A stretch of 64,000 nt of DNA. Source: an uncultured Actinomycetes bacterium. Lineage in GTDB: Bacteria; Actinomycetota; Acidimicrobiia; IMCC26256; PALSA-610. Shown piece by piece: positions 1-64,000 of the stretch (position 1 is its first letter; every line of letters starts with the position of its first letter). The translations under genes were made by a program, and so were the position numbers. The notes under the pieces were generated by a model. It was given only the letters and a program-made list of their open reading frames with translations. It was not told the origin of the DNA and did not search any database. The stretch covers positions 83,379 to 147,378 of the forward strand of contig CAWJBW010000006.1 of NCBI GenBank assembly GCA_963841215.1, given 5' to 3'.

Positions 1-363
1 GAAGGACAGCGTCTGAGCCTCGTGCTCGCGATCCAACTTGCCGCGGCTCCTGCGGTGCTCCTGCTCGACGAGCCGACGCGCGGCCTCGATCCGACGGCGA
101 AGGCGCGCCTCGCGTCCATCGTCGACGACCTCGCGCGCGCCGACGGCAAGGCGGTCGTGGTCGCGACCCACGACGTCGAGTTCGTCGCAACCGTCGCCGA
201 CCGGGTCGTCGTCCTCGCCGACGGTGAGATCGTTGCCGACGGACCGACTGCCGATGTCGTCTGCTCCTCGCCGGCATTCGCACCGCAGGTCGCGAAGATC
301 CTGCATCCCGAGCCGTGGCTCACGGTCGCGCAGGTCGCGTCGGCGCTGGAGACCGTGCCGTGA
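1..363 (+). CDS. ABC-type (ECF/cobalt-like) transporter ATP-binding protein, C-terminal part; 5' end lies outside the window
   Basis: Frame 1 is open from nt 1. The translation EGQRLSLVLA...LLLDEPTRGLD...VVVATHD gives signature-like, Walker B and H-loop motifs. Stop TGA at 361-363. Confidence 0.85.
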   Translation, partial: EGQRLSLVLAIQLAAAPAVLLLDEPTRGLDPTAKARLASIVDDLARADGKAVVVATHDVEFVATVADRVVVLADGEIVADGPTADVVCSSPAFAPQVAKILHPEPWLTVAQVASALETVP

Positions 364-1190
364 CCGTGCCGGCCGCTGCCGTTCGGGCGCAACGCTCGGT
401 GCTCGGTCTCGACGCGCGCGCGGGGGCGGTGCTCGCGCTCGTCTCCGCGGCCGGGCTCATGATGTTCGTCTGGCCCCTGTTGGTCGCGCCGTCGAGCGGG
501 CTCGCGCACAGTCGCGACGCTCCGTTCATCTTCATCGGCCTCCTGCCTGCGCTCATCGCGGTCGTGCTCTCCGAGGTCACCGCGGGCCGGATGGACACCA
601 AGTCGATCGCGATGCTGGGCGTGCTCGCGGCGATCGGCGCCGCCCTGCGCCCGATGGGAGCGGGAACCGCGGGCATCGAGACCGTGTTCTTCCTGCTCGT
701 GCTCGCCGGTCGTGTCTACGGCCCGGGCTTCGGCTTCGTGTTGGGGTCGACGACGATGTTCGCGTCGGCCCTCCTCACCGGCGGCATCGGACCCTGGCTT
801 CCGTTCCAGATGCTCGGCGCCTCGTGGGTGGGGCTCGGGGCCGGCCTGCTGCCGAGCGTCCGTGGACGTGCCGAAATCGTGATGCTCGCCTTCTACGGCG
901 CGGCGTCCGCGTACGCGTACGGTTTCCTGCTCAACCTGTCGTTCTGGCCGTTCGTCGTGACCGGCGATTCGCAACTCGCCTTCGTCGCCGGTGATCCGGT
1001 GCTCGCCAACTTGCATCGCTTCCTCCTGTACACGCTGGCAACGTCGACCGCGGGGTGGGATACCGGACGCGCGATCACCACGGTCCTCGCGATCGTGGTG
1101 ATCGGTCCTGCGACGCTGCTGACGCTCAGGCGCGCGGCCCGGCGGGCATCGTTCGGCGCGCCGGTGACCTTCGCGCCCGACTCGAGCTGA
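360..1190 (+). CDS. polytopic membrane protein resembling an ECF-transporter substrate-capture (S) component
   Basis: GTG at 360 overlaps the upstream stop (GTGA). Multiple hydrophobic helices and a GPWLPFQMLGASWVGLGAG-type segment. Sits directly after the ATPase gene. The function is inferred from context. Confidence 0.6.
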   Translation: MTVPAAAVRAQRSVLGLDARAGAVLALVSAAGLMMFVWPLLVAPSSGLAHSRDAPFIFIGLLPALIAVVLSEVTAGRMDTKSIAMLGVLAAIGAALRPMGAGTAGIETVFFLLVLAGRVYGPGFGFVLGSTTMFASALLTGGIGPWLPFQMLGASWVGLGAGLLPSVRGRAEIVMLAFYGAASAYAYGFLLNLSFWPFVVTGDSQLAFVAGDPVLANLHRFLLYTLATSTAGWDTGRAITTVLAIVVIGPATLLTLRRAARRASFGAPVTFAPDSS

Positions 1191-1223
1191 CCGTGGTAGC
1201 AAGCGGATATCGAAACCACGCCC

Positions 1224-2687
1224 GTGCCGGCGAGGCTCCGTAGAGATCCCTTCCTCGTCACCGTCGTCGCGCTCGCAGTCGCGCTCGCGGTCGCCGACTC
1301 GTCGGTGGTGGTGCTCGCCCTCCCGGATCTCTACGGCGAATTCGACGTGTCGATCGTCGGCGTCTCGTGGACGATCACCGCGTACAACCTGGCGATCGTG
1401 GTGGGTGCGCTCGCGGTGTTACCGCTGGAACGGCGGGTGCGCGGTCATGTGTTCGCCGGAATCGGCCTCGCCGTGTTCGCGGCGTCATCGCTCGCGTGCG
1501 GGCTCGCCAACTCCTTCGAGGTGTTGCTCGTCGGGCGCAGCATCCAGGGCTTCGGCGCCGCGCTCGCGCTGGCGGGCGCAGTACCGGTCCTCGCCGGTAT
1601 CCGCGGCCGCGACGAGCACGCGATCGCGATTTGGGGCGTCGCGGGGACGATCGGCGCCGCGCTCGGTCCTGCGCTCGGTGGTCTGCTCACCTCCCTCTTC
1701 AGCTGGCGCAGCATCTTCCTGCTGCAGGCGCCGCTCGCCGCGATCGCGATGGTTGCGATACTCGACCGCAGAGCACGGTCCGTGGAGATCGCGCCCCGCC
1801 GTGAGCGGGTGGGCGGGACGTGGCTCGCCAACGCAGGCTTCCTGCTCCTGTACGCCGCACTCGTCGGCGCGTTGTTCCTCGCGGTGCTCCTCCTCGTCGT
1901 GGTGTGGGGTTGGGACCCGCTCGCCGGCGCGCTCGTCGTCAGCGGCCTGCCGCTGGGCGCGGTCGGTGTGCGGACCTTCGGCGCACGACTGCCGCTGCGC
2001 ATGGCCGCCGCGACCGGCGGTGTCGCGCTCGCCGGCGGCCTGGTCGCCCTCGCCTTCCTCCCCGACGCCAGCGGCCGCTGGGTCGCCCCGGCGCTCTTCG
2101 CATGCGGCATCGGCTTCGGAATGCTCGGCGGTGTCCTCGGCCCGGCCGCGGTGCCGGCGAAGGAAGCCAACGTCCGTGCCGCGACCGTCTCGATCGCGGC
2201 GCGCCATGCCGGCTTCGTCATCGGCCTCGCGGTGATCGCGCCGATCCTCGCGTCCCAGGTCGACACCGCGACCGTCGAGGCGACGCGCGCCACCACCTCG
2301 GTGATCCTCGACGCCGACGTCTCACTGCGGACCAAGGTCGACCTCGCGCTGGACTTGCGCGACCTCGTGGCCGACGCCCCACGCGGCGAGGTGCCGGACC
2401 CGAGTGTCCCGTTCGACGAGCGCGGCGCCGATGACGACGCCAATCTTCGCGACGCGCGTGATGGTGTGGTCGAATCGATCACCGACACGCTGACTCGCGC
2501 GTTCCGCAACGCGTTCCTGATCGCCGCTGCGTTCGGTGCCGCGGCTGCGGTCGTTGCCGCGTTGCTGCCCGGTGACGTACCGCGTACCCCGGAGCGCGAC
2601 GGCGGTCGCCCTTGCCGCGGGCACGATCGTGCTCGTCGGCGTCTTGATCGCCGCCGAGTTCCGCAACGGTGCACGCGACTTCGGTGA
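1224..2687 (+). CDS. MFS transporter (DHA2-like drug/H+ antiporter family)
   Basis: 487-aa ORF with N-terminal MFS-like helices (LPDLYGEFDVS, GRSIQGFGAAL, LGPALGGLL). The last ~35 aa are Arg-rich, as in an out-of-frame read. The real reading probably switches frame near 2570-2580 into the next ORF. Confidence 0.8.
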   Translation: MPARLRRDPFLVTVVALAVALAVADSSVVVLALPDLYGEFDVSIVGVSWTITAYNLAIVVGALAVLPLERRVRGHVFAGIGLAVFAASSLACGLANSFEVLLVGRSIQGFGAALALAGAVPVLAGIRGRDEHAIAIWGVAGTIGAALGPALGGLLTSLFSWRSIFLLQAPLAAIAMVAILDRRARSVEIAPRRERVGGTWLANAGFLLLYAALVGALFLAVLLLVVVWGWDPLAGALVVSGLPLGAVGVRTFGARLPLRMAAATGGVALAGGLVALAFLPDASGRWVAPALFACGIGFGMLGGVLGPAAVPAKEANVRAATVSIAARHAGFVIGLAVIAPILASQVDTATVEATRATTSVILDADVSLRTKVDLALDLRDLVADAPRGEVPDPSVPFDERGADDDANLRDARDGVVESITDTLTRAFRNAFLIAAAFGAAAAVVAALLPGDVPRTPERDGGRPCRGHDRARRRLDRRRVPQRCTRLR

Positions 2688-3048
2688 ACGCGAGTACGTC
2701 GCGCCCTGCGACGCACCCGCCGACCCGTTCCCGCAGGGCGATGGCATCGACGGCACACTGCAGCGCATCGCGCTGTCGGCGATCAACGGAGCCGCGTGTG
2801 ATCTGGGGACCGGTCGGGAGGAGCTGATCTTGTCGCTCGAACCCCGCACCGGCTTCGGGCCGGAGGTCACCTGGACCGAGGACACGCTCGAAGAAGCGCT
2901 GCGCGTCGGACTGGTACGCGCGATCGACGACGCCGACGACCGGGACACGATTCCCGGGATCGTTGCGACCGGGCTGAAGGCCGTCGCGAACCGGGCACCC
3001 ATCGACTGGGTCCTCGGCCGCTTCGATATTCCGTTCCTCGAGAACTGA
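2572..3048 (+). CDS. membrane-anchored hypothetical protein, or the frameshifted C-terminal extension of the MFS protein
   Basis: GTG at 2572 is followed by a TM helix (AVALAAGTIVLVGVLIAAEF) and a ~120-aa soluble domain with normal composition. It overlaps the junk-like tail of the MFS ORF. Confidence 0.45.
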   Translation: MTYRVPRSATAVALAAGTIVLVGVLIAAEFRNGARDFGEREYVAPCDAPADPFPQGDGIDGTLQRIALSAINGAACDLGTGREELILSLEPRTGFGPEVTWTEDTLEEALRVGLVRAIDDADDRDTIPGIVATGLKAVANRAPIDWVLGRFDIPFLEN

Positions 3049-3076
3049 ACCGGCTTCGCTGGTCGTAGGCACGGTT

Positions 3077-5064
3077 GTGTGGTTTCGTGCACCGGTGATC
3101 GCCAAGCGGTTCGCGGCCCGCCCGTTCGTGTGGCTCGTGCACGTCGCGCTGCCGGTGCTCGGGTTGTGGCTGCTCATCGCCGATCCACCCGTCGATCACG
3201 AGCTCATGTGGGAACAGCAGTCGGCCCACTTCTGGCTGGTGCTCGGCACCGCGATCATCAGCTCCGCCCTCGCGGTGAAAGCTGCGCTCGAAGCGCGCCG
3301 CCATCAGGATGCCCGCCTCTTCCTCGTCGCCGTTTCGTTCCTCGTCGCGGCCGGGTTCCTCGGACTGCACGCGCTGGGGACGCCGACCGTGCTCGTCGAC
3401 CTGCCGAATACCGGCTTCGTGCTCGCGACACCTTTCGGTCTCACGCTGGCGGTGATCCCCGCGGTCGCCTCGGCGATGGTGGCGCGACGCGGAAGCGGGC
3501 TCGTCGTACGGGCGGCGCCGGCAGTGCTCGTCGGGACCTTCGTGATGTTCGCGCTGTGGGCCGTATGGTCGCTCGCACGTTGGGCACCGCTCGACGGCCA
3601 ACCGACGGTCGAGCAACACCGCTCCGACTTCGCGGCCTTCGTGGTGCCGGCCGCGATGCTCTACTGCGGCACCGCGATCATCTACTTCCTGCAGTACCTC
3701 AAGCGACCGTCGATGGTGCTGCTCTCGGTGCTGACCGCATTCGTGCTGCTCGCCGAGGCCGCCGTCGCCACACTGGTCGGCCGCAACTGGGAAGCGTCGT
3801 GGTGGACATGGCACATCCTGATGACGATCGCCTTCGCGCTGGTCGCGTACGGCGTGCTCGTCGAGTACTCACGAGAGGGGTCGACGCGATCGCTGTTTCG
3901 CGCGGTCACACTGGACGAGACGCTGGCTCGCTACCGGCACGACTACGCGACCGCCCTCGACACGCTCGTTCGGTCCGTCGAAAGCGGCGAGGAAGGATCG
4001 GTCGAGCGGGCGGCTGCGTCGCTCGCCGACCGGTTCGAGCTGTCGGACTCGCAGGTGCAGCTGCTCGCGCAGGCCGCCGACGCGCTCGGCCACGAGCGGG
4101 AACGGATCCGGCGTTTGGGCGCGCTCGCCGCGATCGCCCGCGAGGTCTCGGTGGTGCGCACGGAAGCCGAGGTGGTCGCGCACGCGACGGAACACCTCCG
4201 CGCCGGCTTCGCGCCCGATCAGGTCGTGATCTCGCTCGATCCGCGTGCCGTTGCGCCCCCCGGCTCCTTGGCGGTGCCGCTCTCGGTGAAGGGTCACCCG
4301 GCGGGGATGGTGCACGTCACGCACGAGGGCAAACGTCCGCACCCGTCGGGTCCGAGCACGACGAGGCCATGCTCTCGTCACTCGCCGGGCAGCTCTCGGT
4401 CGCGGTCGAGAACGCGCGCATGTACCGCGATCTCGACCGCTTGTTCCGGCAGTACGTGTCGCCCGATGTCGCAACCGCGTTGCTGGCCGATCCGAGCCAG
4501 GCCGCACTCGGTGGCGAGGAGCGTGAAGTGACCGTGGTGTTCGCCGACCTCCAGGGCTTCACCGCGTTCTCCGAGGTGCGCGATCCGACTGCCGTGGTGC
4601 AGATGCTCAACCACTACTTCGGGCTGGCCGTGCCGATGCTGCTCGCCGAAGGCGGCACCGTCGCCCACTTCATCGGCGACGCGCTGATGGTGTTGTTCAA
4701 CGCGCCGATCCGTCAGCCCGATCACGCTCGAGCCGCGGCACGCGCGGCGCAGGCCGTATGCCGGGCAGTGGACGAAGCAAGGGCGGCCTACCCGGACTGG
4801 CCGCAGGTCCGCGTCGGCATCAACACCGGCGCGGCGCTCATCGGCAACATCGGCGGTGAGGATGTCCGCTCCTTCACCGCGATCGGCGACGCGGTCAACC
4901 TCGCGTCGCGACTCGAAGGGCTTGCGCCTCCGGGCGGGATCGTGATCGGCGAGCGCACCCGCGAACTGCTCGGCCCGGCGGCGCGCGTCGAGGCGCTCGG
5001 CACGGTGGCAGTGAAGGGCAAGCACGATCCGGTGCGGGCGTTCCGTCTCCTCACGATCGAATAG
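3077..5064 (+). CDS. membrane-bound GAF domain / class III adenylate-guanylate cyclase; frame broken near 4340 in this sequence
   Basis: The 3077 frame gives ~8 TM helices plus the start of a GAF domain. The 3079 frame continues with EHDEAMLSSLAGQLSVAVENARMY and then a cyclase core (VTVVFADLQGFT, GDALMVLFNAP, RVGINTGAALIGNIGG, TAIGDAVNLASRLE). Confidence 0.85.
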
Positions 5065-5099
5065 TGCGCTTCGCTGCGAATCCGCTCGGAAACGAGCGC

Positions 5100-5285
5100 T
5101 CAGCCCTCTTCCCACTCCTTGTCGGCCGCATCCCACGCCTTGTTGCGCGCCTCGAACTGCGCCTTCCAGTTCTCCGCCTCTTCGCGCGATGCGTACGGGC
5201 CGAGGCGACGGTCGGGTGCGCAGCCTCCCGCCTCCGCGCGTTCGGCCGCGCCGTGATCGAGGCACCAGTACCACTGCTCAGCCAT
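5100..5285 (-). CDS. small conserved hypothetical protein (61 aa)
   Basis: Intact ORF MAEQWYWCLDHG...RLGPYASREEAENW with a GGAGG ribosome-binding site 6 nt upstream of the ATG (reverse complement of 5289-5298). Confidence 0.7.
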   Translation of the reverse strand: MAEQWYWCLDHGAAERAEAGGCAPDRRLGPYASREEAENWKAQFEARNKAWDAADKEWEEG

Positions 5286-5330
5286 GTTGTGTCCTCCTCA
5301 CGGACGCTGAGACTTACTCCATAAAATCGA

Positions 5331-5359
5331 TTGACATACTCATATTTAGCGGGCATCAT
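5331..5359 (+). promoter_or_regulatory. possible promoter (TTGACA, 17-nt spacer, CATCAT) that would give a near-leaderless transcript for the 5366 gene
   Basis: TTGACA at 5331-5336 in the only AT-richer stretch between divergent genes. A weak -10-like CATCAT lies at 5354-5359. The GTG start is at 5366. Confidence 0.25.
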
Positions 5360-5365
5360 GCCGGC

Positions 5366-5811
5366 GTGCTCATCGCACCGTCTACACCCGTCTCGTCCGC
5401 ATCCTCCGCGTCCGCTCCCGCCCCGGACGTCGGCGCGCTCGCTCGTCGGTTCTCGCGTACCCCCTCGCGGGTGCCGGCGGGCTGCGCGCGGTTCCGGGAG
5501 GGCGAGGATGGTGTCGCCTCGCCGCCACTGCGGCGTACGACGTCTGGCTGATCGTGTGGGGTACCGGCTCATGTCTCGACCTCCACGACCACGGCGGTTC
5601 GTTCGGCGCGCTGCACGTCGTGCGCGGCGCCCTCATCGAGCAGTACCGCGACCTCGGTGACCCGGCCGGCTTGGTGACCCGACGTCTCGAGGCCGGCGAA
5701 ACGGTCGTCGTGCCCGCGGTCCGCACCCACTCGATCGCGAACCGGGGTGCCGAGGTCGCGAGCGTCCACGTCTACAGCCCACCGCTCCGCCATCTCACGG
5801 GTGGCGACTAG
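5366..5811 (+). CDS. cysteine dioxygenase type I-like cupin protein; frame break near 5530
   Basis: The C-terminal frame reads YDVWLIVWGTGSCLDLHDHGGSFGALHVVRGALIE (cupin His motif). The N-terminal ~55 aa lie in the frame of ORF 5189..5551. Confidence 0.6.
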
Positions 5812-5838
5812 GTTGCGGCCCTTCGATCTGGGGGGATC

Positions 5839-7294
5839 ATGTCGCAGACGTCGAAGTCGACGAAGGTTCGCAAGACGCTGGTGTCGCTCGGGCTGCTGGC
5901 GGTCGTGCCGCTCGTGCTCGCGGCGTGTGAGCGACGCGACATCGGCACCGCCAACCGGGCCGACGATCCGGTGGTGCTCGCCGGGAGCCAGGTCGCCGAC
6001 CTCCAGGGCATCGCCCCGAGCCGGCTGGTCGCGTTCTCGTTCATCTACGGCACGTGGAGTCAGATCCCGGTACAGGTCGACGAGCGCGCGGTGCTCCCCA
6101 TTGCGCGGCCGAAGAATCAGAGCAGTCCGCAGACTGCGCTCTTCTACACCGATGCCAACACGTGGACCGGGGCCGACCCGGACGCGACGTTCGACGCCAA
6201 CGACGAGATCGCGGTGATGTCGCGCGAGCTGTTCGGCGAGGCGCACTCCATCGACGACGACGAGCGGAACGTGCACTACACCCTCGACGAGCCCGACCAT
6301 GTGGTCGCCGGGAGCGGCGTGCAGGTGAAGGTGACCGATCCGCTCGTCGCCAACTCGGGCTCGTGGCTCTACCTGTTCGAGAGCGACGGCACGCTCGACC
6401 CGGCCGCCGGCCGCGATCCGCTGGTCGACTACGACTTCAACCTGCTCTCCGGCAACTACAAGGCCACCTACGTCATCGGTGTCGGGTGCGAATCCCGAGA
6501 ACTCGTCGGTCACGACCAGCCGTTACTCGGCACACTTCTCGGACCGTTGGATCAACGACGAGATCCGCATCACTGCGGGTGGCGCGACCAATGTCGACAT
6601 CCTCGATCGCCAGAAGTCGGGATTCGCCGGTTCGTGCGGCCGCACCGAAGGGACGTTCTCGACCGGCGGCGGCGCGATCATCGCCAACAAGTCGGGGCCG
6701 GTGCGGGCGATCCGTTCGTACCTGGGTGCGAACAGCGGCACGTACACGCAGCGCGACGTCACCATGTACGAGGGCCGCATGGAGGTCACGACCATCCTGC
6801 GCGTGCACCCGATCCCCCCGTTGCGCGACTGGATGGACTACAGCGCCGACGCGATCGGGATGCAGTACCTCACGAGCACACAACCGGCCGGCGTCACGAT
6901 CGACGGTGTTCCCGACTCGATCCCGGCCGGTCTACCCACATGGGAGATGGTGCGCGGCGCTCCTGGCGCGATCGTGCACACGAACGCACTCGTGAGCGAC
7001 ATCCCCGGGATCCAGGGCACTGTGCAGCCGTACTACGTCGACGACTCCACACCGACCGAGAGCCAGTGCACCGGCGACGCGTTCCAGTACGGCGCGAGCG
7101 GCTCGACCGTCGGCCCGCCGCCAGGCCAGACACCATCCCGAACACCGACCCGACCACGGGCGGCGGCGGCATCCTTCCGGTCGACGCGCACGATGACGTT
7201 CCTCGGGCCGACGACGAGCACCGACACCGCCGCGACGATCGGCGCGCAGTCGACCGCGCCGCTCACGAAGACGGTGACGGCGTTCGCACCCTGA
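5839..7294 (+). CDS. secreted lipoprotein of unknown function; about three frame breaks near 6480, 7120 and 7190
   Basis: Signal peptide with lipobox (LLAVVPLVLAAC). Protein-like composition continues from the 5839 frame into the 6479 frame (KATYVIG / ANPENSSVTTSRYSAHFSDRW). Confidence 0.7.
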
Positions 7295-7319
7295 GATCTC
7301 GGGTGTCGCTCGCGCCCGA

Positions 7320-7938
7320 TCAGGCGCGATAGATGTTGACGGTGTCGTCGAGGCCGAGCGTCGCGGCATCGGCGCGCCCGGTGGCAACGAGGACGAATTG
7401 CAGCGGGTCGTCGTCGATGTCGACGGTGAGCGGGCCGAAGTTGCGAAGCTCGAGCTCGCTCACGAGATAGGCGATGCTGGCGTCGAGGCCCGGACCGCGT
7501 TCCGAAGGGCGGCCGAGCGCGGCGCGGATGTCGTCGGCGTGAACGTACGTGTCGTACCAGAGCGTCAGCACACCTCGACCGAGCGTGAGGTCCGGCACGC
7601 CGCTGGGTCCGGCCCAGGCCTCGTCGTCGATCGCGTCCATCAACGCGCGCAACGACCCGGTCGCGGCGCGCAGGCGCTGCGGCGGCAACCGCAGGCGCGT
7701 CGTCGCGCACCGTTGCCGCTTCCTCCGCAGCCGTGCGGCTGCCGGGAACGCCGGCGGCAGTGTCTTCCGCGAGCCCGACGACATGGCCGGCGACGTCGCG
7801 CACGTCGAACCCTTCACATCGGCTCGCGGTGCGCCAATCCTCGTCCGACAGCGAGTCGAGCAGGTCGGCGAACGCGTCGTATTCGGCGATCGCGCCGGCG
7901 CCGACGGTCGTACGGTCGGAAATGTCGGTCGTGATCAT
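7320..7938 (-). CDS. maleylpyruvate isomerase-like mycothiol-dependent enzyme family (TIGR03083/DinB-like); frame break near 7690
   Basis: ATG at 7938 with a GGAG site. N-terminus reads MITTDISDRTT...DEDWRTASRCEGFDVRDVAGHVVG. The C-terminus continues in ORF 7320..7817. Confidence 0.7.
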
Positions 7939-8095
7939 GGGGATCTCCGGTTCGTTCGGGTCGGCACGCTGCCGGCGAGCGCCTGCAGGTCCATGCTGCA
8001 CATCATCTCGCCGGTCGGGAGGCAGGGCGATTCCCTCCGAGGTAATCGTCCGAGCGCGACGCCGTCGGTACGGTGGCGGGCATGAGCGAGCCGGC

Positions 8096-8887
8096 ATGAG
8101 TGAGCAGGCCGCGGTCGGCACGCTGCTGCGCGAGTGGCGCACGCGCCGTCGGTTGAGCCAGCTCGACCTTGCCTCGGAGGCCGGGATCTCGTCGCGTCAC
8201 CTGAGCTTCGTCGAGACCGGACGATCGCGCCCGAGCCGGGAGATGGTGCTCCACCTCGCCGACCAGCTCGGCGTCCCGCTCCGGGCCCGCAACTCGCTGC
8301 TCATCGCCGCGGGCTACGCGCCGACGTTCCACGCAACCGATCTCGACGCGCCGGAGATGCGAAGCGTGCGCAGCGCGATCGAGCGGATCCTCGCCGCGCA
8401 CGACCCGTATCCCGCGATCCTCGTCGACCGGCGGTGGATGCTCGTCGCCGCCAACCGCGCCGCCGCGCTGCTGGTCGAGGGCGTCGCGCCGGAGTTGTTG
8501 GAACCACCGATCAACGTGCTCCGCGCCAGCCTCCATCCCGACGGCCTCGCGAAGCGCATCGTCAATCTGTCGGAGTGGGCCGAGCACATCATCGGCGGGT
8601 TGCAGCGGCAGATCGCGGTGACCGGTGACGACGAGCTGCGCGCGCTCGAAGCGGAGCTGTCGGAGTACGCGACGCAACAGGGCGCGGGTCCACCGCCGGC
8701 GGCCGAAGCGCCCGGTGCGATTGCGATTCCGTTGCGCCTGCATTCGCCCGACGGTGAACTGGCGTTCATCACGACGATCGCGACGTTCGGTACTGCACTC
8801 GACGTGACGCTCGCCGAGCTCGCGATCGAGGCGTTCCTCCCGGCCGACGACGTCACGGCCGCGGCGCTGTTCGCGGCCTACGGCTGA
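8096..8887 (+). CDS. XRE-family HTH regulator with an MmyB-like ligand-binding domain
   Basis: LREWRTRRRLSQLDLASEAGISSRHLSFVETGRSRPS (HTH) is followed by an MmyB-like C-terminal domain. Divergent from the DinB-like gene. Intact. Confidence 0.85.
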   Translation: MSEQAAVGTLLREWRTRRRLSQLDLASEAGISSRHLSFVETGRSRPSREMVLHLADQLGVPLRARNSLLIAAGYAPTFHATDLDAPEMRSVRSAIERILAAHDPYPAILVDRRWMLVAANRAAALLVEGVAPELLEPPINVLRASLHPDGLAKRIVNLSEWAEHIIGGLQRQIAVTGDDELRALEAELSEYATQQGAGPPPAAEAPGAIAIPLRLHSPDGELAFITTIATFGTALDVTLAELAIEAFLPADDVTAAALFAAYG

Positions 8888-8928
8888 GCCGCGGGTGCCG
8901 CAAGACGGATGCGGGTACGTTCTCCCGC

Positions 8929-11054
8929 ATGCCTGATTCCCGCGACAACGACGACGAATCGCCGCTCGACCGGTTCTTCGAGTGGGCCGAGACGGTGGTC
9001 TATGTGCTCGTCGGCGCCATTCTCATCGGCGGCGCGCTCGTGCTGCTCGTCGAGTCGATCGTCGTCTTCTTCGAAACACTCGACGACGGCGTGGTTGCCG
9101 CCGCCACCGAGACGCTCAGCATCCTTCTCATCGTGTTCATCTTCGTGGAGCTGCTCGGTGCCGTGCGCGTCATCATCCGCGAGCAGCGGCTCATCGCCGA
9201 ACCGTTCCTGCTCGTCGGCATCATCGCCGCGATCAAGGAGATCGTCGTCGTCGCAGGCGCCGAGAGCCCGACGGATGGCGACTTCGCCGAGTTCCGCGAC
9301 GCGATGGTCGAGATCGGCGTGCTCGCCGGCATCGTTCTCCTGCTCGCGATCGCGGCGTTGTTGCTCCGCAAGCGTGAACGCGAACCTTCCGAGGAAACCG
9401 AGCAACCGTCCGCGAGGTCGGGGCCGCGAAAGCTCCGAGCAGTCGTCGTGAGGCTCGAGGACTGGTTCCTCACGCCGGGCGAACGGGGCAACGACGCCAC
9501 GAAGATCGACCGGCGCCGTGGCGACGGTCGATCGTGGACCGAAGGAAACCACGTACGCGTCCTCGTCCACGGTGCCGAGTACTTCACGCGGCTCTACCGC
9601 GAGCTGTGCACGCTCGAGCGTGACGACTGGATCCACTTCACCGACTGGCGGGGCGATCCCGACGAGCTGCTCGCCGGACCCGGAACCCAAGTGGCCAAGG
9701 TGCTCGCCGACTGCGCGCGCAAAGGCGTCCACGTCCGTGGCCTCGTGTGGCGTTCGCATCCCGACGAAGCGCACTTCAGCGAGGAAGAGAACCTGCACCT
9801 CGTGGAGACGATCAACGAAGCCGGCGGCGAGGTGCTCCTCGACGAACGGGTACACCACGCGGGCAGTCATCATCAGAAGCTCTTCGTGCTGCGCCACCCC
9901 GACCACCCGGATGACGACGTCGCCTTCATCGGTGGCATCGACCTCTGCCACGGTCGCAACGACGACGATCGTCACGAGGGCGATCCGCAGGCGATCGAGA
10001 TCGACGATCGTTACGGCGAACGACCCGCGTGGCACGACGTGCAACTCGAAGTTCGCGGGCCGGGCGTCGGTGATCTGGCGTACACGTTCCGCGAGCGCTG
10101 GGAGGATCCGACACCCGTCGACCACCGCAACCCGGTGCGGGCGAGGGTGAACCGCATCGCGCACGAGCCCAAGCGGCCGGACCCGATGCCGCCGATGCCT
10201 CCGGATCCGGCCGCCGTGCGGCACGCACGCGGTGCAGGTCGTGCGGACGTATCCGGCCCGGCGACCGCGCTATCCGTTCGCGCCGGACGGTGAACGCAGC
10301 ATCGCCCGCACGTATCTCAAGGTGCTGCGTCGCGCCGAACGGCTGATCTATCTGGAAGACCAGTACCTCTGGTCCGAGGAAGGGGCCAACGCACTCGTCG
10401 AAGCGCTGCGCCGCGCGCCGCAGCTGCACATCGTGGCGATCGTGCCGCGTCACCCGGATCGGGACGGCCGGTTCAGCGGTCCGCCGTACCGCATCGGGCA
10501 GGACCGGGTGTTCCGGACGGTGAAGGAAGCCGCGCCCGATCGTGTCGCGATCTTCGACATCGAGAATGCGCAGGGGTACCCGATCTACGTGCACGCCAAG
10601 GTCTGCGTGATCGACGACGTGTGGCTGATGGTGGGTTCCGACAACCTCAACCGGCGGTCGTGGACGAACGACTCCGAGCTCTCGTGCGCAGTCATCGATG
10701 CGCAGTTCGACGAGCGCGAGCCGCGCGACCCGGCGGGACTCGGTGACAATGCCCGTGTGCTCGCGCGTGAAACTCGTTTGCGGCTCTGGCGTGAGCACCT
10801 GGGCCGGGCCGACGGCGAGGACGACGATCTCGTCGAGTTCTCCGAGGGCGCGCGCGCCATGGTCGCGTCGGCGCGCACCCTCGACGCCTGGCACGCGAAC
10901 GGCAAGCAGGGCCCACGCCCGAGTGGCGGACTTCGCACCCACGAGCCCGAGCCCGTGCCGGCCCACCACGCGTGGTGGGCATCCGTCATGTACCGCACGC
11001 GCGGTCGACCCGGATGGTCGACCGCTCGCGATGCGGCTGCGCGGCCGCTACTGA
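8929..11054 (+). CDS. PsiE-like membrane domain fused to a phospholipase D superfamily protein (two HKD motifs); frame breaks near 10210 and 10995
   Basis: N-terminal 4-TM PsiE-like region (FIFVELLGAVRVIIREQRLIAEPFLLVGIIAAIKEIVV). HKD 1 is HHQKLFVL...GGIDLCHGRND. HKD 2 is HAKVCVIDDVWLMVGSDNLNRRS. The plausible C-terminal end AVDPDGRPLAMRLRGRY is in ORF 10698..11054. Confidence 0.85.
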
Positions 11055-11058
11055 CCGA

Positions 11059-11544
11059 TCAGCGCGAGCCCGAGCCGGAGTCCTCGTCGTCCGAGCCGCG
11101 GCTCCCGCCGTCCTCCTCCATTGCTTCGAGCGCGGCGACCAGGCGCGCGGCTTCCTCGTCGCTCAGGCGCGCGGCTCGGTGCAGGAGCGTGTACTGGTTC
11201 GGGGGCATCGAGCCGTCGAGGATCGCATCGATCGCGTCGTCGGCCTCACCGGCGTCGCGATCCCACTCGGAGAAGTTGAGCTCATCGCGACCGTTGTCGA
11301 CATCGCGTCGGACCAGCCACGACATCGGTGCAACGTACGAATACGCCGGCCAATCAGTCTCGTTGCTGTGGCAGTCGTAGCACGAGACGCGTGCGATGTC
11401 GGCGCTCACTTGATCCGGCCACGGTGCGTCCTGCACGACCGGCGGGTTCGAGTGCTGCCAGCCGTACGGCACGAACTGGATCGCGACGAAGACGATCCCG
11501 AGCACGAGCGCCGGCCACCGGAGGACTCGCAGGGTCTTGCGCAC
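11059..11544 (-). CDS. heme-binding domain (Haem_bd family) membrane-anchored protein
   Basis: N-terminal TM helix, a CxxCH motif (SCYDCHSNETDWP), and NFSEW and MPPNQY motifs typical of this family. Intact. Confidence 0.8.
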   Translation of the reverse strand: MRKTLRVLRWPALVLGIVFVAIQFVPYGWQHSNPPVVQDAPWPDQVSADIARVSCYDCHSNETDWPAYSYVAPMSWLVRRDVDNGRDELNFSEWDRDAGEADDAIDAILDGSMPPNQYTLLHRAARLSDEEAARLVAALEAMEEDGGSRGSDDEDSGSGSR

Positions 11545-11598
11545 CAGGAGTTGTGCAGATCCGCGCGTCGCCGGACTCGTGTCGCCCGGCTCAGGCGA

Positions 11599-12690
11599 TC
11601 ACCACGCGGCGGCGAGCTCCTGCGCGACGACCGCGGGTGCGAGGTCGCTCGGCACGGGCCGGCCGGCGTGGTCGACGAACGAGGCGAGCACCGGGAAGTG
11701 GCGGCCGGCGATGGTGTCGAACGGCGTCATCTGCTCGGCCGCGGTCCAACGCCCCGACGCGGTCTCCGATGCCGCGAGACGCGTCATCGCATCGCGCAGG
11801 CCGTCGTGCTCGACGATCCACACGTTCGAGTCGCCGGTCGAGACCAGGCCGGGGACCTTCCACCGGTTGGGCGTCTCCGCCCACCCGTAGCCGGGCATCC
11901 AGAGGTCGTGCAGCCAGCCGTCGCCGGTGGGCACCGACACCAACTGCATCCGCTCGCTGTCGTCGCGGTTGCGGACCTGTGGCCACAACCAGACCGCGTC
12001 GTCGACGACCTGATTGAGCACCGGCACCGCGACCATCGTCTCCAGCTCGGCAGGCGCGGCGCGCGGGTACACGTACGACACGAGACGATCGGTGACGCGT
12101 TCCACGGCGACACTGCGGCCGAGCTGGTCGAGACCGCGCTCGATCACCGACCAGCCCGACGCGACCGGCGCGGCCTCGGGTTCGGACCCTTCGAGGATGC
12201 GCGTCACGAGCGCGAAGGACTCCGCGTAGCGTTCGCCGATGTCCATCGACGGGCCGTTCGGCGACGCCGCAGCCGTCTCCGCGAACAGCATCGAGAGTTG
12301 CTGCGCAAGTGCGAAGGAGGGACGTTCGGCCCACGCGAGGAAGTCGCCCATCTCGGCCGCGCCGATCAGCGTGTCGGCGTGCTCGAGGGCCAGGTCCGAA
12401 TGGAGCAGTGCGTACAGCGCGAGCACACCATCGATGTCGAGATGATCGTTCACGACGAGCTCGGCCTCGACGTGATCGGGATCGGCGACGTATCGCAGGC
12501 AGATCTCGGTGGAGCTGTCGGCCTTGTAGCGAGGATCCGTATGGTTCGGTACCCAATGGCTGAGCTCGATGTCGCCGTCACGGCGAACGCGGCCCGCATC
12601 TGCGCCGTCGGCGAAGATGACACGGTCCGCAGACGGGCGCGGATGGTCGGAGCCGACGATGTGGAACCGATCGGTCACGGCGGCGGTCAT
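11599..12690 (-). CDS. conserved hypothetical protein (363 aa)
   Basis: Long intact ORF with normal amino-acid composition. The opposite-strand ORFs here are Arg/Pro-rich junk. I recognise no family. Confidence 0.7.
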   Translation of the reverse strand: MTAAVTDRFHIVGSDHPRPSADRVIFADGADAGRVRRDGDIELSHWVPNHTDPRYKADSSTEICLRYVADPDHVEAELVVNDHLDIDGVLALYALLHSDLALEHADTLIGAAEMGDFLAWAERPSFALAQQLSMLFAETAAASPNGPSMDIGERYAESFALVTRILEGSEPEAAPVASGWSVIERGLDQLGRSVAVERVTDRLVSYVYPRAAPAELETMVAVPVLNQVVDDAVWLWPQVRNRDDSERMQLVSVPTGDGWLHDLWMPGYGWAETPNRWKVPGLVSTGDSNVWIVEHDGLRDAMTRLAASETASGRWTAAEQMTPFDTIAGRHFPVLASFVDHAGRPVPSDLAPAVVAQELAAAW

Positions 12691-12704
12691 GCGGTGAGGC
12701 TAAG

Positions 12705-12764
12705 ACCTCAACCGCACGCCAGGTCAACCGCACCGAGGTCAACCGCCCCGCCAGGTCAACCGGT
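12705..12764. repeat. four direct copies of A(G/C)(G/C)TCAACCG spaced 15-17 nt apart in a divergent promoter region
   Basis: ACCTCAACCGCA at 12705, AGGTCAACCGCA at 12721, AGGTCAACCGCC at 12736, AGGTCAACCGGT at 12753. The last copy is embedded in the palindrome CAACCGGTTG. Confidence 0.6.
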
Positions 12765-12779
12765 TGTGGTGCGCGTACC

Positions 12780-13319
12780 GTGGCCGTCGTGGCGTACCAC
12801 TGCGACGAATGCGACTTCACCTACGACTTGACGTGCGCGCCGGACGCGTCCGCCGAGTGTGTCGCGCGGGCCGGCGACCTCGCCGCGTTGCTCCTGGCCG
12901 AACCGGAGGACGCCGTGCGCCGGAGGCCTCGACCCGAGGTGTGGTCTGCGCTCGAATACGGATGTCACGTCCGGGATGTGCTGCTCGTGCAGCGCGACCG
13001 GGTGCTGTTGGTCCGCCGGGAGGACGATCCGGCGCCCCCGCCGATGGGTCGGGACGAACGAGTCTTTCACGACGGTTACGCCGAGCAGCACCCGGCCGAC
13101 GTCGCTCGCCAGCTCGTCGACGCGGCCTCGCTCTTCGCGCGCGATCTCGATCGGCTCGACCGAGCGTCGTGGCAACGCGGCATCGTCTACAACTATCCGC
13201 CGCCGCCTCGGCGCCGCACCCTCGAGTGGGTGGCCGTACACACCGTCCACGAGCTGCGCCACCACCTGCAGGATGCCCGAGCGTCGGCAACCGGTGAGCG
13301 CGAAAGTACACATGGGTAG
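12780..13319 (+). CDS. DinB-family metal-dependent protein
   Basis: GTG start. WSALEYGCHVRDVLLVQRDRV and HTVHELRHHLQD helices are typical of the DinB superfamily. Intact. Confidence 0.75.
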   Translation: MAVVAYHCDECDFTYDLTCAPDASAECVARAGDLAALLLAEPEDAVRRRPRPEVWSALEYGCHVRDVLLVQRDRVLLVRREDDPAPPPMGRDERVFHDGYAEQHPADVARQLVDAASLFARDLDRLDRASWQRGIVYNYPPPPRRRTLEWVAVHTVHELRHHLQDARASATGERESTHG

Positions 13320-13329
13320 ACCTGCCGCC

Positions 13330-14274
13330 ATGACGCAGCTCCTTCGCGCGCGCGGTATCCGCCAACAGTTCGGCGAACGGGTCGTCCTCGACGGTGTCGA
13401 TCTCGACGTCCCTTCCGGCCGCGTGATCGGGCTGCTCGGACCCAACGGCGCGGGCAAGACGACGTTGATGCGCATCCTCTTCGGCGTCATCGAGCCCGAC
13501 GCGGGCGAAGTGACGTGGGAGGACCGCGCCGCGACGCCGGAGGACCGGCGATCGTGGGGCTACATGCCGCAGGAGCGCGGCCTGTACCCCGACATGCGCG
13601 TCATCGATCTGCTCGTGTGGATCGCGAGGCTGCACGGGCTCGACCGCGCGACGAGCCGCGCCAACTCCGAGCGCTTGCTCGAACAGCTCGGGCTCGGTGA
13701 CCGAGGGCACGACGACGTCAAGGACCTGTCGGGCGGGATGGCCCAGCGCGTGCAGCTCGCGGCGGCGATGGTGCACGAGCCCGATCTGCTCGTGCTCGAC
13801 GAGCCGTTCGCCGGTCTCGATCCGGTGGCGATCGAGTTCTTGTCGAACGTCGTGCGGGAGCACGTCGCCGCCGGACGCAACGTGTTGTTCTCGAGCCATC
13901 AGCTGGATCTCGTCGAGGATCTCTGCGACACGATCACGCTCATCCACCGCGGCGAGGTCGTCCTGCAGGGCGACGTGCGCCAGCTCAAGGCGAACAGCGC
14001 CGAGCGTTACCTGCGGGTGGGAGTGAACGTCGAGCGCGCGTGGCTGTCAGCGTTCGCGGTCGAGATCGCGCGCGCCGACGCGTCCGGGACTCGTGTGCAG
14101 CTGGAGCCCGGAGTCGACGCGGCCGCGGTGCTCGACGCGATTCGTGCGCACGTGCGAGTCGAGGACTTCGCCGTGGAGGCCCCGACCCTGTCGGAGCTGT
14201 TCCTCGCGGCGGCGGGTGAGTCGGTGCACACGGTCGAGGACGAGACGCCGGAGCGCTGGGAGGAGTCGGCATGA
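13330..14274 (+). CDS. ABC-2 type exporter ATP-binding protein (NatA-like)
   Basis: Walker A GPNGAGKTT, Q-loop, signature LSGGMAQRV, Walker B LLVLDEP, H-loop SSHQ. An alternative in-frame ATG lies at 13312. Confidence 0.9.
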   Translation: MTQLLRARGIRQQFGERVVLDGVDLDVPSGRVIGLLGPNGAGKTTLMRILFGVIEPDAGEVTWEDRAATPEDRRSWGYMPQERGLYPDMRVIDLLVWIARLHGLDRATSRANSERLLEQLGLGDRGHDDVKDLSGGMAQRVQLAAAMVHEPDLLVLDEPFAGLDPVAIEFLSNVVREHVAAGRNVLFSSHQLDLVEDLCDTITLIHRGEVVLQGDVRQLKANSAERYLRVGVNVERAWLSAFAVEIARADASGTRVQLEPGVDAAAVLDAIRAHVRVEDFAVEAPTLSELFLAAAGESVHTVEDETPERWEESA

Positions 14275-15418
14275 GCGCGCTCGCGCTGACCGCCGGCGCG
14301 GGAGATCCGCGAGACGATGCGGCACCGGACGTTCTGGATCGTCAATGCCGTGCTGTTCTCGGGCGCGCTCGCGGCGGTGGTCCTTCCGTCGGTCATCAGC
14401 TCGGGGAGCGACACCGACGTGGTCGCGGTGGTCGCCGCGCCGCCGGAGTTTCGCGACGCACTCGAACAGGCACGGTCGGGTGACGATGTGCAGGTCCGCT
14501 TCGTCGACGTCAACGAACGCGCCGCCGCCCGCCGCCAGGTCGACGACGGCGATGCCGACATCGCAGTCATCGGCGGCGAGCCGCCCTCGATCGTGGTTAC
14601 GGCGGGTGAGCACCCGAGCCTCGTCGGGGCCGCGCAACAGGCACTCGCGAGCAGCGAGGTGCAGGCGAACCTGCGCGCCGCGGGACTTTCCGACGACGAA
14701 GCGACGGCGGTGCTCGACGTGCGCGCCGCACCGATCGACGAGCTCGACGAGGACGCGAGCGCGCGTCGGGGCGCGGCCCTGATCGCGGCGACCGTGCTCT
14801 ACGTGCTGCTGTTGACCCTCACCATCTCGGTCGCGAACGGTGTCGCGATCGAGAAAGCGAACCGCATCAGCGAAGTGCTGCTCGCGATCGTGCCGCCGCG
14901 TCCGCTGTTGTTCGGCAAGGTGATCGGCGTCGGGATCATGGGCTTCGCGACCCTGCTGTTCGGTCTGATCCCGATCGCGATGCAGGCTCGTGCTGGGCGG
15001 CGACATGCCGGACGGCATGGCCGGCACGCTCCTGTCGGGCGCGGCGTGGTTCGCGCTCGGCCTCGCCTTCTACCTCGTGATCGGCGGTTCGCTCGCGGCG
15101 CTGGTCGAACGCCAGGAACAAGCCGGCTCCGCGATGTCGCCGCTGATGGCTGCGCTCATCGGATCCTTGCTCGTCTCGCAGAGCGCCCCGGAGACCGGCC
15201 TGGCGACCGTGCTCGCGTACATCCCGTTCAGCTCACCCGTCGTCGAGCCCACCCGCATCGCCGTCGGCGCCTCGTCGCCGCTCGAGATGGCGCTCTCGCT
15301 TTCGATCCTCGTCGTCTCCGTCTTCGTCGCGGTACGTGTCGGCGGCGTCGTGTACCAACGGGCGATCGTCCGCACCGGCCGCCGCCTCAAGCTGCGTGAA
15401 GTGCTCCGCACCGCGTAA
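14271..15418 (+). CDS. ABC-2 type exporter permease (NatB-like); frame breaks near 14295 and 14985
   Basis: ATG at 14271 overlaps the ATPase stop (ATGA). The AREIRETMRHRTFWIV N-terminal motif is in the next frame. The C-terminal helices are in ORF 14990..15418. Confidence 0.8.
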
Positions 15419-15480
15419 CGCCGGCAGCCGAGGAAACTTGGTGTGGACCGAGGACGCCGGTACCATGGAATCTCCACCGA

Positions 15481-15554
<74 letters not shown>

Positions 15555-15572
15555 CTACAAGAACCGCAGGTC

Positions 15573-15600
15573 AGGGCCGGTCTCTCGGGACCGGCCCTTT
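15573..15600 (+). terminator. stem-loop after the tRNA (10-bp stem AGGGCCGGTC/GACCGGCCCT followed by TTT)
   Basis: Perfect inverted repeat 15573-15582 / 15589-15598 with a 6-nt loop, followed by TTT. Confidence 0.5.
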
Positions 15601-15677
15601 GCGCGACCGGGCCGACTTTCTAGCTCTAGAGCTCCGCAGACAGCTGATCAGCAACCCGGCCTACATTCCTGTTTCGG

Positions 15678-18537
15678 ATGCAGGATCTCTTTGTTGGGCG
15701 GGGCCAGGAGCTCGGACTGCTGCAGGACGCGGGAACCGCGGCGGCGGGCGGGCGCGGCGGGTTGGTGCTGCTCGGCGGCGAACCGGGCATGGGCGAGTCG
15801 CGCCTCGCTGACGAGAACGCGACGCCGCGTCGCGTCTGAGGGAGCGCTGGTCGCGTGGGGTCGCTGCTGGGAGCTGGGTGGCGCGCCCGCCTACTGGCCG
15901 TGGACCGCGGCATTGCGCGATGTGATTGCGCAACGGTCTGCGGCCGGCGCGGACGAGCTGGGCCAACTGCTTCCCGAACTCCAGCAGCCTGCAGTGGAGT
16001 CCGCCTCGGAGCACGCAGAGTCCGCCCGCTTCCGCTTGTTCGAAGCGGTCGTGCAGTTCCTGCGCCTGACGTCGACCGAACATCCGGTCGTGGTCGTGCT
16101 CGAGGATCTTCACGCCGCCGACGAACCCTCGCTCCTGCTGTTGCAATACGTCGCGCGCGCCGCCGTGGGTCTGCGTGTTCTCTTTGTCGCGACGTATCGC
16201 GATATCGAGCTCGGCGCCGGCAGCGCGTTCACGACCGCCATGTCGGAGCTGATGCGCGAACGCGTGACGACTCGGATCGTTCTCACCGGACTCGGCACGC
16301 GCGACGTCGGCGAGATGATCGCGGCAGCGACGGGCGTGGCCGCGGCGGAGCATGTGATCGAGCGCGTGTGCTCACATACCGAAGGCAACCCGCTCTACGT
16401 CCGTGAGATCGCACGCTTGCTCACGACCGATGGTCGCTTGCCCGAGGTCGGCGACCGGCTCGCGGTGCCGCGCGACGTTCGTGAGATCGTGCTCGGCCGG
16501 ACCCGGCGACTGCCCGACGAATGTGGCGCGGTCTTGACCCTTGCGGCCGTGATGGGTCGCGATTTCCCGTTGGACCTGATGACCTACATGCGCGGCGCGG
16601 ACGTCGTCGAGCGGCTCGAGCCCGCGATCCAAGCCGGTCTCATCATCTCGGGCACGCCGGGTGAATTGCGATTCTCGCATGCCGTCGTTTCCGAGGCGCT
16701 GTACGACGCGACGCCACCGGCGCAGCGCATGCAGCTGCACTACGAGATCGCCGAGACGATGGAGAAGCACCACGTGGCGATCGCCGCGCACCGGGCATCC
16801 ATCGCGCACCACTACTTGTTGGCGTTGCCGCTCGCGCCGGCGGAGAAGGCGGTGGATGCTGCACGCGAGGCAGCACGGGCCGCCGTGGCGCGGCTGGCCT
16901 ACGAGGAAGGTGCGCGCTTGTACCGCAGCGCGATCGAGGCGTCGCGTGCACTCGATGACGAGCGTGTCTATGTCGAGTTGCTGCTCGCGCTCGGCGACGC
17001 ACTCAGCCGGGCTGGTGCCACCGAAGACTCGAAGTCGGCATTCCTCGAGGCGAGCGACCGATTACGGACATTGGACGAGCCGGAACTCTTCGGGCAGGCC
17101 GCGTTGGGATATGGCGGGTCCTTCGTGTGGTTGCGCGCCGGTGACGACACGCGGATCGTGCCGCTGCTTCACGAGGCGATAGACCGGCTCCCGGACACCG
17201 ACAGCCCGCTGCGCGTGCGGTTGCTCGCGCGACTTTCAGGTGCGATGCGCGACGACGTCTCCAAGGCCACGCGGGATGTGCTCAGTCGCGAAGCGGTCGA
17301 AGCGGCGCAGCGTATGAACGACGCGAACTTGCTCGCATACGTGCTCCCCGGACGCTGGTGCGCGATCTGGGGACCGGACCGCGCCGACGAACTTCGCGAG
17401 CTCGCGGCGGCGGCGATCGAGAACGCGGAGCGCTGTCGTGAGCGCGACCGCCTAGGCGACGCGCTGATGGTCAGTGTGCTCACGCACCTGATGCTCGGCG
17501 ACATGGACCACGCGCGCCAGGCGATCGCCGGCTATGTCGATATCGGCGAGGAGCTGAGCCGGCCGTCGATCCAGTGGTACGGAACGGTCATGAGCGGTGT
17601 GCTGCTGCTCTCCGATGGTCGTCTTTCACAAGCGGAGGAGACCATCGAGTTGGCGCGGCGCCTCGGCCGGGACGTGGAGGCGTGGGATTGCGAGGTCTCG
17701 TACCGACTCGCGGTGACGATGCTGCGGTGGGAGCAGGGCCGCCTCGGCGAAGTCGAAGACCTCGTGCGCGAGGCGACGACACGGTTCCCCGGATATCGCG
17801 TGTTCTGATGCATGTATGCGTTGTGCCACCTCGAAGCGGGCCGTTCGACCGAAGCGACGGCACTCGTGCACGAGATCCTGGTGGCCGGCGAGGAAGCACT
17901 GCCGTACAACAACGACTGGCTCGCAGGGATGACATTGCTCGCCGAGGTCGCGTACCGCTTGTCGCTGACCGCGGTTGCATCGTCGATGTACGAGCTGATG
18001 CGACCGTTCAGTCATCTCGTCGGCAACGCGGGCGGCGAGCCCTTCACGGGCTCGATGCACCGACCGCTCGCCCAGATGGCGACCTTGCAAGGCGATCTCG
18101 AACGTGCTCGTGAGCATCACGAGCATGCCCTCGAGGTGCACACGCGCATGCGCAGCGAGCTGTGGATCGCGGACAGCGAGTTCGATCTCGCCGAGGTGCT
18201 GCGGGCGCAGAACGGCCCCGATGATCCGCAGCGCGCCGGGCACCTGTACGCGCGGGCGCTGCACCGGTGTGAGACGTTGGGCATGGCCGCACTGGCCGCG
18301 CGCATCCGCGCCGTGACCTCTCACAACCACGCGCCGAGGGAACGCCCGGGCGGGCTGACCAAGCGCGAGCTCGAGGTGGCCGCCTTGGTGGCGGCCGGCG
18401 CGTCGAACCGGGACATCGCCGACGAACTCGTGATCTCGGAACGCACTGCCGAGAGCCACGTGCAGAACATCCTCACGAAGCTGGGCTTCGGCTCCCGGGC
18501 CCAGATCGTGTCGTGGTACGTAGGCGTACAGCACTGA
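15678..18537 (+). CDS. LAL-type (large ATP-binding LuxR family) regulator: AAA/STAND ATPase, TPR-like repeats, C-terminal LuxR HTH; disrupted in this sequence
   Basis: ATG at 15678 (a 53-codon ORF absent from the track) gives FVGRGQELGLL...LLGGEPGMGESRLADE. Continuity into ORF 15691..17808 (GRCWELGGAPAYWPW, VVVLEDLHAADEPS) needs a frame change near 15805-15835. An in-frame TGA lies at 17806-17808. ORF 17812..18537 ends with LTKRELEVAALVAAGASNRDIADELVISERTAESHVQNILTKLG. Confidence 0.85.
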
Positions 18538-18539
18538 GA

Positions 18540-18560
18540 AGTTCCGTACCGAGTTCCGTA
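18540..18560 (+). promoter_or_regulatory. direct repeat AGTTCCGTA x2 (12-nt period) between the LAL gene and the repeat-peptide gene
   Basis: AGTTCCGTA at 18540-18548 and at 18552-18560. A TTGACC hexamer lies at 18577-18582. The region is AT-richer than its surroundings. Confidence 0.3.
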
Positions 18561-18631
18561 GTCCCCCGGATGTGCGTTGACCTGCATTTTCGTACGTTCA
18601 TCTCGTTCGATTCCCAAGAAGGAGCAACGAG

Positions 18632-18940
18632 ATGACCGCAACGATGCAGCGCCCCGAGATCCGGATCGAAGACCCGGCCCCCACGCCCAAGCGCCGCCGC
18701 ACCGGCCGCGTCCTGCTCGCGGCAAGCGTGTTCGTGCTCGCCGGCGCCACGGTCGCGGTGGTCGGGTCGAACGACCCGTCGTCGAGCGACCCCGCCCCGA
18801 CCGCGGACGTTTCGCAGGACCCGCTCGTCACGCGCTTCGGTGCGAATGACGCGACCGATGCTTCGCAGGACCCGCTCGTCACCCGCTTCGGTGAGTCCCC
18901 GGCGAACCAGGACCCGCTCGTCACCCGCTTCGGCAGCTGA
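18632..18940 (+). CDS. small exported or membrane-anchored protein (102 aa) with three C-terminal QDPLVTRFG repeats; candidate multi-copy peptide precursor
   Basis: AAGGAG at 18619-18624, 7 nt before the ATG. N-terminal KRRRTGR precedes a hydrophobic segment VLLAASVFVLAGATVAVVG. Then SQDPLVTRFG...SQDPLVTRFG...NQDPLVTRFGS-stop. Confidence 0.65.
   Translation: MTATMQRPEIRIEDPAPTPKRRRTGRVLLAASVFVLAGATVAVVGSNDPSSSDPAPTADVSQDPLVTRFGANDATDASQDPLVTRFGESPANQDPLVTRFGS
18812..18933 (+). repeat. three near-identical 26-31 nt DNA repeats encoding the QDPLVTRFG units
   Basis: CAGGACCCGCTCGTCAC(G/C)CGCTTCGG(T/C) starts at 18815, 18866 and 18908. The only differences within the core are synonymous (ACG/ACC Thr, GGT/GGC Gly). 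The spacers differ. Confidence 0.9.
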
Positions 18941-19412
18941 ACCAGCCTCGGCAGTCACTCGCCACTGACCTCCCAACGCCTCTAGCTCGGGTGCTGCGAC
19001 GGGCGCGAGCCGTGGCGCGGCGACGCGCGCGAGCGCTCCCGCAGGACGAGGTCGTTGAGTATGCGTCTGACCGTTGGTATGTCGATCATGAGTGACGTCG
19101 CTCTGCCGCCGGTCTCGTCGGCGAGGATGAAGCCAGCGGTCTCCATCGCTTGACCGGCTCGTAAACCCGGGTGGGAGCTGGGGTGCCTGGATGACAGAGC
19201 CCGGCCCCTCCGGCTCGGGCGAACCGAACGTAGATGCGCGCATTGGTGTCCTTTCGTTGCGACCACTTGGTCGTTGGGGTGTGTGACTCCAAGGCTGAGC
19301 GCAAGCGGGATGACGTCGCGCCGGTAGAAGTCCCTGGTCGGTCCCTGGTCGACGTGGTGGTCGAGCGAGGCCCCGTGCGTGGCCAGGCGACGGAGAGGAG
19401 GTAGCGAGCTGA

Positions 19413-19430
19413 AAGATTCGAAAGAATCTT
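19413..19430. other. hairpin/palindrome AAGATTC-GAAA-GAATCTT in a low-GC stretch upstream of the YciI-sigma operon
   Basis: 7-bp perfect inverted repeat with a GAAA loop. Lies 86 nt upstream of the YciI-like start codon. Confidence 0.4.
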
Positions 19431-19515
19431 GTCTTGGCTGTCGAAACGGGCGGGGCAGCACGACGTCATGGCGTACGGCGACGAGGTCGTACACCAAGCG
19501 CCTGAGGAGGCCCCG

Positions 19516-19872
19516 ATGAAGTACATGCTGCTGCTCCGCCACGCTCCCGACGCCGGTCCGGCCGAGGGCACCCCCGAGTTCGACGCCGAGATGGCGAAGT
19601 GGGGCGAGCTCATGGGCGAGCTCGGCGGCTCCGGCGCGATGATCGCCGCCCACGGCCTCGACACCGAGGCCACCGCCACCACCGTCCGCGTCCGTGACGA
19701 CGAGCCGCTGATCACCGACGGCCCCTTCGCCGAGACCAAGGAGTCGTTCTTCAGCTACATCATCATCGACGTCGCTGACCTCGACGCCGCGCTCGGCTGG
19801 GCCAAGCGGATGCCGAACGTGACCTACGGATCCGTCGAGGTCCGCCCCCTGTCGAGCCACGAGCAGGACTGA
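19516..19872 (+). CDS. YciI-like (YCII/DGPF domain) protein
   Basis: GAGGAGG lies 5 nt before the ATG at 19516. MKYMLLLRH...ITDGPFAETKESFFSYIIIDVADLDAAL is typical of YCII. Confidence 0.85.
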   Translation: MKYMLLLRHAPDAGPAEGTPEFDAEMAKWGELMGELGGSGAMIAAHGLDTEATATTVRVRDDEPLITDGPFAETKESFFSYIIIDVADLDAALGWAKRMPNVTYGSVEVRPLSSHEQD

Positions 19873-19876
19873 GCGC

Positions 19877-21178
19877 TTGGCGCACGAGGCGGCCGCACGG
19901 GTCGCTGCCCACCAGGCGATCGAGCAGGCGTACCGCGAGGAGTGGACCTCGCTCCTCGCCACGCTCGCCGGCCAGGTGGGCGGCGACATCGGCCTCGCGG
20001 AGGAAGCCGTCGCCGATGCCTTCGCCGCGGCGGCCGCGGAGTGGCCCGAGCGTGGCGTGCCGAGCCGGCCCGGCGGGTGGCTGACCACCGTCGCCCGGCG
20101 ACGGGCGATCGACCGCCTTCGCCGGGACCGCACCCGCGTTGCGAACCTCGCCGCCCTCGACCACTTGGAGCAGCTCGTGCGCGACGAGAACGACACCCCG
20201 ACCAGCGACGACCGTGGCCACGACCGCAGCGCCATCGCCGACGATCGGCTGCGGCTGCTGTTCACCTGCTGCCACCCCGCGCTCGCGCTCGACGCTCGCG
20301 TCGCGCTCACGTTGCGCGCGGTGGGCGGGCTCGAGGTCGCCGCGGTCGCTCGCGGCTTCTTGACCACCGAGGCGACCATGTACCAGCGACTCGTGCGCGC
20401 CAAGCGCAAGGTGAAGGCCGCCGGCATCCCCTACCGCGTGCCCGCCGACGACGAGCTGCCCGAGCGGCTCGGCGGCGTGCTCCACGTCGTGCACCTCGTC
20501 TACACCGAGGGCCACGTGGCCACCGACGGTGACGCGCTGATCCGCGCCGAGCTGTGCGACGAGGCGATCCGGCTCGCTCGGCTCGTGGTCGAGCTGCTGC
20601 CGAGCGCGGCGGAGGCCCACGGGCTGCTCGCCCTGCTGCTGCTCACCGATGCTCGGCGCCCGGCGCGCACCGACGCCGACGGCCTGCCCATCAGCCTCGA
20701 GGACCAGGACCGCGCTCGCTGGGACCGCGCCGCCATCACCGAGGGCATTGCGGTGCTCGACCACGCGCTCACGCTTCAGCAGCCGGGCCCGTTCCAGGTG
20801 CAGGCGGCGGTAGCCGCGCTCCACGCCGAGGCGGCGACGTGGGACACCACCGACTGGACGCAGATCGCCGCGCTCTACGGCGAGCTCGAGCGGATCGCAC
20901 CGTCACCGGTCGTGACGATCAACCGCGCCGCGGCGATCACGTTCGCCGACGGGCCTCACGTCGGGCTCGCCGTGCTCGCGGGGCTCGACGACGACGGACG
21001 TCTCGATCGCTACCAGCCGCTGCACGCCACCCGCGCCGAGCTGCTGGCCCGAGCCGGCGACCTCGAGGGCGCGGCCGCTGCCTACCGGCGCGCGATCGAC
21101 CTCAGCCAGAACCCCGCCGAGCAGCGCGCGCTCGAAGCGCGTGCCGCACGGTGGGGCTGCTCACCGCTCGAGCGTTGA
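19877..21178 (+). CDS. ECF-type RNA polymerase sigma factor with a long C-terminal TPR-like extension (the kind usually paired with YciI)
   Basis: Sigma2 region (GWLTTVARRRAIDRLRRD) and sigma4 region (RVALTLRAVGGLEVAAVARGFLTTEATMYQRLVRAKRKV), followed by a ~230-aa extension. Intact. TTG start as given in the track. Confidence 0.85.
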   Translation: MAHEAAARVAAHQAIEQAYREEWTSLLATLAGQVGGDIGLAEEAVADAFAAAAAEWPERGVPSRPGGWLTTVARRRAIDRLRRDRTRVANLAALDHLEQLVRDENDTPTSDDRGHDRSAIADDRLRLLFTCCHPALALDARVALTLRAVGGLEVAAVARGFLTTEATMYQRLVRAKRKVKAAGIPYRVPADDELPERLGGVLHVVHLVYTEGHVATDGDALIRAELCDEAIRLARLVVELLPSAAEAHGLLALLLLTDARRPARTDADGLPISLEDQDRARWDRAAITEGIAVLDHALTLQQPGPFQVQAAVAALHAEAATWDTTDWTQIAALYGELERIAPSPVVTINRAAAITFADGPHVGLAVLAGLDDDGRLDRYQPLHATRAELLARAGDLEGAAAAYRRAIDLSQNPAEQRALEARAARWGCSPLER

Positions 21179-21192
21179 CGCGAGCAGCTTGG

Positions 21193-24038
21193 TCATGGCT
21201 GCACCCGCACCAGGGCCTGCTCGACACTCGTGACGTTGACGGCGCTGCCGCCCGCCACGATCTTGCCGTCGGGTTGGAGGGCGACGGTCGCGCCGGAGTC
21301 GAAGCCACCGTGGAAGTCGACGGTGAGCGTGCCGCCGTCGCCGAAGCTCGGGTCGAGGCTGCCGTCAGGAGTCGTAGCGGGCCATCGCCAGATCGGCACC
21401 ATTGACGGTCCCAGCGGTGCCGACGACGACGATCTTGCCGTCGGGCTGGAGGGCGAGGTCGTGGGCGATCGTCCGAACCGAATCCGTCGCGACGAAGTCG
21501 GCCGTGGTGACGCCGTCGCCGTCGAAGGTCGAGTCTGGGTCGCCATTGGGCAGGAAGCGCCAGGCGGCCACCTGGCTGTCGAAGCCGACTCGGAAGCTGC
21601 CGGCGACGACGATCCTGCCTTCGGCATCGATGGCGACGCCTTCGGCGGTGCCCGGGTCGAAGTCGGTGATGCCGGCGCCCGCGAAGGTCGAGTCCAGCAC
21701 GCCGGCGGGCGTGTACCGCAGGACGCTGAAGTGGTCGAGGCCGCTGTCGTCGGACACCCGGGCGGTGACAACGATGTTGCCGTCGGCGTCGAGGGTGACG
21801 TCGGTGGCGACGTCGAGCTCGCCGCCGACGGCGCGAATCGGTGGTGACGTACCCGGTGCCGCCGGTGCCGAAGCTGGGGTCGGGAATGCCGGCAGTGTCG
21901 TAGCGGAGCACGGCGACGTCGACGCCGTTGGCCTCGCCGGCCACGACGATCTTGCCGTCGGCTGGAGGGCCACGCCGTAGGCGCAGTCGCGGCTCCCACC
22001 GAAGTCGGTGGTGGCGGTCCCTTGGTCACCGAAGCCGAGGTCGAGGTTGCCGTCGGCGTCGTAGCGCTGCATGGCGACGTCCTCGTCGTTGAGATCCACC
22101 GGTCCGCTGACGAGGCCGACCACGACGATCCTGCCGTCGGGCTGGAGGGCGAGGTCGTTGGCGTCGCTGGGGAAGCAGCTGTCGGCGTCGATGGCCGTCG
22201 CCACGATGCCGCCGACGCCGAACGTCTCGTCGAGGGTGCCGTCGGGGTCGTAGCGGGCCAGCGCGTTGTCGCTGGACGGCGACGATCTTGCCGTCGGGCT
22301 GCACGGCGACGCCGAGGGCGGCTTCCAGGTCGGGCGTGGTGACCTGGCCGCCGTCGCCGAAGCTCGGGTCGAGGCTCGGCGTCGGGCGGCGGGGTGACGC
22401 AGGCGACGGCGATGTCGGTGATGTCGGCCTCGGCGACGGTGCCGGAACCGTTGGTGACGGTGCAGATCTGCCCGGCTCGGATGGCTGGGCGTCGACGGTG
22501 ACGTCGTAGTTGTCGCCTTCGAGCTGCGGTGTTGGTGAACTCGAACGGCCCGTTGGCGGGGGTGATCTCCTCGAAGTTGTTCTTCAGAACCAGCCCGGTG
22601 CCCTCGAGCCCGGTGACGGTGCCGCCGATCGTGAACTCGGGGTCGGGCTCGTCGTCGACGATCGTCAGCACGGTGCTGGACGGGCGCCGAGGGTCGTGCA
22701 GCTCGGCTCGGACAGGGCCAGGTTGACGGTCTTGTCGTCCTCCGCGATCGCGTCCTTCAGGATCTCGACCGGGACGGCTCGGCGACGTGGTGTCGCCGTC
22801 GCCGAACCTGATGGTGCTGCTCAGCGGGCTGTAGTCGGTGCCGGCGACTGCGGTGCCGTCGCTGGTGGCCACCGTGGCGCTCACCTCGCCGGCGCTGCCG
22901 CCCGTGCGGGTGACGAAGACCTGCGGCGCGGCGCCCTCCCATTCGCCGATCGCCGAGGCGGCGGTGCTGAACTGCAGCGTGCCGGCCGCGGGATCCGGGC
23001 CCGCCGTCACACTCCACCGGGCGCAATCGGCGCCGGCGCGGGCGGCTCGGTGAGCGGGTCGGGCACGCGGGTGAGGCCGGTCGTCTGCAGCTGCGGGGCG
23101 CCGCCCACCTCCAGCGGATCGCGCAGGTAGGCGAACACGGTCGAACCCAGCCGGTCGTCACCGTTGGCCAGCCGGCGGTCGTAGCGTCCTGGCGAACGTG
23201 TTGACCTCGAGGGTGAACTCCTCACCCACGGGAACCGAGGAGATGTCCACCTCGGACGTCAGGATGAACTCGTTGTCGAGAATGGCGAATGAACCCGGGA
23301 TGCCGTCCGGGTCCGCATTCGGGTCGAAATCGAAGTCGGTTTCGTCCCAAAGGATGTCGGTTGTGTACGGGTCGACGTAGATCTCGGGGAGAAAGCTGTC
23401 GACGAAGCCGGTCATCTTCGCGGCTCCCGACGCGCGGTAGAAGAGCTGCTGCTGTTCGGGTGGCACGTTCGGTGAGGTAGGCCGCGACGGTCGAGCGAGA
23501 CCTCGCCCTCCATCGTGAACTGGCAGGTCGTGTCTCGCCCTCGGGCACTCGTCGGGACGGGCGGGCGGGCATCAAGCTCTCGTCGACCGCCACGATCTCG
23601 GCGGCGGTCACCGTGTAGTGCAGCGTGGCGTCGTCGGAGTCCTTGCGGAAGTTCTGGAACTGGGTGAGTTCGGCCTTGTTCCCGACCTCGCGAGTGGGGT
23701 CTGCGGCATCGAAGAGGTTGTTGCCGGGGCTCTGCACCTCCACGCCGTAGGTCACCCCGCTCGGGTTGGAGAAGATCCGCCCGATGTTGAGCCCGTCATT
23801 CGGCTCCCGGTCGAAGAGGCTGTCCGGAAACCGTTGATGGAAGTTCAGCCGCCCACCGTCCCGGATGATCGGCTCGTCAAAGATCTCGGTTCCGTCAGCG
23901 AGGTAGCGGGAGAACTGCGCGATCCGGAACGGCTGGAACGGCTTGAGCCGCGGTTCGGGCGGTGGTTCCTGGGCCGCGGCCGGCGCCATGCAGGGCGAGA
24001 ACGCCGATCAGACCGCAGACGAGAGCTCTGACTTTCAT
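21193..24038 (-). CDS. giant secreted protein: signal peptide, N-terminal domain, Calx-beta domain and delta-60-type repeats; many frame breaks
   Basis: ATG at 24038 with GGAG. Signal peptide MKVRALVCGLIGVLAL. Calx-beta-like GTLQFSTAASAIGEWEGAAPQVFVTRTGGSAGEVSATVATSDGTAVAGTDYS. Recurrent LQPDGKIVVVG / ARYDxDGxLDxSFGxGG units are spread over all three minus-strand frames. Confidence 0.75.
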
Positions 24039-24242
24039 GTGAGGCTCCTTGAAGGCCCAGCTTCTTTGATGATTTCGGGCGCGATTGGACAAGTGCTTTT
24101 CCGTGAAACGTTGCCGTGACGTTGCGACATTGCGCGCGACGGTCAGCGAGAACGGCGCCGTGTGCGTGGCGTTGGCGTCACCCTGCACCGCGCGCGCTAC
24201 CGGGGCGCTAGCGGGACCGCGCTACGACCGGCGTAAACCGGG

Positions 24243-25449
24243 TCAGCGCTTGGGCAACAAGAGCGGCATGCGCTCCCAGCCCCGCACCGTGGACGTCGGC
24301 GCGAGCTTGATGTTGTCGTCGTCGATCTCCCACTCGGGGAAACGATCCAGCAGCTCGTCGAGCGCGACCCGCCCCTCGAGCCGGGCGAGGTGTGGCGCCG
24401 AGACAGAAGTGGAGCCCGAAGCCGAAGGTGAGGTGCTGGATGTCGTCGCGATGGATGTCGAAGACGTCCGGGTTGGTGTAGCGGCGAGGGTCGCGGTTCG
24501 CCGAGGCGAGCAACAGAAGGATCGGGCTCCCGGCCGGGATGGTGGTGCCGTCGTACTCGACGTCCTCCATCACGTAGCGCGCCGTCGCGTGCCCGGTCGG
24601 TTCGAAGCGCAACGCCTCGTCGATCACCCGTGGGATCAGCGCGCGGTCCTCGACGACCTCGCGCCGCTGATCGGGGTGCTCGGCGAGCAGCTTGGCGAGC
24701 CAGCCGATCAGCCGGCCCGTGGTCTCGTTGCCGGCGCCGGCGATGACCGCCGTGTAGGTGCGCACCTCCTGTCGGGTGAGCGTCCGGATCTCACCCGCCT
24801 CGTCCTCGAACTCGGCGTTGAGCAGCTGCGTCATCAGGTCGTCGGAGGGGTGCTCGGCCCGCCACTCGATGTAGTCGGCGAACATGTCGCTGTTGGCGAC
24901 GTTCTCTTGCTTGACCCTCATCGGCTGCCCGGGGACGGTACGGAGGTTGGCGTCGGTCTTGTTGCGGACGGCCACCTGATCCTGCTCGGGGATGCCGAGG
25001 AGCATGCCGATCACGCGCATGGGCATCACCGAGGCGAGCTCTTCGATGATGTCGAACCCGTCCGCCCCGACCAGCGGATCGAGCGACCTGGCACAGAACG
25101 CCCGCACCTGGTCCTCGAGCGCCGCCATGCGCCGCGGCGTGAAGACCCGGGACATGAGCCCGCGGTGCATGGTGTGGACCGGCGGGTCCTCGAACAGGAT
25201 CACACCCGGCGGGAGGTCGACGCCGGCCTTGATGATGTCGAGGATGTCGCTGCGCGTGTTCGAGAACACCTGCCAGTTGACCAACGCCTGCTCGACGTCG
25301 GCGTGCCGCGACAACGCCCAGAAGTCGTAGCGCTCGTTGTAGTAGGCCGGCGCTTCTTCGCGGAGACGCGCGTACGTGGGATACGGATCGGCGTTGATGC
25401 CGATGTCGTACGGGTCGAAATAGACGTCGGAATCGGTCGCAGTCGTCAT
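24243..25449 (-). CDS. cytochrome P450; frame break near 24395, directly after the heme Cys loop
   Basis: AGNETT I-helix, EALRFEP (ExxR) and FGFGLHFCLGA heme loop. The normal tail HLARLEGRVALDELLDRFPEWEIDDDNIKLAPTSTVRGWERMPLLLPKR-stop (TGA at 24245-24243) is one frame over. Confidence 0.9.
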
Positions 25450-25462
25450 CCGGTCCCTCCGG

Positions 25463-26213
25463 TCAGCTCGGCAGCGAGCAGGTGCTGCCGCCGTCGATGG
25501 GAACCACCGCGCCCGTGATGAATGTGGCGCGGTCGGAGGCGAGGAATGACGCCAGTTCGGCGACCTCCTCGGGTTGGCCGCCGCGCTGCAGCGCGGAGCC
25601 CTTCACCAGTGCCGGAAACCGCTCCGCGGCGCCCTTGCCGCCGGACATCTCCGTCTCGATGAAGCCGGGGCAGATGGCGTTGGCCCGGATCCCTTGGGTT
25701 CCGTACTCGATGGCCGCCGCCTTGGTGAACGCGATCACGCCGGCCTTGGCCGCCGAGTACACCGACGTCGGCATGCGGGAGCCGTTCATACCGCCGGTGG
25801 AGGACCAGTTGAGAATGACGCCCCCGCCCGTCGGGAGCATGGTGCGGATGCCGTGCTTCGTGCCCAGCATCACGCCCCTGAGGTTCACGGCCATCACGCG
25901 CTCGTATTCGTCCAGCGTCGTGTCGGCGAGCGGCGCGGCCGCCCCGATTCCGGCGACGTTGAGGACGGCGTCGACGGTCCCGAAGGCCTCGAGCGCGGTG
26001 GCGAGCATCGCCTCCACCGATGCCTCGTCGGAGACGTCCACCCGCACCGGCACCACGGCGTCACCCAGCGCCTCGGCCGTCTCCTCCTGCCTCCCGCTGA
26101 TGTCGGCGGCCAGCACCTTGGCGCCTTCCCGGACGAACACCTCGGTCGACCGCGCGCCCCATCCCCGACCCCGCCCCGGTGATGACGGCAACTTTCCCCT
26201 CGAGCTCAGCCAT
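25463..26213 (-). CDS. short-chain dehydrogenase/reductase; frame break near 26150
   Basis: MAELEGKVAVITGAGSGMGRA is in ORF 26061..26267. The rest, with the YSAAK catalytic motif and PGFIETEM, is in ORF 25463..26191. It ends 13 nt before the P450 start. Confidence 0.85.
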
Positions 26214-26284
26214 GCATGAAGTTGTAGTCGCCGCCGTCAGCCCGCGCACCGTGGCCGCGCCGCGCACCAGGCACCGGTCGTCCG

Positions 26285-27007
26285 CTACTGCTCTAGGCGT
26301 CCCTGGTCCTGCGTCGTGGCAACACCTGAGCGAGTCCGAGGCGCCCAGGCCGGCCGATCAGCCCGATGCCAGAAGAGCAGATGGGTCACGCCGCTGGGGC
26401 TGGGCACGGAGTCGAGATGGAATCGGTCCAGCAGCTCGTCGGGGGAGTTCCAGAGTCGTTCGCCGTCGCCGAGCTCGATCGGCGCGACGGCGATGTGCAT
26501 CGTGTCGACGAGGTCGGCGTCGAGGAATTCGCGGATGGTTGCAACGCCACCACCGAGGCGCACGTCCTTGCCGTCGGCGGCGTCCGTCGCTTGTCGCAGC
26601 GCTTCGGCGGGCGTGGCGTCGAGGAAGTGGAACGTGGTGTCGGACAAGGTGAACGACGGGCGGTGTGGTGGGTGAGGACGAACACGGGCGTGTGGAACGG
26701 CGGCGTGTCGCCCCACCAGCCCTTCCAGTCGTGATTCTCCCAGGGGCCGCGCTGAGGACCGAACTTGTTGCGACCCATGATCTCCGCGCCGATGTTGCGC
26801 GTGAAGTCGCGGGTGAAGTAGTCGTCGAGGCCTCGACTGCCCCCGGGGTCGGTGCGGTTCGGCCAGCTCGCGGTGGCTCCGGCCCACGAGAACAGGTCGG
26901 CCGGATCGGCGCCGACGCCGAAGGGATGTTCGAGGCTCTGGCCGACACTGGCCCCGAACCCGTCGCGCGACACGACCGAAGCACTGCACCCTCAACAGCT
27001 GGGACAT
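26285..27007 (-). CDS. dihydrofolate reductase-like (RibD C-terminal domain) family protein; at least two frame breaks
   Basis: SRDGFGASVGQS...IMGRNKFGPQRGPWENHDWKGWWGDTPPFHTPVFVLTHH in one frame continues as LGGGVATIREFLDADLVDTMHIAVAPIELGDGERLW in another. The 3' end is uncertain. Confidence 0.65.
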   Translation of the reverse strand: MSQLLRVQCFGRVARRVRGQCRPEPRTSLRRRRRSGRPVLVGRSHRELAEPHRPRGQSRPRRLLHPRLHAQHRRGDHGSQQVRSSARPLGESRLEGLVGRHAAVPHARVRPHPPHRPSFTLSDTTFHFLDATPAEALRQATDAADGKDVRLGGGVATIREFLDADLVDTMHIAVAPIELGDGERLWNSPDELLDRFHLDSVPSPSGVTHLLFWHRADRPAWAPRTRSGVATTQDQGRLEQ

Positions 27008-27027
27008 CTTCCTCGGTGGCCTTTCTC

Positions 27028-28314
27028 CTAGGTGGCGACGACGTTCTCGTCGACGGCCTCGGCGGGCGTGCGGCCTCCGTGCTCGCTGCGCACCACCGCG
27101 AGAAAGCGCTCGACCGCGTGCGCGGCGGCGTGGGCCCGGACCGACGGGAAGATCTCGAACGCGTGCTGCGCGCCGGGGAGCTCGGCGTACACGACCGACT
27201 GCTGCGACGCCTTGCGCAGTTCGTCGACGAACGTGCGCGCCTGCTCGACGGGTACGAGCGAGTCGTTGGTGCCGTGGAGCACGAAGAACGGCGGTGCGTG
27301 CGGACCGACGTGACTGATCGTCGACGCTTGCTCCCAGCGGGCCCGATCGTCAGCGAGTTGCGACTTGAAGACGGTCTTGGCGAGGAACCCTTCGATGTCG
27401 GCCCGGCCGGTGCCGTGACGGTTCACGAAGTCGTAGACGCCGTAGAACGGCACGGCCGCGGCCACCGACGTGTCGGCGTCCTCGAAGCCGGGTTGGAAGT
27501 CGGTGACGTGCGGCGTGAGTGCGGCGAGGGACGCGAGGTGACCGCCCGCCGAACCGCCGGTGATCGCGACGAAGTCGGGATCACCTCCGTACTGCCCGAC
27601 GGTCGCCTTGGTCCACGCCAACGCCTTTTTGACGTCGACGAGGAGGTCGGGCCAGGTGGCGCGCGGCGACAGCCGGTAGTTCGCGGTGACGCACACCCAC
27701 CCGCGCTCGGCGAGGTGCGCCATGAGCGGCTCGCCTTGCCCTTCCTTCTTCCCGACCGTCCAGCCGCCACCGTGCACCTGGAAGAGCACCGGCGCCCCCG
27801 CGTCGGCGGGGAGATCGGATCGCTTCCACACGTCGAGGTGATTGCGAACGCCGGCGTCGCCGTAGGCGATGTCGCGCGCGGTGCGATAGCGCTTGCGCGT
27901 CCGCATGTCGGGCATGAACAACTGCCGGCGGGTGAGCGCGACCTCGGGCTGCGGGCTGAACGGCTCGCGGATGCGGCTCCGGTAGTCGGCACCGAGCTCG
28001 TCGGTGAGCGCCGCTTCGAGGATCGCGCCCGTGTCGCGCGCCTTCCGATGGAGCGCGACGAGCCCCGCAAGGGACGCCGCGTGCGCAGCGATGCCGAGCT
28101 TGCCGCGCCAACCGCGGGTTCCTCCGCTGCGCGCCAGCAGCGCACCCGTCGACAACTCCCACAGCGCGGTTTGGATCGGGAGCTCGGACACCGGGAGCCC
28201 GAACGCGAACGCCGGAATGGAGACCGGGCCGGTGCGGCTGGCCGGCCGGAGGGCGTTGGCCGTCTGCGCCGCTGCGACCGCTCCGCCGATCAGGAAACGC
28301 GTGTTCGTCTGCAT
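27028..28314 (-). CDS. alpha/beta hydrolase fold-3 esterase/lipase with an N-terminal membrane segment
   Basis: HGGGW oxyanion motif, GGSAGGHL nucleophile elbow, and HGTNDSLVP. I prefer the start at MQTNTRF (ATG 28314) over the 28434 start. Confidence 0.85.
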   Translation of the reverse strand: MQTNTRFLIGGAVAAAQTANALRPASRTGPVSIPAFAFGLPVSELPIQTALWELSTGALLARSGGTRGWRGKLGIAAHAASLAGLVALHRKARDTGAILEAALTDELGADYRSRIREPFSPQPEVALTRRQLFMPDMRTRKRYRTARDIAYGDAGVRNHLDVWKRSDLPADAGAPVLFQVHGGGWTVGKKEGQGEPLMAHLAERGWVCVTANYRLSPRATWPDLLVDVKKALAWTKATVGQYGGDPDFVAITGGSAGGHLASLAALTPHVTDFQPGFEDADTSVAAAVPFYGVYDFVNRHGTGRADIEGFLAKTVFKSQLADDRARWEQASTISHVGPHAPPFFVLHGTNDSLVPVEQARTFVDELRKASQQSVVYAELPGAQHAFEIFPSVRAHAAAHAVERFLAVVRSEHGGRTPAEAVDENVVAT

Positions 28315-28394
28315 CAGCCCATCGTGCCCGACCGCCGCGCCGCAGTGCGAGGCCGGCCGGCACGCGCGCCGTCGTTTCACGTCAGAAGTTGGTT

Positions 28395-29007
28395 TCACGG
28401 CAGAAGTTGATCGACGAGGATGTCCGTCAACCACCGCTCGTACCGCTCGGGTTGCCAGCCCTTGTCGACGACGAGCAGGCCGTACACCTCGGGGGACATG
28501 AGCGCGTAGATGATGTCGGCGGCATCGCGCGGTCGGAGCTCGGGCCGCAACGCGCCCGAGCGAGACAACGAACGTGCGATCAGCCCTTGGCCTTGCTGCC
28601 GCTGACGGCTCAGTTCATCGAGGAGCGCCGCCGCGTCGGCGTCCGAGCTCGCGGCGCTGACGAGGATGCGGTAGATCGCTGCGGTCCTCGCGTTCACCCG
28701 GACGCGATCCCGACGAAGCCCGCGAGCTGATCCGTCGGGTCTTTCTCCGCGAGAAGCGACCGAACCGGTCGGCGATCTGCCAACGGAACGGCCTCGTCGT
28801 CACCGACGATCGAGACATCGAGGAGGGCCTTGAGGATCCCCGCTTCGCCCGAGAACAACCGGTACACGGTGGCCGAAGGGACATCCGAGCTGATCGCTGA
28901 TGGCTTCGATCGTCGTGGCCCCGTAGCCCCGCTCGAGAAACAGGGTCCGGGCTGCGTCGACGACCGCAGCCCGGGCCAACCGGGTTCGGGCCTGACCGCG
29001 CTATCAC
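28395..29007 (-). CDS. TetR-family transcriptional regulator; about three frame breaks
   Basis: The HTH part ARTRLARAAVVDAARTLFLERGYGATTIEAISDQ / VPSATVYRLFSGEAGILKAL and the C-terminal ORF 28395..28697 lie in different frames. Confidence 0.7.
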
Positions 29008-29017
29008 GTCATGAGAC

Positions 29018-29069
29018 TAACACTCTCGAAATGAGAGTGACACTTGCATTCGAGCAAATGAGAGTGTTA
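29018..29069. promoter_or_regulatory. candidate TetR operator: nested inverted and direct repeats of GAGAGTG(TTA)
   Basis: TAACACTCTC at 29018-29027 pairs with GAGAGTGTTA at 29060-29069. An internal CACTCTC-N5-GAGAGTG lies at 29021-29039. AATGAGAGTG occurs twice. The element sits between the divergent TetR and DUF1059 genes. Confidence 0.45.
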
Positions 29070-29114
29070 CTATCATTCACGCACCAGTACCGAACGCTGA
29101 AGGGAGCAGTGCCG

Positions 29115-29351
29115 ATGAAGACCATGACGTGCAAGCAGTTGGGTGGACCTTGTGACCTCCCTCTCCGAGGGGAGACCGCCGATGAGGTGATCCACGCGCA
29201 AGATGCGCACCTGAAGGAAATCGTCGCAGGCGGTGACGACGCGCACCGCGACGCCCTCGAAGACATGAAGGGGCGGTGGAAGCGTCCCATCTCCGGAATG
29301 AAGTGGTACCGGAACACCAAGCGCGAGTTCGCTGCGCTTCCCGAGGAGTGA
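29115..29351 (+). CDS. DUF1059-family small protein
   Basis: MKTMTCKQLGGPCDLPLRGETADEVIHAQDAHLKE matches the DUF1059 N-terminal pattern. GGGAG precedes the ATG. Confidence 0.75.
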   Translation: MKTMTCKQLGGPCDLPLRGETADEVIHAQDAHLKEIVAGGDDAHRDALEDMKGRWKRPISGMKWYRNTKREFAALPEE

Positions 29352-29361
29352 TCGGTCGCGA

Positions 29362-29385
29362 TCGGCGGGCCTAACATCCCGCCGA
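29362..29385 (+). terminator. possible stem-loop after the DUF1059 gene (TCGGCGGG / CCCGCCGA); no T-tract
   Basis: 8-bp inverted repeat with an 8-nt loop, 11 nt after the stop codon. Confidence 0.3.
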
Positions 29386-29445
29386 CCTTCGCAACCGTCC
29401 CGAATCGACGGTCCTGCGGACACACCAAGTCAGTGGGAGGTTGCG

Positions 29446-30876
29446 GTGCAACGGCTTTCGGGAACGGACGCACTGTTCTTGTCGACGGAGACGCCGGCCT
29501 GGCACCAGCACGTCGGCGGGCTCACGGTGGTCGACCCGGCGGAGTCGGACCGCTTCAACTTCGCCGAGGTGCGCAAGACGCTGCTCGAGCGCCTCCCGCG
29601 GGTGCCGAAGTTCCGCTGGAAGTTGAAGGAGGTGCCGCTCCACCTCGATCGGGCGGTGTGGATCGAGGACAAGGACTTCGACATCGACAAGCACTTCCGG
29701 CGCATCGCCGTGCCGCCCCCGGGTGGACGCCGCGAGGTCGGTGACCTCCTCGGGATGTTGATGGGCTACCAGCTCGACCGGCGCCGGCCGCTGTGGGAGA
29801 TGTGGTACATCGACGGCGTTGCCGGCGGGCAGGTGGCGCTGATCACCAAGTTCCACCACTGCCTGATGGACGGCGCGTCGGGTGCCGGCCTCGCCGAGCA
29901 GCTCTTCGACCTCGAGCCGCACCCGGCCCCGGCTCCCCAGCCGGAATCCGAGCCGGTCGACGAGAAACCCGAGCTCGGTGAGCCGTCGGACCTCGAGCTG
30001 TTCGCCCGCGCGCTGATCCCGACGGTGCAGACGCCCCGGAAGCTCATCGAATACGCGCTGCGTGCCGCGATGCGAGGCCTCACCGTCTTCCTGCAGCGCA
30101 ACCAGAACCCGATGGCGCTGGGCGTCGCCGGCCCGTGTTTCAACGGGATCGTCGGCCCGCACCGGCAGTGCTCGTTCGCCTCGGTCGGCCTCGAGGACGT
30201 CCGCGCGGTGAAGGAGGTGGCCGGGGTCAAGGTCAACGACGTCGTCCTCGCCCTCGTCTCGGGCGCCCTCCGCGACCACATGGAGCGGCACGGCGACAGC
30301 CCGCAGCAGGGCTCACTCGCCGCGCAGGTACCGGTGTCGACCCGGGTCGCCGACGACACGGACCACACCAACAAGGTCGCGACCATGGGGGCGACGTTGG
30401 CGACCGACGTCGACGATCCGGTCGAGCGCCTCCGGACCATCCACGCCAGCACCCAGTCGGCCAAGATCCTGACCGAGGCGATCCGCGCCCGGAGGATCCA
30501 GTCGGTGGGGGAGGTGGCCCCGCCCCTACTGCTCGGCCTGGCCTCGCGTGCCGCCTGGGCGACGAACATCACCGATCGTGTGCCCCGGGTGGCCAACGTG
30601 GTGGTGTCGAACGTGCCCGGCCCCCCGTTCCCGATCTACTCCTGCGGGGCCCAGGTGTCGGGCATCTACGCCGCCAGCGTGCTGCTCGCGTTCGCGGGCC
30701 TCAACGTCACGCTGTTCAGCTACATGGACCGGGTGGACTTCGGGCTCACCTCCGACCCCGACCTCCTCGATGATCCGTGGGAGATCGCCGACGGCATCAA
30801 GCACGCGCTCGCCGAACTGATGGCGGCGTTCGACCTGGGCAAGCCGACGCCCGTGCACGATCCGTTCGACCGCTGA
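29446..30876 (+). CDS. wax ester synthase / diacylglycerol acyltransferase (WS/DGAT)
   Basis: Intact 476-aa ORF with the HHCLMDGASG active-site motif and the typical N-terminus QRLSGTDALFL. Confidence 0.9.
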   Translation: MQRLSGTDALFLSTETPAWHQHVGGLTVVDPAESDRFNFAEVRKTLLERLPRVPKFRWKLKEVPLHLDRAVWIEDKDFDIDKHFRRIAVPPPGGRREVGDLLGMLMGYQLDRRRPLWEMWYIDGVAGGQVALITKFHHCLMDGASGAGLAEQLFDLEPHPAPAPQPESEPVDEKPELGEPSDLELFARALIPTVQTPRKLIEYALRAAMRGLTVFLQRNQNPMALGVAGPCFNGIVGPHRQCSFASVGLEDVRAVKEVAGVKVNDVVLALVSGALRDHMERHGDSPQQGSLAAQVPVSTRVADDTDHTNKVATMGATLATDVDDPVERLRTIHASTQSAKILTEAIRARRIQSVGEVAPPLLLGLASRAAWATNITDRVPRVANVVVSNVPGPPFPIYSCGAQVSGIYAASVLLAFAGLNVTLFSYMDRVDFGLTSDPDLLDDPWEIADGIKHALAELMAAFDLGKPTPVHDPFDR

Positions 30877-30883
30877 CGCTCGC

Positions 30884-31973
30884 GTGCACGAGGAACCGCT
30901 CGATCCGCGCCCGAGATCGCGTCTGACCCCGCGCGTGCGGCGCGACGTCCTCGTCGACACCGCCGCCTTCCGGCTGGTCACCTCCCGAGCAGCCCGCCCC
31001 GACCTGGCGCGGTTGGAGCGGATCGACGGCGAGGTGTCCGAGGCCCTGGAGCTCTTCGAACAGCGGGGGTGGGTGCAGGCGCCGGAGACCTACCACCAGG
31101 ATCCCCCGCTCCCCGCCGGCATCCGCACCGCGCGCGGGCGATCGGGCAACCTCCGGTTCACGAGCATGTCCTGGCTCGACGGCTACGAGCCGCGCCCGGA
31201 AGAGCCCGGCGCCGAGCGGTTCCTCGGCTACCGGAAGAACCGGGTGGCCCGAGCGACGATGCTCGAACACCGCTCGGGCGACCGGCCGTGGCTGGTGTGC
31301 CTGCACGGCTTCGGCATGGGCCGGCCGGGTCTCGACCTGCGCGCCTTCCGCGCGCTGCACCTGCACCGCGACCTCGGGCTCAACCTCGCCTTCCTCACGC
31401 TGCCGTTCCACGGCCGGCGGAATCCCGGCCCGGTGACGTCACCGCCGATGCCGAGCGCCGATGCGCTCGACACCGTGCACGGGCTGACGCAGGCGGTGTG
31501 GGACGCCGCGCCAGTTGCTGGCCCACCTCCGGACCCGCACCGCGCAGCCCGTCGGTCTCATGGGTCTGTCGCTCGGCGGGTTGGTCGCGGCCACGGTGGC
31601 GTCGGTCGACACGCCGCACGCCGTGCTCCTGCTCGTGCCGGCCGTCGACCTGCCCGCGTTGGCGGCCGATGCCATCCGCGGCGAGGCCGAGCTGGGATCG
31701 ACGCCTGAGACCGCGCTGCTGCTCCGCGCCGAGCCGCTCTTCGCGCCGGTGTCGCCGCTGCGTCTGACGCCGAAGGTTCCGACCGAACGGCGATTCATCC
31801 TCGCCGGCACCCTCGACCGCTTCGCCCGCCCGACGCGCCAAGCCGTCGCCCTCTGGCGCCACTGGGACCAACCGGCACTGCACTGGTACCACGGCGGACA
31901 CGTCTCGCTGTTCTGGGCCCGCGGTGTGCAGGCCGCGATCGAGGCGCAGCTCCGCGTCGTCGGACTCGTGTAG
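30884..31973 (+). CDS. alpha/beta hydrolase (the kind commonly next to WS/DGAT); frame break near 31505
   Basis: PWLVCLHGFGMG in ORF 30884..31708 continues as GLMGLSLGG (nucleophile elbow) and WYHGGHVS in ORF 31515..31973. Confidence 0.75.
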
Positions 31974-32006
31974 CGGTCGATCCCCTCGAAGTTGTGCTCG
32001 CTGTCC

Positions 32007-32441
32007 TCAGGTCAGCGGGTCGACCCGCAGTCGTTCGAGTCGGGTCTTGGCGATGCGCCAGGTGTCGCCGTCGCGGCGGTACTCCTCGTGGTAGTGGCCG
32101 TAGCCCTGGAGGCCGACGCGGGAGCCGTCGGCGGCGGGCCACTCGACGTAGTCGAACATCGCCCAGGTGCCCCGGGCGGTGTCGGGCCCGGTGATGTCGA
32201 TCTCGGGCATGTGCCCGTGGTGGGTCGTGGTCGTACCGGTGAGCGCCGCGCCCACGTTGCCGACGACCTCGGCCCGCCCGTTGTTGACCATTGCCGCCTC
32301 GGGGACCTCCATGACGACGTCCTCGGTGAACACCATGCCCCAGTCGTCCCACTGCTTGGTGTCGAGGAACCGGAAGTACCGGGCCTTGAGCTGCTTGATG
32401 GCCTCGATGTCGACGAGGCGCTGGAGGTCGGGGTCGGTCAT
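32007..32441 (-). CDS. SnoaL-like / NTF2-fold protein
   Basis: Intact 144-aa ORF with IEAIKQLKARYFRFLDTKQWDDW, typical of this fold. The ATG overlaps the SDR stop (ATGA). Confidence 0.8.
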   Translation of the reverse strand: MTDPDLQRLVDIEAIKQLKARYFRFLDTKQWDDWGMVFTEDVVMEVPEAAMVNNGRAEVVGNVGAALTGTTTTHHGHMPEIDITGPDTARGTWAMFDYVEWPAADGSRVGLQGYGHYHEEYRRDGDTWRIAKTRLERLRVDPLT

Positions 32442-33277
32442 GACTTCTCCATCCGGTCGATGGCGTCCACGAGCGCGTCGTGGCGTTCGGTGTAGTCGGC
32501 GCGGATCGCGCCGTGGGTGACGATGTAGGGCTCGTCGGCTTCGAGGTCGGCGAGCAGGTTCCGGATGGCGTGCTCGGGCATCACGATGTCGTCGGCGCCG
32601 ACGGGACGATGCGCGAGCATGGCCGTGAGGTCGTCGTCTTGGGCACCGGTCGCGCCGAGACCTGCGGGCCTGGCTTCGGCGCTGCTCTGCAGGTGGCCGG
32701 TGATCATCCCGCCGGGGAACATGACGGTGACGCCGATGCCTTCGGGGGCGAGCTCGTGGCGGAGGGTCTCGCCGAAGCCGAGGACGGCGAACTTGCTGGT
32801 CTGGTAGGCGGCCATCCGCACCGCCGGCGCGAGGACGCTGAGGGACGCGGTGAGGACGATGCGCCGGAAGCCGTCGCGTGCCCGGAGCAGAGGTAGGAAC
32901 TCGCGAACGGTGCGGATGGTGCCGAGGACGTTGACGTCGAGGACGAAGCGCCAGTCGTCATCGGTGAGCTTGTCGATGGCGCCGAACTGCTGCACGCCGA
33001 CGTTGGCGCAGAGGATGTCGGCACCGCCGAGCGTCGACGCGACGTGCTCGGCGGCCTCGGCGATGGATCCGGGGTCGCCGACGTCGGTTCCCAGTGCCGT
33101 GGTCGGCACGCCGTGCCGCTCGGTGATCGCGGCGGCGGTGGCCTGCGCTGCCGCCTCGGCGATGTCGAGGACGGCGACGCCGGCTCCTGCGCCGGCGAAG
33201 GCGTGCGCCATCGCTGCGCCCAGTCCTGCTCCGCCACCGGTGATCACGGCGACCTTGCCGGTGAGATCGGTGGTCAT
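32438..33277 (-). CDS. short-chain dehydrogenase/reductase
   Basis: Intact. Motifs TGGGAGLG and YQTSKFAV. Confidence 0.9.
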   Translation of the reverse strand: MTTDLTGKVAVITGGGAGLGAAMAHAFAGAGAGVAVLDIAEAAAQATAAAITERHGVPTTALGTDVGDPGSIAEAAEHVASTLGGADILCANVGVQQFGAIDKLTDDDWRFVLDVNVLGTIRTVREFLPLLRARDGFRRIVLTASLSVLAPAVRMAAYQTSKFAVLGFGETLRHELAPEGIGVTVMFPGGMITGHLQSSAEARPAGLGATGAQDDDLTAMLAHRPVGADDIVMPEHAIRNLLADLEADEPYIVTHGAIRADYTERHDALVDAIDRMEKS

Positions 33278-33293
33278 GCTGTCGTCTCTTCGA

Positions 33294-34127
33294 TCAGGGG
33301 CGTCCCTGGGGGCGGTCCGTCGTCGTCGCCAGGCGGTTCATCATCGCGTCGTGGCCGTCCTGCACCCATGGCCGATCGGCAGGGACGTCGAGCTTGATCG
33401 GCGCGAGTTGGTACTCGTTCGCCCACGCGCGGCGGCGCCGCTCGGTCGTATTGGGTCGCGCGCCGTGGATCGTGCGCGGATGATGGAAGCTGCCGCCGCC
33501 TGCGCGCAGCGGCACCGGCACCGCGGTCGAGACGTCGACGTCGTCCACGAACTCGAGAATGTGCACGGCCGGGTCGTCGCCGAGGTGACGGTGCGCGAGC
33601 ACGTCTCCCTTGTGCGATCCGGGCACGAACCACAGGCATCCGTTGTCGACGTCGGTGTCGTCGAGCGGCGTCCACCCTCCGACCGCGTGATACGAGAGGT
33701 CGACACTCCAATACGCCTCGTCCTGGTGCCAGGGCGTTGCCGCGCCGACGATCGGCGGCTTGAAGATGAGGTGCCCCCAGTGCTCGATGTCCGCTTCCGG
33801 AACGTCGAGGAGCTTGGCCGCGATCCGGCGTCCGTTCCGGAAGATCGCGGTGTCGGTGACACCCCTCATGCGCCGCTCCGGGAACAGCAGTTGCCCCAGG
33901 TCGGGTTCCTCGGTGCTGCCGTAGGGCCGCGCGACATCGAAGAGTTGGTCGGGGAAACCGCTGCGTGGCGCCGCTTCGAACTCGTCGTACGCGGCGCGCA
34001 ACCACTCGAGTTCCTCGTCGGTCGTCATGCGGTCGACCGCGAGGTATCCGTTCTCGCGGAAGAACGCGACCTGCTCTTCGGTGATGTCGACCTCGAGGTC
34101 GGTCGTGGGCGGAGGTCCGATGGACAT
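33294..34127 (-). CDS. phytanoyl-CoA dioxygenase (PhyH) family Fe(II)/2-oxoglutarate oxygenase, copy 1
   Basis: Intact. WHQDEAYW (HxD), VPGSHKG and HPRTIHGARPN. A GAGGAGG RBS overlaps the LacI stop. Confidence 0.85.
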   Translation of the reverse strand: MSIGPPPTTDLEVDITEEQVAFFRENGYLAVDRMTTDEELEWLRAAYDEFEAAPRSGFPDQLFDVARPYGSTEEPDLGQLLFPERRMRGVTDTAIFRNGRRIAAKLLDVPEADIEHWGHLIFKPPIVGAATPWHQDEAYWSVDLSYHAVGGWTPLDDTDVDNGCLWFVPGSHKGDVLAHRHLGDDPAVHILEFVDDVDVSTAVPVPLRAGGGSFHHPRTIHGARPNTTERRRRAWANEYQLAPIKLDVPADRPWVQDGHDAMMNRLATTTDRPQGRP

Positions 34128-34136
34128 GTGTCCTCC

Positions 34137-35151
34137 TCAGCGAATGGAGCTCTCGCGGACGATGAGCGTGGGCGAGCAGACGACATGGCGCGGCTCGCGG
34201 GCGTCGCCGGCGTACTGCGAGCAGCTCGGCTGCCGCGCGACCGATCTCGTTCGCGGGCTGGGAAACGACCGTGAGCTGCGGGCTCGTGAGCGTCGTCCAC
34301 GGCGAATCGTCGAAGCCGACGATGGCGACGTCGTCCGGGACCCGACGGCCGAGCTCGCGCAACGCGCGGAGCGCTCCGACCGTCATGGGCTCGTTCGCGA
34401 CGAACAGCGCGTCCGGCGGCGATGCCGACTCGAGCAGCGAGCGAGCAGTGCGATAACCGCCTTCGAGCTTGAAGTCCGCTCGGCGCACGAGCGCACGGTC
34501 GACCGGCAGGCCGGCGAGCGCGTGCGCGTCGCGATATCCCTGCAGCCGCTCGTTCGCAGTGTCGACCCGTTGCGGGCCGGTGATGCAGGCGACGCGCGTC
34601 GATCCGTTCGCGAGCAGGTGAGCGGTCGCGGCTTCGCCCGCGAGACGATTGTCGACGACGACGGAGTCCACCTCCGCGAGCGCGGGTCGACGGTCGACGG
34701 CGACGACCCGAATGCCGCGGTCGAGCAGCGGCCGAAGGTCGGATTCGGCCGGTGATGCGACCGCGATCACGACGCCCGCCATTCGCTCGGCCACGACGAT
34801 GTCGACATAGGACGACTCCGTGTCCACGTCTTCATCCGAGTTGCAGAGCACCAAGCGGTGGTCTTCGGCGCGTGCGACGTCCTCGATGCCGCGGAGGACC
34901 GCAGTGAAGAACGGGTTGGCGATGTCCGCGACGATCGCAGCCCACACCTGGTTCACCTGGCGGCGGAGCGCGCGCGCCGGCCCGGACGGCATGTAGCCCA
35001 GCCGGTCGGCTGCCTCGCGGACGCGTCGGGCGCGTGCGGGTGACACCGGACCCGTCCCGTTGAGCGTGCGTGACACGGTTGCGGGCGACACGCGGGCCGC
35101 GCGCGCGACGTCGGCAATCGTGGTCACCGGACGAAGGATCGTGTCGGTCAC
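34137..35151 (-). CDS. LacI-family transcriptional regulator; frame break near 34205
   Basis: TIADVARAARVSPATVSRTLNG HTH plus a periplasmic-binding-fold core. The GTG at 35151 overlaps the upstream stop (GTGA). The tail YAGDAREPRHVVCSPTLIVRESSIR-stop is one frame over. Confidence 0.85.
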
Positions 35152-35972
35152 TGGGAGCGGTAGCGCGCGCCGAGGCGGCGCAGGGACACGAGCATGTGCG
35201 GCGCGCCCGGAGGTTGGTAGCTGAACAGCAGCGCGCGCCGCGGTTGCGACGACGTGTTCGGATGCGAATGGTGCACGAGATACGGACCGAACATGACGAC
35301 GGATCCGGCGGGCAGCTCGAGCGGCACCGATTCGACGTCTTCGTAGGCGCGGCGATCGATCTCGTTGCCGGCGAACTCGTCGTCGTCGGCGCGCGTCTGC
35401 CAAACGCCCGAGGTATGGCTGCCGGGCACGACGCGCAAGCAGGCGTTGTCCTCGCGTGGCGTCGTCGAGGAACAGCATCGACGTCGCGACCCGCGTCGGG
35501 TCCTCGCGCGACGTCCACCCAGTACGGGTAGTCCTGGTGGAGTGGGTTGACGCCGCCGCGTTGCGGCCGCTTCAGGTTGAGCTTCTCGGTGAACAGGATC
35601 GGTGCGTCCGAGCCGACGAAGTCGCACATCGGCTCGAGGAAGCGCGGGTCGTGCGCCCACCGGTCGAGCGCGGGGCTGAGGTGCGCGCACGGTTCGACCC
35701 CGTGTACGACATCCGTGTCGCCTTCCCACTTGATGATCACGTCGCGCGTGAAGTCCGGGTCGAAGACGTAGCTGCCGGCCTTCAGGCGATGCCCGCGCCG
35801 GTCGCGGACGAGGTCGTCGACCAGGCGCTCGCACGCGTCGAGCATCTCGTCGACCTCGGCCGGGGTGAACACCGCCGTCCGCACCACGTAGCCGTCGGTG
35901 GCCAGACGCGGCCCGTTCCGGCCTGCGATCGAGGCTGGAGGCCGCCGGATCGGGCGCTGGAATCGATTTCAC
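35148..35972 (-). CDS. PhyH family Fe(II)/2-oxoglutarate oxygenase, copy 2; at least two frame breaks
   Basis: LATDGYVVRTAVFTPAEVDEML, NPLHQDYPYW (HxD) and LRVVPGSHTSG...FGPYLVHHSHPN lie in three different frames. Confidence 0.7.
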   Translation of the reverse strand: MKSIPAPDPAASSLDRRPERAASGHRRLRGADGGVHPGRGRRDARRVRAPGRRPRPRPARASPEGRQLRLRPGLHARRDHQVGRRHGCRTRGRTVRAPQPRARPVGARPALPRADVRLRRLGRTDPVHREAQPEAAATRRRQPTPPGLPVLGGRRARTRRGSRRRCCSSTTPREDNACLRVVPGSHTSGVWQTRADDDEFAGNEIDRRAYEDVESVPLELPAGSVVMFGPYLVHHSHPNTSSQPRRALLFSYQPPGAPHMLVSLRRLGARYRSQ

Positions 35973-36021
35973 TGCGTGGTTACGCTACGCCCGTCGTCGC
36001 GGGTCCACAAGGAGGCGCCCG

Positions 36022-36787
36022 ATGCCGTACCCGGCGCCCACGGAGCAGGACGTCGACTTCTTCGAGACGCACGGTTGGATCGCGATCGCAGACGCGGTGG
36101 ATCCCGATGACCTCGCGACGCTCGAGCACCGGTGCGAGGTGATCCTCGAGAAGAAGGAGATCGATGGCCTTCGACTGGGCGTGGGAGGAGGGGACGCCGA
36201 GAGACGAGCGCGCGTTCAAGATCCTGCAGTCGAGCCCGACGTTGTTCTTTCCGGAGTTGAACCGCGAGCGCTTCCGCTCCTGGGCGGTCGAGTTCGCGTC
36301 GACATTGATGAGGCGACCGCTCGAGTTCTGGTACGACCAGTTCCTCGCCAAACCGCCCGGCGCGAGCGTGCCCACGCGCTGGCACCAGGACGAGGGCTAC
36401 TGGGGTCGCAACCTCGAAGAGCGCGGCATCACGTGCTGGATGCCGATGCACGACGTCGACGAGACGAACGGGTGCATGCAGTTCATCGACGGCGGACACA
36501 AGGACGGCGTGATCGAGCACCGGCTCGTACCCGGGGTGCAGAGCGACCTTCTCTACTGCGAACCCGACGAAGCGCGCCGTGTCGTGTGCCCGCTCCGCAA
36601 GGGCGGCGTCACGTTCCACCACAGCAAGACGCCGCACATGACGAACGCGAACACCTCGTCGACGTGGCGGCGCGCGCTCACCCAACACCTGCGGGTCGTC
36701 GGCAGCGAGGGCGAGGGCGACCACTACCCGTGGAAGATCTACGTCAACCAGTTCAGCGGTCAACGGACCACACCGCCGACCCGTTGA
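36022..36787 (+). CDS. PhyH family Fe(II)/2-oxoglutarate oxygenase, copy 3; frame break near 36160
   Basis: AAGGAGG precedes the ATG at 36022. VDFFETHGWIAI in the first frame continues as RWHQDEGYW, FIDGGHKDG and FHHSKTPHMTNAN in ORF 36164..36787. Confidence 0.75.
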
Positions 36788-36817
36788 CACGCGGACTCTC
36801 GAGAAAAGGCAACGCCG

Positions 36818-38329
36818 ATGGGCCGTCGCGTCGTCCTGTTCCTGCCCGGTGACTACCGGCCCGTCCCGAACGAGTTGGCTCGCCCGAACGTAGAGACGTT
36901 CGTCGCCGCGCTCACCGGTGCGCTCCGCCATCTCGGTCACGATCCGAACGTGATCGACCACTTCCTCACGACGCCCGCGGACGCGATCGACACGCTCTCC
37001 AATGTCGACGATCCGATGATCGGCGTGTATGCGCACTGGGTCTACGCGCCGCACACGACCGATGGCGTCATCGGAAACGACACGCCACTGCTGCTCGCTT
37101 CGAACTTCGACGGCACGTGGCCGGGCCTCGTCGGCTTGTTGAACACCGGCGCGTGCCTGACCAGCCTCGGCCGGCGTCACAGCCGCCTGTGGTCCGCCCG
37201 CGACGATCTCACGACCGACGAGTGGTTCATGGACGCCCTCGACGCCTGGGTCGAGACCGGGACGCTCGAGCACGACGCCGGCTGCATCAGACCCGCGCCT
37301 GCGCCCGCACCAGCAGCGTCGTCGTCGCCCGTCGTCGACCAAGTGCTCGCAGGCATGCGCGCCAAACGCCCGCTGGCCGCGATGCTCGGCGACACCTCGA
37401 TGGGGATGATCAACGGGTACTTCGGACCCCAGCGACTCGCGCGCGTCGGCTTCTCGGAGCACAAGATCGACCAGGCGTGGGTGATCGAGCAGGGCAAGAC
37501 CGTCGACGCGCGGCGGGTCGACGACGCGCTCGCGTTCGTACGCGACCGCGGCGTCGAGTTCCACTACGGCGACGACTTCGACGAGCGCGCGACCCGCAGC
37601 CAGCTACGCGACTACTGCGCCGTGCTCGATCTGCTCGGCGAGTTCCGGGCCGACTGCCTCGGCTGGCAGTACCAGCTCGGCCTGATCCGGTCGCTGCCGC
37701 CCTCGGACTTTGCCGAGGGACTGCTCAATTCCGCATGCCGGCCGGAGACGAACGGCTCCACGATCGCGACCGCGACGGAGGCCGACCAGGGCAACCTGCT
37801 CCCGATGGAGATGCTCAAGCGGCTCCTGCGCGCGCGCGGGCTGCACGAGTCGGTCGCGTTCCACGACGTCCGTTGGGGTGCCGAGCACGACGGCCGGTTC
37901 GTGTGGGTGCTGCTGAACTCCGGTTCGGCCGGCGCGTACGCCTTCAACCACGATCCGGCAACGCTGCGCGGCGTGCACTCGTACCGGCAGCCGCCCGCGT
38001 ACTTCCCGATCCCGGGCGGCACGTTCGCGGGCGAGAGCCTCCCGGGCTCGATCACATGGGCGCGCGCCTGGCTCGACACCGACGAGATCGTCATGGATGT
38101 CGGCCGAGGTGAAGTCGTGAAGCTCCCGCCCTCGGTACGCGACGCGTGGTGGGAGGGCACCACCCGCCAGTGGCCGTTCATGGCTGCCGACCTGGGCATC
38201 AGCCGCGACGACCTCATGGCGCACTACCAGAGCAACCACATCGCGGTCGCGTACGGCGACGTGTTCGCGGAGATGGTGGAGCTCTCGCACCGCCTCGGCT
38301 TCCGCGTGCGAGTGCTGCAGCGCTCGTGA
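36818..38329 (+). CDS. L-fucose/L-arabinose isomerase-like family protein (tentative)
   Basis: Intact 503-aa ORF with normal composition. The assignment rests on my recollection of this family and on the kinase gene that follows. Function confidence is lower than CDS confidence. Confidence 0.65.
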   Translation: MGRRVVLFLPGDYRPVPNELARPNVETFVAALTGALRHLGHDPNVIDHFLTTPADAIDTLSNVDDPMIGVYAHWVYAPHTTDGVIGNDTPLLLASNFDGTWPGLVGLLNTGACLTSLGRRHSRLWSARDDLTTDEWFMDALDAWVETGTLEHDAGCIRPAPAPAPAASSSPVVDQVLAGMRAKRPLAAMLGDTSMGMINGYFGPQRLARVGFSEHKIDQAWVIEQGKTVDARRVDDALAFVRDRGVEFHYGDDFDERATRSQLRDYCAVLDLLGEFRADCLGWQYQLGLIRSLPPSDFAEGLLNSACRPETNGSTIATATEADQGNLLPMEMLKRLLRARGLHESVAFHDVRWGAEHDGRFVWVLLNSGSAGAYAFNHDPATLRGVHSYRQPPAYFPIPGGTFAGESLPGSITWARAWLDTDEIVMDVGRGEVVKLPPSVRDAWWEGTTRQWPFMAADLGISRDDLMAHYQSNHIAVAYGDVFAEMVELSHRLGFRVRVLQRS

Positions 38330-39937
38330 CGTCCTCGCGATTCCTGCTGGGCGTCGATGTCGGCACTGCCAGCGCCCGCGCCGGGCTGTTCGACATCGAC
38401 GGTCGCATGGTCGGCCGCGGCGAACACCCGATCGAGGTTCACCAACCCGAACCCGACTTCGTCGAACAATCGTCGACCGACATCTGGCACGCAGTCGGCG
38501 CGGCCGCACGACGAGCGCGCGGAGGCCGCGGCGGTACCTGCAGCGATCGGTCGCCGGCATCGGGTTCGACGCGACGTGCTCGCTCGTGGCGATCGACGAG
38601 CAGGGCGCGCCCGTGACCGTCTCGCCGAGGGCGATGACGAACGGAACGTCATCGTGTGGATGGACCACCGCGCGATCGTCGACGCGGAAGCCATCGATGC
38701 GACCGGGCATCCGGTGTTGCAGTTCGTCGGCGGTTCGATCTCGCCGGAGATGCAGACGCCGAAGCTGCGGTGGGTCAAGCGGGAACTGCCGGACACCTGG
38801 CGGCGGACCACACGCTGGTTCGACCTGCCCGACTTCCTGACGTGGCGCGCAACCGGCTCAGAGGACCGCTCGTTGTGCAGCGTCGTGTGCAAGTGGACAT
38901 ACCTCGGGCACGAGCGCCGGTGGGATGCGTCGTTCTTCGAGGCGATCGGGCTCGACGACATCGCCGCCGACGGCTTCGCGCGCATCGGCGCGTCGGTGCG
39001 CGTTCCCGGGGAGTGCGTCGGCGGTCTCGACGCCTCGGCCGCCGACGAGTTGGGGTTGCGCGCGGGCACGCCGGTCGGCGTGTCGCTCATCGACGCACAC
39101 GCGGGCGCGCTCGGAATGCTCGGCGCGGCAGGTGACGACACTCCGCTCGACCGGCGCCTCGCGCTGATTGCCGGAACGTCGGCGTGTCACCTCGCGGTTT
39201 CGGCGGATCGCTTCGACGTCAGTGGTGTGTGGGGACCGTACTGGGAGGCGTTGCTGGCCGGCCGCTGGCTCACCGAAGCCGGCATCTCGGCGTCGGGGAC
39301 CTTCCTCGATTTCGCGCTCCGGGCCCATCCTGCGTTCGCCCGTGCGCCCGCCGATCCGTACGCCGAGCTCGAACGCCGAGTTCGCTCGCTCGCCGCGGAC
39401 CCGACCGCGGCGACGATGCTCGCGGCCGACCGGCACTGGCAGCCGAACGTGTTGGGCAACCGTGCTCCGCTCGCCGATGCGACCCTCACGGGCGGCACCG
39501 CGGGAGTCCGCATGCGCGACGATCTCGATGACCTCGCGTGCTGGTACGTCGCGGCACTGCAAGCGCTCGCGTACGCGACGCGTCACGTCATCGACGCTCT
39601 CGCCGAAGCCGGTCGCAAGGTCGAGCTGCTCGTCGTGTGCGGTGGCAGCGCCGCGAACCCGTCGTGGTTGCGAGCGCATGCCGACGCGCTCGGGATACCG
39701 GTCGCGGTGCCCGCGGAGCGCGATGCCGTCCTGCTCGGCGCGGCGATGCTCGGCGCGACGGCTGCGGGTATCTCGCCGTCGCTCCCGCACGCGATGGGCA
39801 CGATGACCCGGCTCGGCGAGACGGTGCAGCCGAACGAACGAGTCGCCGGGTACCACGACGCGAAGTACGCCGTCTACCGGCGCATGATCGATGACCATCG
39901 CGCCTATCGGTCGATGATGTCCCCGTCGGTGCGGTGA
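38326..39937 (+). CDS. FGGY-family carbohydrate (pentulose/ribulose-type) kinase; three frame breaks between about 38510 and 38640
   Basis: The GTG at 38326 overlaps the isomerase stop. FLLGVDVGTASARAGLFD, then VAGIGFDATCSLVAIDEQG, then NVIVWMDHRA...PEMQTPKLRW...LIAGTSACH...VCGGSAANP, spread across three frames. Confidence 0.85.
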
Positions 39938-39966
39938 CGCGTCCGGTCGCGTCGCGCCACGAGCGG

Positions 39967-42900
39967 TCAGTCCAGATCGGCGAGGACCAAGGAGCGGCGG
40001 TGGCGCAGGAGCTCGGCGCCGCGGGGCTCGGCGAGCTCGGCGGCGAGGTCGAGCAGCTCGAGGGCCCGGTCGCGGTCTCCGAGTTCTCCCCGCCGCGCGT
40101 GCATCCAGGCCCGTTCCGTGGCGGCGATGGCCTGCCAGAGCGGGGCGCGCAGCCGCCGGGCGATGTCGTCGGCCAGATCGAACGACGCCTCGGCCCGGGC
40201 CCACTCACCGAGGAGCGCGTCGAGCTGACCGACCCGGACCGCGACCGACTCGTTCCAGTTGACCCCGTTGCCGACGATCGTCGAGGCGTTCGGTCGGAGG
40301 ACGTCGAGGAAGGCGGGAGCATGTTCCTTCGCTCCCGCCAGATTGACGAGGTCGGCGAGCGCGCACCACCCGGTGAGCAAGCGTGCCGTCGGGGGCCATG
40401 TCGCCGGGCGCGCGCAACATGTCGCTCACCACGGCCATGGCGTCATCGGTCCGGCCCGCCCGCTGGAGCATCAGGGCCAGGAACGTCGGGAGGCCGGGGA
40501 CGTCGGGGAAGACCTGGTGGACGCCTTCGAGGGTCTCGACGAGCACCTCGTAGTCGTCGTGCCACAGCTGGACCATCCCGATCTGCACCGAGTGGAACAG
40601 GGGCGCGTCGGGCTGACCGGCCGCCTGCCCGTGGGTCAGGGCCTCGTCGGCCACCTTCTGCGCGCCTTCGAGGTCGCCGCCGACCTCGAGCAGTCCTGCT
40701 CGGTGGAACCCGGCCATCCATCGCACGAGGGGCAGCCCGAGGTCCTCGGCCATCGAGTCGAAGTCGTCGGCCAGCCGCCAGGCCCGGTCGATGTCACAGC
40801 ACTCGACCGCGTGCACGATGCGACGGGGCTGGGCGAGGGCGTGCCAGACGGGATCGTCGATCACCTCACCGAGCTGATCGAGCTCCTCGTAGGCGCGGTG
40901 GCGCTGCTCGATGGTGCCGGGGGCCCAGATGCACAACCAGTAGTTCTGCAGGCACGCCGCGAGCGTTCTCGGTGAGCTCAGCCCGCGGGCCATCGCCACC
41001 GCGTCCTCCACCAGACCGCGGCGTCGTTCGTAGCTGCCGGGCGTGTAGTTCAGCGCCAACGCCAACTCCGAGGTGAGCAGGGCCTGCTCGATGCTCGCCT
41101 CGTCGCCCATGGCGTCGAGCGCGACCTCGATGGCGCGCACCCGCTCGTCGTCGGTCACGCCGATGGTGGCCGGCATCCCGCGATGGTCGGCGAGAAGTGC
41201 CCGCGCCGCACGTGCCGCATCGCCGAGCTCGTCCGCCAGTCGGGCCGCGTCGAGCAAGGTCGTACGGCATCGGGGATCGCCCAGCGCCCACTGCGCATGG
41301 CCGAGCTCGACCATCAGATCGCACTCCTCCGCATCCGCTCCGAGCCCGGCGCGCCGGCGCAGCGCCAGCGCGCGCTCGAGATGGGTCAGCGCTTCGCTGA
41401 AGGCCAGTCGCTCGGACGCGTCCCGCCCGGCGATCGTCGACCACTCGACGGCCTTGGCCACGTCGCCGTCGGCGGCGGCCGCTCCGTAGTGGAAGGCCAG
41501 GTCCCCCGGCCGCACGGTCGCTCGGGGAACGACGTTCTCGATCGCCTCGGCCACTCGACGATGGAGGACGGCGCGTCGCATCGCGGAGAGGTCCTCGTAC
41601 ACCGTCGTGCGCACCAGGGCGTGAGCGAACCGGAACGCGATGACCGGTCCCTGCACCTCCTCGATCAGCCGGGCTTCGGCGGCGGAACGCAGGGCCGGCT
41701 CGACGGTGGCGGCGTCGAAGCCGCCCGCCGCGACGAGGATGCGGATCTCGAACTGCTCGCCGATCGTCGCTCCCACTTCCAGCGCTGCGTTGGCGGTGTC
41801 GTCGAGCCTCGACAGTCGTCGCCTCACCACCTCGCGCACGCCGAGGGGGAGCGGCAGGTTCTCGCCAGGACGGGCGGCGACCCACTCGCCCTCCTTCTGG
41901 ACGATGGCGCCGGTCTCGACGAGGTTGCGGAGCGTCTCGGAGACGAAGAAGGCGTTGCCGCCCGTCGTGGTGTGGAGGGCGGACGCGAGCTCCGAGCCCC
42001 GCTCGTCCATGTCGTGCCCGGCGGCGTTCGACAGGAGGTGCAGCACATCGTTCACCGCGAGGCCGGCGAGCGGGATCGCGGAAGAACCGTCCGTGCGCAA
42101 CAGGTCCCCGAGGAGCCTCGGTCATCGGGTGCGATCGGTCCACGTCGCTGTCGCGATAGGTCGCGATCACGAGCAGCCTCGATGCATGGCTGCTCCCGAG
42201 CACGTGGCGCAGGAGCTCGATGGTCGGCCGGGTCGCCCACTGGAGGTCGTCGAGGACGAGCACGAGCGGGCTCGCCGCCGACGCGTCGGAGAGCCACAGG
42301 GCGACGGCCTCGTACAGCCGGTGACGTTCGGTGTCGGGGTCGGACTGGAGCGGATCGTCCAGCCCGCTGACCCGCTGCGGAAGCTCGGGGACGAGCCGAT
42401 GGAGATCGCCCCCGAAGCGACCGAGGGCAAGGGTCTCGACGTGATCGACGTAGTGCCGGAGCGCCTCCGCGAACGGTTGGTAGGGGATCGCGAGGCCCTC
42501 GTCGCACCGGCCGAACAGGACGAGCGCGGCCTGGTCGTGGAGCTCCCTGGCGATCTCGGCCACGAGCCTCGTCTTGCCGACACCGGGTTCGCCCGACAAG
42601 AAGCACGCCCGCCGGGTACCGGTCTTGGCGTCATCCCAGGCCGCGAGGAGCCGGGCCCGCTCGTCGTCTCGGCCGACGAACGCGAACTGGTCGGCGGCGA
42701 AGCAGGGACGGGGGCAGTGGCGCGGGAGACCCGGCCGCCTCCCACAGGATCTCGAACGCGGCCAACGGGTTCGGGGAGCCCCTTCAGGTCGAGCGCACCC
42801 ACGGCGACGAGGCGCGCGCCGGAGCGACTCCCCGCCAATGCCCGCACCGAGTCGCGGCAGAGGATCTGGTCCCCGTCGGCGGCGTCGCACAACCGTGCTG

Positions 42901-43252
42901 CCTCGACGACGGGCATGCCGTGCATGTCGTCCCCGTCGACGTGCACGTCGCCGACCGAGAGCCCCATGCGGACGTGGAGCCCGGCCGAGTGGACCGCCCG
43001 CCGCTCTGCATCGACGGCGCGCTGCAGCGCGACGGCACCTTCGATCGCGCCCGTCGCACTCTCGAAGACGGCCATGACCCCGTCGCCGAGGCCTTTGATG
43101 ACCGTCCCGTCGCACGCTGCGATGGTGTCGCGCACCAGGTCGTCGAAGGGCTCTCGCATCCGATCGGCGGCGGCGTCACCGACCGATGTTCTCCACCTCG
43201 TCGACCCCACGACATCCGTGAACAGCACGGCGAGGAGCCGGGTTCGGGCCAC
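39967..43252 (-). CDS. class III adenylate cyclase / AAA (STAND) ATPase / TPR-like multidomain protein without an HTH; several frame breaks
   Basis: N-terminal AVLFTDVVGSTR...IKGLGDGVMAVF...RMGLSVGDV cyclase core. Then FVGRDDERARL...LSGEPGVGKTRL...LVLDDLQWA. Then ~650 aa of TPR-like repeats in ORFs 40205..42100 and 39967..40380. Confidence 0.85.
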
Positions 43253-43295
43253 GGGGCATCGTAGGACCGAGAACAGCCGCGGAGGAGGGCGGACG

Positions 43296-44637
43296 TCAGC
43301 CTTGCGATGCGCCGAAGTCGCGGGGCGCTCCGGAGGTGGAGGTGCTTGCGATGGCGGTGATCGCGAGGTCGAGGTCGCAGCGGCCGCCTTCTGCGGTGGC
43401 GATGGTGTCTGCGTCGATGGTCGAGTCGACGGGAAGTTGCTCGTGCGCGGGTCGGGGGCGTTCGCCGATCTCGTTGATGGTGCGGCCGTGGGGGCCGATG
43501 AACGTGAGGTTCGGTGATTCCGCGGAATCGCCGTAGATGCGCCAGCCGCCTTCGTGCACGAGGCGGTGGTGGAACGCGCACAAGGTCAGGCAGTTGTCGA
43601 CGTCGGTGGGTCCGCCGCCGGCGAACGGCACGATGTGATGCACGTGGTGGTGTGCCCGGTGGGTGCAGCCGGGGAACCGGCAGCCGTGGTCGCGGGCCTC
43701 GATGATGCGGCGTAGCGCGACGGGGACGGTCCGGGTGCGGCGACCGACCCGTTTGGTGCCGTCGGCCTCGTGTACGACGAGCCGGAGGCCGGTGTCGCAG
43801 GTGAGCCGTTCGAGCACCGGTGATCGGTCGGAGTCGGTGAGCTGGTCGGCGTCGACGTGGACGACGGTCTCGGTAGGTGGCCGCGCCGCGTTCCCGGCGA
43901 GGTAGGAGTGGGCCAAGTGTTCGAGCGCGTCGGCGCGCCGCGATTCCGCGGAATCGTGGTCGGGATCGGCCGGCACCTCCGTCGCGGCCTGCGTCAACGC
44001 GCTGAGCACCGTTTCGGCGGCGTCGCGCGGGAGGCGAGCCACGATGGTGACCATGCCGTCGTCGTCGTGATGGACGGTCACGCTGACGCGCCGCGACCTG
44101 CGCGGCGGCGGTGTCCCGGTTCACCGAGACCCGTTCGTAGGTGCGGATCGGTGCGCTCGAGCTGCGCCGCGGTGGCGACCTCGGCGAACTCGACCAGCTT
44201 CGCTTCAGTGCGCAGGCGTCGCGATTCGGACCAGCGGCCCGTACTTTGGAATACGACAGCACGCCTGCTGCGAACCGGTCGCAGATGACCGGTAGCTGCG
44301 TCAGAGCTCGGGCGACTCGGACGTGTTGACGGCCGGCGACGACGCCGAGCCCGCACTTCCACGACAGCCATTGCGCCATCGACGCGCATCCCCACAACTC
44401 CGGGCACAGCCGCCGGCGCTCGATCACGGTGGACGTGCGGCAACCCGGTACGACGGCTTGCGCCTGGCTGCTCATGCGCCTTCCGGCGGTCGAGCTCGCC
44501 GATCAGCAACAGCCAGCGGCACGTCGCCGCCGACAGCTGCCCGGCCAGCGTGCACACGTCCGCCTCCAGCCGCTCGGTCGTGCACGCCCACGCCATCCGG
44601 AACCGTACTCCGCCGCCGTCACGGCCACTGCGACCAT
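43296..44637 (-). CDS. DUF222 / HNH endonuclease protein (REP13E12-like family); several frame breaks
   Basis: GGAGG lies 4 nt before the ATG at 44637. The C-terminal ORF 43296..44081 carries RIIEARDHGCRFPGCTHRAHHHVHHIVPFAGGGPTDVDNCLTLCAFHHRLVHEGGW (HNH). The N-terminal DUF222 part is split over three frames. Confidence 0.8.
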
Positions 44638-44662
44638 CGCGCCTCCTGCCTGCTGCTTCACC

Positions 44663-44676
44663 CGAACATACGTTCG
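44663..44676. promoter_or_regulatory. Cheo-type LexA (SOS) box CGAACATACGTTCG upstream of the DUF222-HNH gene
   Basis: Exact match to CGAAC-N4-GTTCG, 26 nt upstream of the ATG at 44637. Confidence 0.55.
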
Positions 44677-44762
44677 TATCGTACCGACCGGGTGAGACAC
44701 TCAGACCGCGGCCATGGTTCGGGCATCCCGCGTCAGCGGTCCGGAGAACGGGGCGGGCTCGG

Positions 44763-47583
44763 TCAGCTGCTCACGTACTCGATGTGAAGGATCGCAGCGC
44801 CTGCTCCTCCGTCGAACGAGTCCGCGACGCGGCGGCCGGAGCCCCTGACGACGAGTGACAGCGCGTTGCCCGACGCCCAACCGGGTCGGTCGACGATCTC
44901 CTGCAGCACGGGCGCGAGGTTGGGAGTTCGCTGCGTCGGGCCCTGCTGGTTCACCACTGTCCAGGGCGACGGGATCCACGACGCCGACGCCGTCGTACGG
45001 GCGGCTTGCGACACGCTGAACCGGACCGTCGTGAAGGCGCCTGCATTGTCGGCTGCCAACGCGTTGACGGTGAGGTTCGTCGCGTCCGACGACACCTCGT
45101 CGGCGCGGAACTGCACGTACGCGTTCGCGATGGCCGTGCCGCGTGCGATGCCGACTGCCGTGAACCTCAGGCCGACCGCGCTCTGGACGGTGGAACTGTC
45201 GAGCATCATCTCGAGGTCGCTGCTCGTCATGTCTATGAACCCGTCGGAGGCCCGCTCCTCGACGTCGTCGCCCGCGGCTCGGATCGGGATATCGAGTGTG
45301 AGGATTGTCCCCGTGTTGTTCACCGTTACCGGTACTTGTGCCGACGTCGTGCTGAGGCCGGCCCGGTTGGTCGCGCGAGCGGTGAGAGCGTGGCTGCCGT
45401 TCGTCGTGCCTGCAGTGTTCCACGAGACCGACCAGCCGTCGGCTCCGTTCGTGTCGGATCCGATGTTCGTGGTGCCGTCGACGAAGAACGTCACCGACGC
45501 GAGACCTTGAGCGTCAGCGGCGCCCGAGACCACGGAGGTCGTGCCGGAAACTGTCGCTCCCGACGACGGCGAGGTGATCGTTGCGGAAGGCGGGCTGTTG
45601 TCGACGGTGACGTTGTTGGTGTCGCTGCGCAGTCTGGTTGGCAGTATCGGTTGCCGTTGCCTTGATCACGTGCGCGCCGTCGGCCGCGGTCGTCGTGTTC
45701 CATGGGATCGACCAGCCGTTGGTGCCGTCCGTGTCCGTGCCGAGAACGGTCGTGCCGTCGAAGAACTCGACCTTCGTCACGCCGGCGGCATCCGATGCGC
45801 CCGCCTGGATCGACACGGCCGCCCCGGAAACGGCGCTGCCTTCGGCCGGGCTGTTGATCGAGACCGTCGGAGGTGTGTCAACGGGACTCGATCCGCCGAT
45901 CGAGACCTCGACGATCTTGCCGTCGTTCTCGTTCGAGTTCGAGCCATTGTCGACGCCGCGGCTCGCGATCCAGAAGTCCTTCCGGGCGGGATTGTCGATC
46001 GCGGGCGCCACGGTGAGCCCGGAGAGCACCAGGTAGTCCCCGACCTTCGCGTTGATGATGCGTATCAGTGATCCGGACTTCGTCACCTCATAGATCTTCC
46101 GGGACGTCCGGTCGCCGACGAGCAAGGTGTCGTTGGTCGGGTTGTAGGCGAGACCTTCGCTGTCGGTCGCGCCGAAGGTGCCGACGTCGAAGTGCGTCCA
46201 CGTGATCGTTGCCGTCGCCGAACACCCCGTTCACCGGATTGATGTCGTAGACCTCGGTGCTGACGGCGTCGGAGAGGAACAGGTGACCGGAGACGGGGTC
46301 GAATGCCGGGTCTTCCGTGTCGCTGCTGGCAAGGGGCTTCGCGTCGATGAACGTTCGGATGTCGTCGGCGTTGCCGAAGCGCCCGTCCGGGCCGGGCTTG
46401 ACGACGTGGACGCGACGCCCGCTGTCGTCGGAGATGAACAGCGTGTTGGTGCCGGCATCGAAGGCCACGCCCGTCGGTTCCTTCGAGTACGCCGGGAACG
46501 TCGTGCCCGTATCGGTGACCGCGCCCGCCCTCGTCGTCTGCCACATGTTCACGCCGTGGTAGCCGGCGCCGGTGACCTCTTCGACCTCCGAGTCCACGAT
46601 GTGGAGCCGGTCGGTGCCCGGCAGGTACGTGACACCGGATGGGTCCGGGCTTCCGGGGTTGAACGCGGAGGTGGCGATCGTCTGCACGAGCGTCGCGTTG
46701 ATCGTGGGCACGGCGACGGCGGCCGCGGCCGCGAGCGTCACTTCGGTGATGCCACCGAGTGACTGCGCGCCGCCGGCGTGCGCGACGAACAGGTTCTGCT
46801 TTGCCGGCCGGTCGGTCGTGTCCGCGCTGGGAGCAAACGTCATCGCGGTCGGGTTGCGAAGTCCGAGCGACGCGAGATCAAAGATTCTCTTCGTCGTTCC
46901 GGAAGTGTCGAGCCCGTAGACGCGGTGCTGATCCGGGCTGCCGACGTAGAGCAATCCATCCGCCGGGTTGAACGCCAGACCACGCAGCGTGCCGTTACCG
47001 AGCTCCTGCAGGGAGATGCGCGTCGCCCGACGATCGCTGGCGCGGCGGTTCGGCACGCGCACGATGTCGCGCGTTCGCGCGTCGAGCACGTACCACGTAC
47101 CGGTAGCCGGGTCGAAGGTGGATCCCTTCGCGTCCTGGACCTTCAGGTCGCGAGATGCTGTTGCGCTTCACGCCGGGCCGCGACGTCGACATATCGGATC
47201 CGGGAGCGGCCACGACCTCACCGTTCGAGACCGCCGTGACCTCGTTTGCCTTCGCGTCGTACGCGACCGTCGACGAGTTCGACAGCGCGGGGAGTTGGAG
47301 TGAGCCCTGCACCTGCTCGTCGAAGTCCAGACGCACGAGCGTCGTTTGCGAGGCGCCGACCTCGCCGACGAGGAGTTCGGCTCGGTTCGCGAGGTGCGTC
47401 AGCTCGGTCGGACGAGAGACGCCGAACTCGCTGGTCCATGTCGTACGGACCTCACGAGCCTGCTGGACGGGCACTGCGCTCGCAGCCTCGGCAGCGTCGG
47501 TCGCGACGGCGGGAACGACGAGGGCCGACACGACCGCCAACGACCGCCGACAGCGCGATCCGGGACGATCCCAATGCGCGCAT
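44763..47583 (-). CDS. giant secreted protein: signal peptide, beta-propeller-like region, two Ig-like domains and a C-terminal domain; several frame breaks
   Basis: GAGGAG precedes the ATG at 47583. Signal peptide MRALGSSRIALSAVVGG.../VVSALVVPAVATDAAEA. Propeller-like part is in ORF 46088..47089. Two related units are VTKVEFFDGTTVLGTDTDGTNGWSIPWNTTTAADGAHV and VTFFVDGTTNIGSDTNGADGWSVSWNTAGTTNGSHAL. Confidence 0.7.
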
Positions 47584-47766
47584 GCCCGTCTCCTCGCGAT
47601 GCGCCTCGTCCACCTGCCAAGGCGGACAGCAGAGAGCGCATGCCCCCGCTTCGTTCGACGGTAGGCAGCACGCCGCCGGCCGCGCGTCAGGCGCGTGAGG
47701 GTCGTTCGCTACGACAAATGCATGAGACGCAGCCCGCGAGGGCTCGGTCGATGGCCGGCCGGCAGG

Positions 47767-48234
47767 TCAGGGCAGGTCGATGGTGCCCCGAAGGGCGAGG
47801 GTGAAGGTGCCGGTCGGATCTTCCGGGCCGCAGGCATCTTCGAAGCGTCCGCTCGCCCGGTAGCGGCCGCTGCCGGTGACGCCCTCGTACTCGCCGGTGC
47901 CCTCGGTGATGATGTAGACGCCGGTCTCGTGGAAGCTGCCGGTGCACGTCCGCTCGTTGAAGTGGTCGTGGCCACGGGACGGAACGTGGATGACGGTCAA
48001 GGTCCCGGCCGGGAACACGAACTGGTCCTCCGTGTCGCTGATGACGATGTCCTCGCCGACGGCGTCGATCACTCCGGTCGCGATGATGGTGCCGCCCTCG
48101 ACGTTGATGTCGTTGGTGAGGCTGAAGTTCTGCCTCGTGTTCGGCGCCGAGGACGCCGTGCCTGGCGCAAGACCCACCACGCTCAGCGCGGCGATCATCA
48201 GCACGATGGTGATATGGCGTAGTCGCATGAGCAC
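47767..48234 (-). CDS. small secreted hypothetical protein
   Basis: Intact 155-aa ORF with signal peptide MLMRLRHITIVLMIAALSVVGLAPGTASS. Confidence 0.65.
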   Translation of the reverse strand: MLMRLRHITIVLMIAALSVVGLAPGTASSAPNTRQNFSLTNDINVEGGTIIATGVIDAVGEDIVISDTEDQFVFPAGTLTVIHVPSRGHDHFNERTCTGSFHETGVYIITEGTGEYEGVTGSGRYRASGRFEDACGPEDPTGTFTLALRGTIDLP

Positions 48235-48343
48235 TCTCCCCCCTCGAGTTGCGCCGAAGGCTTGCAGTCACATGCGAGAACCGCAAGTACCTTGCCTGTC
48301 CGTGGGTCAGGACCTCGTCGCCTCGAGATCGTAAGGAGCGAAT

Positions 48344-48703
48344 GTGCGCATCACGGGAGTCACCGCGAACCTGCCCGTCGCCGACATCGAAGCGGCGCGC
48401 GGCTTCTACACCGACTATCTCGGACTGGACGTCGAGGGGTTCAACCTCGGATGGGTTGCGCGCTATTCGTCGCCCGACGGGCACGCGTGCGTCCAGCTCG
48501 TGACCCGAGACGCCACAAGCCCTGAAGACTCAGTGATCTCGGTGCACGCCGGGAACGACGTCGACGAGGCTTACGCGGAAGCGCAGCGCCTCGGTTACGA
48601 GATCGTTCACCCGCTGACCGACGAACCGTGGGGCATCCGCAGGTTCTTCGTGCGCGCCCCGGACGGGAACGTGATCAACGTCGCCAGCCATCGAGACGAG
48701 TAG
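48344..48703 (+). CDS. VOC (glyoxalase/bleomycin-resistance) family protein
   Basis: AAGGAG precedes the GTG at 48344. FYTDYLGLDV and PWGIRRFFVRAPDGNVINV motifs. Intact. Confidence 0.85.
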   Translation: MRITGVTANLPVADIEAARGFYTDYLGLDVEGFNLGWVARYSSPDGHACVQLVTRDATSPEDSVISVHAGNDVDEAYAEAQRLGYEIVHPLTDEPWGIRRFFVRAPDGNVINVASHRDE

Positions 48704-48746
48704 CACGGATGCTCGTGCGCGCGTGCATGGAGGTGGTGAGGACCGG

Positions 48747-50784
48747 ATGAATCCGTTCGTGGCCGATCTTCGGGAGCCGGCAGCGGTCGACCCTGCGCTC
48801 ACCGGCGGCAAGGCCGCCGCACTTGCCCGCGCTGCGAACCGCGGCATCGTGACGTTGCCCGGCATGGTCCTGACCACGGCGTTCTCGGACGCCGTCGACG
48901 CCGGCGCCGACATCGCCCTGCATCCCGCGGTACGCGAGGTCTTCGAAGGCGCGGGCGGCGGGCTGCACCGATCTCGTGGCGCGCAGCTCATCGGTCGTCG
49001 AAGACACGAGCGCGTCCTCGATGGCCGGTCAGTTCGATTCGGTCATCGGGATCCGCGGCTTCAATGCGTTCGTCGCCGCGGTCGAGAAGGTTCTGGCCTC
49101 CCGCGAGCGTGCCGGCGCGCTCGACAGTCCCATCGCGGTGCTCGTCCAGCCGTTGATCGAGCCTGCCTTCGGTGGCGTGCTGTTCGGCGTCGACCCGGTT
49201 ACGGGGCGTAGCGACCGCCGGGTCGTGAATGCCGTGCAAGGCGGTCCGGAGCCGCTCGTGAGCGGCGAGATCAACGGCTCCCACTACGAGCTCACCGCCA
49301 AGGGAAACGTGATCGAGTTCGAAGCGAACGACGGCCCCACCCTCAGTCGCCCGGTGCTGCGCCGGCTCGTCGGGCTCTCGCGTGAGGTCGAGCGGGTGTT
49401 CGGGATGCCGCAAGATGTCGAATGGGCGATCGGCACGGACGGAACGTTGTGGTTGTTGCAGTCGCGGCCGGTCACCACCGAGGTACGGGGCATCCCGGTT
49501 GGTCCGATCTACGGTCCCGGGCCGGTCGCCGAGACCTTTCCCGAGCCGCTCTCCGAACTCGAGGACGACCTCTGGGTTCCGCCCCTGCGCGACGCGGTGC
49601 GTGAGGCGGTCCTGCTCGCCGGCAGCGCGACCCGCAGCGAGGTCGACGCGAGCCAGGTCGTCATCGCCGTCGACGGACACGTCGCCATCGATCTGCGTCT
49701 CGCCGGCGAGTTGGTTCCGAAGCGAACCGTCGCGCACCGGCTCAATCCGATCCCTGCCATCCAGCGCTTGCGCGGCGCGTGGCGCGTCGGACGGTTGCGT
49801 TCGGCAATACCGCGCCTGTCCGAGCGTCTGTTGGACCGAGTGGACGCCGATCTCGAGGCGGTTCCTTCTCTCGACGACTTGACGAGCCGCCAACTGATCG
49901 CGCTGCTGCAGCGCGGCGGCACGATCCTCCGCGCACTGCACGCGCACGAGATCCTCATGGGCATGCTCACCGACACCGGTCAGAACCGCATGACCGGTGC
50001 GTCGGTTGCCTTACGCGTCCTCGTCGAGGCCCGACAGGACGGCCTCACCGACGAAGAAGTCTTGGCTCGGAGTCCGATCGTGCTGGCGCTCACGGCGCCG
50101 AAGGTTGCGCCGGAACCGACGTTGCCACCGCACGCGGCAGCGATCCACCTCGGTTCCGACGAGCGGAGCGGGAACGACAACGGCATCATTCGCGAAGCGT
50201 TGCGCTTGCGCGTGCGCTGGATCCAAGAGCTGTCCGGTCGAGCGGCGTGGGAGCTCGGCGAGCGCCTTGCCGCGTCGGGGGAACTCACGGAGCCCGAACT
50301 CGTTCGGCACCTGAACCTCGAACACCTCGAAGCGGTCGCCATGAAGCGGGCGGTCGTCATCCCCGAGCTCGTCCAGAGGCACGACCACGACTTCGGTGCG
50401 CCGCTGCCCGCTCGCTTCCAATTGTCGGACCGCGGGAGGGTCGTGCGAGTCCACGTCGCGCCGGAGATGGGCGGCGGTACGGCCGCCGGCGGCGGAATCG
50501 GGCGTGGACCCGTTACGTTCGACGCCGACGATCCGCCGCAAGGGTCTGTGCTCGTGACCACGACACTCACGCCCGGTTTGGGGCCGCTGCTGTCACGGCT
50601 CAGCGGCATCGTCGCCGAAACCGGTTCGGTCCTGTCACACCTCGCGATCCTCGCTCGGGAAGCAGGAGTCGCCACGGTGGTGGGTTACGGGCGTGCGACC
50701 GAAGATCTTCCCGAAGGTGCGGTCGTAACAGTCAACGGCGAGACCGGCCAGGTGACCATCGAAGGCGAGGAGAGCACACCATGA
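48747..50784 (+). CDS. PEP-utilising enzyme with ATP-grasp (PPDK_N) and swivelling His domains, rifampin-phosphotransferase-like architecture; frame break near 48965
   Basis: LTGGKAAALARA...ARSSSVVEDTSASSMAGQFDSV...DVEWAI...LLQSRPVT at the N-terminus. C-terminal mobile domain TTLTPGLGPLL...ETGSVLSHLAILAREAGVATVVG. Confidence 0.85.
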
Positions 50785-51308
50785 AGATGATTGCCTGGCT
50801 CGCGGGCATCGGAACGCTCATCGGCGGCGGCGTCTACATGATCGTCTCGCTGAACCGGTGGGAATGGAACCGCGCGCTGTTCTTCGGCCTCATCGTCGTC
50901 ATCGCCGAGATCGGTCTCGCAACGGGACTCGTGCTGCGGCGGCTCAGCCGCATCGAGCACCGCGCCGAGGTCGATCCCGAGATCGCAGAGATCTTCCGCT
51001 CCACGCGACCACCGTCGCGGGACCGGTTCGCCTGGCTCTCGAAGTCGACCGGCAAGTTCAACGTCTTCATCACGTTCATCGTCGGTGGCGGGCTCATCTT
51101 GTCGGGCGTCGCTTGGATCGTCGATCGCATCAGCGCAAAAACGTCGACGCCGAAGGGTGAACAACGCCTCGCAGCCGAGCTCGGACCGATCAGTTACCCG
51201 CGGGGCGGTCTGCTCGTCGACGACATCACCGCGCTGGCGCAGGACGTCCCCGGTGCCGACGACGCACAGATCCGCAAGCTGTTGCGCCGCGCCGGTCATG
51301 GATCATGA
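50781..51308 (+). CDS. three-TM membrane protein translationally coupled to the PEP-utilising enzyme
   Basis: The ATG at 50781 overlaps the upstream stop (ATGA). Hydrophobic helices at the N-terminus (two) and around FNVFITFIVGGGLILSGVAWIV. Confidence 0.7.
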   Translation: MKMIAWLAGIGTLIGGGVYMIVSLNRWEWNRALFFGLIVVIAEIGLATGLVLRRLSRIEHRAEVDPEIAEIFRSTRPPSRDRFAWLSKSTGKFNVFITFIVGGGLILSGVAWIVDRISAKTSTPKGEQRLAAELGPISYPRGGLLVDDITALAQDVPGADDAQIRKLLRRAGHGS

Positions 51309-51692
51309 AAATCGCAGTTCGGGTCGCACTCGCGCTCATCGGATTGGTCATCGGCATCGGCATGGTGTTCGCGTTGCGCGAAGCGACACTGTCGACGCAT
51401 GAGCCAGTGCCGCGCGACTCGCGAATCGAGCTCGTCGTCGCCGCGCATACCAAAGGCGGAGAGACGAACCAGACCCTCGACGAGATGGTGGAGGCGCAAC
51501 TGCTCGCGTGCCGGCTCGAGGTCGACGTCTGATCTCGTCGGGGCCATCGAGCCCGTAGGGGACGACCGCTTCCGCGCGGTGTTGACGCCGTCAATGGACG
51601 AGACGAACCGCCGGCAGTTCCGAGGATGTGTCGAAGACTGGGTCATCGACGGCGTCCGACTCGACGTCATCCACTTTGCGGACACGACATGA
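51305..51692 (+). CDS. membrane-anchored small protein, coupled to the previous gene; frame break near 51525
   Basis: The ATG at 51305 overlaps the upstream stop (ATGA). N-terminal TM VALALIGLVIGIGMVFAL. The C-terminal part DLVGAIEPVGDDRFRAVLTPSMDETNRRQFRGCVEDWVIDGVRLDV is in ORF 51399..51692. Confidence 0.55.
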
Positions 51693-51715
51693 CATGAGCT
51701 GTTGTTGCAACGGGG

Positions 51716-52305
51716 TCAGCCGGCCGCGCGGGTGATCGAGCCGCGGGACAGCCCGGCGAAGCTGCGCATGTTGGCCAGCAAGATCTCCGGCTGCGGGTGC
51801 GGCACCAGATAGTGCGAATAGGCCAACCGCAGGAACAGCTCGGCGGCCTGCTCCCGCGTCAGGTGGCCCAGCCGTACCGCCGGCACCGCCTCGAACGCGC
51901 CACCGAGGAGCCGCACGAACGATGCCTTCTGCGGCGCCAACGAGCGGGCCAGCGACTGGATGGCGAAGCCCGGATCAGCACCGATCGGATCCGGTCCCAT
52001 CAAGCCGTCGAGATAGGTCACCAGGCACCGCAGCGCGGCGTCGAGGCGCCGCCCCGGACTGCGCTGCGCTTCGATCACCGCCCGCAGGCGGGCATCGAAG
52101 AGCTGCTCCTCGTAGGCCGAAAGCGCTTCGAGCAGCGCGTCCTTGGTCGGGAACCACCGGTAGAGCGTCGGCCGCGACACCCCCGCAGCCGCCGCGATCG
52201 CTGACATCGTGAACTTCCCCGGGCCGCGCTCGGCGATGACCCGGCGGGTGGCCTCCAGAATCGCGTCGACGCTCGTGGCGTTCCCCGACGCGGGCTGCTC
52301 TCCAT
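51716..52305 (-). CDS. TetR-family transcriptional regulator; frame break near 52280
   Basis: VDAILEATRRVIAERGPGKFTMSAIAAAAGVSRPTLYRWFPTKDALL HTH. The only plausible ATG (52305) is one frame off from the body. Confidence 0.8.
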
Positions 52306-52403
52306 GTCGACGACCTTACATACGACCCAAATGCTGTAAAGCGATGAACTGACGACCGAGCTCGGTCGCTCGGTGGTTGGTGGGATGTCACGGCGGCGGC
52401 TCG

Positions 52404-52420
52404 GCTAGCGGCCCGCTAGC
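52404..52420. promoter_or_regulatory. 17-bp perfect palindrome GCTAGCGG-C-CCGCTAGC; candidate operator between the TetR gene and the PD40 lipoprotein gene
   Basis: 8-bp inverted repeat around a single central base, in the divergent intergenic region. Confidence 0.4.
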
Positions 52421-52487
52421 AGCCGACCCTCATCGTGTCCTCCACGGCGTGCGGACGGAACACGCCCCCGGCTCGGAGGACTTCGCA

Positions 52488-55269
52488 GTGACGCACGCAG
52501 CCAGAGCACGGACGACCGCGATCGTTGCGGCCATTGCCGCGATGGCACTGCTCGGCGGGGGCTGTGCATCCATCAGCCGAGCCGCGCAGCGCTCCGTCGG
52601 CCTGCAGAGCGCGGGCAGCGTCCTGGAAGGGCCGTCACTGTCTCCCGACGGACGCTTCGTCGCCTTCATCACCGAGGCCGGCCTGGTATCCCGCGACACG
52701 AACGGATACGCGGACCACTACCTCCACGATCGCAACACCGGGGTCGCGGAACGCGTCAGCATCGGCGCGGCCGGCGCCGCGCCGAACGGCGTGTCGGGCG
52801 GCGGTGAACCCGACGTCTCGAACGACGGCCGCTTCGTCGCCTTCGGAAGCTCAGCGACCAACCTCGATCCCATCTGCCCCAATGCGGCGCCGGACGTCTA
52901 TGTGCGCGACCGGATTGCGGGCACGACCGAGTGCATCAGTGTCACCAGCGGCGAGGTCGAGGGCAATGGTCACAGCATCCGGCCCCGTATCAGTGGGAAC
53001 GGTCGGTTCGTCGTGTTCCAATCGTTCGCCACGAACCTGGTTCTCGGCGACACCAACTTCCCCGCCACGGACATCTTCGTGCGCGATCGGCAGAGCGGCA
53101 CGACCGAGCGCGTGAGCGTGAGTTCCACCGAGGCCCAATCGTCGGGCTCCTCGTCTCGGCCCGACATCTCGCGTGACGGACGCTACGTCGTCGTTCCTGT
53201 CGGACGGAGCCGATCTCACGTCGACCTGCGCCACGGCGACGGGCGACCAGGTCTACGTGCGCGATCGCCAGGCCGGTACGACCGAATGTGTGAGCCTCGA
53301 CCGGAACGGCGGTCCCTCGAACGGTGCATCCGAAGCTCCGGTGCTCAGCGCCCAAGGCGGTGAGGTCGCGTTCGCCTCCGCCGCGACGGACCTCGACCCC
53401 GCGTGCGCGAGCGCGATCGAGCTCCAGACGTACGTGCGCGATCTCGATACCGATACGACAACGTGTGTGAGCCTCGACGACGACGGTGGCGTGTCCGACG
53501 GCTACGCGAAGGACCCGGAGCTGAGCGGCGACGGCCGCTACGTCACGTTCCGATCCGACGGGAACCACATGGCACCCGGCTGTCCGATTGCTGGAGGGGC
53601 CAACCCGGATCAGACGCTCCGGCACGACCGGGACACCGGCGCCACGATCTGCATCAGCGTCGACACCGGCGGTTTGGCAGCGAACGGGAGCTCTACGAAC
53701 CGCGCCCCGATCACCGACAACGGCGCGACGGTCGCCTTCACGTCGCTTGCGGCCGACCTCGTCGCGGGCGACACCAACGGCGTGAGCGACGTGTTCGTGC
53801 GCGACGACTCGAGCGGCGTGACGACACGCGTGAGCAACGTCTCGGTGCAGCCCGACGCCGAAACCCAGAGCCCGGTGCTGTCGACCGATGGGCGATACCT
53901 CGTCTTTGCGTCCAGCGCGACCAACCTCGTGCCCGGCGACACGAACGGTGTGGGCGACGTGTTCCGCAAGGACCAGCTCACGGGCGAGATCGTGCGCGTC
54001 AGCGTCGGCCCGGCGAGCGCGCAGGCGGACGCCGGGAGCCGGCTCCCATCGGTGAGCGGCCAAGGTCGCTACATCGCCTTCGAATCCGACGCGACGAACC
54101 TGGTGCCGGCCGACACCAACGGCGTCGCCGACGTGTTCGTGCGAGACGTGCAACTCGGCATCACGGTGCGGGCGAGCATGATGGCCAGCATCGGTGCGCT
54201 CCTCGTCGAGGGCAACCTCCGGAGTGGCGCGCCCGACATCAGCGCTGACGGCCGCTACGTCGCGTTCGAGTCGGACGCGACCAACACCCCGAACGCGTGT
54301 CAGTTGCCTGGCTCTGACGTCTTCGTACGCGACCTCCTCGGCGGCACCACTTGCCCACACGCTTTGGGGGCTTGGGACACCGAGAATCCGTCGATATCCG
54401 GTGCGGGACGGTACGTCGCGCTCGAGGTAGTACTGGGCCCGTGCCCGACACCCTTCGAGGTGGCGGTATGGGACAGCCAAACCGGTGCGGTGTCGTGCTT
54501 CGGAAGCGGCCACGACCCCGATATCTCGGAGAACGGCACCCACGTTGCGTTCACCTCGCACAGCACGACCCTCGACCCCCGGTGTGCGAACGGTTTCGAC
54601 CATGTCTTCCTGATCGAGATCGCGACGGCGGCGGCCGAGTGCATCAGCGTCGACCCGAGCGGCGCGGCCGCCACCGACGTCAGCGACAGCGCGAGCGTCA
54701 GTGCCGACGCCTCGCACGTCGCGTTCCGGACGATGGCAACCAACCTCGATCCCGATGCCACCGATTTCAACGACGCCGGCGACGTCATGGTCCGCGACCG
54801 CGACACCGACCGGACCTTCCGGCTCAGCACCGACCTGTTCTTCGCACCGGCGAACGGCCCGTCGGACGGCGTGGCGATCAGTCCCGATGATTCGCTGGCC
54901 GCGTTCGGCTCGGATGCGACGAATCTCGCCGACGGCGACACGCTCGGCGTCCGTGACGTGTTCCTCCGCTCGACCCGCCGGGTGGAAGCGTCGACCGGTG
55001 CGCCGCTCCAGCTCGCTCGCGGCGCCACCGTGACGCGAAACCTGAACGGGCACGGGTTCCGAGCCGACACCGCGGTCACGGTGGAGGGGACCGGAGACGT
55101 GACTGTCGACGCCGTGACCTTCGTGTCGCCGACGCGGCTCCGGCTCACGCTCACCGCGACGCTCTCGGCGAGCACTGGACGCCGCGCGCTCACGGTCATC
55201 AACTACGGGCCGGCGTGGAACCCGAACCTCGGCGCCCTGGACATCTGCGACTGCCTCGACGTGACCTGA
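52488..55269 (+). CDS. large lipoprotein with many TolB/PD40-like beta-propeller repeats; frame break near 53190
   Basis: GGAGGA lies 7 nt before the GTG at 52488. Lipobox AAMALLGGGC. There are more than 12 repeats of the pattern S.DGRYVAF.S.ATNLV.GDTNG..DVFVRD. Confidence 0.8.
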
Positions 55270-55402
55270 TCCGTACGCAGGCAAGACCTGGTAGCGCCGA
55301 CGACTGAACGAATGTCAGGGCAATCGACGGGGTGCGTTGTTCCTCGTGGGACCATGGCGCCTCGCGCTCGCGAGCCGCGCGCACGGCGGAGGAGGAAGCC
55401 AG

Positions 55403-55714
55403 ATGGCGTTCGGAATCGTCCATACGTTCCCCGGTGGGACCAAAGAGCAGTACGAGACGGTGCTGCGAGCCGTTCACACCGACGAGAAGCTGCCGGAGGG
55501 GCAGGTCTTCCATTGCGCCGGTCCGGTGGATGGCGGATGGCGGGTCTTCGCGGTCCACGACTCCCGGCAGAGCTGGGAGAAGTTCCGCGACGGCGTCCTC
55601 ATGCCCGCGCTCCAGGCGGGGATCGAGGATGGCTTCCCGAACCCGCCCGAGGAAACCGAAATCGAGCTCGACAACGTCCGCTGCACGCCGCAACTCATGG
55701 AGATCGCCCAATGA
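55403..55714 (+). CDS. small hypothetical protein (103 aa)
   Basis: GGAGGAGG precedes the ATG at 55403. Normal composition (MAFGIVHTFPGGTKEQYETVLRAV). The fold assignment is uncertain. Confidence 0.6.
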   Translation: MAFGIVHTFPGGTKEQYETVLRAVHTDEKLPEGQVFHCAGPVDGGWRVFAVHDSRQSWEKFRDGVLMPALQAGIEDGFPNPPEETEIELDNVRCTPQLMEIAQ

Positions 55715-55971
55715 GCACGTTGCTGATCTTCCACGAGGTGGACGACGTCGATCGTTGGCTCGCGGCCACGACGCGAGAGGACTTCTTCGGGCCGCTCGGC
55801 ATCACGGTTCGGACCTTCGTCGATCCCGAACGATCGAACCGCGTCGGGCTGATTGCCGAGATTCCGAGCATGGAAGTCTTTCAGCAGGCGATGGCGACGC
55901 CGGAGGCGGCCGAGGCGATGAAGAACGACGGCGTGCGCCCCGAGACGCTGTTGGTGCTCACCGAGAGCTGA
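55711..55971 (+). CDS. small hypothetical protein (86 aa), translationally coupled to the previous gene
   Basis: The ATG at 55711 overlaps the upstream stop (ATGA). Normal composition (MSTLLIFHEVDDVDRWLAATTREDFFGPLG). Confidence 0.55.
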   Translation: MSTLLIFHEVDDVDRWLAATTREDFFGPLGITVRTFVDPERSNRVGLIAEIPSMEVFQQAMATPEAAEAMKNDGVRPETLLVLTES

Positions 55972-55982
55972 GGCGGGCGGAC

Positions 55983-56030
55983 GAACTGGCGCGAACGGGA
56001 ACTGGCGCGAACGGGAACTGGCGCCAACGG
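55983..56030. repeat. tandem repeat, 3 x 16 nt (GAACTGGCGCGAACGG), followed by the hairpin CCAACGG-GGAG-CCGTTGG
   Basis: Copies at 55983, 55999 and 56015; the last has one change, CGCG to CGCC. The hairpin at 56024-56041 overlaps the last copy. Intergenic, upstream of the USP gene. Confidence 0.85.
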
Positions 56031-56054
56031 GGAGCCGTTGGGAGAATCGCGAGC

Positions 56055-56522
56055 ATGTACACGTCGATCGTGGTCGGTACGGATGGCTCGGAAACTGCGA
56101 GCATCGCGGTGCAACGAGCCGACGGAGCTCGCGCAGCTCACGGGCGCAACGCTGCACATCGTGTACGCCTATCAGGCGCTGAGTCCGGTACTCACCTCGC
56201 CGGCGCCGACACACCCACGATCAACCTGAAGCAAGTGAACGAGGACATCGCGGTCGCGGCGCGAGACGTCTGCAGCGACGCGGCCAGGTCGGCCAAAGAT
56301 TTGGACGTTGCCGTCGAAACGCATACGCGCCCCGGGGATCCGGCCGATGCACTGATCGCTGCGGCCAAGGATCTGGACGCCGACCTCGTGGTGGTCGGTA
56401 GCCGGGGGATGTCCGGGGTGCGACGCTTCGTCCTCGGCAGCGTGCCCAACAAGGTGTCGCACCACTGTCCGTGCAGCCTGCTCATCGTCGACACCAGCGC
56501 GCCGGCCGAAGCGGGGTCTTGA
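56055..56522 (+). CDS. universal stress protein (UspA family); two frame breaks near 56120 and 56200
   Basis: MYTSIVVGTDGSETA, then ELAQLTGATLHIVYAY in another frame, then VVGSRGMSGVRRFVLGSVPNKVSHHCPCSLLIV. Confidence 0.8.
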   Translation: MYTSIVVGTDGSETASIAVQRADGARAAHGRNAAHRVRLSGAESGTHLAGADTPTINLKQVNEDIAVAARDVCSDAARSAKDLDVAVETHTRPGDPADALIAAAKDLDADLVVVGSRGMSGVRRFVLGSVPNKVSHHCPCSLLIVDTSAPAEAGS

Positions 56523-56555
56523 CGGTCAACACGGCCGCGATGGCAACGTAGAGCG

Positions 56556-57212
56556 ATGGAAGACACGCAGAAGCTCACGTCACCGCAGGTCAGCGAGAGC
56601 GAGGGGCTGGACGACTGGCGAGTGCTGCTGCACACGCTGCAGGCGTCGTTCAGCACGGGCTCGATGGCGAAGGGCGTCGAGCTCGCGGCGCGCATCGGTG
56701 CGGCGGCCGACGCCGCGAACCACCATCCCGACCTGACGATCACCTATCCGCGCGTGCACGTCCTGCTCACAACCCACGACGCCGGCGGCCTCACCACGCG
56801 CGATGTCGACCTGGCCCGCACGATCTCGGCGATCGCGAGCGAGCTCGGCATCACCGCCGAACCGACTGCCGTCACCCAACTCGAGATCGCGATCGACGCG
56901 CTCGACATCCCCGCCGTCAAACCGTTCTGGGAGGCGGTGCTCGGCTACGACGCCCGACGGCGACGACGCCAGCGTCGACTCCTACGGCCGCGCCCCGCGT
57001 TCTGGTTCCAACAGATGGATGCCCCGCGCCCGCAACGCAACCGCATCCACGTCGACGTCACGGTTCCGCACGATGTCGCGACGCAGCGGATCGCGGCCGC
57101 GCTGGCGGCGGGCGGCACGCTCCTCTCCGACGCACGCGCCCCTGCGTTCTGGGTGCTCGCCGATCCCGAGGGCAACGAGGCCTGCATCTGCACCTGGCAA
57201 GCACGCGACTGA
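56556..57212 (+). CDS. pterin-4a-carbinolamine dehydratase-like domain fused to a VOC-like domain
   Basis: AANHHPDLTITYPRVHVLLTTHDAGGLTTRDVDLA (PCD) followed by KPFWEAVLGY...RIHVDVTV...WVLADPEGNEACI. A 14-codon Arg-rich stretch at 56952-56993 is out of frame relative to the paralogue at 58985. Confidence 0.8.
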   Translation: MEDTQKLTSPQVSESEGLDDWRVLLHTLQASFSTGSMAKGVELAARIGAAADAANHHPDLTITYPRVHVLLTTHDAGGLTTRDVDLARTISAIASELGITAEPTAVTQLEIAIDALDIPAVKPFWEAVLGYDARRRRRQRRLLRPRPAFWFQQMDAPRPQRNRIHVDVTVPHDVATQRIAAALAAGGTLLSDARAPAFWVLADPEGNEACICTWQARD

Positions 57213-57228
57213 ACGCGCGCCGAGGTGG
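56837..57228. repeat. segmental duplication, copy A (3' half of the PCD-VOC gene plus downstream sequence)
   Basis: Aligns by eye with 58906-59300, with roughly 15 substitutions and three small indels. Confidence 0.85.
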
Positions 57229-57240
57229 AGCGCGCCGGGC

Positions 57241-57624
57241 TCAGGTCGCGGTTTGCCACAGACCGAGGGTGTTGCCCTCCGTGTCGGTGAAGTAGGCCGC
57301 GAAGCCCATGTCACCGACCGGTTCCTTGGGCGACACCACGGATCCGCCGTGCTGCTCGACGACCTTCAGCATGGCATCGATGTCGTCGACGGCCATGACG
57401 ACCGTCGGGTTCTTGAACGTGCCCTCCCGCTTGGCCATGCCGCCGCCGATGTAGCCGGGCTCCGACGGCATCCCGTCGTCACCCGCCGGGCCGGTCGAGA
57501 CTCCCGTGTACTCGAGCTCGGGCATCGAGTCCAGCGACCATTCGAAGACCCGGGTGTAGAAGTCCCGGGCGCGGTCGCCGTCATCGAACGGGATCTCGAA
57601 GTGCACGACTCGAGCCGAAGCCAT
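57241..57624 (-). CDS. VOC (glyoxalase) family protein
   Basis: AGGAGG precedes the ATG at 57624. VVHFEIPFDD...FYTRVFEW...FTDTEGNTLGLWQ. Intact. Lies inside an insertion relative to duplication copy B. Confidence 0.85.
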   Translation of the reverse strand: MASARVVHFEIPFDDGDRARDFYTRVFEWSLDSMPELEYTGVSTGPAGDDGMPSEPGYIGGGMAKREGTFKNPTVVMAVDDIDAMLKVVEQHGGSVVSPKEPVGDMGFAAYFTDTEGNTLGLWQTAT

Positions 57625-57690
57625 GGGTCCTCCTGATGTCTGGTTCGTCGACCCGACGACGGTATCCGAAGGAGTCGGGCAGGCGATCGG

Positions 57691-57779
57691 GTGCGGCGGA
57701 CCTGTGCAATCGCCACCAACAGTCTGTGCCGCTGATCAGGTGTGCCGGCCGAAGTAGGCGAGGAACGCGGTCTGCTCGG
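57691..57779 (-). pseudogene. remnant of the 3' end of a TIGR03086/DinB-like gene plus its downstream spacer (paralogous to 59301-59383)
   Basis: The reverse complement of 57736-57779 encodes EQTAFLAYFGRHT-stop. The intact gene at 59341 ends EQTAFLAYFGRRA-stop. No upstream coding continuation is present. Confidence 0.5.
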
Positions 57780-57839
57780 AGCCCGAGCATGTTTGGACAC
57801 GGCGTGGCGGGAACGGCCACTGGAGGTCGAAACACCGGG

Positions 57840-58310
57840 TTATGTCGGGGCGAGTGTGCGCGTGGTTGCTCTTCGTTCAACGGCCGACAGCAGGCGTCGC
57901 ACGGCCAGCACGTGGCCGCCCGTACCGACGACGAGCAACCGATACATACGGCCGGCCGGACCCGGAAAGGCGGCCCGACTCTCGGCGCGAAGCCGTGATC
58001 GGTCGGCGCCGATCGGTTCGAGACGGAAGATCAGGGCGTAGGACGAGAAGCGATGGCGTCCCTCGAGCACCAACTCGGAGCCCGCGACGGCAGCCGCGAC
58101 ACGAAAGCCCGGAACCGTCGAACCTTCGGCGAGCGGCCGCGGCCCGGATGCACTGGCGTCAGCGCATCCGACCGCTCGGGCGTATCCGGCGGCCGCCCGC
58201 CTGGAGAAGGTGTGGTCGAGCGTCTCGAGCAGCGCCGTCCAGACATCGTCGACACCGGCCGCGATCGTCGTCAGGTGCTCGTCGAGGCGAGGCAGTTGGT
58301 CGATCGGCAC
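57840..58310 (-). CDS. SRPBCC-like (polyketide cyclase/START-fold) hypothetical protein
   Basis: Intact 156-aa ORF with normal composition. The family call is tentative. Confidence 0.6.
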   Translation of the reverse strand: MPIDQLPRLDEHLTTIAAGVDDVWTALLETLDHTFSRRAAAGYARAVGCADASASGPRPLAEGSTVPGFRVAAAVAGSELVLEGRHRFSSYALIFRLEPIGADRSRLRAESRAAFPGPAGRMYRLLVVGTGGHVLAVRRLLSAVERRATTRTLAPT

Positions 58311-58316
58311 GACTCG

Positions 58317-58877
58317 TCAGCCCGCGCGCCCGGTGGCGGCCCAACCGAATTCGTTCGTCCGCACTTCGACATCTGTGAACCCACTGCGCTCGAGCCGCGC
58401 ACTGACGCCGGCCGGATCGATGGGCTGATACGTGTCGCCTTCGTGGAACTCGCACAGGTCGTCGGAGTGGAGACTGTCGGATGCGACAAACAGACCACCC
58501 GGTTGCACGACCCGCGCGACCTCCGCGAAGAGCCGGTCTTGGAGTTCTGAGGACGGAACGTGGTGCAACATCGCGAAGCAGGTCGCGCCGCTGAAGGTGC
58601 TGTCCGCGAACTTCAACGCCGTGGCGTCGCCCTCGACGATGGTGACGTTCGTGCCCACGAGTCGTTCCTTCAGCGCGGTCGCCAGACCGGGGTCGATCTC
58701 GACGGCGGTCAGGTGCGCGACGTGCTCGCGGAATACATCAGTCGTCGCGCCGTAGCCCGGCCCGACCTCGAGCACGTCGTCACCGAGGTCGCCGTCACCG
58801 AGCGCCCACGGAATGATGAAGTCGCGCACCGCGGCCCGCCACTCTTCGCTGCCGCACACCTCGTGATTCCGGTTCAT
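58317..58877 (-). CDS. class I SAM-dependent methyltransferase
   Basis: VLEVGPGYGATT (motif I), TAVEIDP, GATCFAMLHHV, VVQPGGLFV. Intact. Confidence 0.85.
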   Translation of the reverse strand: MNRNHEVCGSEEWRAAVRDFIIPWALGDGDLGDDVLEVGPGYGATTDVFREHVAHLTAVEIDPGLATALKERLVGTNVTIVEGDATALKFADSTFSGATCFAMLHHVPSSELQDRLFAEVARVVQPGGLFVASDSLHSDDLCEFHEGDTYQPIDPAGVSARLERSGFTDVEVRTNEFGWAATGRAG

Positions 58878-58905
58878 CGCGACAACGCTACGGCGAGCCG
58901 AGCCC

Positions 58906-59383
58906 GAGCGAGCTCTGCATCACCGCCGAACCGACCGCCGTCACCCAACTCGAGATCGCGATCGACGCGCTCGACATCCCGGCCGTGAAACCGTTCTGGG
59001 AGGCGGTGCTCGGCTATGACCCCGAGGGCGACGATGCCAGCGTCGACTCCTACGGCCGCGCTCCCGCGTTCTGGTTCCAACCGATGGATGCCCCGCGCCC
59101 GCAACGCAACCGCATCCACGTCGACGTCACGGTTCCGCACGATGCCGCGACGCAACGGATCGCGGCCGCGCTGGCGGCGGGCGGCACACTCGTCTCCGAC
59201 GCACGTGCCCCTGCTTTCTGGGTGCTCGCCGATCCCGAGGGCAACGAGGCCTGCATCTGCACCTGGCAAGCACGCGACTGAACGCGGCGCGCCGAGGTGG
59301 GTGCGGCGGACCTTGCATCGGCACCACGGTGTACGCCGGATCAGGCGCGCCGGCCGAAGTAGGCGAGGAACGCGGTCTGCTCG
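58906..59383. repeat. segmental duplication, copy B (contiguous version)
   Basis: 58906-59300 matches 56837-57228, and 59301-59383 matches 57691-57779. Copy A therefore carries a ~460-nt insert (57229-57690) holding the VOC gene. Confidence 0.85.
58985..59281 (+). CDS. stand-alone VOC-like domain protein (98 aa): truncated paralogue of the PCD-VOC gene lacking the PCD half
   Basis: The GTG at 58985 gives MKPFWEAVLGYDPEGDDASVDSYGRAPAFWFQP...ACICTWQARD, in frame throughout. Homology to the full gene extends 79 nt further upstream without a start codon. Expression is unknown. Confidence 0.5.
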   Translation: MKPFWEAVLGYDPEGDDASVDSYGRAPAFWFQPMDAPRPQRNRIHVDVTVPHDAATQRIAAALAAGGTLVSDARAPAFWVLADPEGNEACICTWQARD

Positions 59384-59889
59384 TCCGCGTCGGGTGGCGC
59401 CTCGAGCTCGGGTCCGATCGCGCCGGGGCCCCGCATCCGGTCGCTGAGATCGGCCATGGCGTCGCGCACGTGGGCCATGTCGGCCGGGTCGAGCCGCACG
59501 TCCTGACCGGTGGCGCGTGCGAGATCCCAGCGGTGCACCAGCAGATCGGTGCAGAGGAACTGGTCGACGCCTCCCTCGAAGGTGGACGGGCCGGTGAACC
59601 CTTCGTACGTCTCGGACGCACGCGCCGGGTCGTCGAGCGCGGCCTGGGTCTGATTGCGCGCGTCGTCCCACGCCTCGGCGGGGTCATCGTCGACCGACAC
59701 GCTCTCATCGAGCTCGCGCCCGACGAAGCCGGCGAACATGGCCTGCGTGCCCACGACGTGCCGGACGACGTCGCGTGCATTCCAATCCTCGCACGGTGAC
59801 GGATCGTCCCATCGTGCATCAGGAACCGCCGCGATCGTTTCGGCGAACTGCTGGGAGAGGCGTCGGTACCGGTCGGCGATGTCACTCAT
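59341..59889 (-). CDS. TIGR03086-type mycothiol-dependent / DinB-like protein
   Basis: MSDIADRYRRLSQQFAETIAAVPDARWDDPSPCEDWNARDVVRHVV is typical of the family. Intact. I prefer the start at 59889 over 59913. Confidence 0.8.
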   Translation of the reverse strand: MSDIADRYRRLSQQFAETIAAVPDARWDDPSPCEDWNARDVVRHVVGTQAMFAGFVGRELDESVSVDDDPAEAWDDARNQTQAALDDPARASETYEGFTGPSTFEGGVDQFLCTDLLVHRWDLARATGQDVRLDPADMAHVRDAMADLSDRMRGPGAIGPELEAPPDADEQTAFLAYFGRRA

Positions 59890-59934
59890 GACGCGAGTCT
59901 GCCGCGTGCACACGGCCTCGGAAACAGCGGTCTC

Positions 59935-60337
59935 TCAGGCGCCGGCAACGGTGAAGCCGAGCGCGCGCGCGGCTTGCGCCTGCCGGGCGTCGAAGGTGAC
60001 GAAGATCAACGTGGTGCCGAGCCGGCGGGCCGCACCCAGGTGGAGCGCGTCGAGGGAGCGGACGCCGGTCTGCTCGGCGACTGTGGCCGCCAGCTCGCAC
60101 GTGTCCGCGTCGAGCTCGATGATCGCGAACGCGTCCAGGTCGGTGGCAAAGGAGCGCGCGCGCTTCGGTGGCGTCGGTGGGTGACAGGAGCCGGGAGAGG
60201 TTGCGCCGAACCTCGACGACCGTGTGCCGCGCGGTGACCAACTGCGGGTCGCCGGCGAGGAGCTCCACCGCTCGCTCGGAATCGGGCTCGTCGACGTAGC
60301 GCTTCAGCAACGCGCTCGAGTCGGCGTAGGTCGTCAT
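59935..60337 (-). CDS. vapC: PIN-domain toxin (VapC-like); frame break near 60150
   Basis: MTTYADSSALLKRYVDEPDSE continues after a frame change as FATDLDAFAIIELDADTCELAATVAEQTGVRSLDALHLGAARRLGTTLIFVTFDARQAQAARALGFTV-stop (TGA at 59937-59935). Confidence 0.8.
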
Positions 60338-60365
60338 TCGGTCACCTGGTTACCGAGTCACGCGG

Positions 60366-60632
60366 TCACTCGCCCCGGTCCTCGGCCAGGGCCTGGAGCA
60401 CCGCGCCGGCGCCTCGGCGTCGTCGGACCGGTGCCAGACCGCGCGTCGTCGCCGGCGTGACCCACCCGGCGTCGATGGCCGCCGAGAGGTCGACGACGCC
60501 CGGGGGAGGAGCGAGCACGGCCACGGGTCGCCCGCGGTCCGTCACGGTGATGGTTTCGCCGGCCGCCGCTCGTCGCAGATACGTCGACAGCTTCGCCTTC
60601 AACTCGCGGATGCCCGACGTCCATGTAGTCAC
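60366..60632 (-). CDS. Phd/YefM-type (prevent-host-death family) antitoxin
   Basis: GAGGG precedes the GTG at 60632. SGIRELKAKLSTYLRRAAAGETITVTDRGRPVAVLAPP. Ends 28 nt before the vapC start. Confidence 0.75.
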   Translation of the reverse strand: MTTWTSGIRELKAKLSTYLRRAAAGETITVTDRGRPVAVLAPPPGVVDLSAAIDAGWVTPATTRGLAPVRRRRGAGAVLQALAEDRGE

Positions 60633-60711
60633 ATTACCCTCGAAAGTGACCCCACTTGGCGCTGCGAGCGTTCTCATCTCCGAGAAACCAGCGAGACCTC
60701 GGCGGTCGCGG

Positions 60712-61747
60712 TCAGTTCGGATGGATTCGTTGACGTTGACGGAAGAGGAACTGCGTGATGAGCGTCGTCGCGTCGATCTCGGTCGTGACGTGCCCCCACT
60801 GGTCTTCGAACCCGGGTACGGGCCTTCCCGGCCACCCGTGGCCTCCGCCATCGACGATGTAGAGCACGGTGTCGGCTCGGCAGTGGCGCCATGTCCGCCT
60901 GCGCACCTCGGGCGAGATCCTCACCTCGACGGGATTCGGCGCGCACCGGTTGTGCGTGGCCCACGTCTGCATCGCGGCCTCGACCCCGTGGAACGCCGGC
61001 AGCCCGCTCGGCACATTGCCCTTCCAGTAGTGCAGGTCCGCGATGCGGATGGAATTGAGTCCTCCGCCCTCGTAGGTCACGATCGGATCCGCTGTGCCGT
61101 GGAACGCGATGACGGGCACCGGCCGCCCGCCGCACACGTCGTAGAACTCGACGCCGGCGACCGGAGCGACCGCGGTGATCCGGTCCGAGAGCGTGCACGC
61201 GAGGAGCGACGACATCTGCGCACCGTTCGACATCCCGGTCGAGTACACGCGCCGCGTGTCGACGCACAGCTCGGCTTCGAGCACGTCGAGCAAATCTTCG
61301 ATGAAGCGCACGTCGTAGTTGTTCGCGGTCGGAGCGGCGAGCCAGAACGGTGTCGAGCCGTCGAGGAGACCCGACGGCGCGACGCCGATGAAGTCGTGGC
61401 GCTCGGCCATGTCGGAGAAGCCGATCATGCCGGGGACGAACAGGTAGCTGACGGTCAGCGGATGCAGACCGAACACGACCGGGAGCGGCCGGCGCCCGGT
61501 CGTAGCCATCGGGCACCGTGAGCTGGAACCTCCGTTCCACACCGCCCGACGTCATCGTCTGCACCGAGACGCCCGACGGAACCGGCGTTTGCCCGCAGCC
61601 GGCGGAGCGCCGAATCGTTGCGCGTCGGGTCCCGGTGTGCTGCTCGGCGCCGCATCGGCGACGCTCGACCACACGCTCGCGGCAGTGACGATCGCGACGG
61701 CGGCGACGAGCGACTCGAATCGCGGGGCGTCGCACGCGCCGGCTCAT
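60712..61747 (-). CDS. secreted PHB-depolymerase-family / LpqC-like esterase; about three frame breaks
   Basis: Signal-like FESLVAAVAIVTAASVWSSVADA, then TSGGVERRFQLTVPDGYD, then ORF 60712..61542 with VFGLHP, STGMSNGAQM (nucleophile elbow) and AFHGTADP. Confidence 0.75.
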
Positions 61748-63204
61748 CGGCTCCCGAGCCGCCGTGAAGCTGATGACGCCGCCCTCGCCGGCCGGTCCGA
61801 ACAGGATGAAGCCGTATCCCCAGAGCACGCGTCCGTCGACGATCGACGGTCCGCATCCCGTCCGGGCGGGCGCCTGGTACGACCACAGCGCGCGCACCGG
61901 TGCTGCGTGTCGAGCGCGGCGAGGAGCCCGGTGTCGGTGCCGACGAAGGCCACGCCCGGCACGGCCCCGACCGGCGCGAAGATCATGCCCGCGAAGTCCT
62001 CGGCCTGCCACAGCACCTCGCCCGTCGCCGGATCGAGCGCGAACGCTTGTGCCACGTTCGTCGGCGCGTTGGTCGCGGGATCGCCGACGTTCGACACGAC
62101 GACGAGCTTGCCGTCGACGAACGCGCCCGACCCGATCTCGCCGCCGAAGAAGCTGCCCGGCGTCAGCGTCGCGTCTCCCACACCACCTGGCCCGTGTCGC
62201 GGTCGAGCGCGTGGTACACGCCGGCCTTGTCGCCCGCGCCGACGAGGTCGCGGCCGTTCGACGTCCACAGGTTCGGCGAGGCGCCGACGTCGGCGTCCTT
62301 GCCGGTGGGGTTGCCGGCGCTGAACACGTCGGGGTCGGTGAACTGACGTCGACCAGCGAGCTCGCCGGTCTCGGTAGTCGATCGCGAGGATCGAGTCGGC
62401 GAGCGGCCCCGTCGGTTCGGAGTAGTTGTTGCCGGCTCCCACGTAGAGCAGTCCCCGCTCGGTGTCGACCGCCGGCGTGGACCAGATGCCGACGCCGGCG
62501 CCGCTCGTCGCGTCGTTCGGCGTCGTGAAGAAGCGCCACACTTCGGCGCCCGGTCTCGGCGTCGTACGCGCCGATCGACCCGCGGAACGTGTACTCCGGA
62601 CGCGGGATCGCGACCTCGGCGCTCGCGACGCCCTGGATGACGAGGTCGTCGACGACGACGGGCGACGCGGTGATCTGCGCGAACGGGTGCTCGTTCGTCA
62701 CGACCTTCCACACGATCTCGCCCGTGCGCTTGTCGAGGCGGTAGAGCGTTCGCGCCGCTCGACACGTACACCGCGTCGGCGCGCACGGCCGGGGCGCCGA
62801 CGATGAAGCCGCCGCCGATCGCGGTGCTCCAGATCTCTTCGCCGGTGCGGGTGTCGACCGCCCAGACCGTGCCGGTCCAGTCGCCGAAGTAGGCGCGGTG
62901 GCCGTCGAGACGGTCGGCGTACCCGAGACCCCGACCAATCCGTCGATCGACCAATCCTTCGCCAGCTGCCCGACGGTCTCACGGTTGATGGTGCGCTCGC
63001 GCGCGTTCGTGCGCGTGTTCGAGTAGTCGTGGCCGTACACGAGCCAGTCGCGCCCGCGTCGAGTCGGCGACCGAGCGCGACCCTGATGGTTCCGCCTGGG
63101 CCACGGTCGTCGCGACGCACGGCGCGATCGCCGCGACGATGAGGCAACCGATCAGCATGCGACCGATCAGGCGTGCGGTGTTGTGTTGTCGCGGCTCTCT
63201 TCAT
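61744..63204 (-). CDS. secreted PQQ-like beta-propeller repeat protein; many frame breaks
   Basis: ATG at 63204. Signal-like LIGCLIVAAIAPCVATTVAQA. Fragments VYGHDYSNTRTN, YFGDWTGTVWAVDTRTGEEIW, LYRLDKRTGEIVWK, LDPATGEVLWQ and GRVLWGYGF lie in all three frames. The stop overlaps the esterase start (ATGA). Confidence 0.7.
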
Positions 63205-63246
63205 CGGGCAATGAGAACACGGAGCGGCGCGACGTGCACCGGGGGT

Positions 63247-63266
63247 CGCTGAACGAACGTTCAGCG
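63247..63266. other. perfect palindrome CGCTGAACG-AA-CGTTCAGCG overlapping the histidine-kinase stop codon
   Basis: 9-bp inverted repeat. Could be a terminator hairpin for the kinase or an operator for the downstream PQQ-like gene, which starts 43 nt away. Confidence 0.35.
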
Positions 63267-64000
63267 CGTCGCGTCGTCGAGAAGGGCGTCGTCGAGAAGG
63301 AGGTCGCGGCCGTCCCGTACGCGCGGAAGACGGACCACCAAGCGGGCGCCTGCGCCGGCCGCGGCGTCGACGTGGATCGTGCCGTGGTGTGCGTCCACGA
63401 TCGCCGACGCGATCGAGAGGCCGAGTCCGGTGCGGGCATCACCGGCCGTCCGGGCGTCGTCCAGGGTGCGGAACCGCTCGAAGATCTTCGTCCGGTCGTC
63501 CGAAGGGATGCCCGGGCCCGTCGTCGATCACAGTGAACTCGACGACGCCGTCGATCTGTTGCACCGAGAACGCGACGGTCGTCCTAGCATGACGGGCCGC
63601 GTTGCTGGCGAGGTTCTGGACCACGCGGCCAAGCTCGGTGTCGCGACCGGCAACCTGGCCTCCCGACACGTTCGACATGTCGACGCGCAGGTTCGTGGTG
63701 CGCGCGAGCTGGCGCGCCTGGCTCGAGCACGAGCTCGTCGAGATCGACCGGACGCGTCGGTACATCGCGCTCGCCGTCGTCGGCCCGTGCCAGCACCAGC
63801 AGCTCGTCGACGAGGTCCTGGAGGTGGCCGACGCGTGCCAGCGCCTCGGCTCGCACGTCGAGGACGGCAGCCGGATCGGCCGGCTCCGTCTCGAGCAGCG
63901 CGCGCACGCCCGCGATCGGCGTCCGGAGCTCGTGGCTCGCGTCGGCGACGAACTGGCGCTCGCGGTTGACGGCGACGTCGAGCCGCTCGAGCAGCTCGTT
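63261..64000 (-). CDS. sensor histidine kinase, C-terminal part (5' end outside the window); about two frame breaks
   Basis: H-box FVADASHELRTPIAG, N-box VVQNLASNAARHA, G-boxes IDDGPGIP and GTGLGLSIASAIV (reconstructed across frames). Stop TGA at 63263-63261. Confidence 0.8.

Follow-up and report, generated by a model that had tools for sequence, protein, structure and literature searches.

A portable two-gene module of a STAND regulator and a small DPLVTRFG-repeat protein that resembles AfsR-AfsS

MalT, a STAND regulator, binds asymmetric boxes in a repeat arrangement and is held inactive by membrane-associated MalK, which sequesters it at the membrane. The known inducers of LAL regulators are small molecules, e.g., maltotriose. 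To our knowledge, a LAL with a dedicated downstream repeat-peptide gene has not been described, and our literature search found none. In private receptor/peptide pairs, e.g., the RRNPP systems, both partners typically co-diversify. The closest known analogue that the locus presented here resembles is the AfsR-AfsS pair of Streptomyces. There, afsS is located directly downstream of afsR. AfsS proteins share only 17-38% identity between species, but each contains 2-5 short repeats, through which AfsS binds to AfsR; AfsR activates the afsS promoter, which is conserved (PMC10832544; bioRxiv 10.64898/2026.09.02.748808). This analogue was missing from the original prediction on the locus, which cited RRNPP systems as a precedent for paired genes.

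The stretch of DNA analysed here, referred to as the window, comprises 64,000 nucleotides; its relevant features are collected in Table 1. A small ORF with a ribosome binding site, a KRRRTGR stretch, a hydrophobic segment and three copies of a nonapeptide had been claimed, and the sequence agrees with this description throughout. The ORF starts 94 nt behind the regulator stop codon (18535-18537). Its product is built from a basic N-terminus, one transmembrane or signal segment of 19 residues (Kyte-Doolittle mean 2.43), an acidic Ser/Pro linker and the three QDPLVTRFG units. Since the net charge is +3 before and -3 after the hydrophobic segment, an N-in/C-out topology is predicted, using hydropathy and charge only, as for all small proteins in this study; the segment itself may be a cleaved signal peptide or a membrane anchor. 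AlphaFold2 predicts a single transmembrane helix, short helical propensity at each PLVTRF and no globular fold, which fits a short linear motif. The GC content at the three codon positions (0.67/0.55/0.85) matches the pattern of the real genes of the window. No Pfam family matched the small protein, and an NCBIfam search returned sub-threshold matches only. The ORF is far beyond chance, because about 80 database representatives have the same motif and architecture.

Table 1. Features of the regulator/small-gene locus in window coordinates.
Feature	Position	Strand	Basis or remark
tRNA-Met (CAT)	15481-15555	+	ARAGORN; Rfam RF00005, 65 bits
Two-gene module	15630-18940	+	blastn of related loci against the window
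LAL/STAND regulator gene (AAA_16 NTPase, TPR-like sensor, C-terminal GerE/LuxR HTH)	15678-18537	+	Pfam, ORF list
Extra C in a CC run, shifts the regulator frame	15825-15826	+	gap in 4 of 4 relatives (alignment with L007-L010)
In-frame TGA within the regulator	17806-17808	+	sequence; alignment with L007-L010
Direct repeat AGTTCCGTA-CCG-AGTTCCGTA (9-nt units, 12-nt period)	18540-18560	+	repeat search; intergenic
TTGACC, -35-like hexamer	18578-18583	+	invariant in five loci; inside the highly conserved intergenic block
Inverted repeat of 13 nt (arms 18595-18607 and 18626-18638, 18-nt loop)	18595-18638	+	repeat search, RNA fold, RNAalifold consensus
Shine-Dalgarno AAGGAG	18619-18624	+	7-nt spacer to the small-ORF ATG
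Small ORF, 102 aa	18632-18940	+	ATG 18632, TGA 18938-18940; member of an undescribed family
Hydrophobic segment VLLAASVFVLAGATVAVVG, residues 27-45	18710-18766	+	hydropathy and charge analysis; AlphaFold2 helix 21-45
QDPLVTRFG copy 1	18815-18841	+	sequence, exact copy
QDPLVTRFG copy 2	18866-18892	+	sequence, exact copy
QDPLVTRFG copy 3	18908-18934	+	sequence, exact copy; one Ser between it and the stop codon

The regulator had been described as an ORF of about 950 amino acids. Its domains were found by Pfam (AAA_16, 3.5e-7 for the N-terminal piece and 6.1e-13; TPR_12, 3.5e-7; GerE, 7.8e-18), but the reading frame is not intact: the gene spans 952 codons once repaired and is disrupted twice as written in the window. 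The frame from the ATG at 15678 ends at a TGA at 15837-15839, so that the AAA_16 domain is split between two frames, with its remainder in the +1 frame, which in turn runs into the in-frame TGA at 17806-17808. At that position all relatives encode Arg (CGA in L008 and L009, CGT in L010, CGC in L007), and the L008 protein reads YRVFRCMNAL across it. Both lesions, the extra C and the C to T exchange that turns CGA into TGA, are unique to the window among the aligned orthologous loci L007-L010, and they may be genuine or stem from errors of the assembly. The ABC-2 permease gene nearby (14317-15418) appears frameshifted too in a by-eye reading, with Pfam covering its first part only, and related long-read assemblies contain many indels. 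If frameshift and stop are real, the module of the window does not work in the way proposed below.

The small-protein family is undescribed: neither Pfam nor NCBIfam holds a model for it, and the literature search found no paper containing the motif DPLVTRFG. A word-indexed search gave 20 matches and an exhaustive profile search 80 representatives, 33 of them at E<=1e-10, nearly all with a length of 70-136 aa. Family members have in common the N-terminal start M-[AST]-[AT]-T-[IV], followed by a basic stretch, one transmembrane or signal segment (net positive before, net negative after), an acidic and Pro-rich linker, and one to three copies of the consensus D-P-L-[VI]-x-R-[FY]-G. With the strict pattern, one copy is found in 32 members, two in 28, three in 16 and none in nine; the number of copies ranges from 1 to 3 around a fixed core. 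In about half of the proteins, 1-2 residues separate the last copy from the stop codon, and the family search revealed no homologue with the same N-terminus in which the repeats are part of a larger protein.

The motif is under selection at the peptide level. In a logo built from 148 instances, 143-147 carry the consensus residue at each of the D, L and G positions (P and R are fixed by the search pattern), while positions -1 and +1 are variable and no conserved processing sites flank the motif. Third codon positions of the motif show synonymous variation across 29 instances. Within the close clade, the motif codons differ by 10 synonymous versus 0 non-synonymous exchanges, whereas the linkers evolve fast (pN/pS about 0.5). 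A search for the motif in all six frames of the window and of L001-L013 located it within the small ORFs only, and hence no copy is present in the STAND proteins. The family profile also matched P0075, an RFamide-type neuropeptide precursor of eukaryotic origin in which a PLWSARFG unit is present in about 14 copies.

Related actinobacteria have the pair as well, and a STAND NTPase regulator adjoins the small gene in five of the six lineages with readable context. In four of these five the regulator gene immediately precedes the small gene in the same orientation, at a distance of 78-153 nt. The partners belong to three unrelated classes (BLASTP E>0.1 between non-homologous classes). In L007-L010, an intact or orthologous LAL directly precedes the small gene on the same strand, and the small ORF is conserved there at the protein level. 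The undisrupted regulators of L007 (956 aa) and L008 (at least 924 aa) are 78% identical, and the small protein of L007 shares 54% identity with that of the window, which falls into the L008 clade. The adjacency extends to distant relatives: L011, L012 and L017 carry an upstream AAA_16-TPR STAND gene that encodes a different C-terminus but a sensor homologous to that of the LAL (33% identity over 570 aa); L002-L004 carry an upstream gene for a MalT-like NTPase of 999 aa with a BTAD at its C-terminus; L005 and L006 an upstream BTAD/kinase/nSTAND1-WD40 gene; and L001 a SARP-nSTAND1 gene that is divergent from the small gene. Conservation, synteny and copy number were checks proposed along with the original prediction, and their positive outcome establishes the regulator/small-repeat-protein module as real.

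The module is also portable. Blastn against the 20-kb loci L009 (92.7% identity) and L010 (86.9%) confines the similarity with the window to 15630-18940, and the DNA on both sides is unlike the flanks in these loci, which shows that the pair moves as a unit; L008 (92.9%) and L007 (74.8%) match the same segment. The tRNA-Met gene is context or boundary and outside the module, since some 75 nt separate it from the left end of the segment common to the relatives. It could be argued that regulator and small protein have no functional link, i.e., that the latter is an autonomous envelope or secreted protein whose adjacency stems from regulator-rich islands or from the shared ancestry of few loci. 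Indeed, a subfamily ending in YGGRR (P0015, P0096, P0098) has the motif and no adjacent STAND gene, with varied neighbours (phosphoesterase, cupins, NosD, PfkB), and thus the small protein does not need a regulator next to it in order to function. L013 is located among several STAND genes, so that a local density of such genes is possible, and the independent contexts are few, about eight lineages. The recurrence of three non-homologous STAND classes as immediate neighbours, their preferred upstream same-strand position, the sharing of exactly two genes and nothing else between the window and L009/L010, and the intergenic conservation described next render this explanation improbable.

The 94-nt spacer is almost unchanged across four loci. 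A 131-nt block, which runs from the end of the LAL gene across the spacer into the first codons of the small ORF, has a mean column identity of 86% with L007 counted, whose intergenic region is close to that of the window in spite of its diverged small protein. The direct repeat is identical in L008-L010 and partially conserved in L007, and from this conservation we infer a candidate regulator-binding site. LuxR-type HTH proteins usually target inverted repeats, not direct repeats. A consensus promoter scan of the + strand gave no sigma-70-type site and no consensus -10 at standard spacing from the TTGACC hexamer, which would fit an activator-dependent promoter. The inverted repeat folds as RNA with -22.4 kcal/mol (z = -4.1) in the window, and L007 has a better stem (z = -3.7). 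In this RNA structure, the ATG would be base-paired and the Shine-Dalgarno sequence enclosed; a DNA operator is the alternative reading.

We tentatively put forward, with a probability of roughly 0.45, that the pair is a portable module of the AfsR-afsS type, in which a STAND regulator, here a LAL, is combined with a downstream small gene whose repeat protein is exported. A cue would be sensed, and the ATP-switched regulator would bind the conserved intergenic region, likely at the 9-nt direct repeats, and switch on the small gene's own promoter. The product would be inserted N-in/C-out, or be secreted after signal-peptide cleavage, and would display one to three octapeptide copies outside the cytoplasm. 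The octapeptide would be the functional unit for binding or effector action, and its target would be a partner conserved across these bacteria rather than a lineage-specific receptor. Several points speak against this reading: the candidate site consists of direct instead of inverted repeats, a standard -10 element was not found, one subfamily lacks an adjacent STAND gene, and AfsS is cytosolic with repeats that vary by species. In the loci examined, nothing near the small gene hints at an extracellular partner, and a role of the small protein in cell-to-cell signalling is hypothetical.

The invariance of the motif bears directly on the quorum-sensing model of the original prediction. According to this RRNPP-like model, a multi-copy propeptide is exported by Sec, proteases free (Q)DPLVTRF(G), and the re-imported peptide switches the adjacent STAND protein via its TPR or WD40 sensor. 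The export-type N-terminus, the motif position at the extreme C-terminus and the 1-3 copies of a fixed core between variable linkers are in line with multi-copy peptide precursors, as is the fact that the profile even caught P0075. Moreover, TPR and WD40 are peptide-binding folds, the Asp-Pro at the motif start is expected to confer aminopeptidase resistance by established chemistry, and the binding of AfsS repeats to AfsR provides a precedent for repeat-to-STAND binding (PMC10832544). However, the octapeptide is essentially invariant over sensors with 33% identity and over unrelated STAND classes including the WD40 type, which weakens the notion of a private pheromone. The STAND-less subfamily, the variable motif flanks, the lack of the RRNPP family architecture among the Pfam matches, the disrupted regulator of the window, and the absence of any linked protease, exporter or oligopeptide permease (Opp) gene in the loci examined speak against it as well, and we consider it unlikely.

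No modifying enzyme or exporter had been noticed near the pair, and the neighbourhoods of the loci examined bear this out: modifying enzymes (YcaO, rSAM, P450, lanthipeptide synthetase etc.) do not occur as conserved neighbours, and the sole recurrent neighbour is the STAND gene. This disfavours a multi-core RiPP precursor with enzyme-modified repeats, in spite of the multi-copy core and variable spacers that such precursors have as well. An amyloid-type NLR partner (BASS/HET-s-like), whose repeats would template a motif of the STAND protein, is suggested by the resemblance to bacterial amyloid signalling pairs of an NLR and an adjacent small protein, but the STAND proteins of the window and L001-L013 lack such a motif, and eight residues with Asp, Pro and Arg are unlike amyloid motifs. 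Both explanations are highly improbable.

A further explanation assigns the key role to the other end of the protein. As a membrane tether or co-sensor, its cytoplasmic N-terminus would hold or release the STAND protein, while the external DPLVTRFG would sense an envelope cue or be clipped by a protease, comparable to anti-sigma factors or to the MalK-MalT sequestration. The N-terminal start M-x-T-T-I/V-(D/E) kept across subfamilies and the predicted single-pass topology are consistent with this. The same holds for weak but consistent NCBIfam matches of the N-terminus and transmembrane segment, to CU044_5270 in four members (E 2e-5 to 2e-3) and additionally to an anti-sigma model in two (E about 1e-3). 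These matches, however, reach 18-25 bits versus cut-offs of 100 bits and cover mainly transmembrane and low-complexity sequence. The cytoplasmic tail has only about 15-35 residues and does not co-vary with the STAND class: the tail of P0009, with a SARP-nSTAND1 neighbour, resembles the LAL-linked clade, and the start MSATITLD is common to the STAND-less subfamily and the STAND-linked L012. As the varying copy number is left unexplained too, we regard a tether as quite unlikely.

Compared with the described systems, the regulator of the window has the defining AAA_16 NTPase, TPR-like sensor and GerE HTH of LAL/MalT-type proteins and differs by its disruption. The RRNPP cassettes of Firmicutes (Rap/NprR/PlcR/PrgX/AimR) likewise combine a cytoplasmic regulator bearing a TPR sensor with a following small ORF that has an N-terminal export signal and a conserved C-terminal peptide. 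There, the receptor is of the HTH-TPR type, whereas here it is an AAA_16-TPR-LuxR STAND NTPase in an Actinomycetota host, whose nearest genome is an Acidimicrobiia MAG, the precursor is multi-copy, and the peptide shows neither diversification alongside the receptor nor Opp or protease linkage. Single-pass anti-sigma factors and the CU044_5270 family (NCBIfam NF038083, NF052375) share the short cytoplasmic N-terminus, the single transmembrane segment and an acidic, Pro-rich juxtamembrane stretch; in contrast, the small protein has low profile scores and no anti-sigma domain, its partner is a STAND protein instead of an ECF sigma factor, and its extracytoplasmic part is a peptide repeat instead of a domain. 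Eukaryotic RFamide precursors have a signal peptide and tandem short peptides ending in R-F-G with acidic spacers, but there basic cleavage sites flank the copies and Gly serves as amidation donor, whereas basic flanks and an amidating enzyme are not evident in the DPLVTRFG family; this similarity amounts to a short motif, most likely by convergence or chance. AfsS differs in being cytosolic without a membrane segment, whereas the DPLVTRFG proteins have an N-in/C-out segment with repeats predicted outside. Its repeats vary by species (TxxDNHMPxxPA versus NTHITD) and DPLVTRFG is invariant across lineages, in a comparison of features. AfsR, a SARP-NOD-TPR STAND protein, has an N-terminal SARP where the LAL of the window has a C-terminal LuxR HTH; other family members pair with SARP/BTAD-type STAND proteins. 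Nevertheless, both systems consist of a large STAND/NLR regulator followed by a small (<200 aa) same-strand gene with its own conserved, repeat-containing promoter region, putative in our case, and both small proteins are weakly conserved and carry few short repeats, 2-5 in AfsS and 1-3 in the DPLVTRFG family.

The small ORF behind the LAL/STAND regulator gene is present exactly as claimed in the original prediction: it comprises 102 codons, carries an AAGGAG placed 7 nt before the ATG, begins 94 nt past the regulator TGA, and encodes three copies of QDPLVTRFG, the last of which ends one residue ahead of the stop codon. The protein reads, in order, MTATMQRPEIRIEDPAPTPKRRRTGR, VLLAASVFVLAGATVAVVG, SNDPSSSDPAPTADVS and QDPLVTRFG-ANDATDAS-QDPLVTRFG-ESPAN-QDPLVTRFG-S. 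Codon-position composition (GC1/GC2/GC3 = 0.67/0.55/0.85) is in agreement with the bona fide genes of the window (~69% G+C). Basic residues precede the hydrophobic segment and the motif is located at the C-terminus, an arrangement that suggests export. In the AlphaFold2 model built with the family alignment (mean pLDDT 60), the only predicted structure is a transmembrane (TM) helix spanning residues 21-45 plus a short helix, of low confidence, on every PLVTRF; this fits a short linear motif and not a folded domain. The small protein has no Pfam match and no informative match in PADLOC or PHROGs; PDB sequences gave signal-peptide-like noise only (E >= 0.09) and PLSDB plasmids a best tblastn E of 0.1.

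Positions of the module, of sites within it and of neighbouring features; window numbering except where a related locus is named
Locus	Feature	Position (nt)	Strand	Remarks
Window	DrrA-like ABC ATPase	13297-14271		precedes ABC-2 permease
Window	ABC-2 family permease	14317-15418	+	overlapping frames 14317-15399 and 14990-15418 (read by eye)
Window	Block shared with L009 and L010	15630-18940		48 nt before LAL start to small-ORF stop codon
Window	LAL/STAND regulator gene	15678-18537	+	terminal TGA 18535-18537
Window	Extra C in regulator gene	15825/15826
Window	Stop of the frame opened at 15678	15837-15839
Window	TGA within the +1 frame	17806-17808
Window	Direct repeat AGTTCCGTA-N3-AGTTCCGTA	18540-18560		9-nt units
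Window	Block shared among promoter regions	18565-18600
Window	TTGACC hexamer	18578-18583
Window	Inverted repeat	18595-18607/18626-18638		13 nt
Window	Small ORF	18632-18940	+	ATG 18632, stop 18938-18940; 102 aa
Window	Stretch between small ORF and YCII gene	18941-19428		~490 nt
Window	ORF fragment, 72 aa	18982-19200	-	no Pfam match
Window	YCII-domain protein, then ECF-type sigma factor	19429-21178	+	sigma factor: DUF6596 + TPR tail
Window	Large secreted-looking protein	21193-23010	-	Calx-beta + DUF5122 beta-propeller repeats
L009	Palindrome-bearing segment	10310-10420		just past the small ORF
L012	STAND gene	372-3635	-	in-frame TAG
L013	SARP/BTAD-NTPase-TPR-adenylate cyclase gene	980-5008	-	~1340 aa; downstream of small gene
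L013	LAL-like TPR protein	5636-7609	-	second large STAND-type gene

A word-indexed search with the small protein returned 20 proteins, and an exhaustive profile search over 1.84 billion representatives found 80 with E <= 1e-3, of which 33 reach E <= 1e-10. Bar a few large repeat proteins, the members measure 48-175 aa, mostly 70-136 aa. Common to them is an M-[AST]-[AT]-T-[IV] start, behind which come a run of basic residues and a single hydrophobic segment (mean Kyte-Doolittle value ~2.2-2.6); an acidic linker rich in Ser/Pro ('DDSS.PAP') leads on to the motif. In nearly all members the net charge is positive before the hydrophobic segment and negative after it, a bias which predicts either that the protein is inserted N-in/C-out or that it has a cleavable signal with V-V-A at its end. 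One motif copy is found in 32 members, two in 28 and three in 16, with degenerate copies only in another nine; the copy number, proposed as something to check against the core, ranges from 1 to 3 across the family with the motif retained. Approximately half of the small proteins stop 1-2 residues past the last motif, and others end in a related tail, e.g., 'QPLLRLSGPR' or 'LxLYGGRR'. Distant members are 30-57% identical overall and keep the motif.

There is no Pfam or NCBIfam model of this family, and the sources leave its members nameless or list them as 'hypothetical protein'. The motif strings are absent from the papers covered by a full-text literature search, and a keyword search on STAND, LuxR and signalling peptides in Actinobacteria yielded general reviews only. 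Because neither a family model nor a literature match was found, the family and its tie to STAND regulators appear to be undescribed, and a family definition would improve the annotation of many metagenome-assembled genomes (MAGs). A degenerate two-copy DNA pattern matched one species-representative genome (the Acidimicrobiia MAG of L008, one of the related loci L001-L017 compared with the window) and three JGI metagenome contigs, so the taxonomic range is thinly sampled.

The profile also reached proteins of a different build. P0041, P0048 and P0092, all of them large STAND proteins, contain numerous TPR-like repeats of 42 aa; every repeat has a '(Y)D-D/E-L-V/I-x-R-F-G' stretch, through which the proteins match the profile with E down to 1e-11; the likeness to DPLVTRFG may reflect, e.g., mimicry of a repeat helix and is indistinguishable from chance. 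P0075 (624 aa) contains ~14 tandem 'QQPLWSARFGREANDGK' units and matches through its ...RFG units. It resembles a eukaryotic RFamide-type neuropeptide precursor, most likely by convergence.

Over 148 instances, with P and R fixed by the search pattern, the motif consensus is D-P-L-[V/I]-[T/V/I]-R-[F/Y]-G, and flanking positions are variable. Among 29 instances from 14 loci the amino acids are constant and the third codon positions vary (CTC/CTG/TTG, GTC/GTG, ACC/ACG/ACA/ACT, GGT/GGC/GGA). Comparison within the close clade, formed by the window and L008-L010, gives 10 synonymous and 0 non-synonymous exchanges in motif codons, summed over pairs, and pN/pS amounts to ~0.48 in the linkers and ~0.57 in the N-terminus and TM region; eight residues are held without any amino-acid change while the linkers evolve freely. 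The regulators of L007 and L008 are 78% identical, whereas the small proteins of L007 and the window (L008 clade) are 54% identical, and thus everything is free to drift but the motif, the very N-terminus and the character of the TM segment. A six-frame search of the window and L001-L013 located motif instances in small ORFs only. The codon pattern indicates that selection acts on the motif at the peptide level.

The genes next to the small ORF vary between lineages in type. Directly upstream on the same strand, we observe a LAL (AAA_16-TPR-GerE) in the window and L007-L010, and an AAA_16-TPR STAND with another, non-GerE C-terminal domain in L011, L012 and L017. The sensors of this second STAND and of the LAL are homologues (33% identity across 570 aa, E = 2e-61). 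In L002-L004 the gene directly upstream encodes a MalT-like NTPase of 999 aa with BTAD at its C-terminus and no BLASTP similarity to the LAL, and in L005 and L006 a large BTAD/Pkinase/nSTAND1...WD40 gene takes this place. The small ORF lies downstream of the STAND gene on the same strand in L002-L012 and L017; in L001 a SARP(Trans_reg_C-BTAD)-nSTAND1 gene is divergent, 153 nt away. The 'YGGRR' subfamily (P0015, P0098, P0096) has no adjacent STAND; found next to it instead are a phosphoesterase gene in divergent orientation, cupin genes, or NosD/PfkB. Altogether, a STAND regulator is the immediate neighbour in five of the six lineages with context, with three non-homologous STAND classes represented, and the link is not obligatory.

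By our estimate, STAND genes account for ~1% of genes or fewer, so that adjacency in five of six lineages is very unlikely to be due to chance. The pair is also portable. By blastn, similarity between the 64-kb window and the 20-kb loci L009 (93%) and L010 (87%) extends over a single block, which opens 48 nt ahead of the LAL start and closes with the stop codon of the small ORF. The window pair sits between tRNA-Met and a YCII/ECF-sigma pair; a convergent PAC2-family gene follows the pair in L007, L008 and L010, and a peptidase_M20 gene precedes it in L009 and L010. Since homology is confined to the pair and the flanks differ, the two genes moved as a unit. A mere coincidence of small gene and STAND gene has to be considered highly improbable in view of the three STAND classes and this joint movement. 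Genomic-island att sites were rejected, as no tRNA-derived direct repeat flanks the module.

Synteny with the relatives breaks in the stretch behind the small ORF, where they carry the PAC2-family gene. In the window this stretch lacks an ORF with the coding GC3 signature of the window and contains the 72-aa fragment on the minus strand. The YCII-domain protein and ECF-type sigma factor that follow are a common pairing and have no evident link to the module. Around the Calx-beta protein, stop-free stretches overlap in several frames and may point to frame errors. In L009, an extra segment of ~100 nt with a long palindrome (ACACATTCGACACATCAGATGTGTCGAATGTGT) is missing from L008 and L010 and may represent a small inserted element or a terminator.

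In the STANDs of L011, L012 and L017 the LuxR HTH is replaced by a conserved C-terminal region of ~150 aa without Pfam match, reading FRREG..W.I.Y.G...R...KGL.Y.A.LL ... TVRTGY.CRY.PDP..ITW, which may constitute an undescribed output or DNA-binding domain. Near the small gene of L013 two more STAND-type genes were found, and hence such regulators cluster locally.

Throughout 11 neighbourhoods no enzyme is recurrent and STAND genes alone recur, which bears out the claim that no modifying enzyme stands beside the pair. A multi-core RiPP precursor is defined by conserved adjacent tailoring enzymes, and a BASS/HET-s-like amyloid pair by a matching motif copy in its NLR/STAND protein; the module lacks the former, and the window and L001-L013 hold no instance of the latter. 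A RiPP or amyloid-templating role can thus hardly be upheld. The small protein might otherwise serve as a membrane tether or co-sensor, for which its N-terminal tail is suitably conserved and to which weak anti-sigma-like NCBIfam matches would correspond. These matches, in which the N-terminal and TM part aligns with CU044_5270 and anti-sigma models, cover the basic stretch, TM and linker only and score 18-25 bits against a curated cut-off of 100, below what membership in the single-pass anti-sigma factor/CU044_5270 family demands. We looked for cytoplasmic tails that vary in step with the STAND class and found no such pattern; we consider a tether or co-sensor rather improbable.

Hardly any position of the 94-nt spacer differs between the window and L008-L010, and L007, with a small protein of just 54% identity to that of the window, is close as well; the 131-nt aligned block that holds it has 86% mean column identity over five loci. 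It contains a 9-nt direct repeat and a TTGACC hexamer, from which no consensus -10 was found at standard spacing. A 13-nt inverted repeat places the ATG in its 3' arm and the Shine-Dalgarno (SD) sequence in its loop. As RNA, the hairpin is far more stable than shuffled sequences, with z = -4.1 for the window and z = -3.7 for L007, whose stem gains from two substitutions; covariation support is minimal. Leaders of other lineages likewise fold with their SD paired to a CCUCC-like stretch upstream of it (z = -3.2 in L005, -2.3 in L011, -2.1 in L002); z is not significant for L012 and L017. Should the transcript begin downstream of TTGACC, the mRNA would lack the 5' arm, and the element could then affect read-through transcripts only, or serve as a DNA operator. 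Within 15300-19600, Rfam models matched nothing but the tRNA. The LAL-linked (window) and wHTH-linked (L011, L012, L017) promoter regions share a block (G/C)(A/G)TGTG(A/C)..., which in the latter three forms GTGA-N9-TCAC-like inverted repeats and hints at a common operator across lineages.

The regulator was claimed to be a protein of ~950 aa. Its domains were recovered, but the uninterrupted ORF was not. Pfam AAA_16 matches positions 2-43 in the frame from 15678 (3.5e-7) and 43-159 in the frame from 15691 (6.1e-13), TPR_12 matches the sensor region between NTPase and HTH (3.5e-7), and the C-terminal GerE HTH scores 64 bits against a cut-off of 23.5 (7.8e-18). The orthologues also match TPR_12, and L007 additionally TPR_19. 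The gene therefore has the NTPase, TPR-like sensor and LuxR/GerE HTH of a LAL/MalT-type regulator, but is broken: the first frame runs into a stop while AAA_16 continues in the +1 frame, which is itself interrupted by an in-frame TGA. Both the extra C and the C-to-T exchange that turns Arg CGA into TGA occur in the window only, among five aligned loci; intact orthologues have 956 aa (L007) and at least 924 aa (L008). The lesions could be real, i.e., mark a decaying copy, or could be assembly errors. In L010, a related long-read assembly, the regulator gene shows ~30 indels. The ABC-2 permease of the window is apparently split, suggesting a frameshift near 14990-15020, which bears on whether such indels are errors of assembly. 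A programmed readthrough or recoding of the TGA is not supported: a second apparent in-frame stop (36785) separates two adjacent same-frame genes, and the STAND gene of L012, on a JGI metagenome contig, is broken by a different codon, TAG (…DTLYE*LPAAV…). L012, too, combines a disrupted STAND partner with an intact small gene, the second such case.

In the mechanism that we propose, the STAND regulator would activate the small gene, and the octapeptide units, once exported, would act on a partner whose conservation spans these bacteria. To both steps together we assign a probability of roughly 45%. The action of the regulator on the promoter, the topology of the small protein and the effector role of the motif are inferred.

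An RRNPP-like cassette had been suggested originally, i.e., a loop of export, processing, re-import and binding to the adjacent sensor. What stands is the adjacent small ORF with a predicted N-terminal export-type signal and a C-terminal motif, and AfsS offers a precedent for repeats that bind a STAND protein. RRNPP receptors, however, are HTH-TPR or phosphatase-TPR proteins without NTPase, whereas the candidate receptor of the window is AAA_16-TPR-GerE, and RRNPP peptides diversify with their receptor, whereas the motif is invariant across 33%-identical sensors and non-homologous STANDs, WD40 types included. Moreover, a STAND-less subfamily exists, no conserved cleavage sites surround the motif, and no protease or Opp genes are linked to the module in any locus examined. 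We thus regard such a loop as unlikely.

Quorum sensing in this phylum is thought to use small molecules, e.g., butyrolactones. Regulators of the STAND/NLR type (AfsR, LALs, MalT) have a major part in switching the physiology and antibiotic production of actinobacteria, and the signals to which most of them respond are not known, as a preprint on AfsR points out (bioRxiv 10.64898/2026.09.02.748808). The small partner protein, whose short motif is strikingly conserved, offers a testable handle on what these regulators control or sense. It is a rather remote prospect that Actinobacteria (Acidimicrobiia and relatives) use a new type of peptide-based cell-cell or alarm signalling, in which an exported multi-copy precursor releases (Q)DPLVTRF(G) and a STAND/NLR-like regulator both controls it and is controlled by it. 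If true, several unrelated STAND sensor classes would sense a shared 'public' octapeptide, and bacteria would have a first example of an unmodified, ribosomally made peptide pheromone coupled to NLR-type receptors. A released peptide would open peptide signalling in a phylum whose quorum sensing is attributed to small molecules.

The best-supported reading is a regulator/target pair of the type of AfsR-AfsS, from which the organisational principle is already known. In Streptomyces, afsS sits directly downstream of afsR, AfsS is 17-38% identical between species and always has 2-5 short repeats, and its conserved promoter is activated directly by AfsR; the repeats are required for AfsR binding and enhanced AfsR DNA binding (PMC10832544; bioRxiv 10.64898/2026.09.02.748808). 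Our module agrees in its layout, with a small (<200 aa) ORF directly downstream of a STAND regulator on the same strand, and in the conservation of little beyond a short repeat (1-3 copies in the small-protein family). The conserved intergenic region with its 9-nt direct repeat is a candidate counterpart of the afsS promoter, a promoter with repeat elements to which the regulator binds. It differs from AfsR-AfsS in three respects. Firstly, AfsR has an N-terminal SARP-NB-ARC-TPR architecture, whereas the window regulator is AAA_16-TPR-GerE; the partners span several STAND classes, with SARP/BTAD types in other lineages only. Secondly, AfsS is soluble and cytoplasmic, whereas the hydrophobic segment and positive-inside bias of the small protein predict extracytoplasmic repeats. 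Thirdly, DPLVTRFG is invariant across lineages and, compared by repeat motifs, does not resemble the reported AfsS repeats TxxDNHMPxxPA and NTHITD (PMC10832544). From these likenesses and differences we propose a regulator/target pair with exported repeats; if the peptide is not released, the AfsR-AfsS principle would still reach past Streptomyces and past SARP-type regulators, and to the other side of the membrane.
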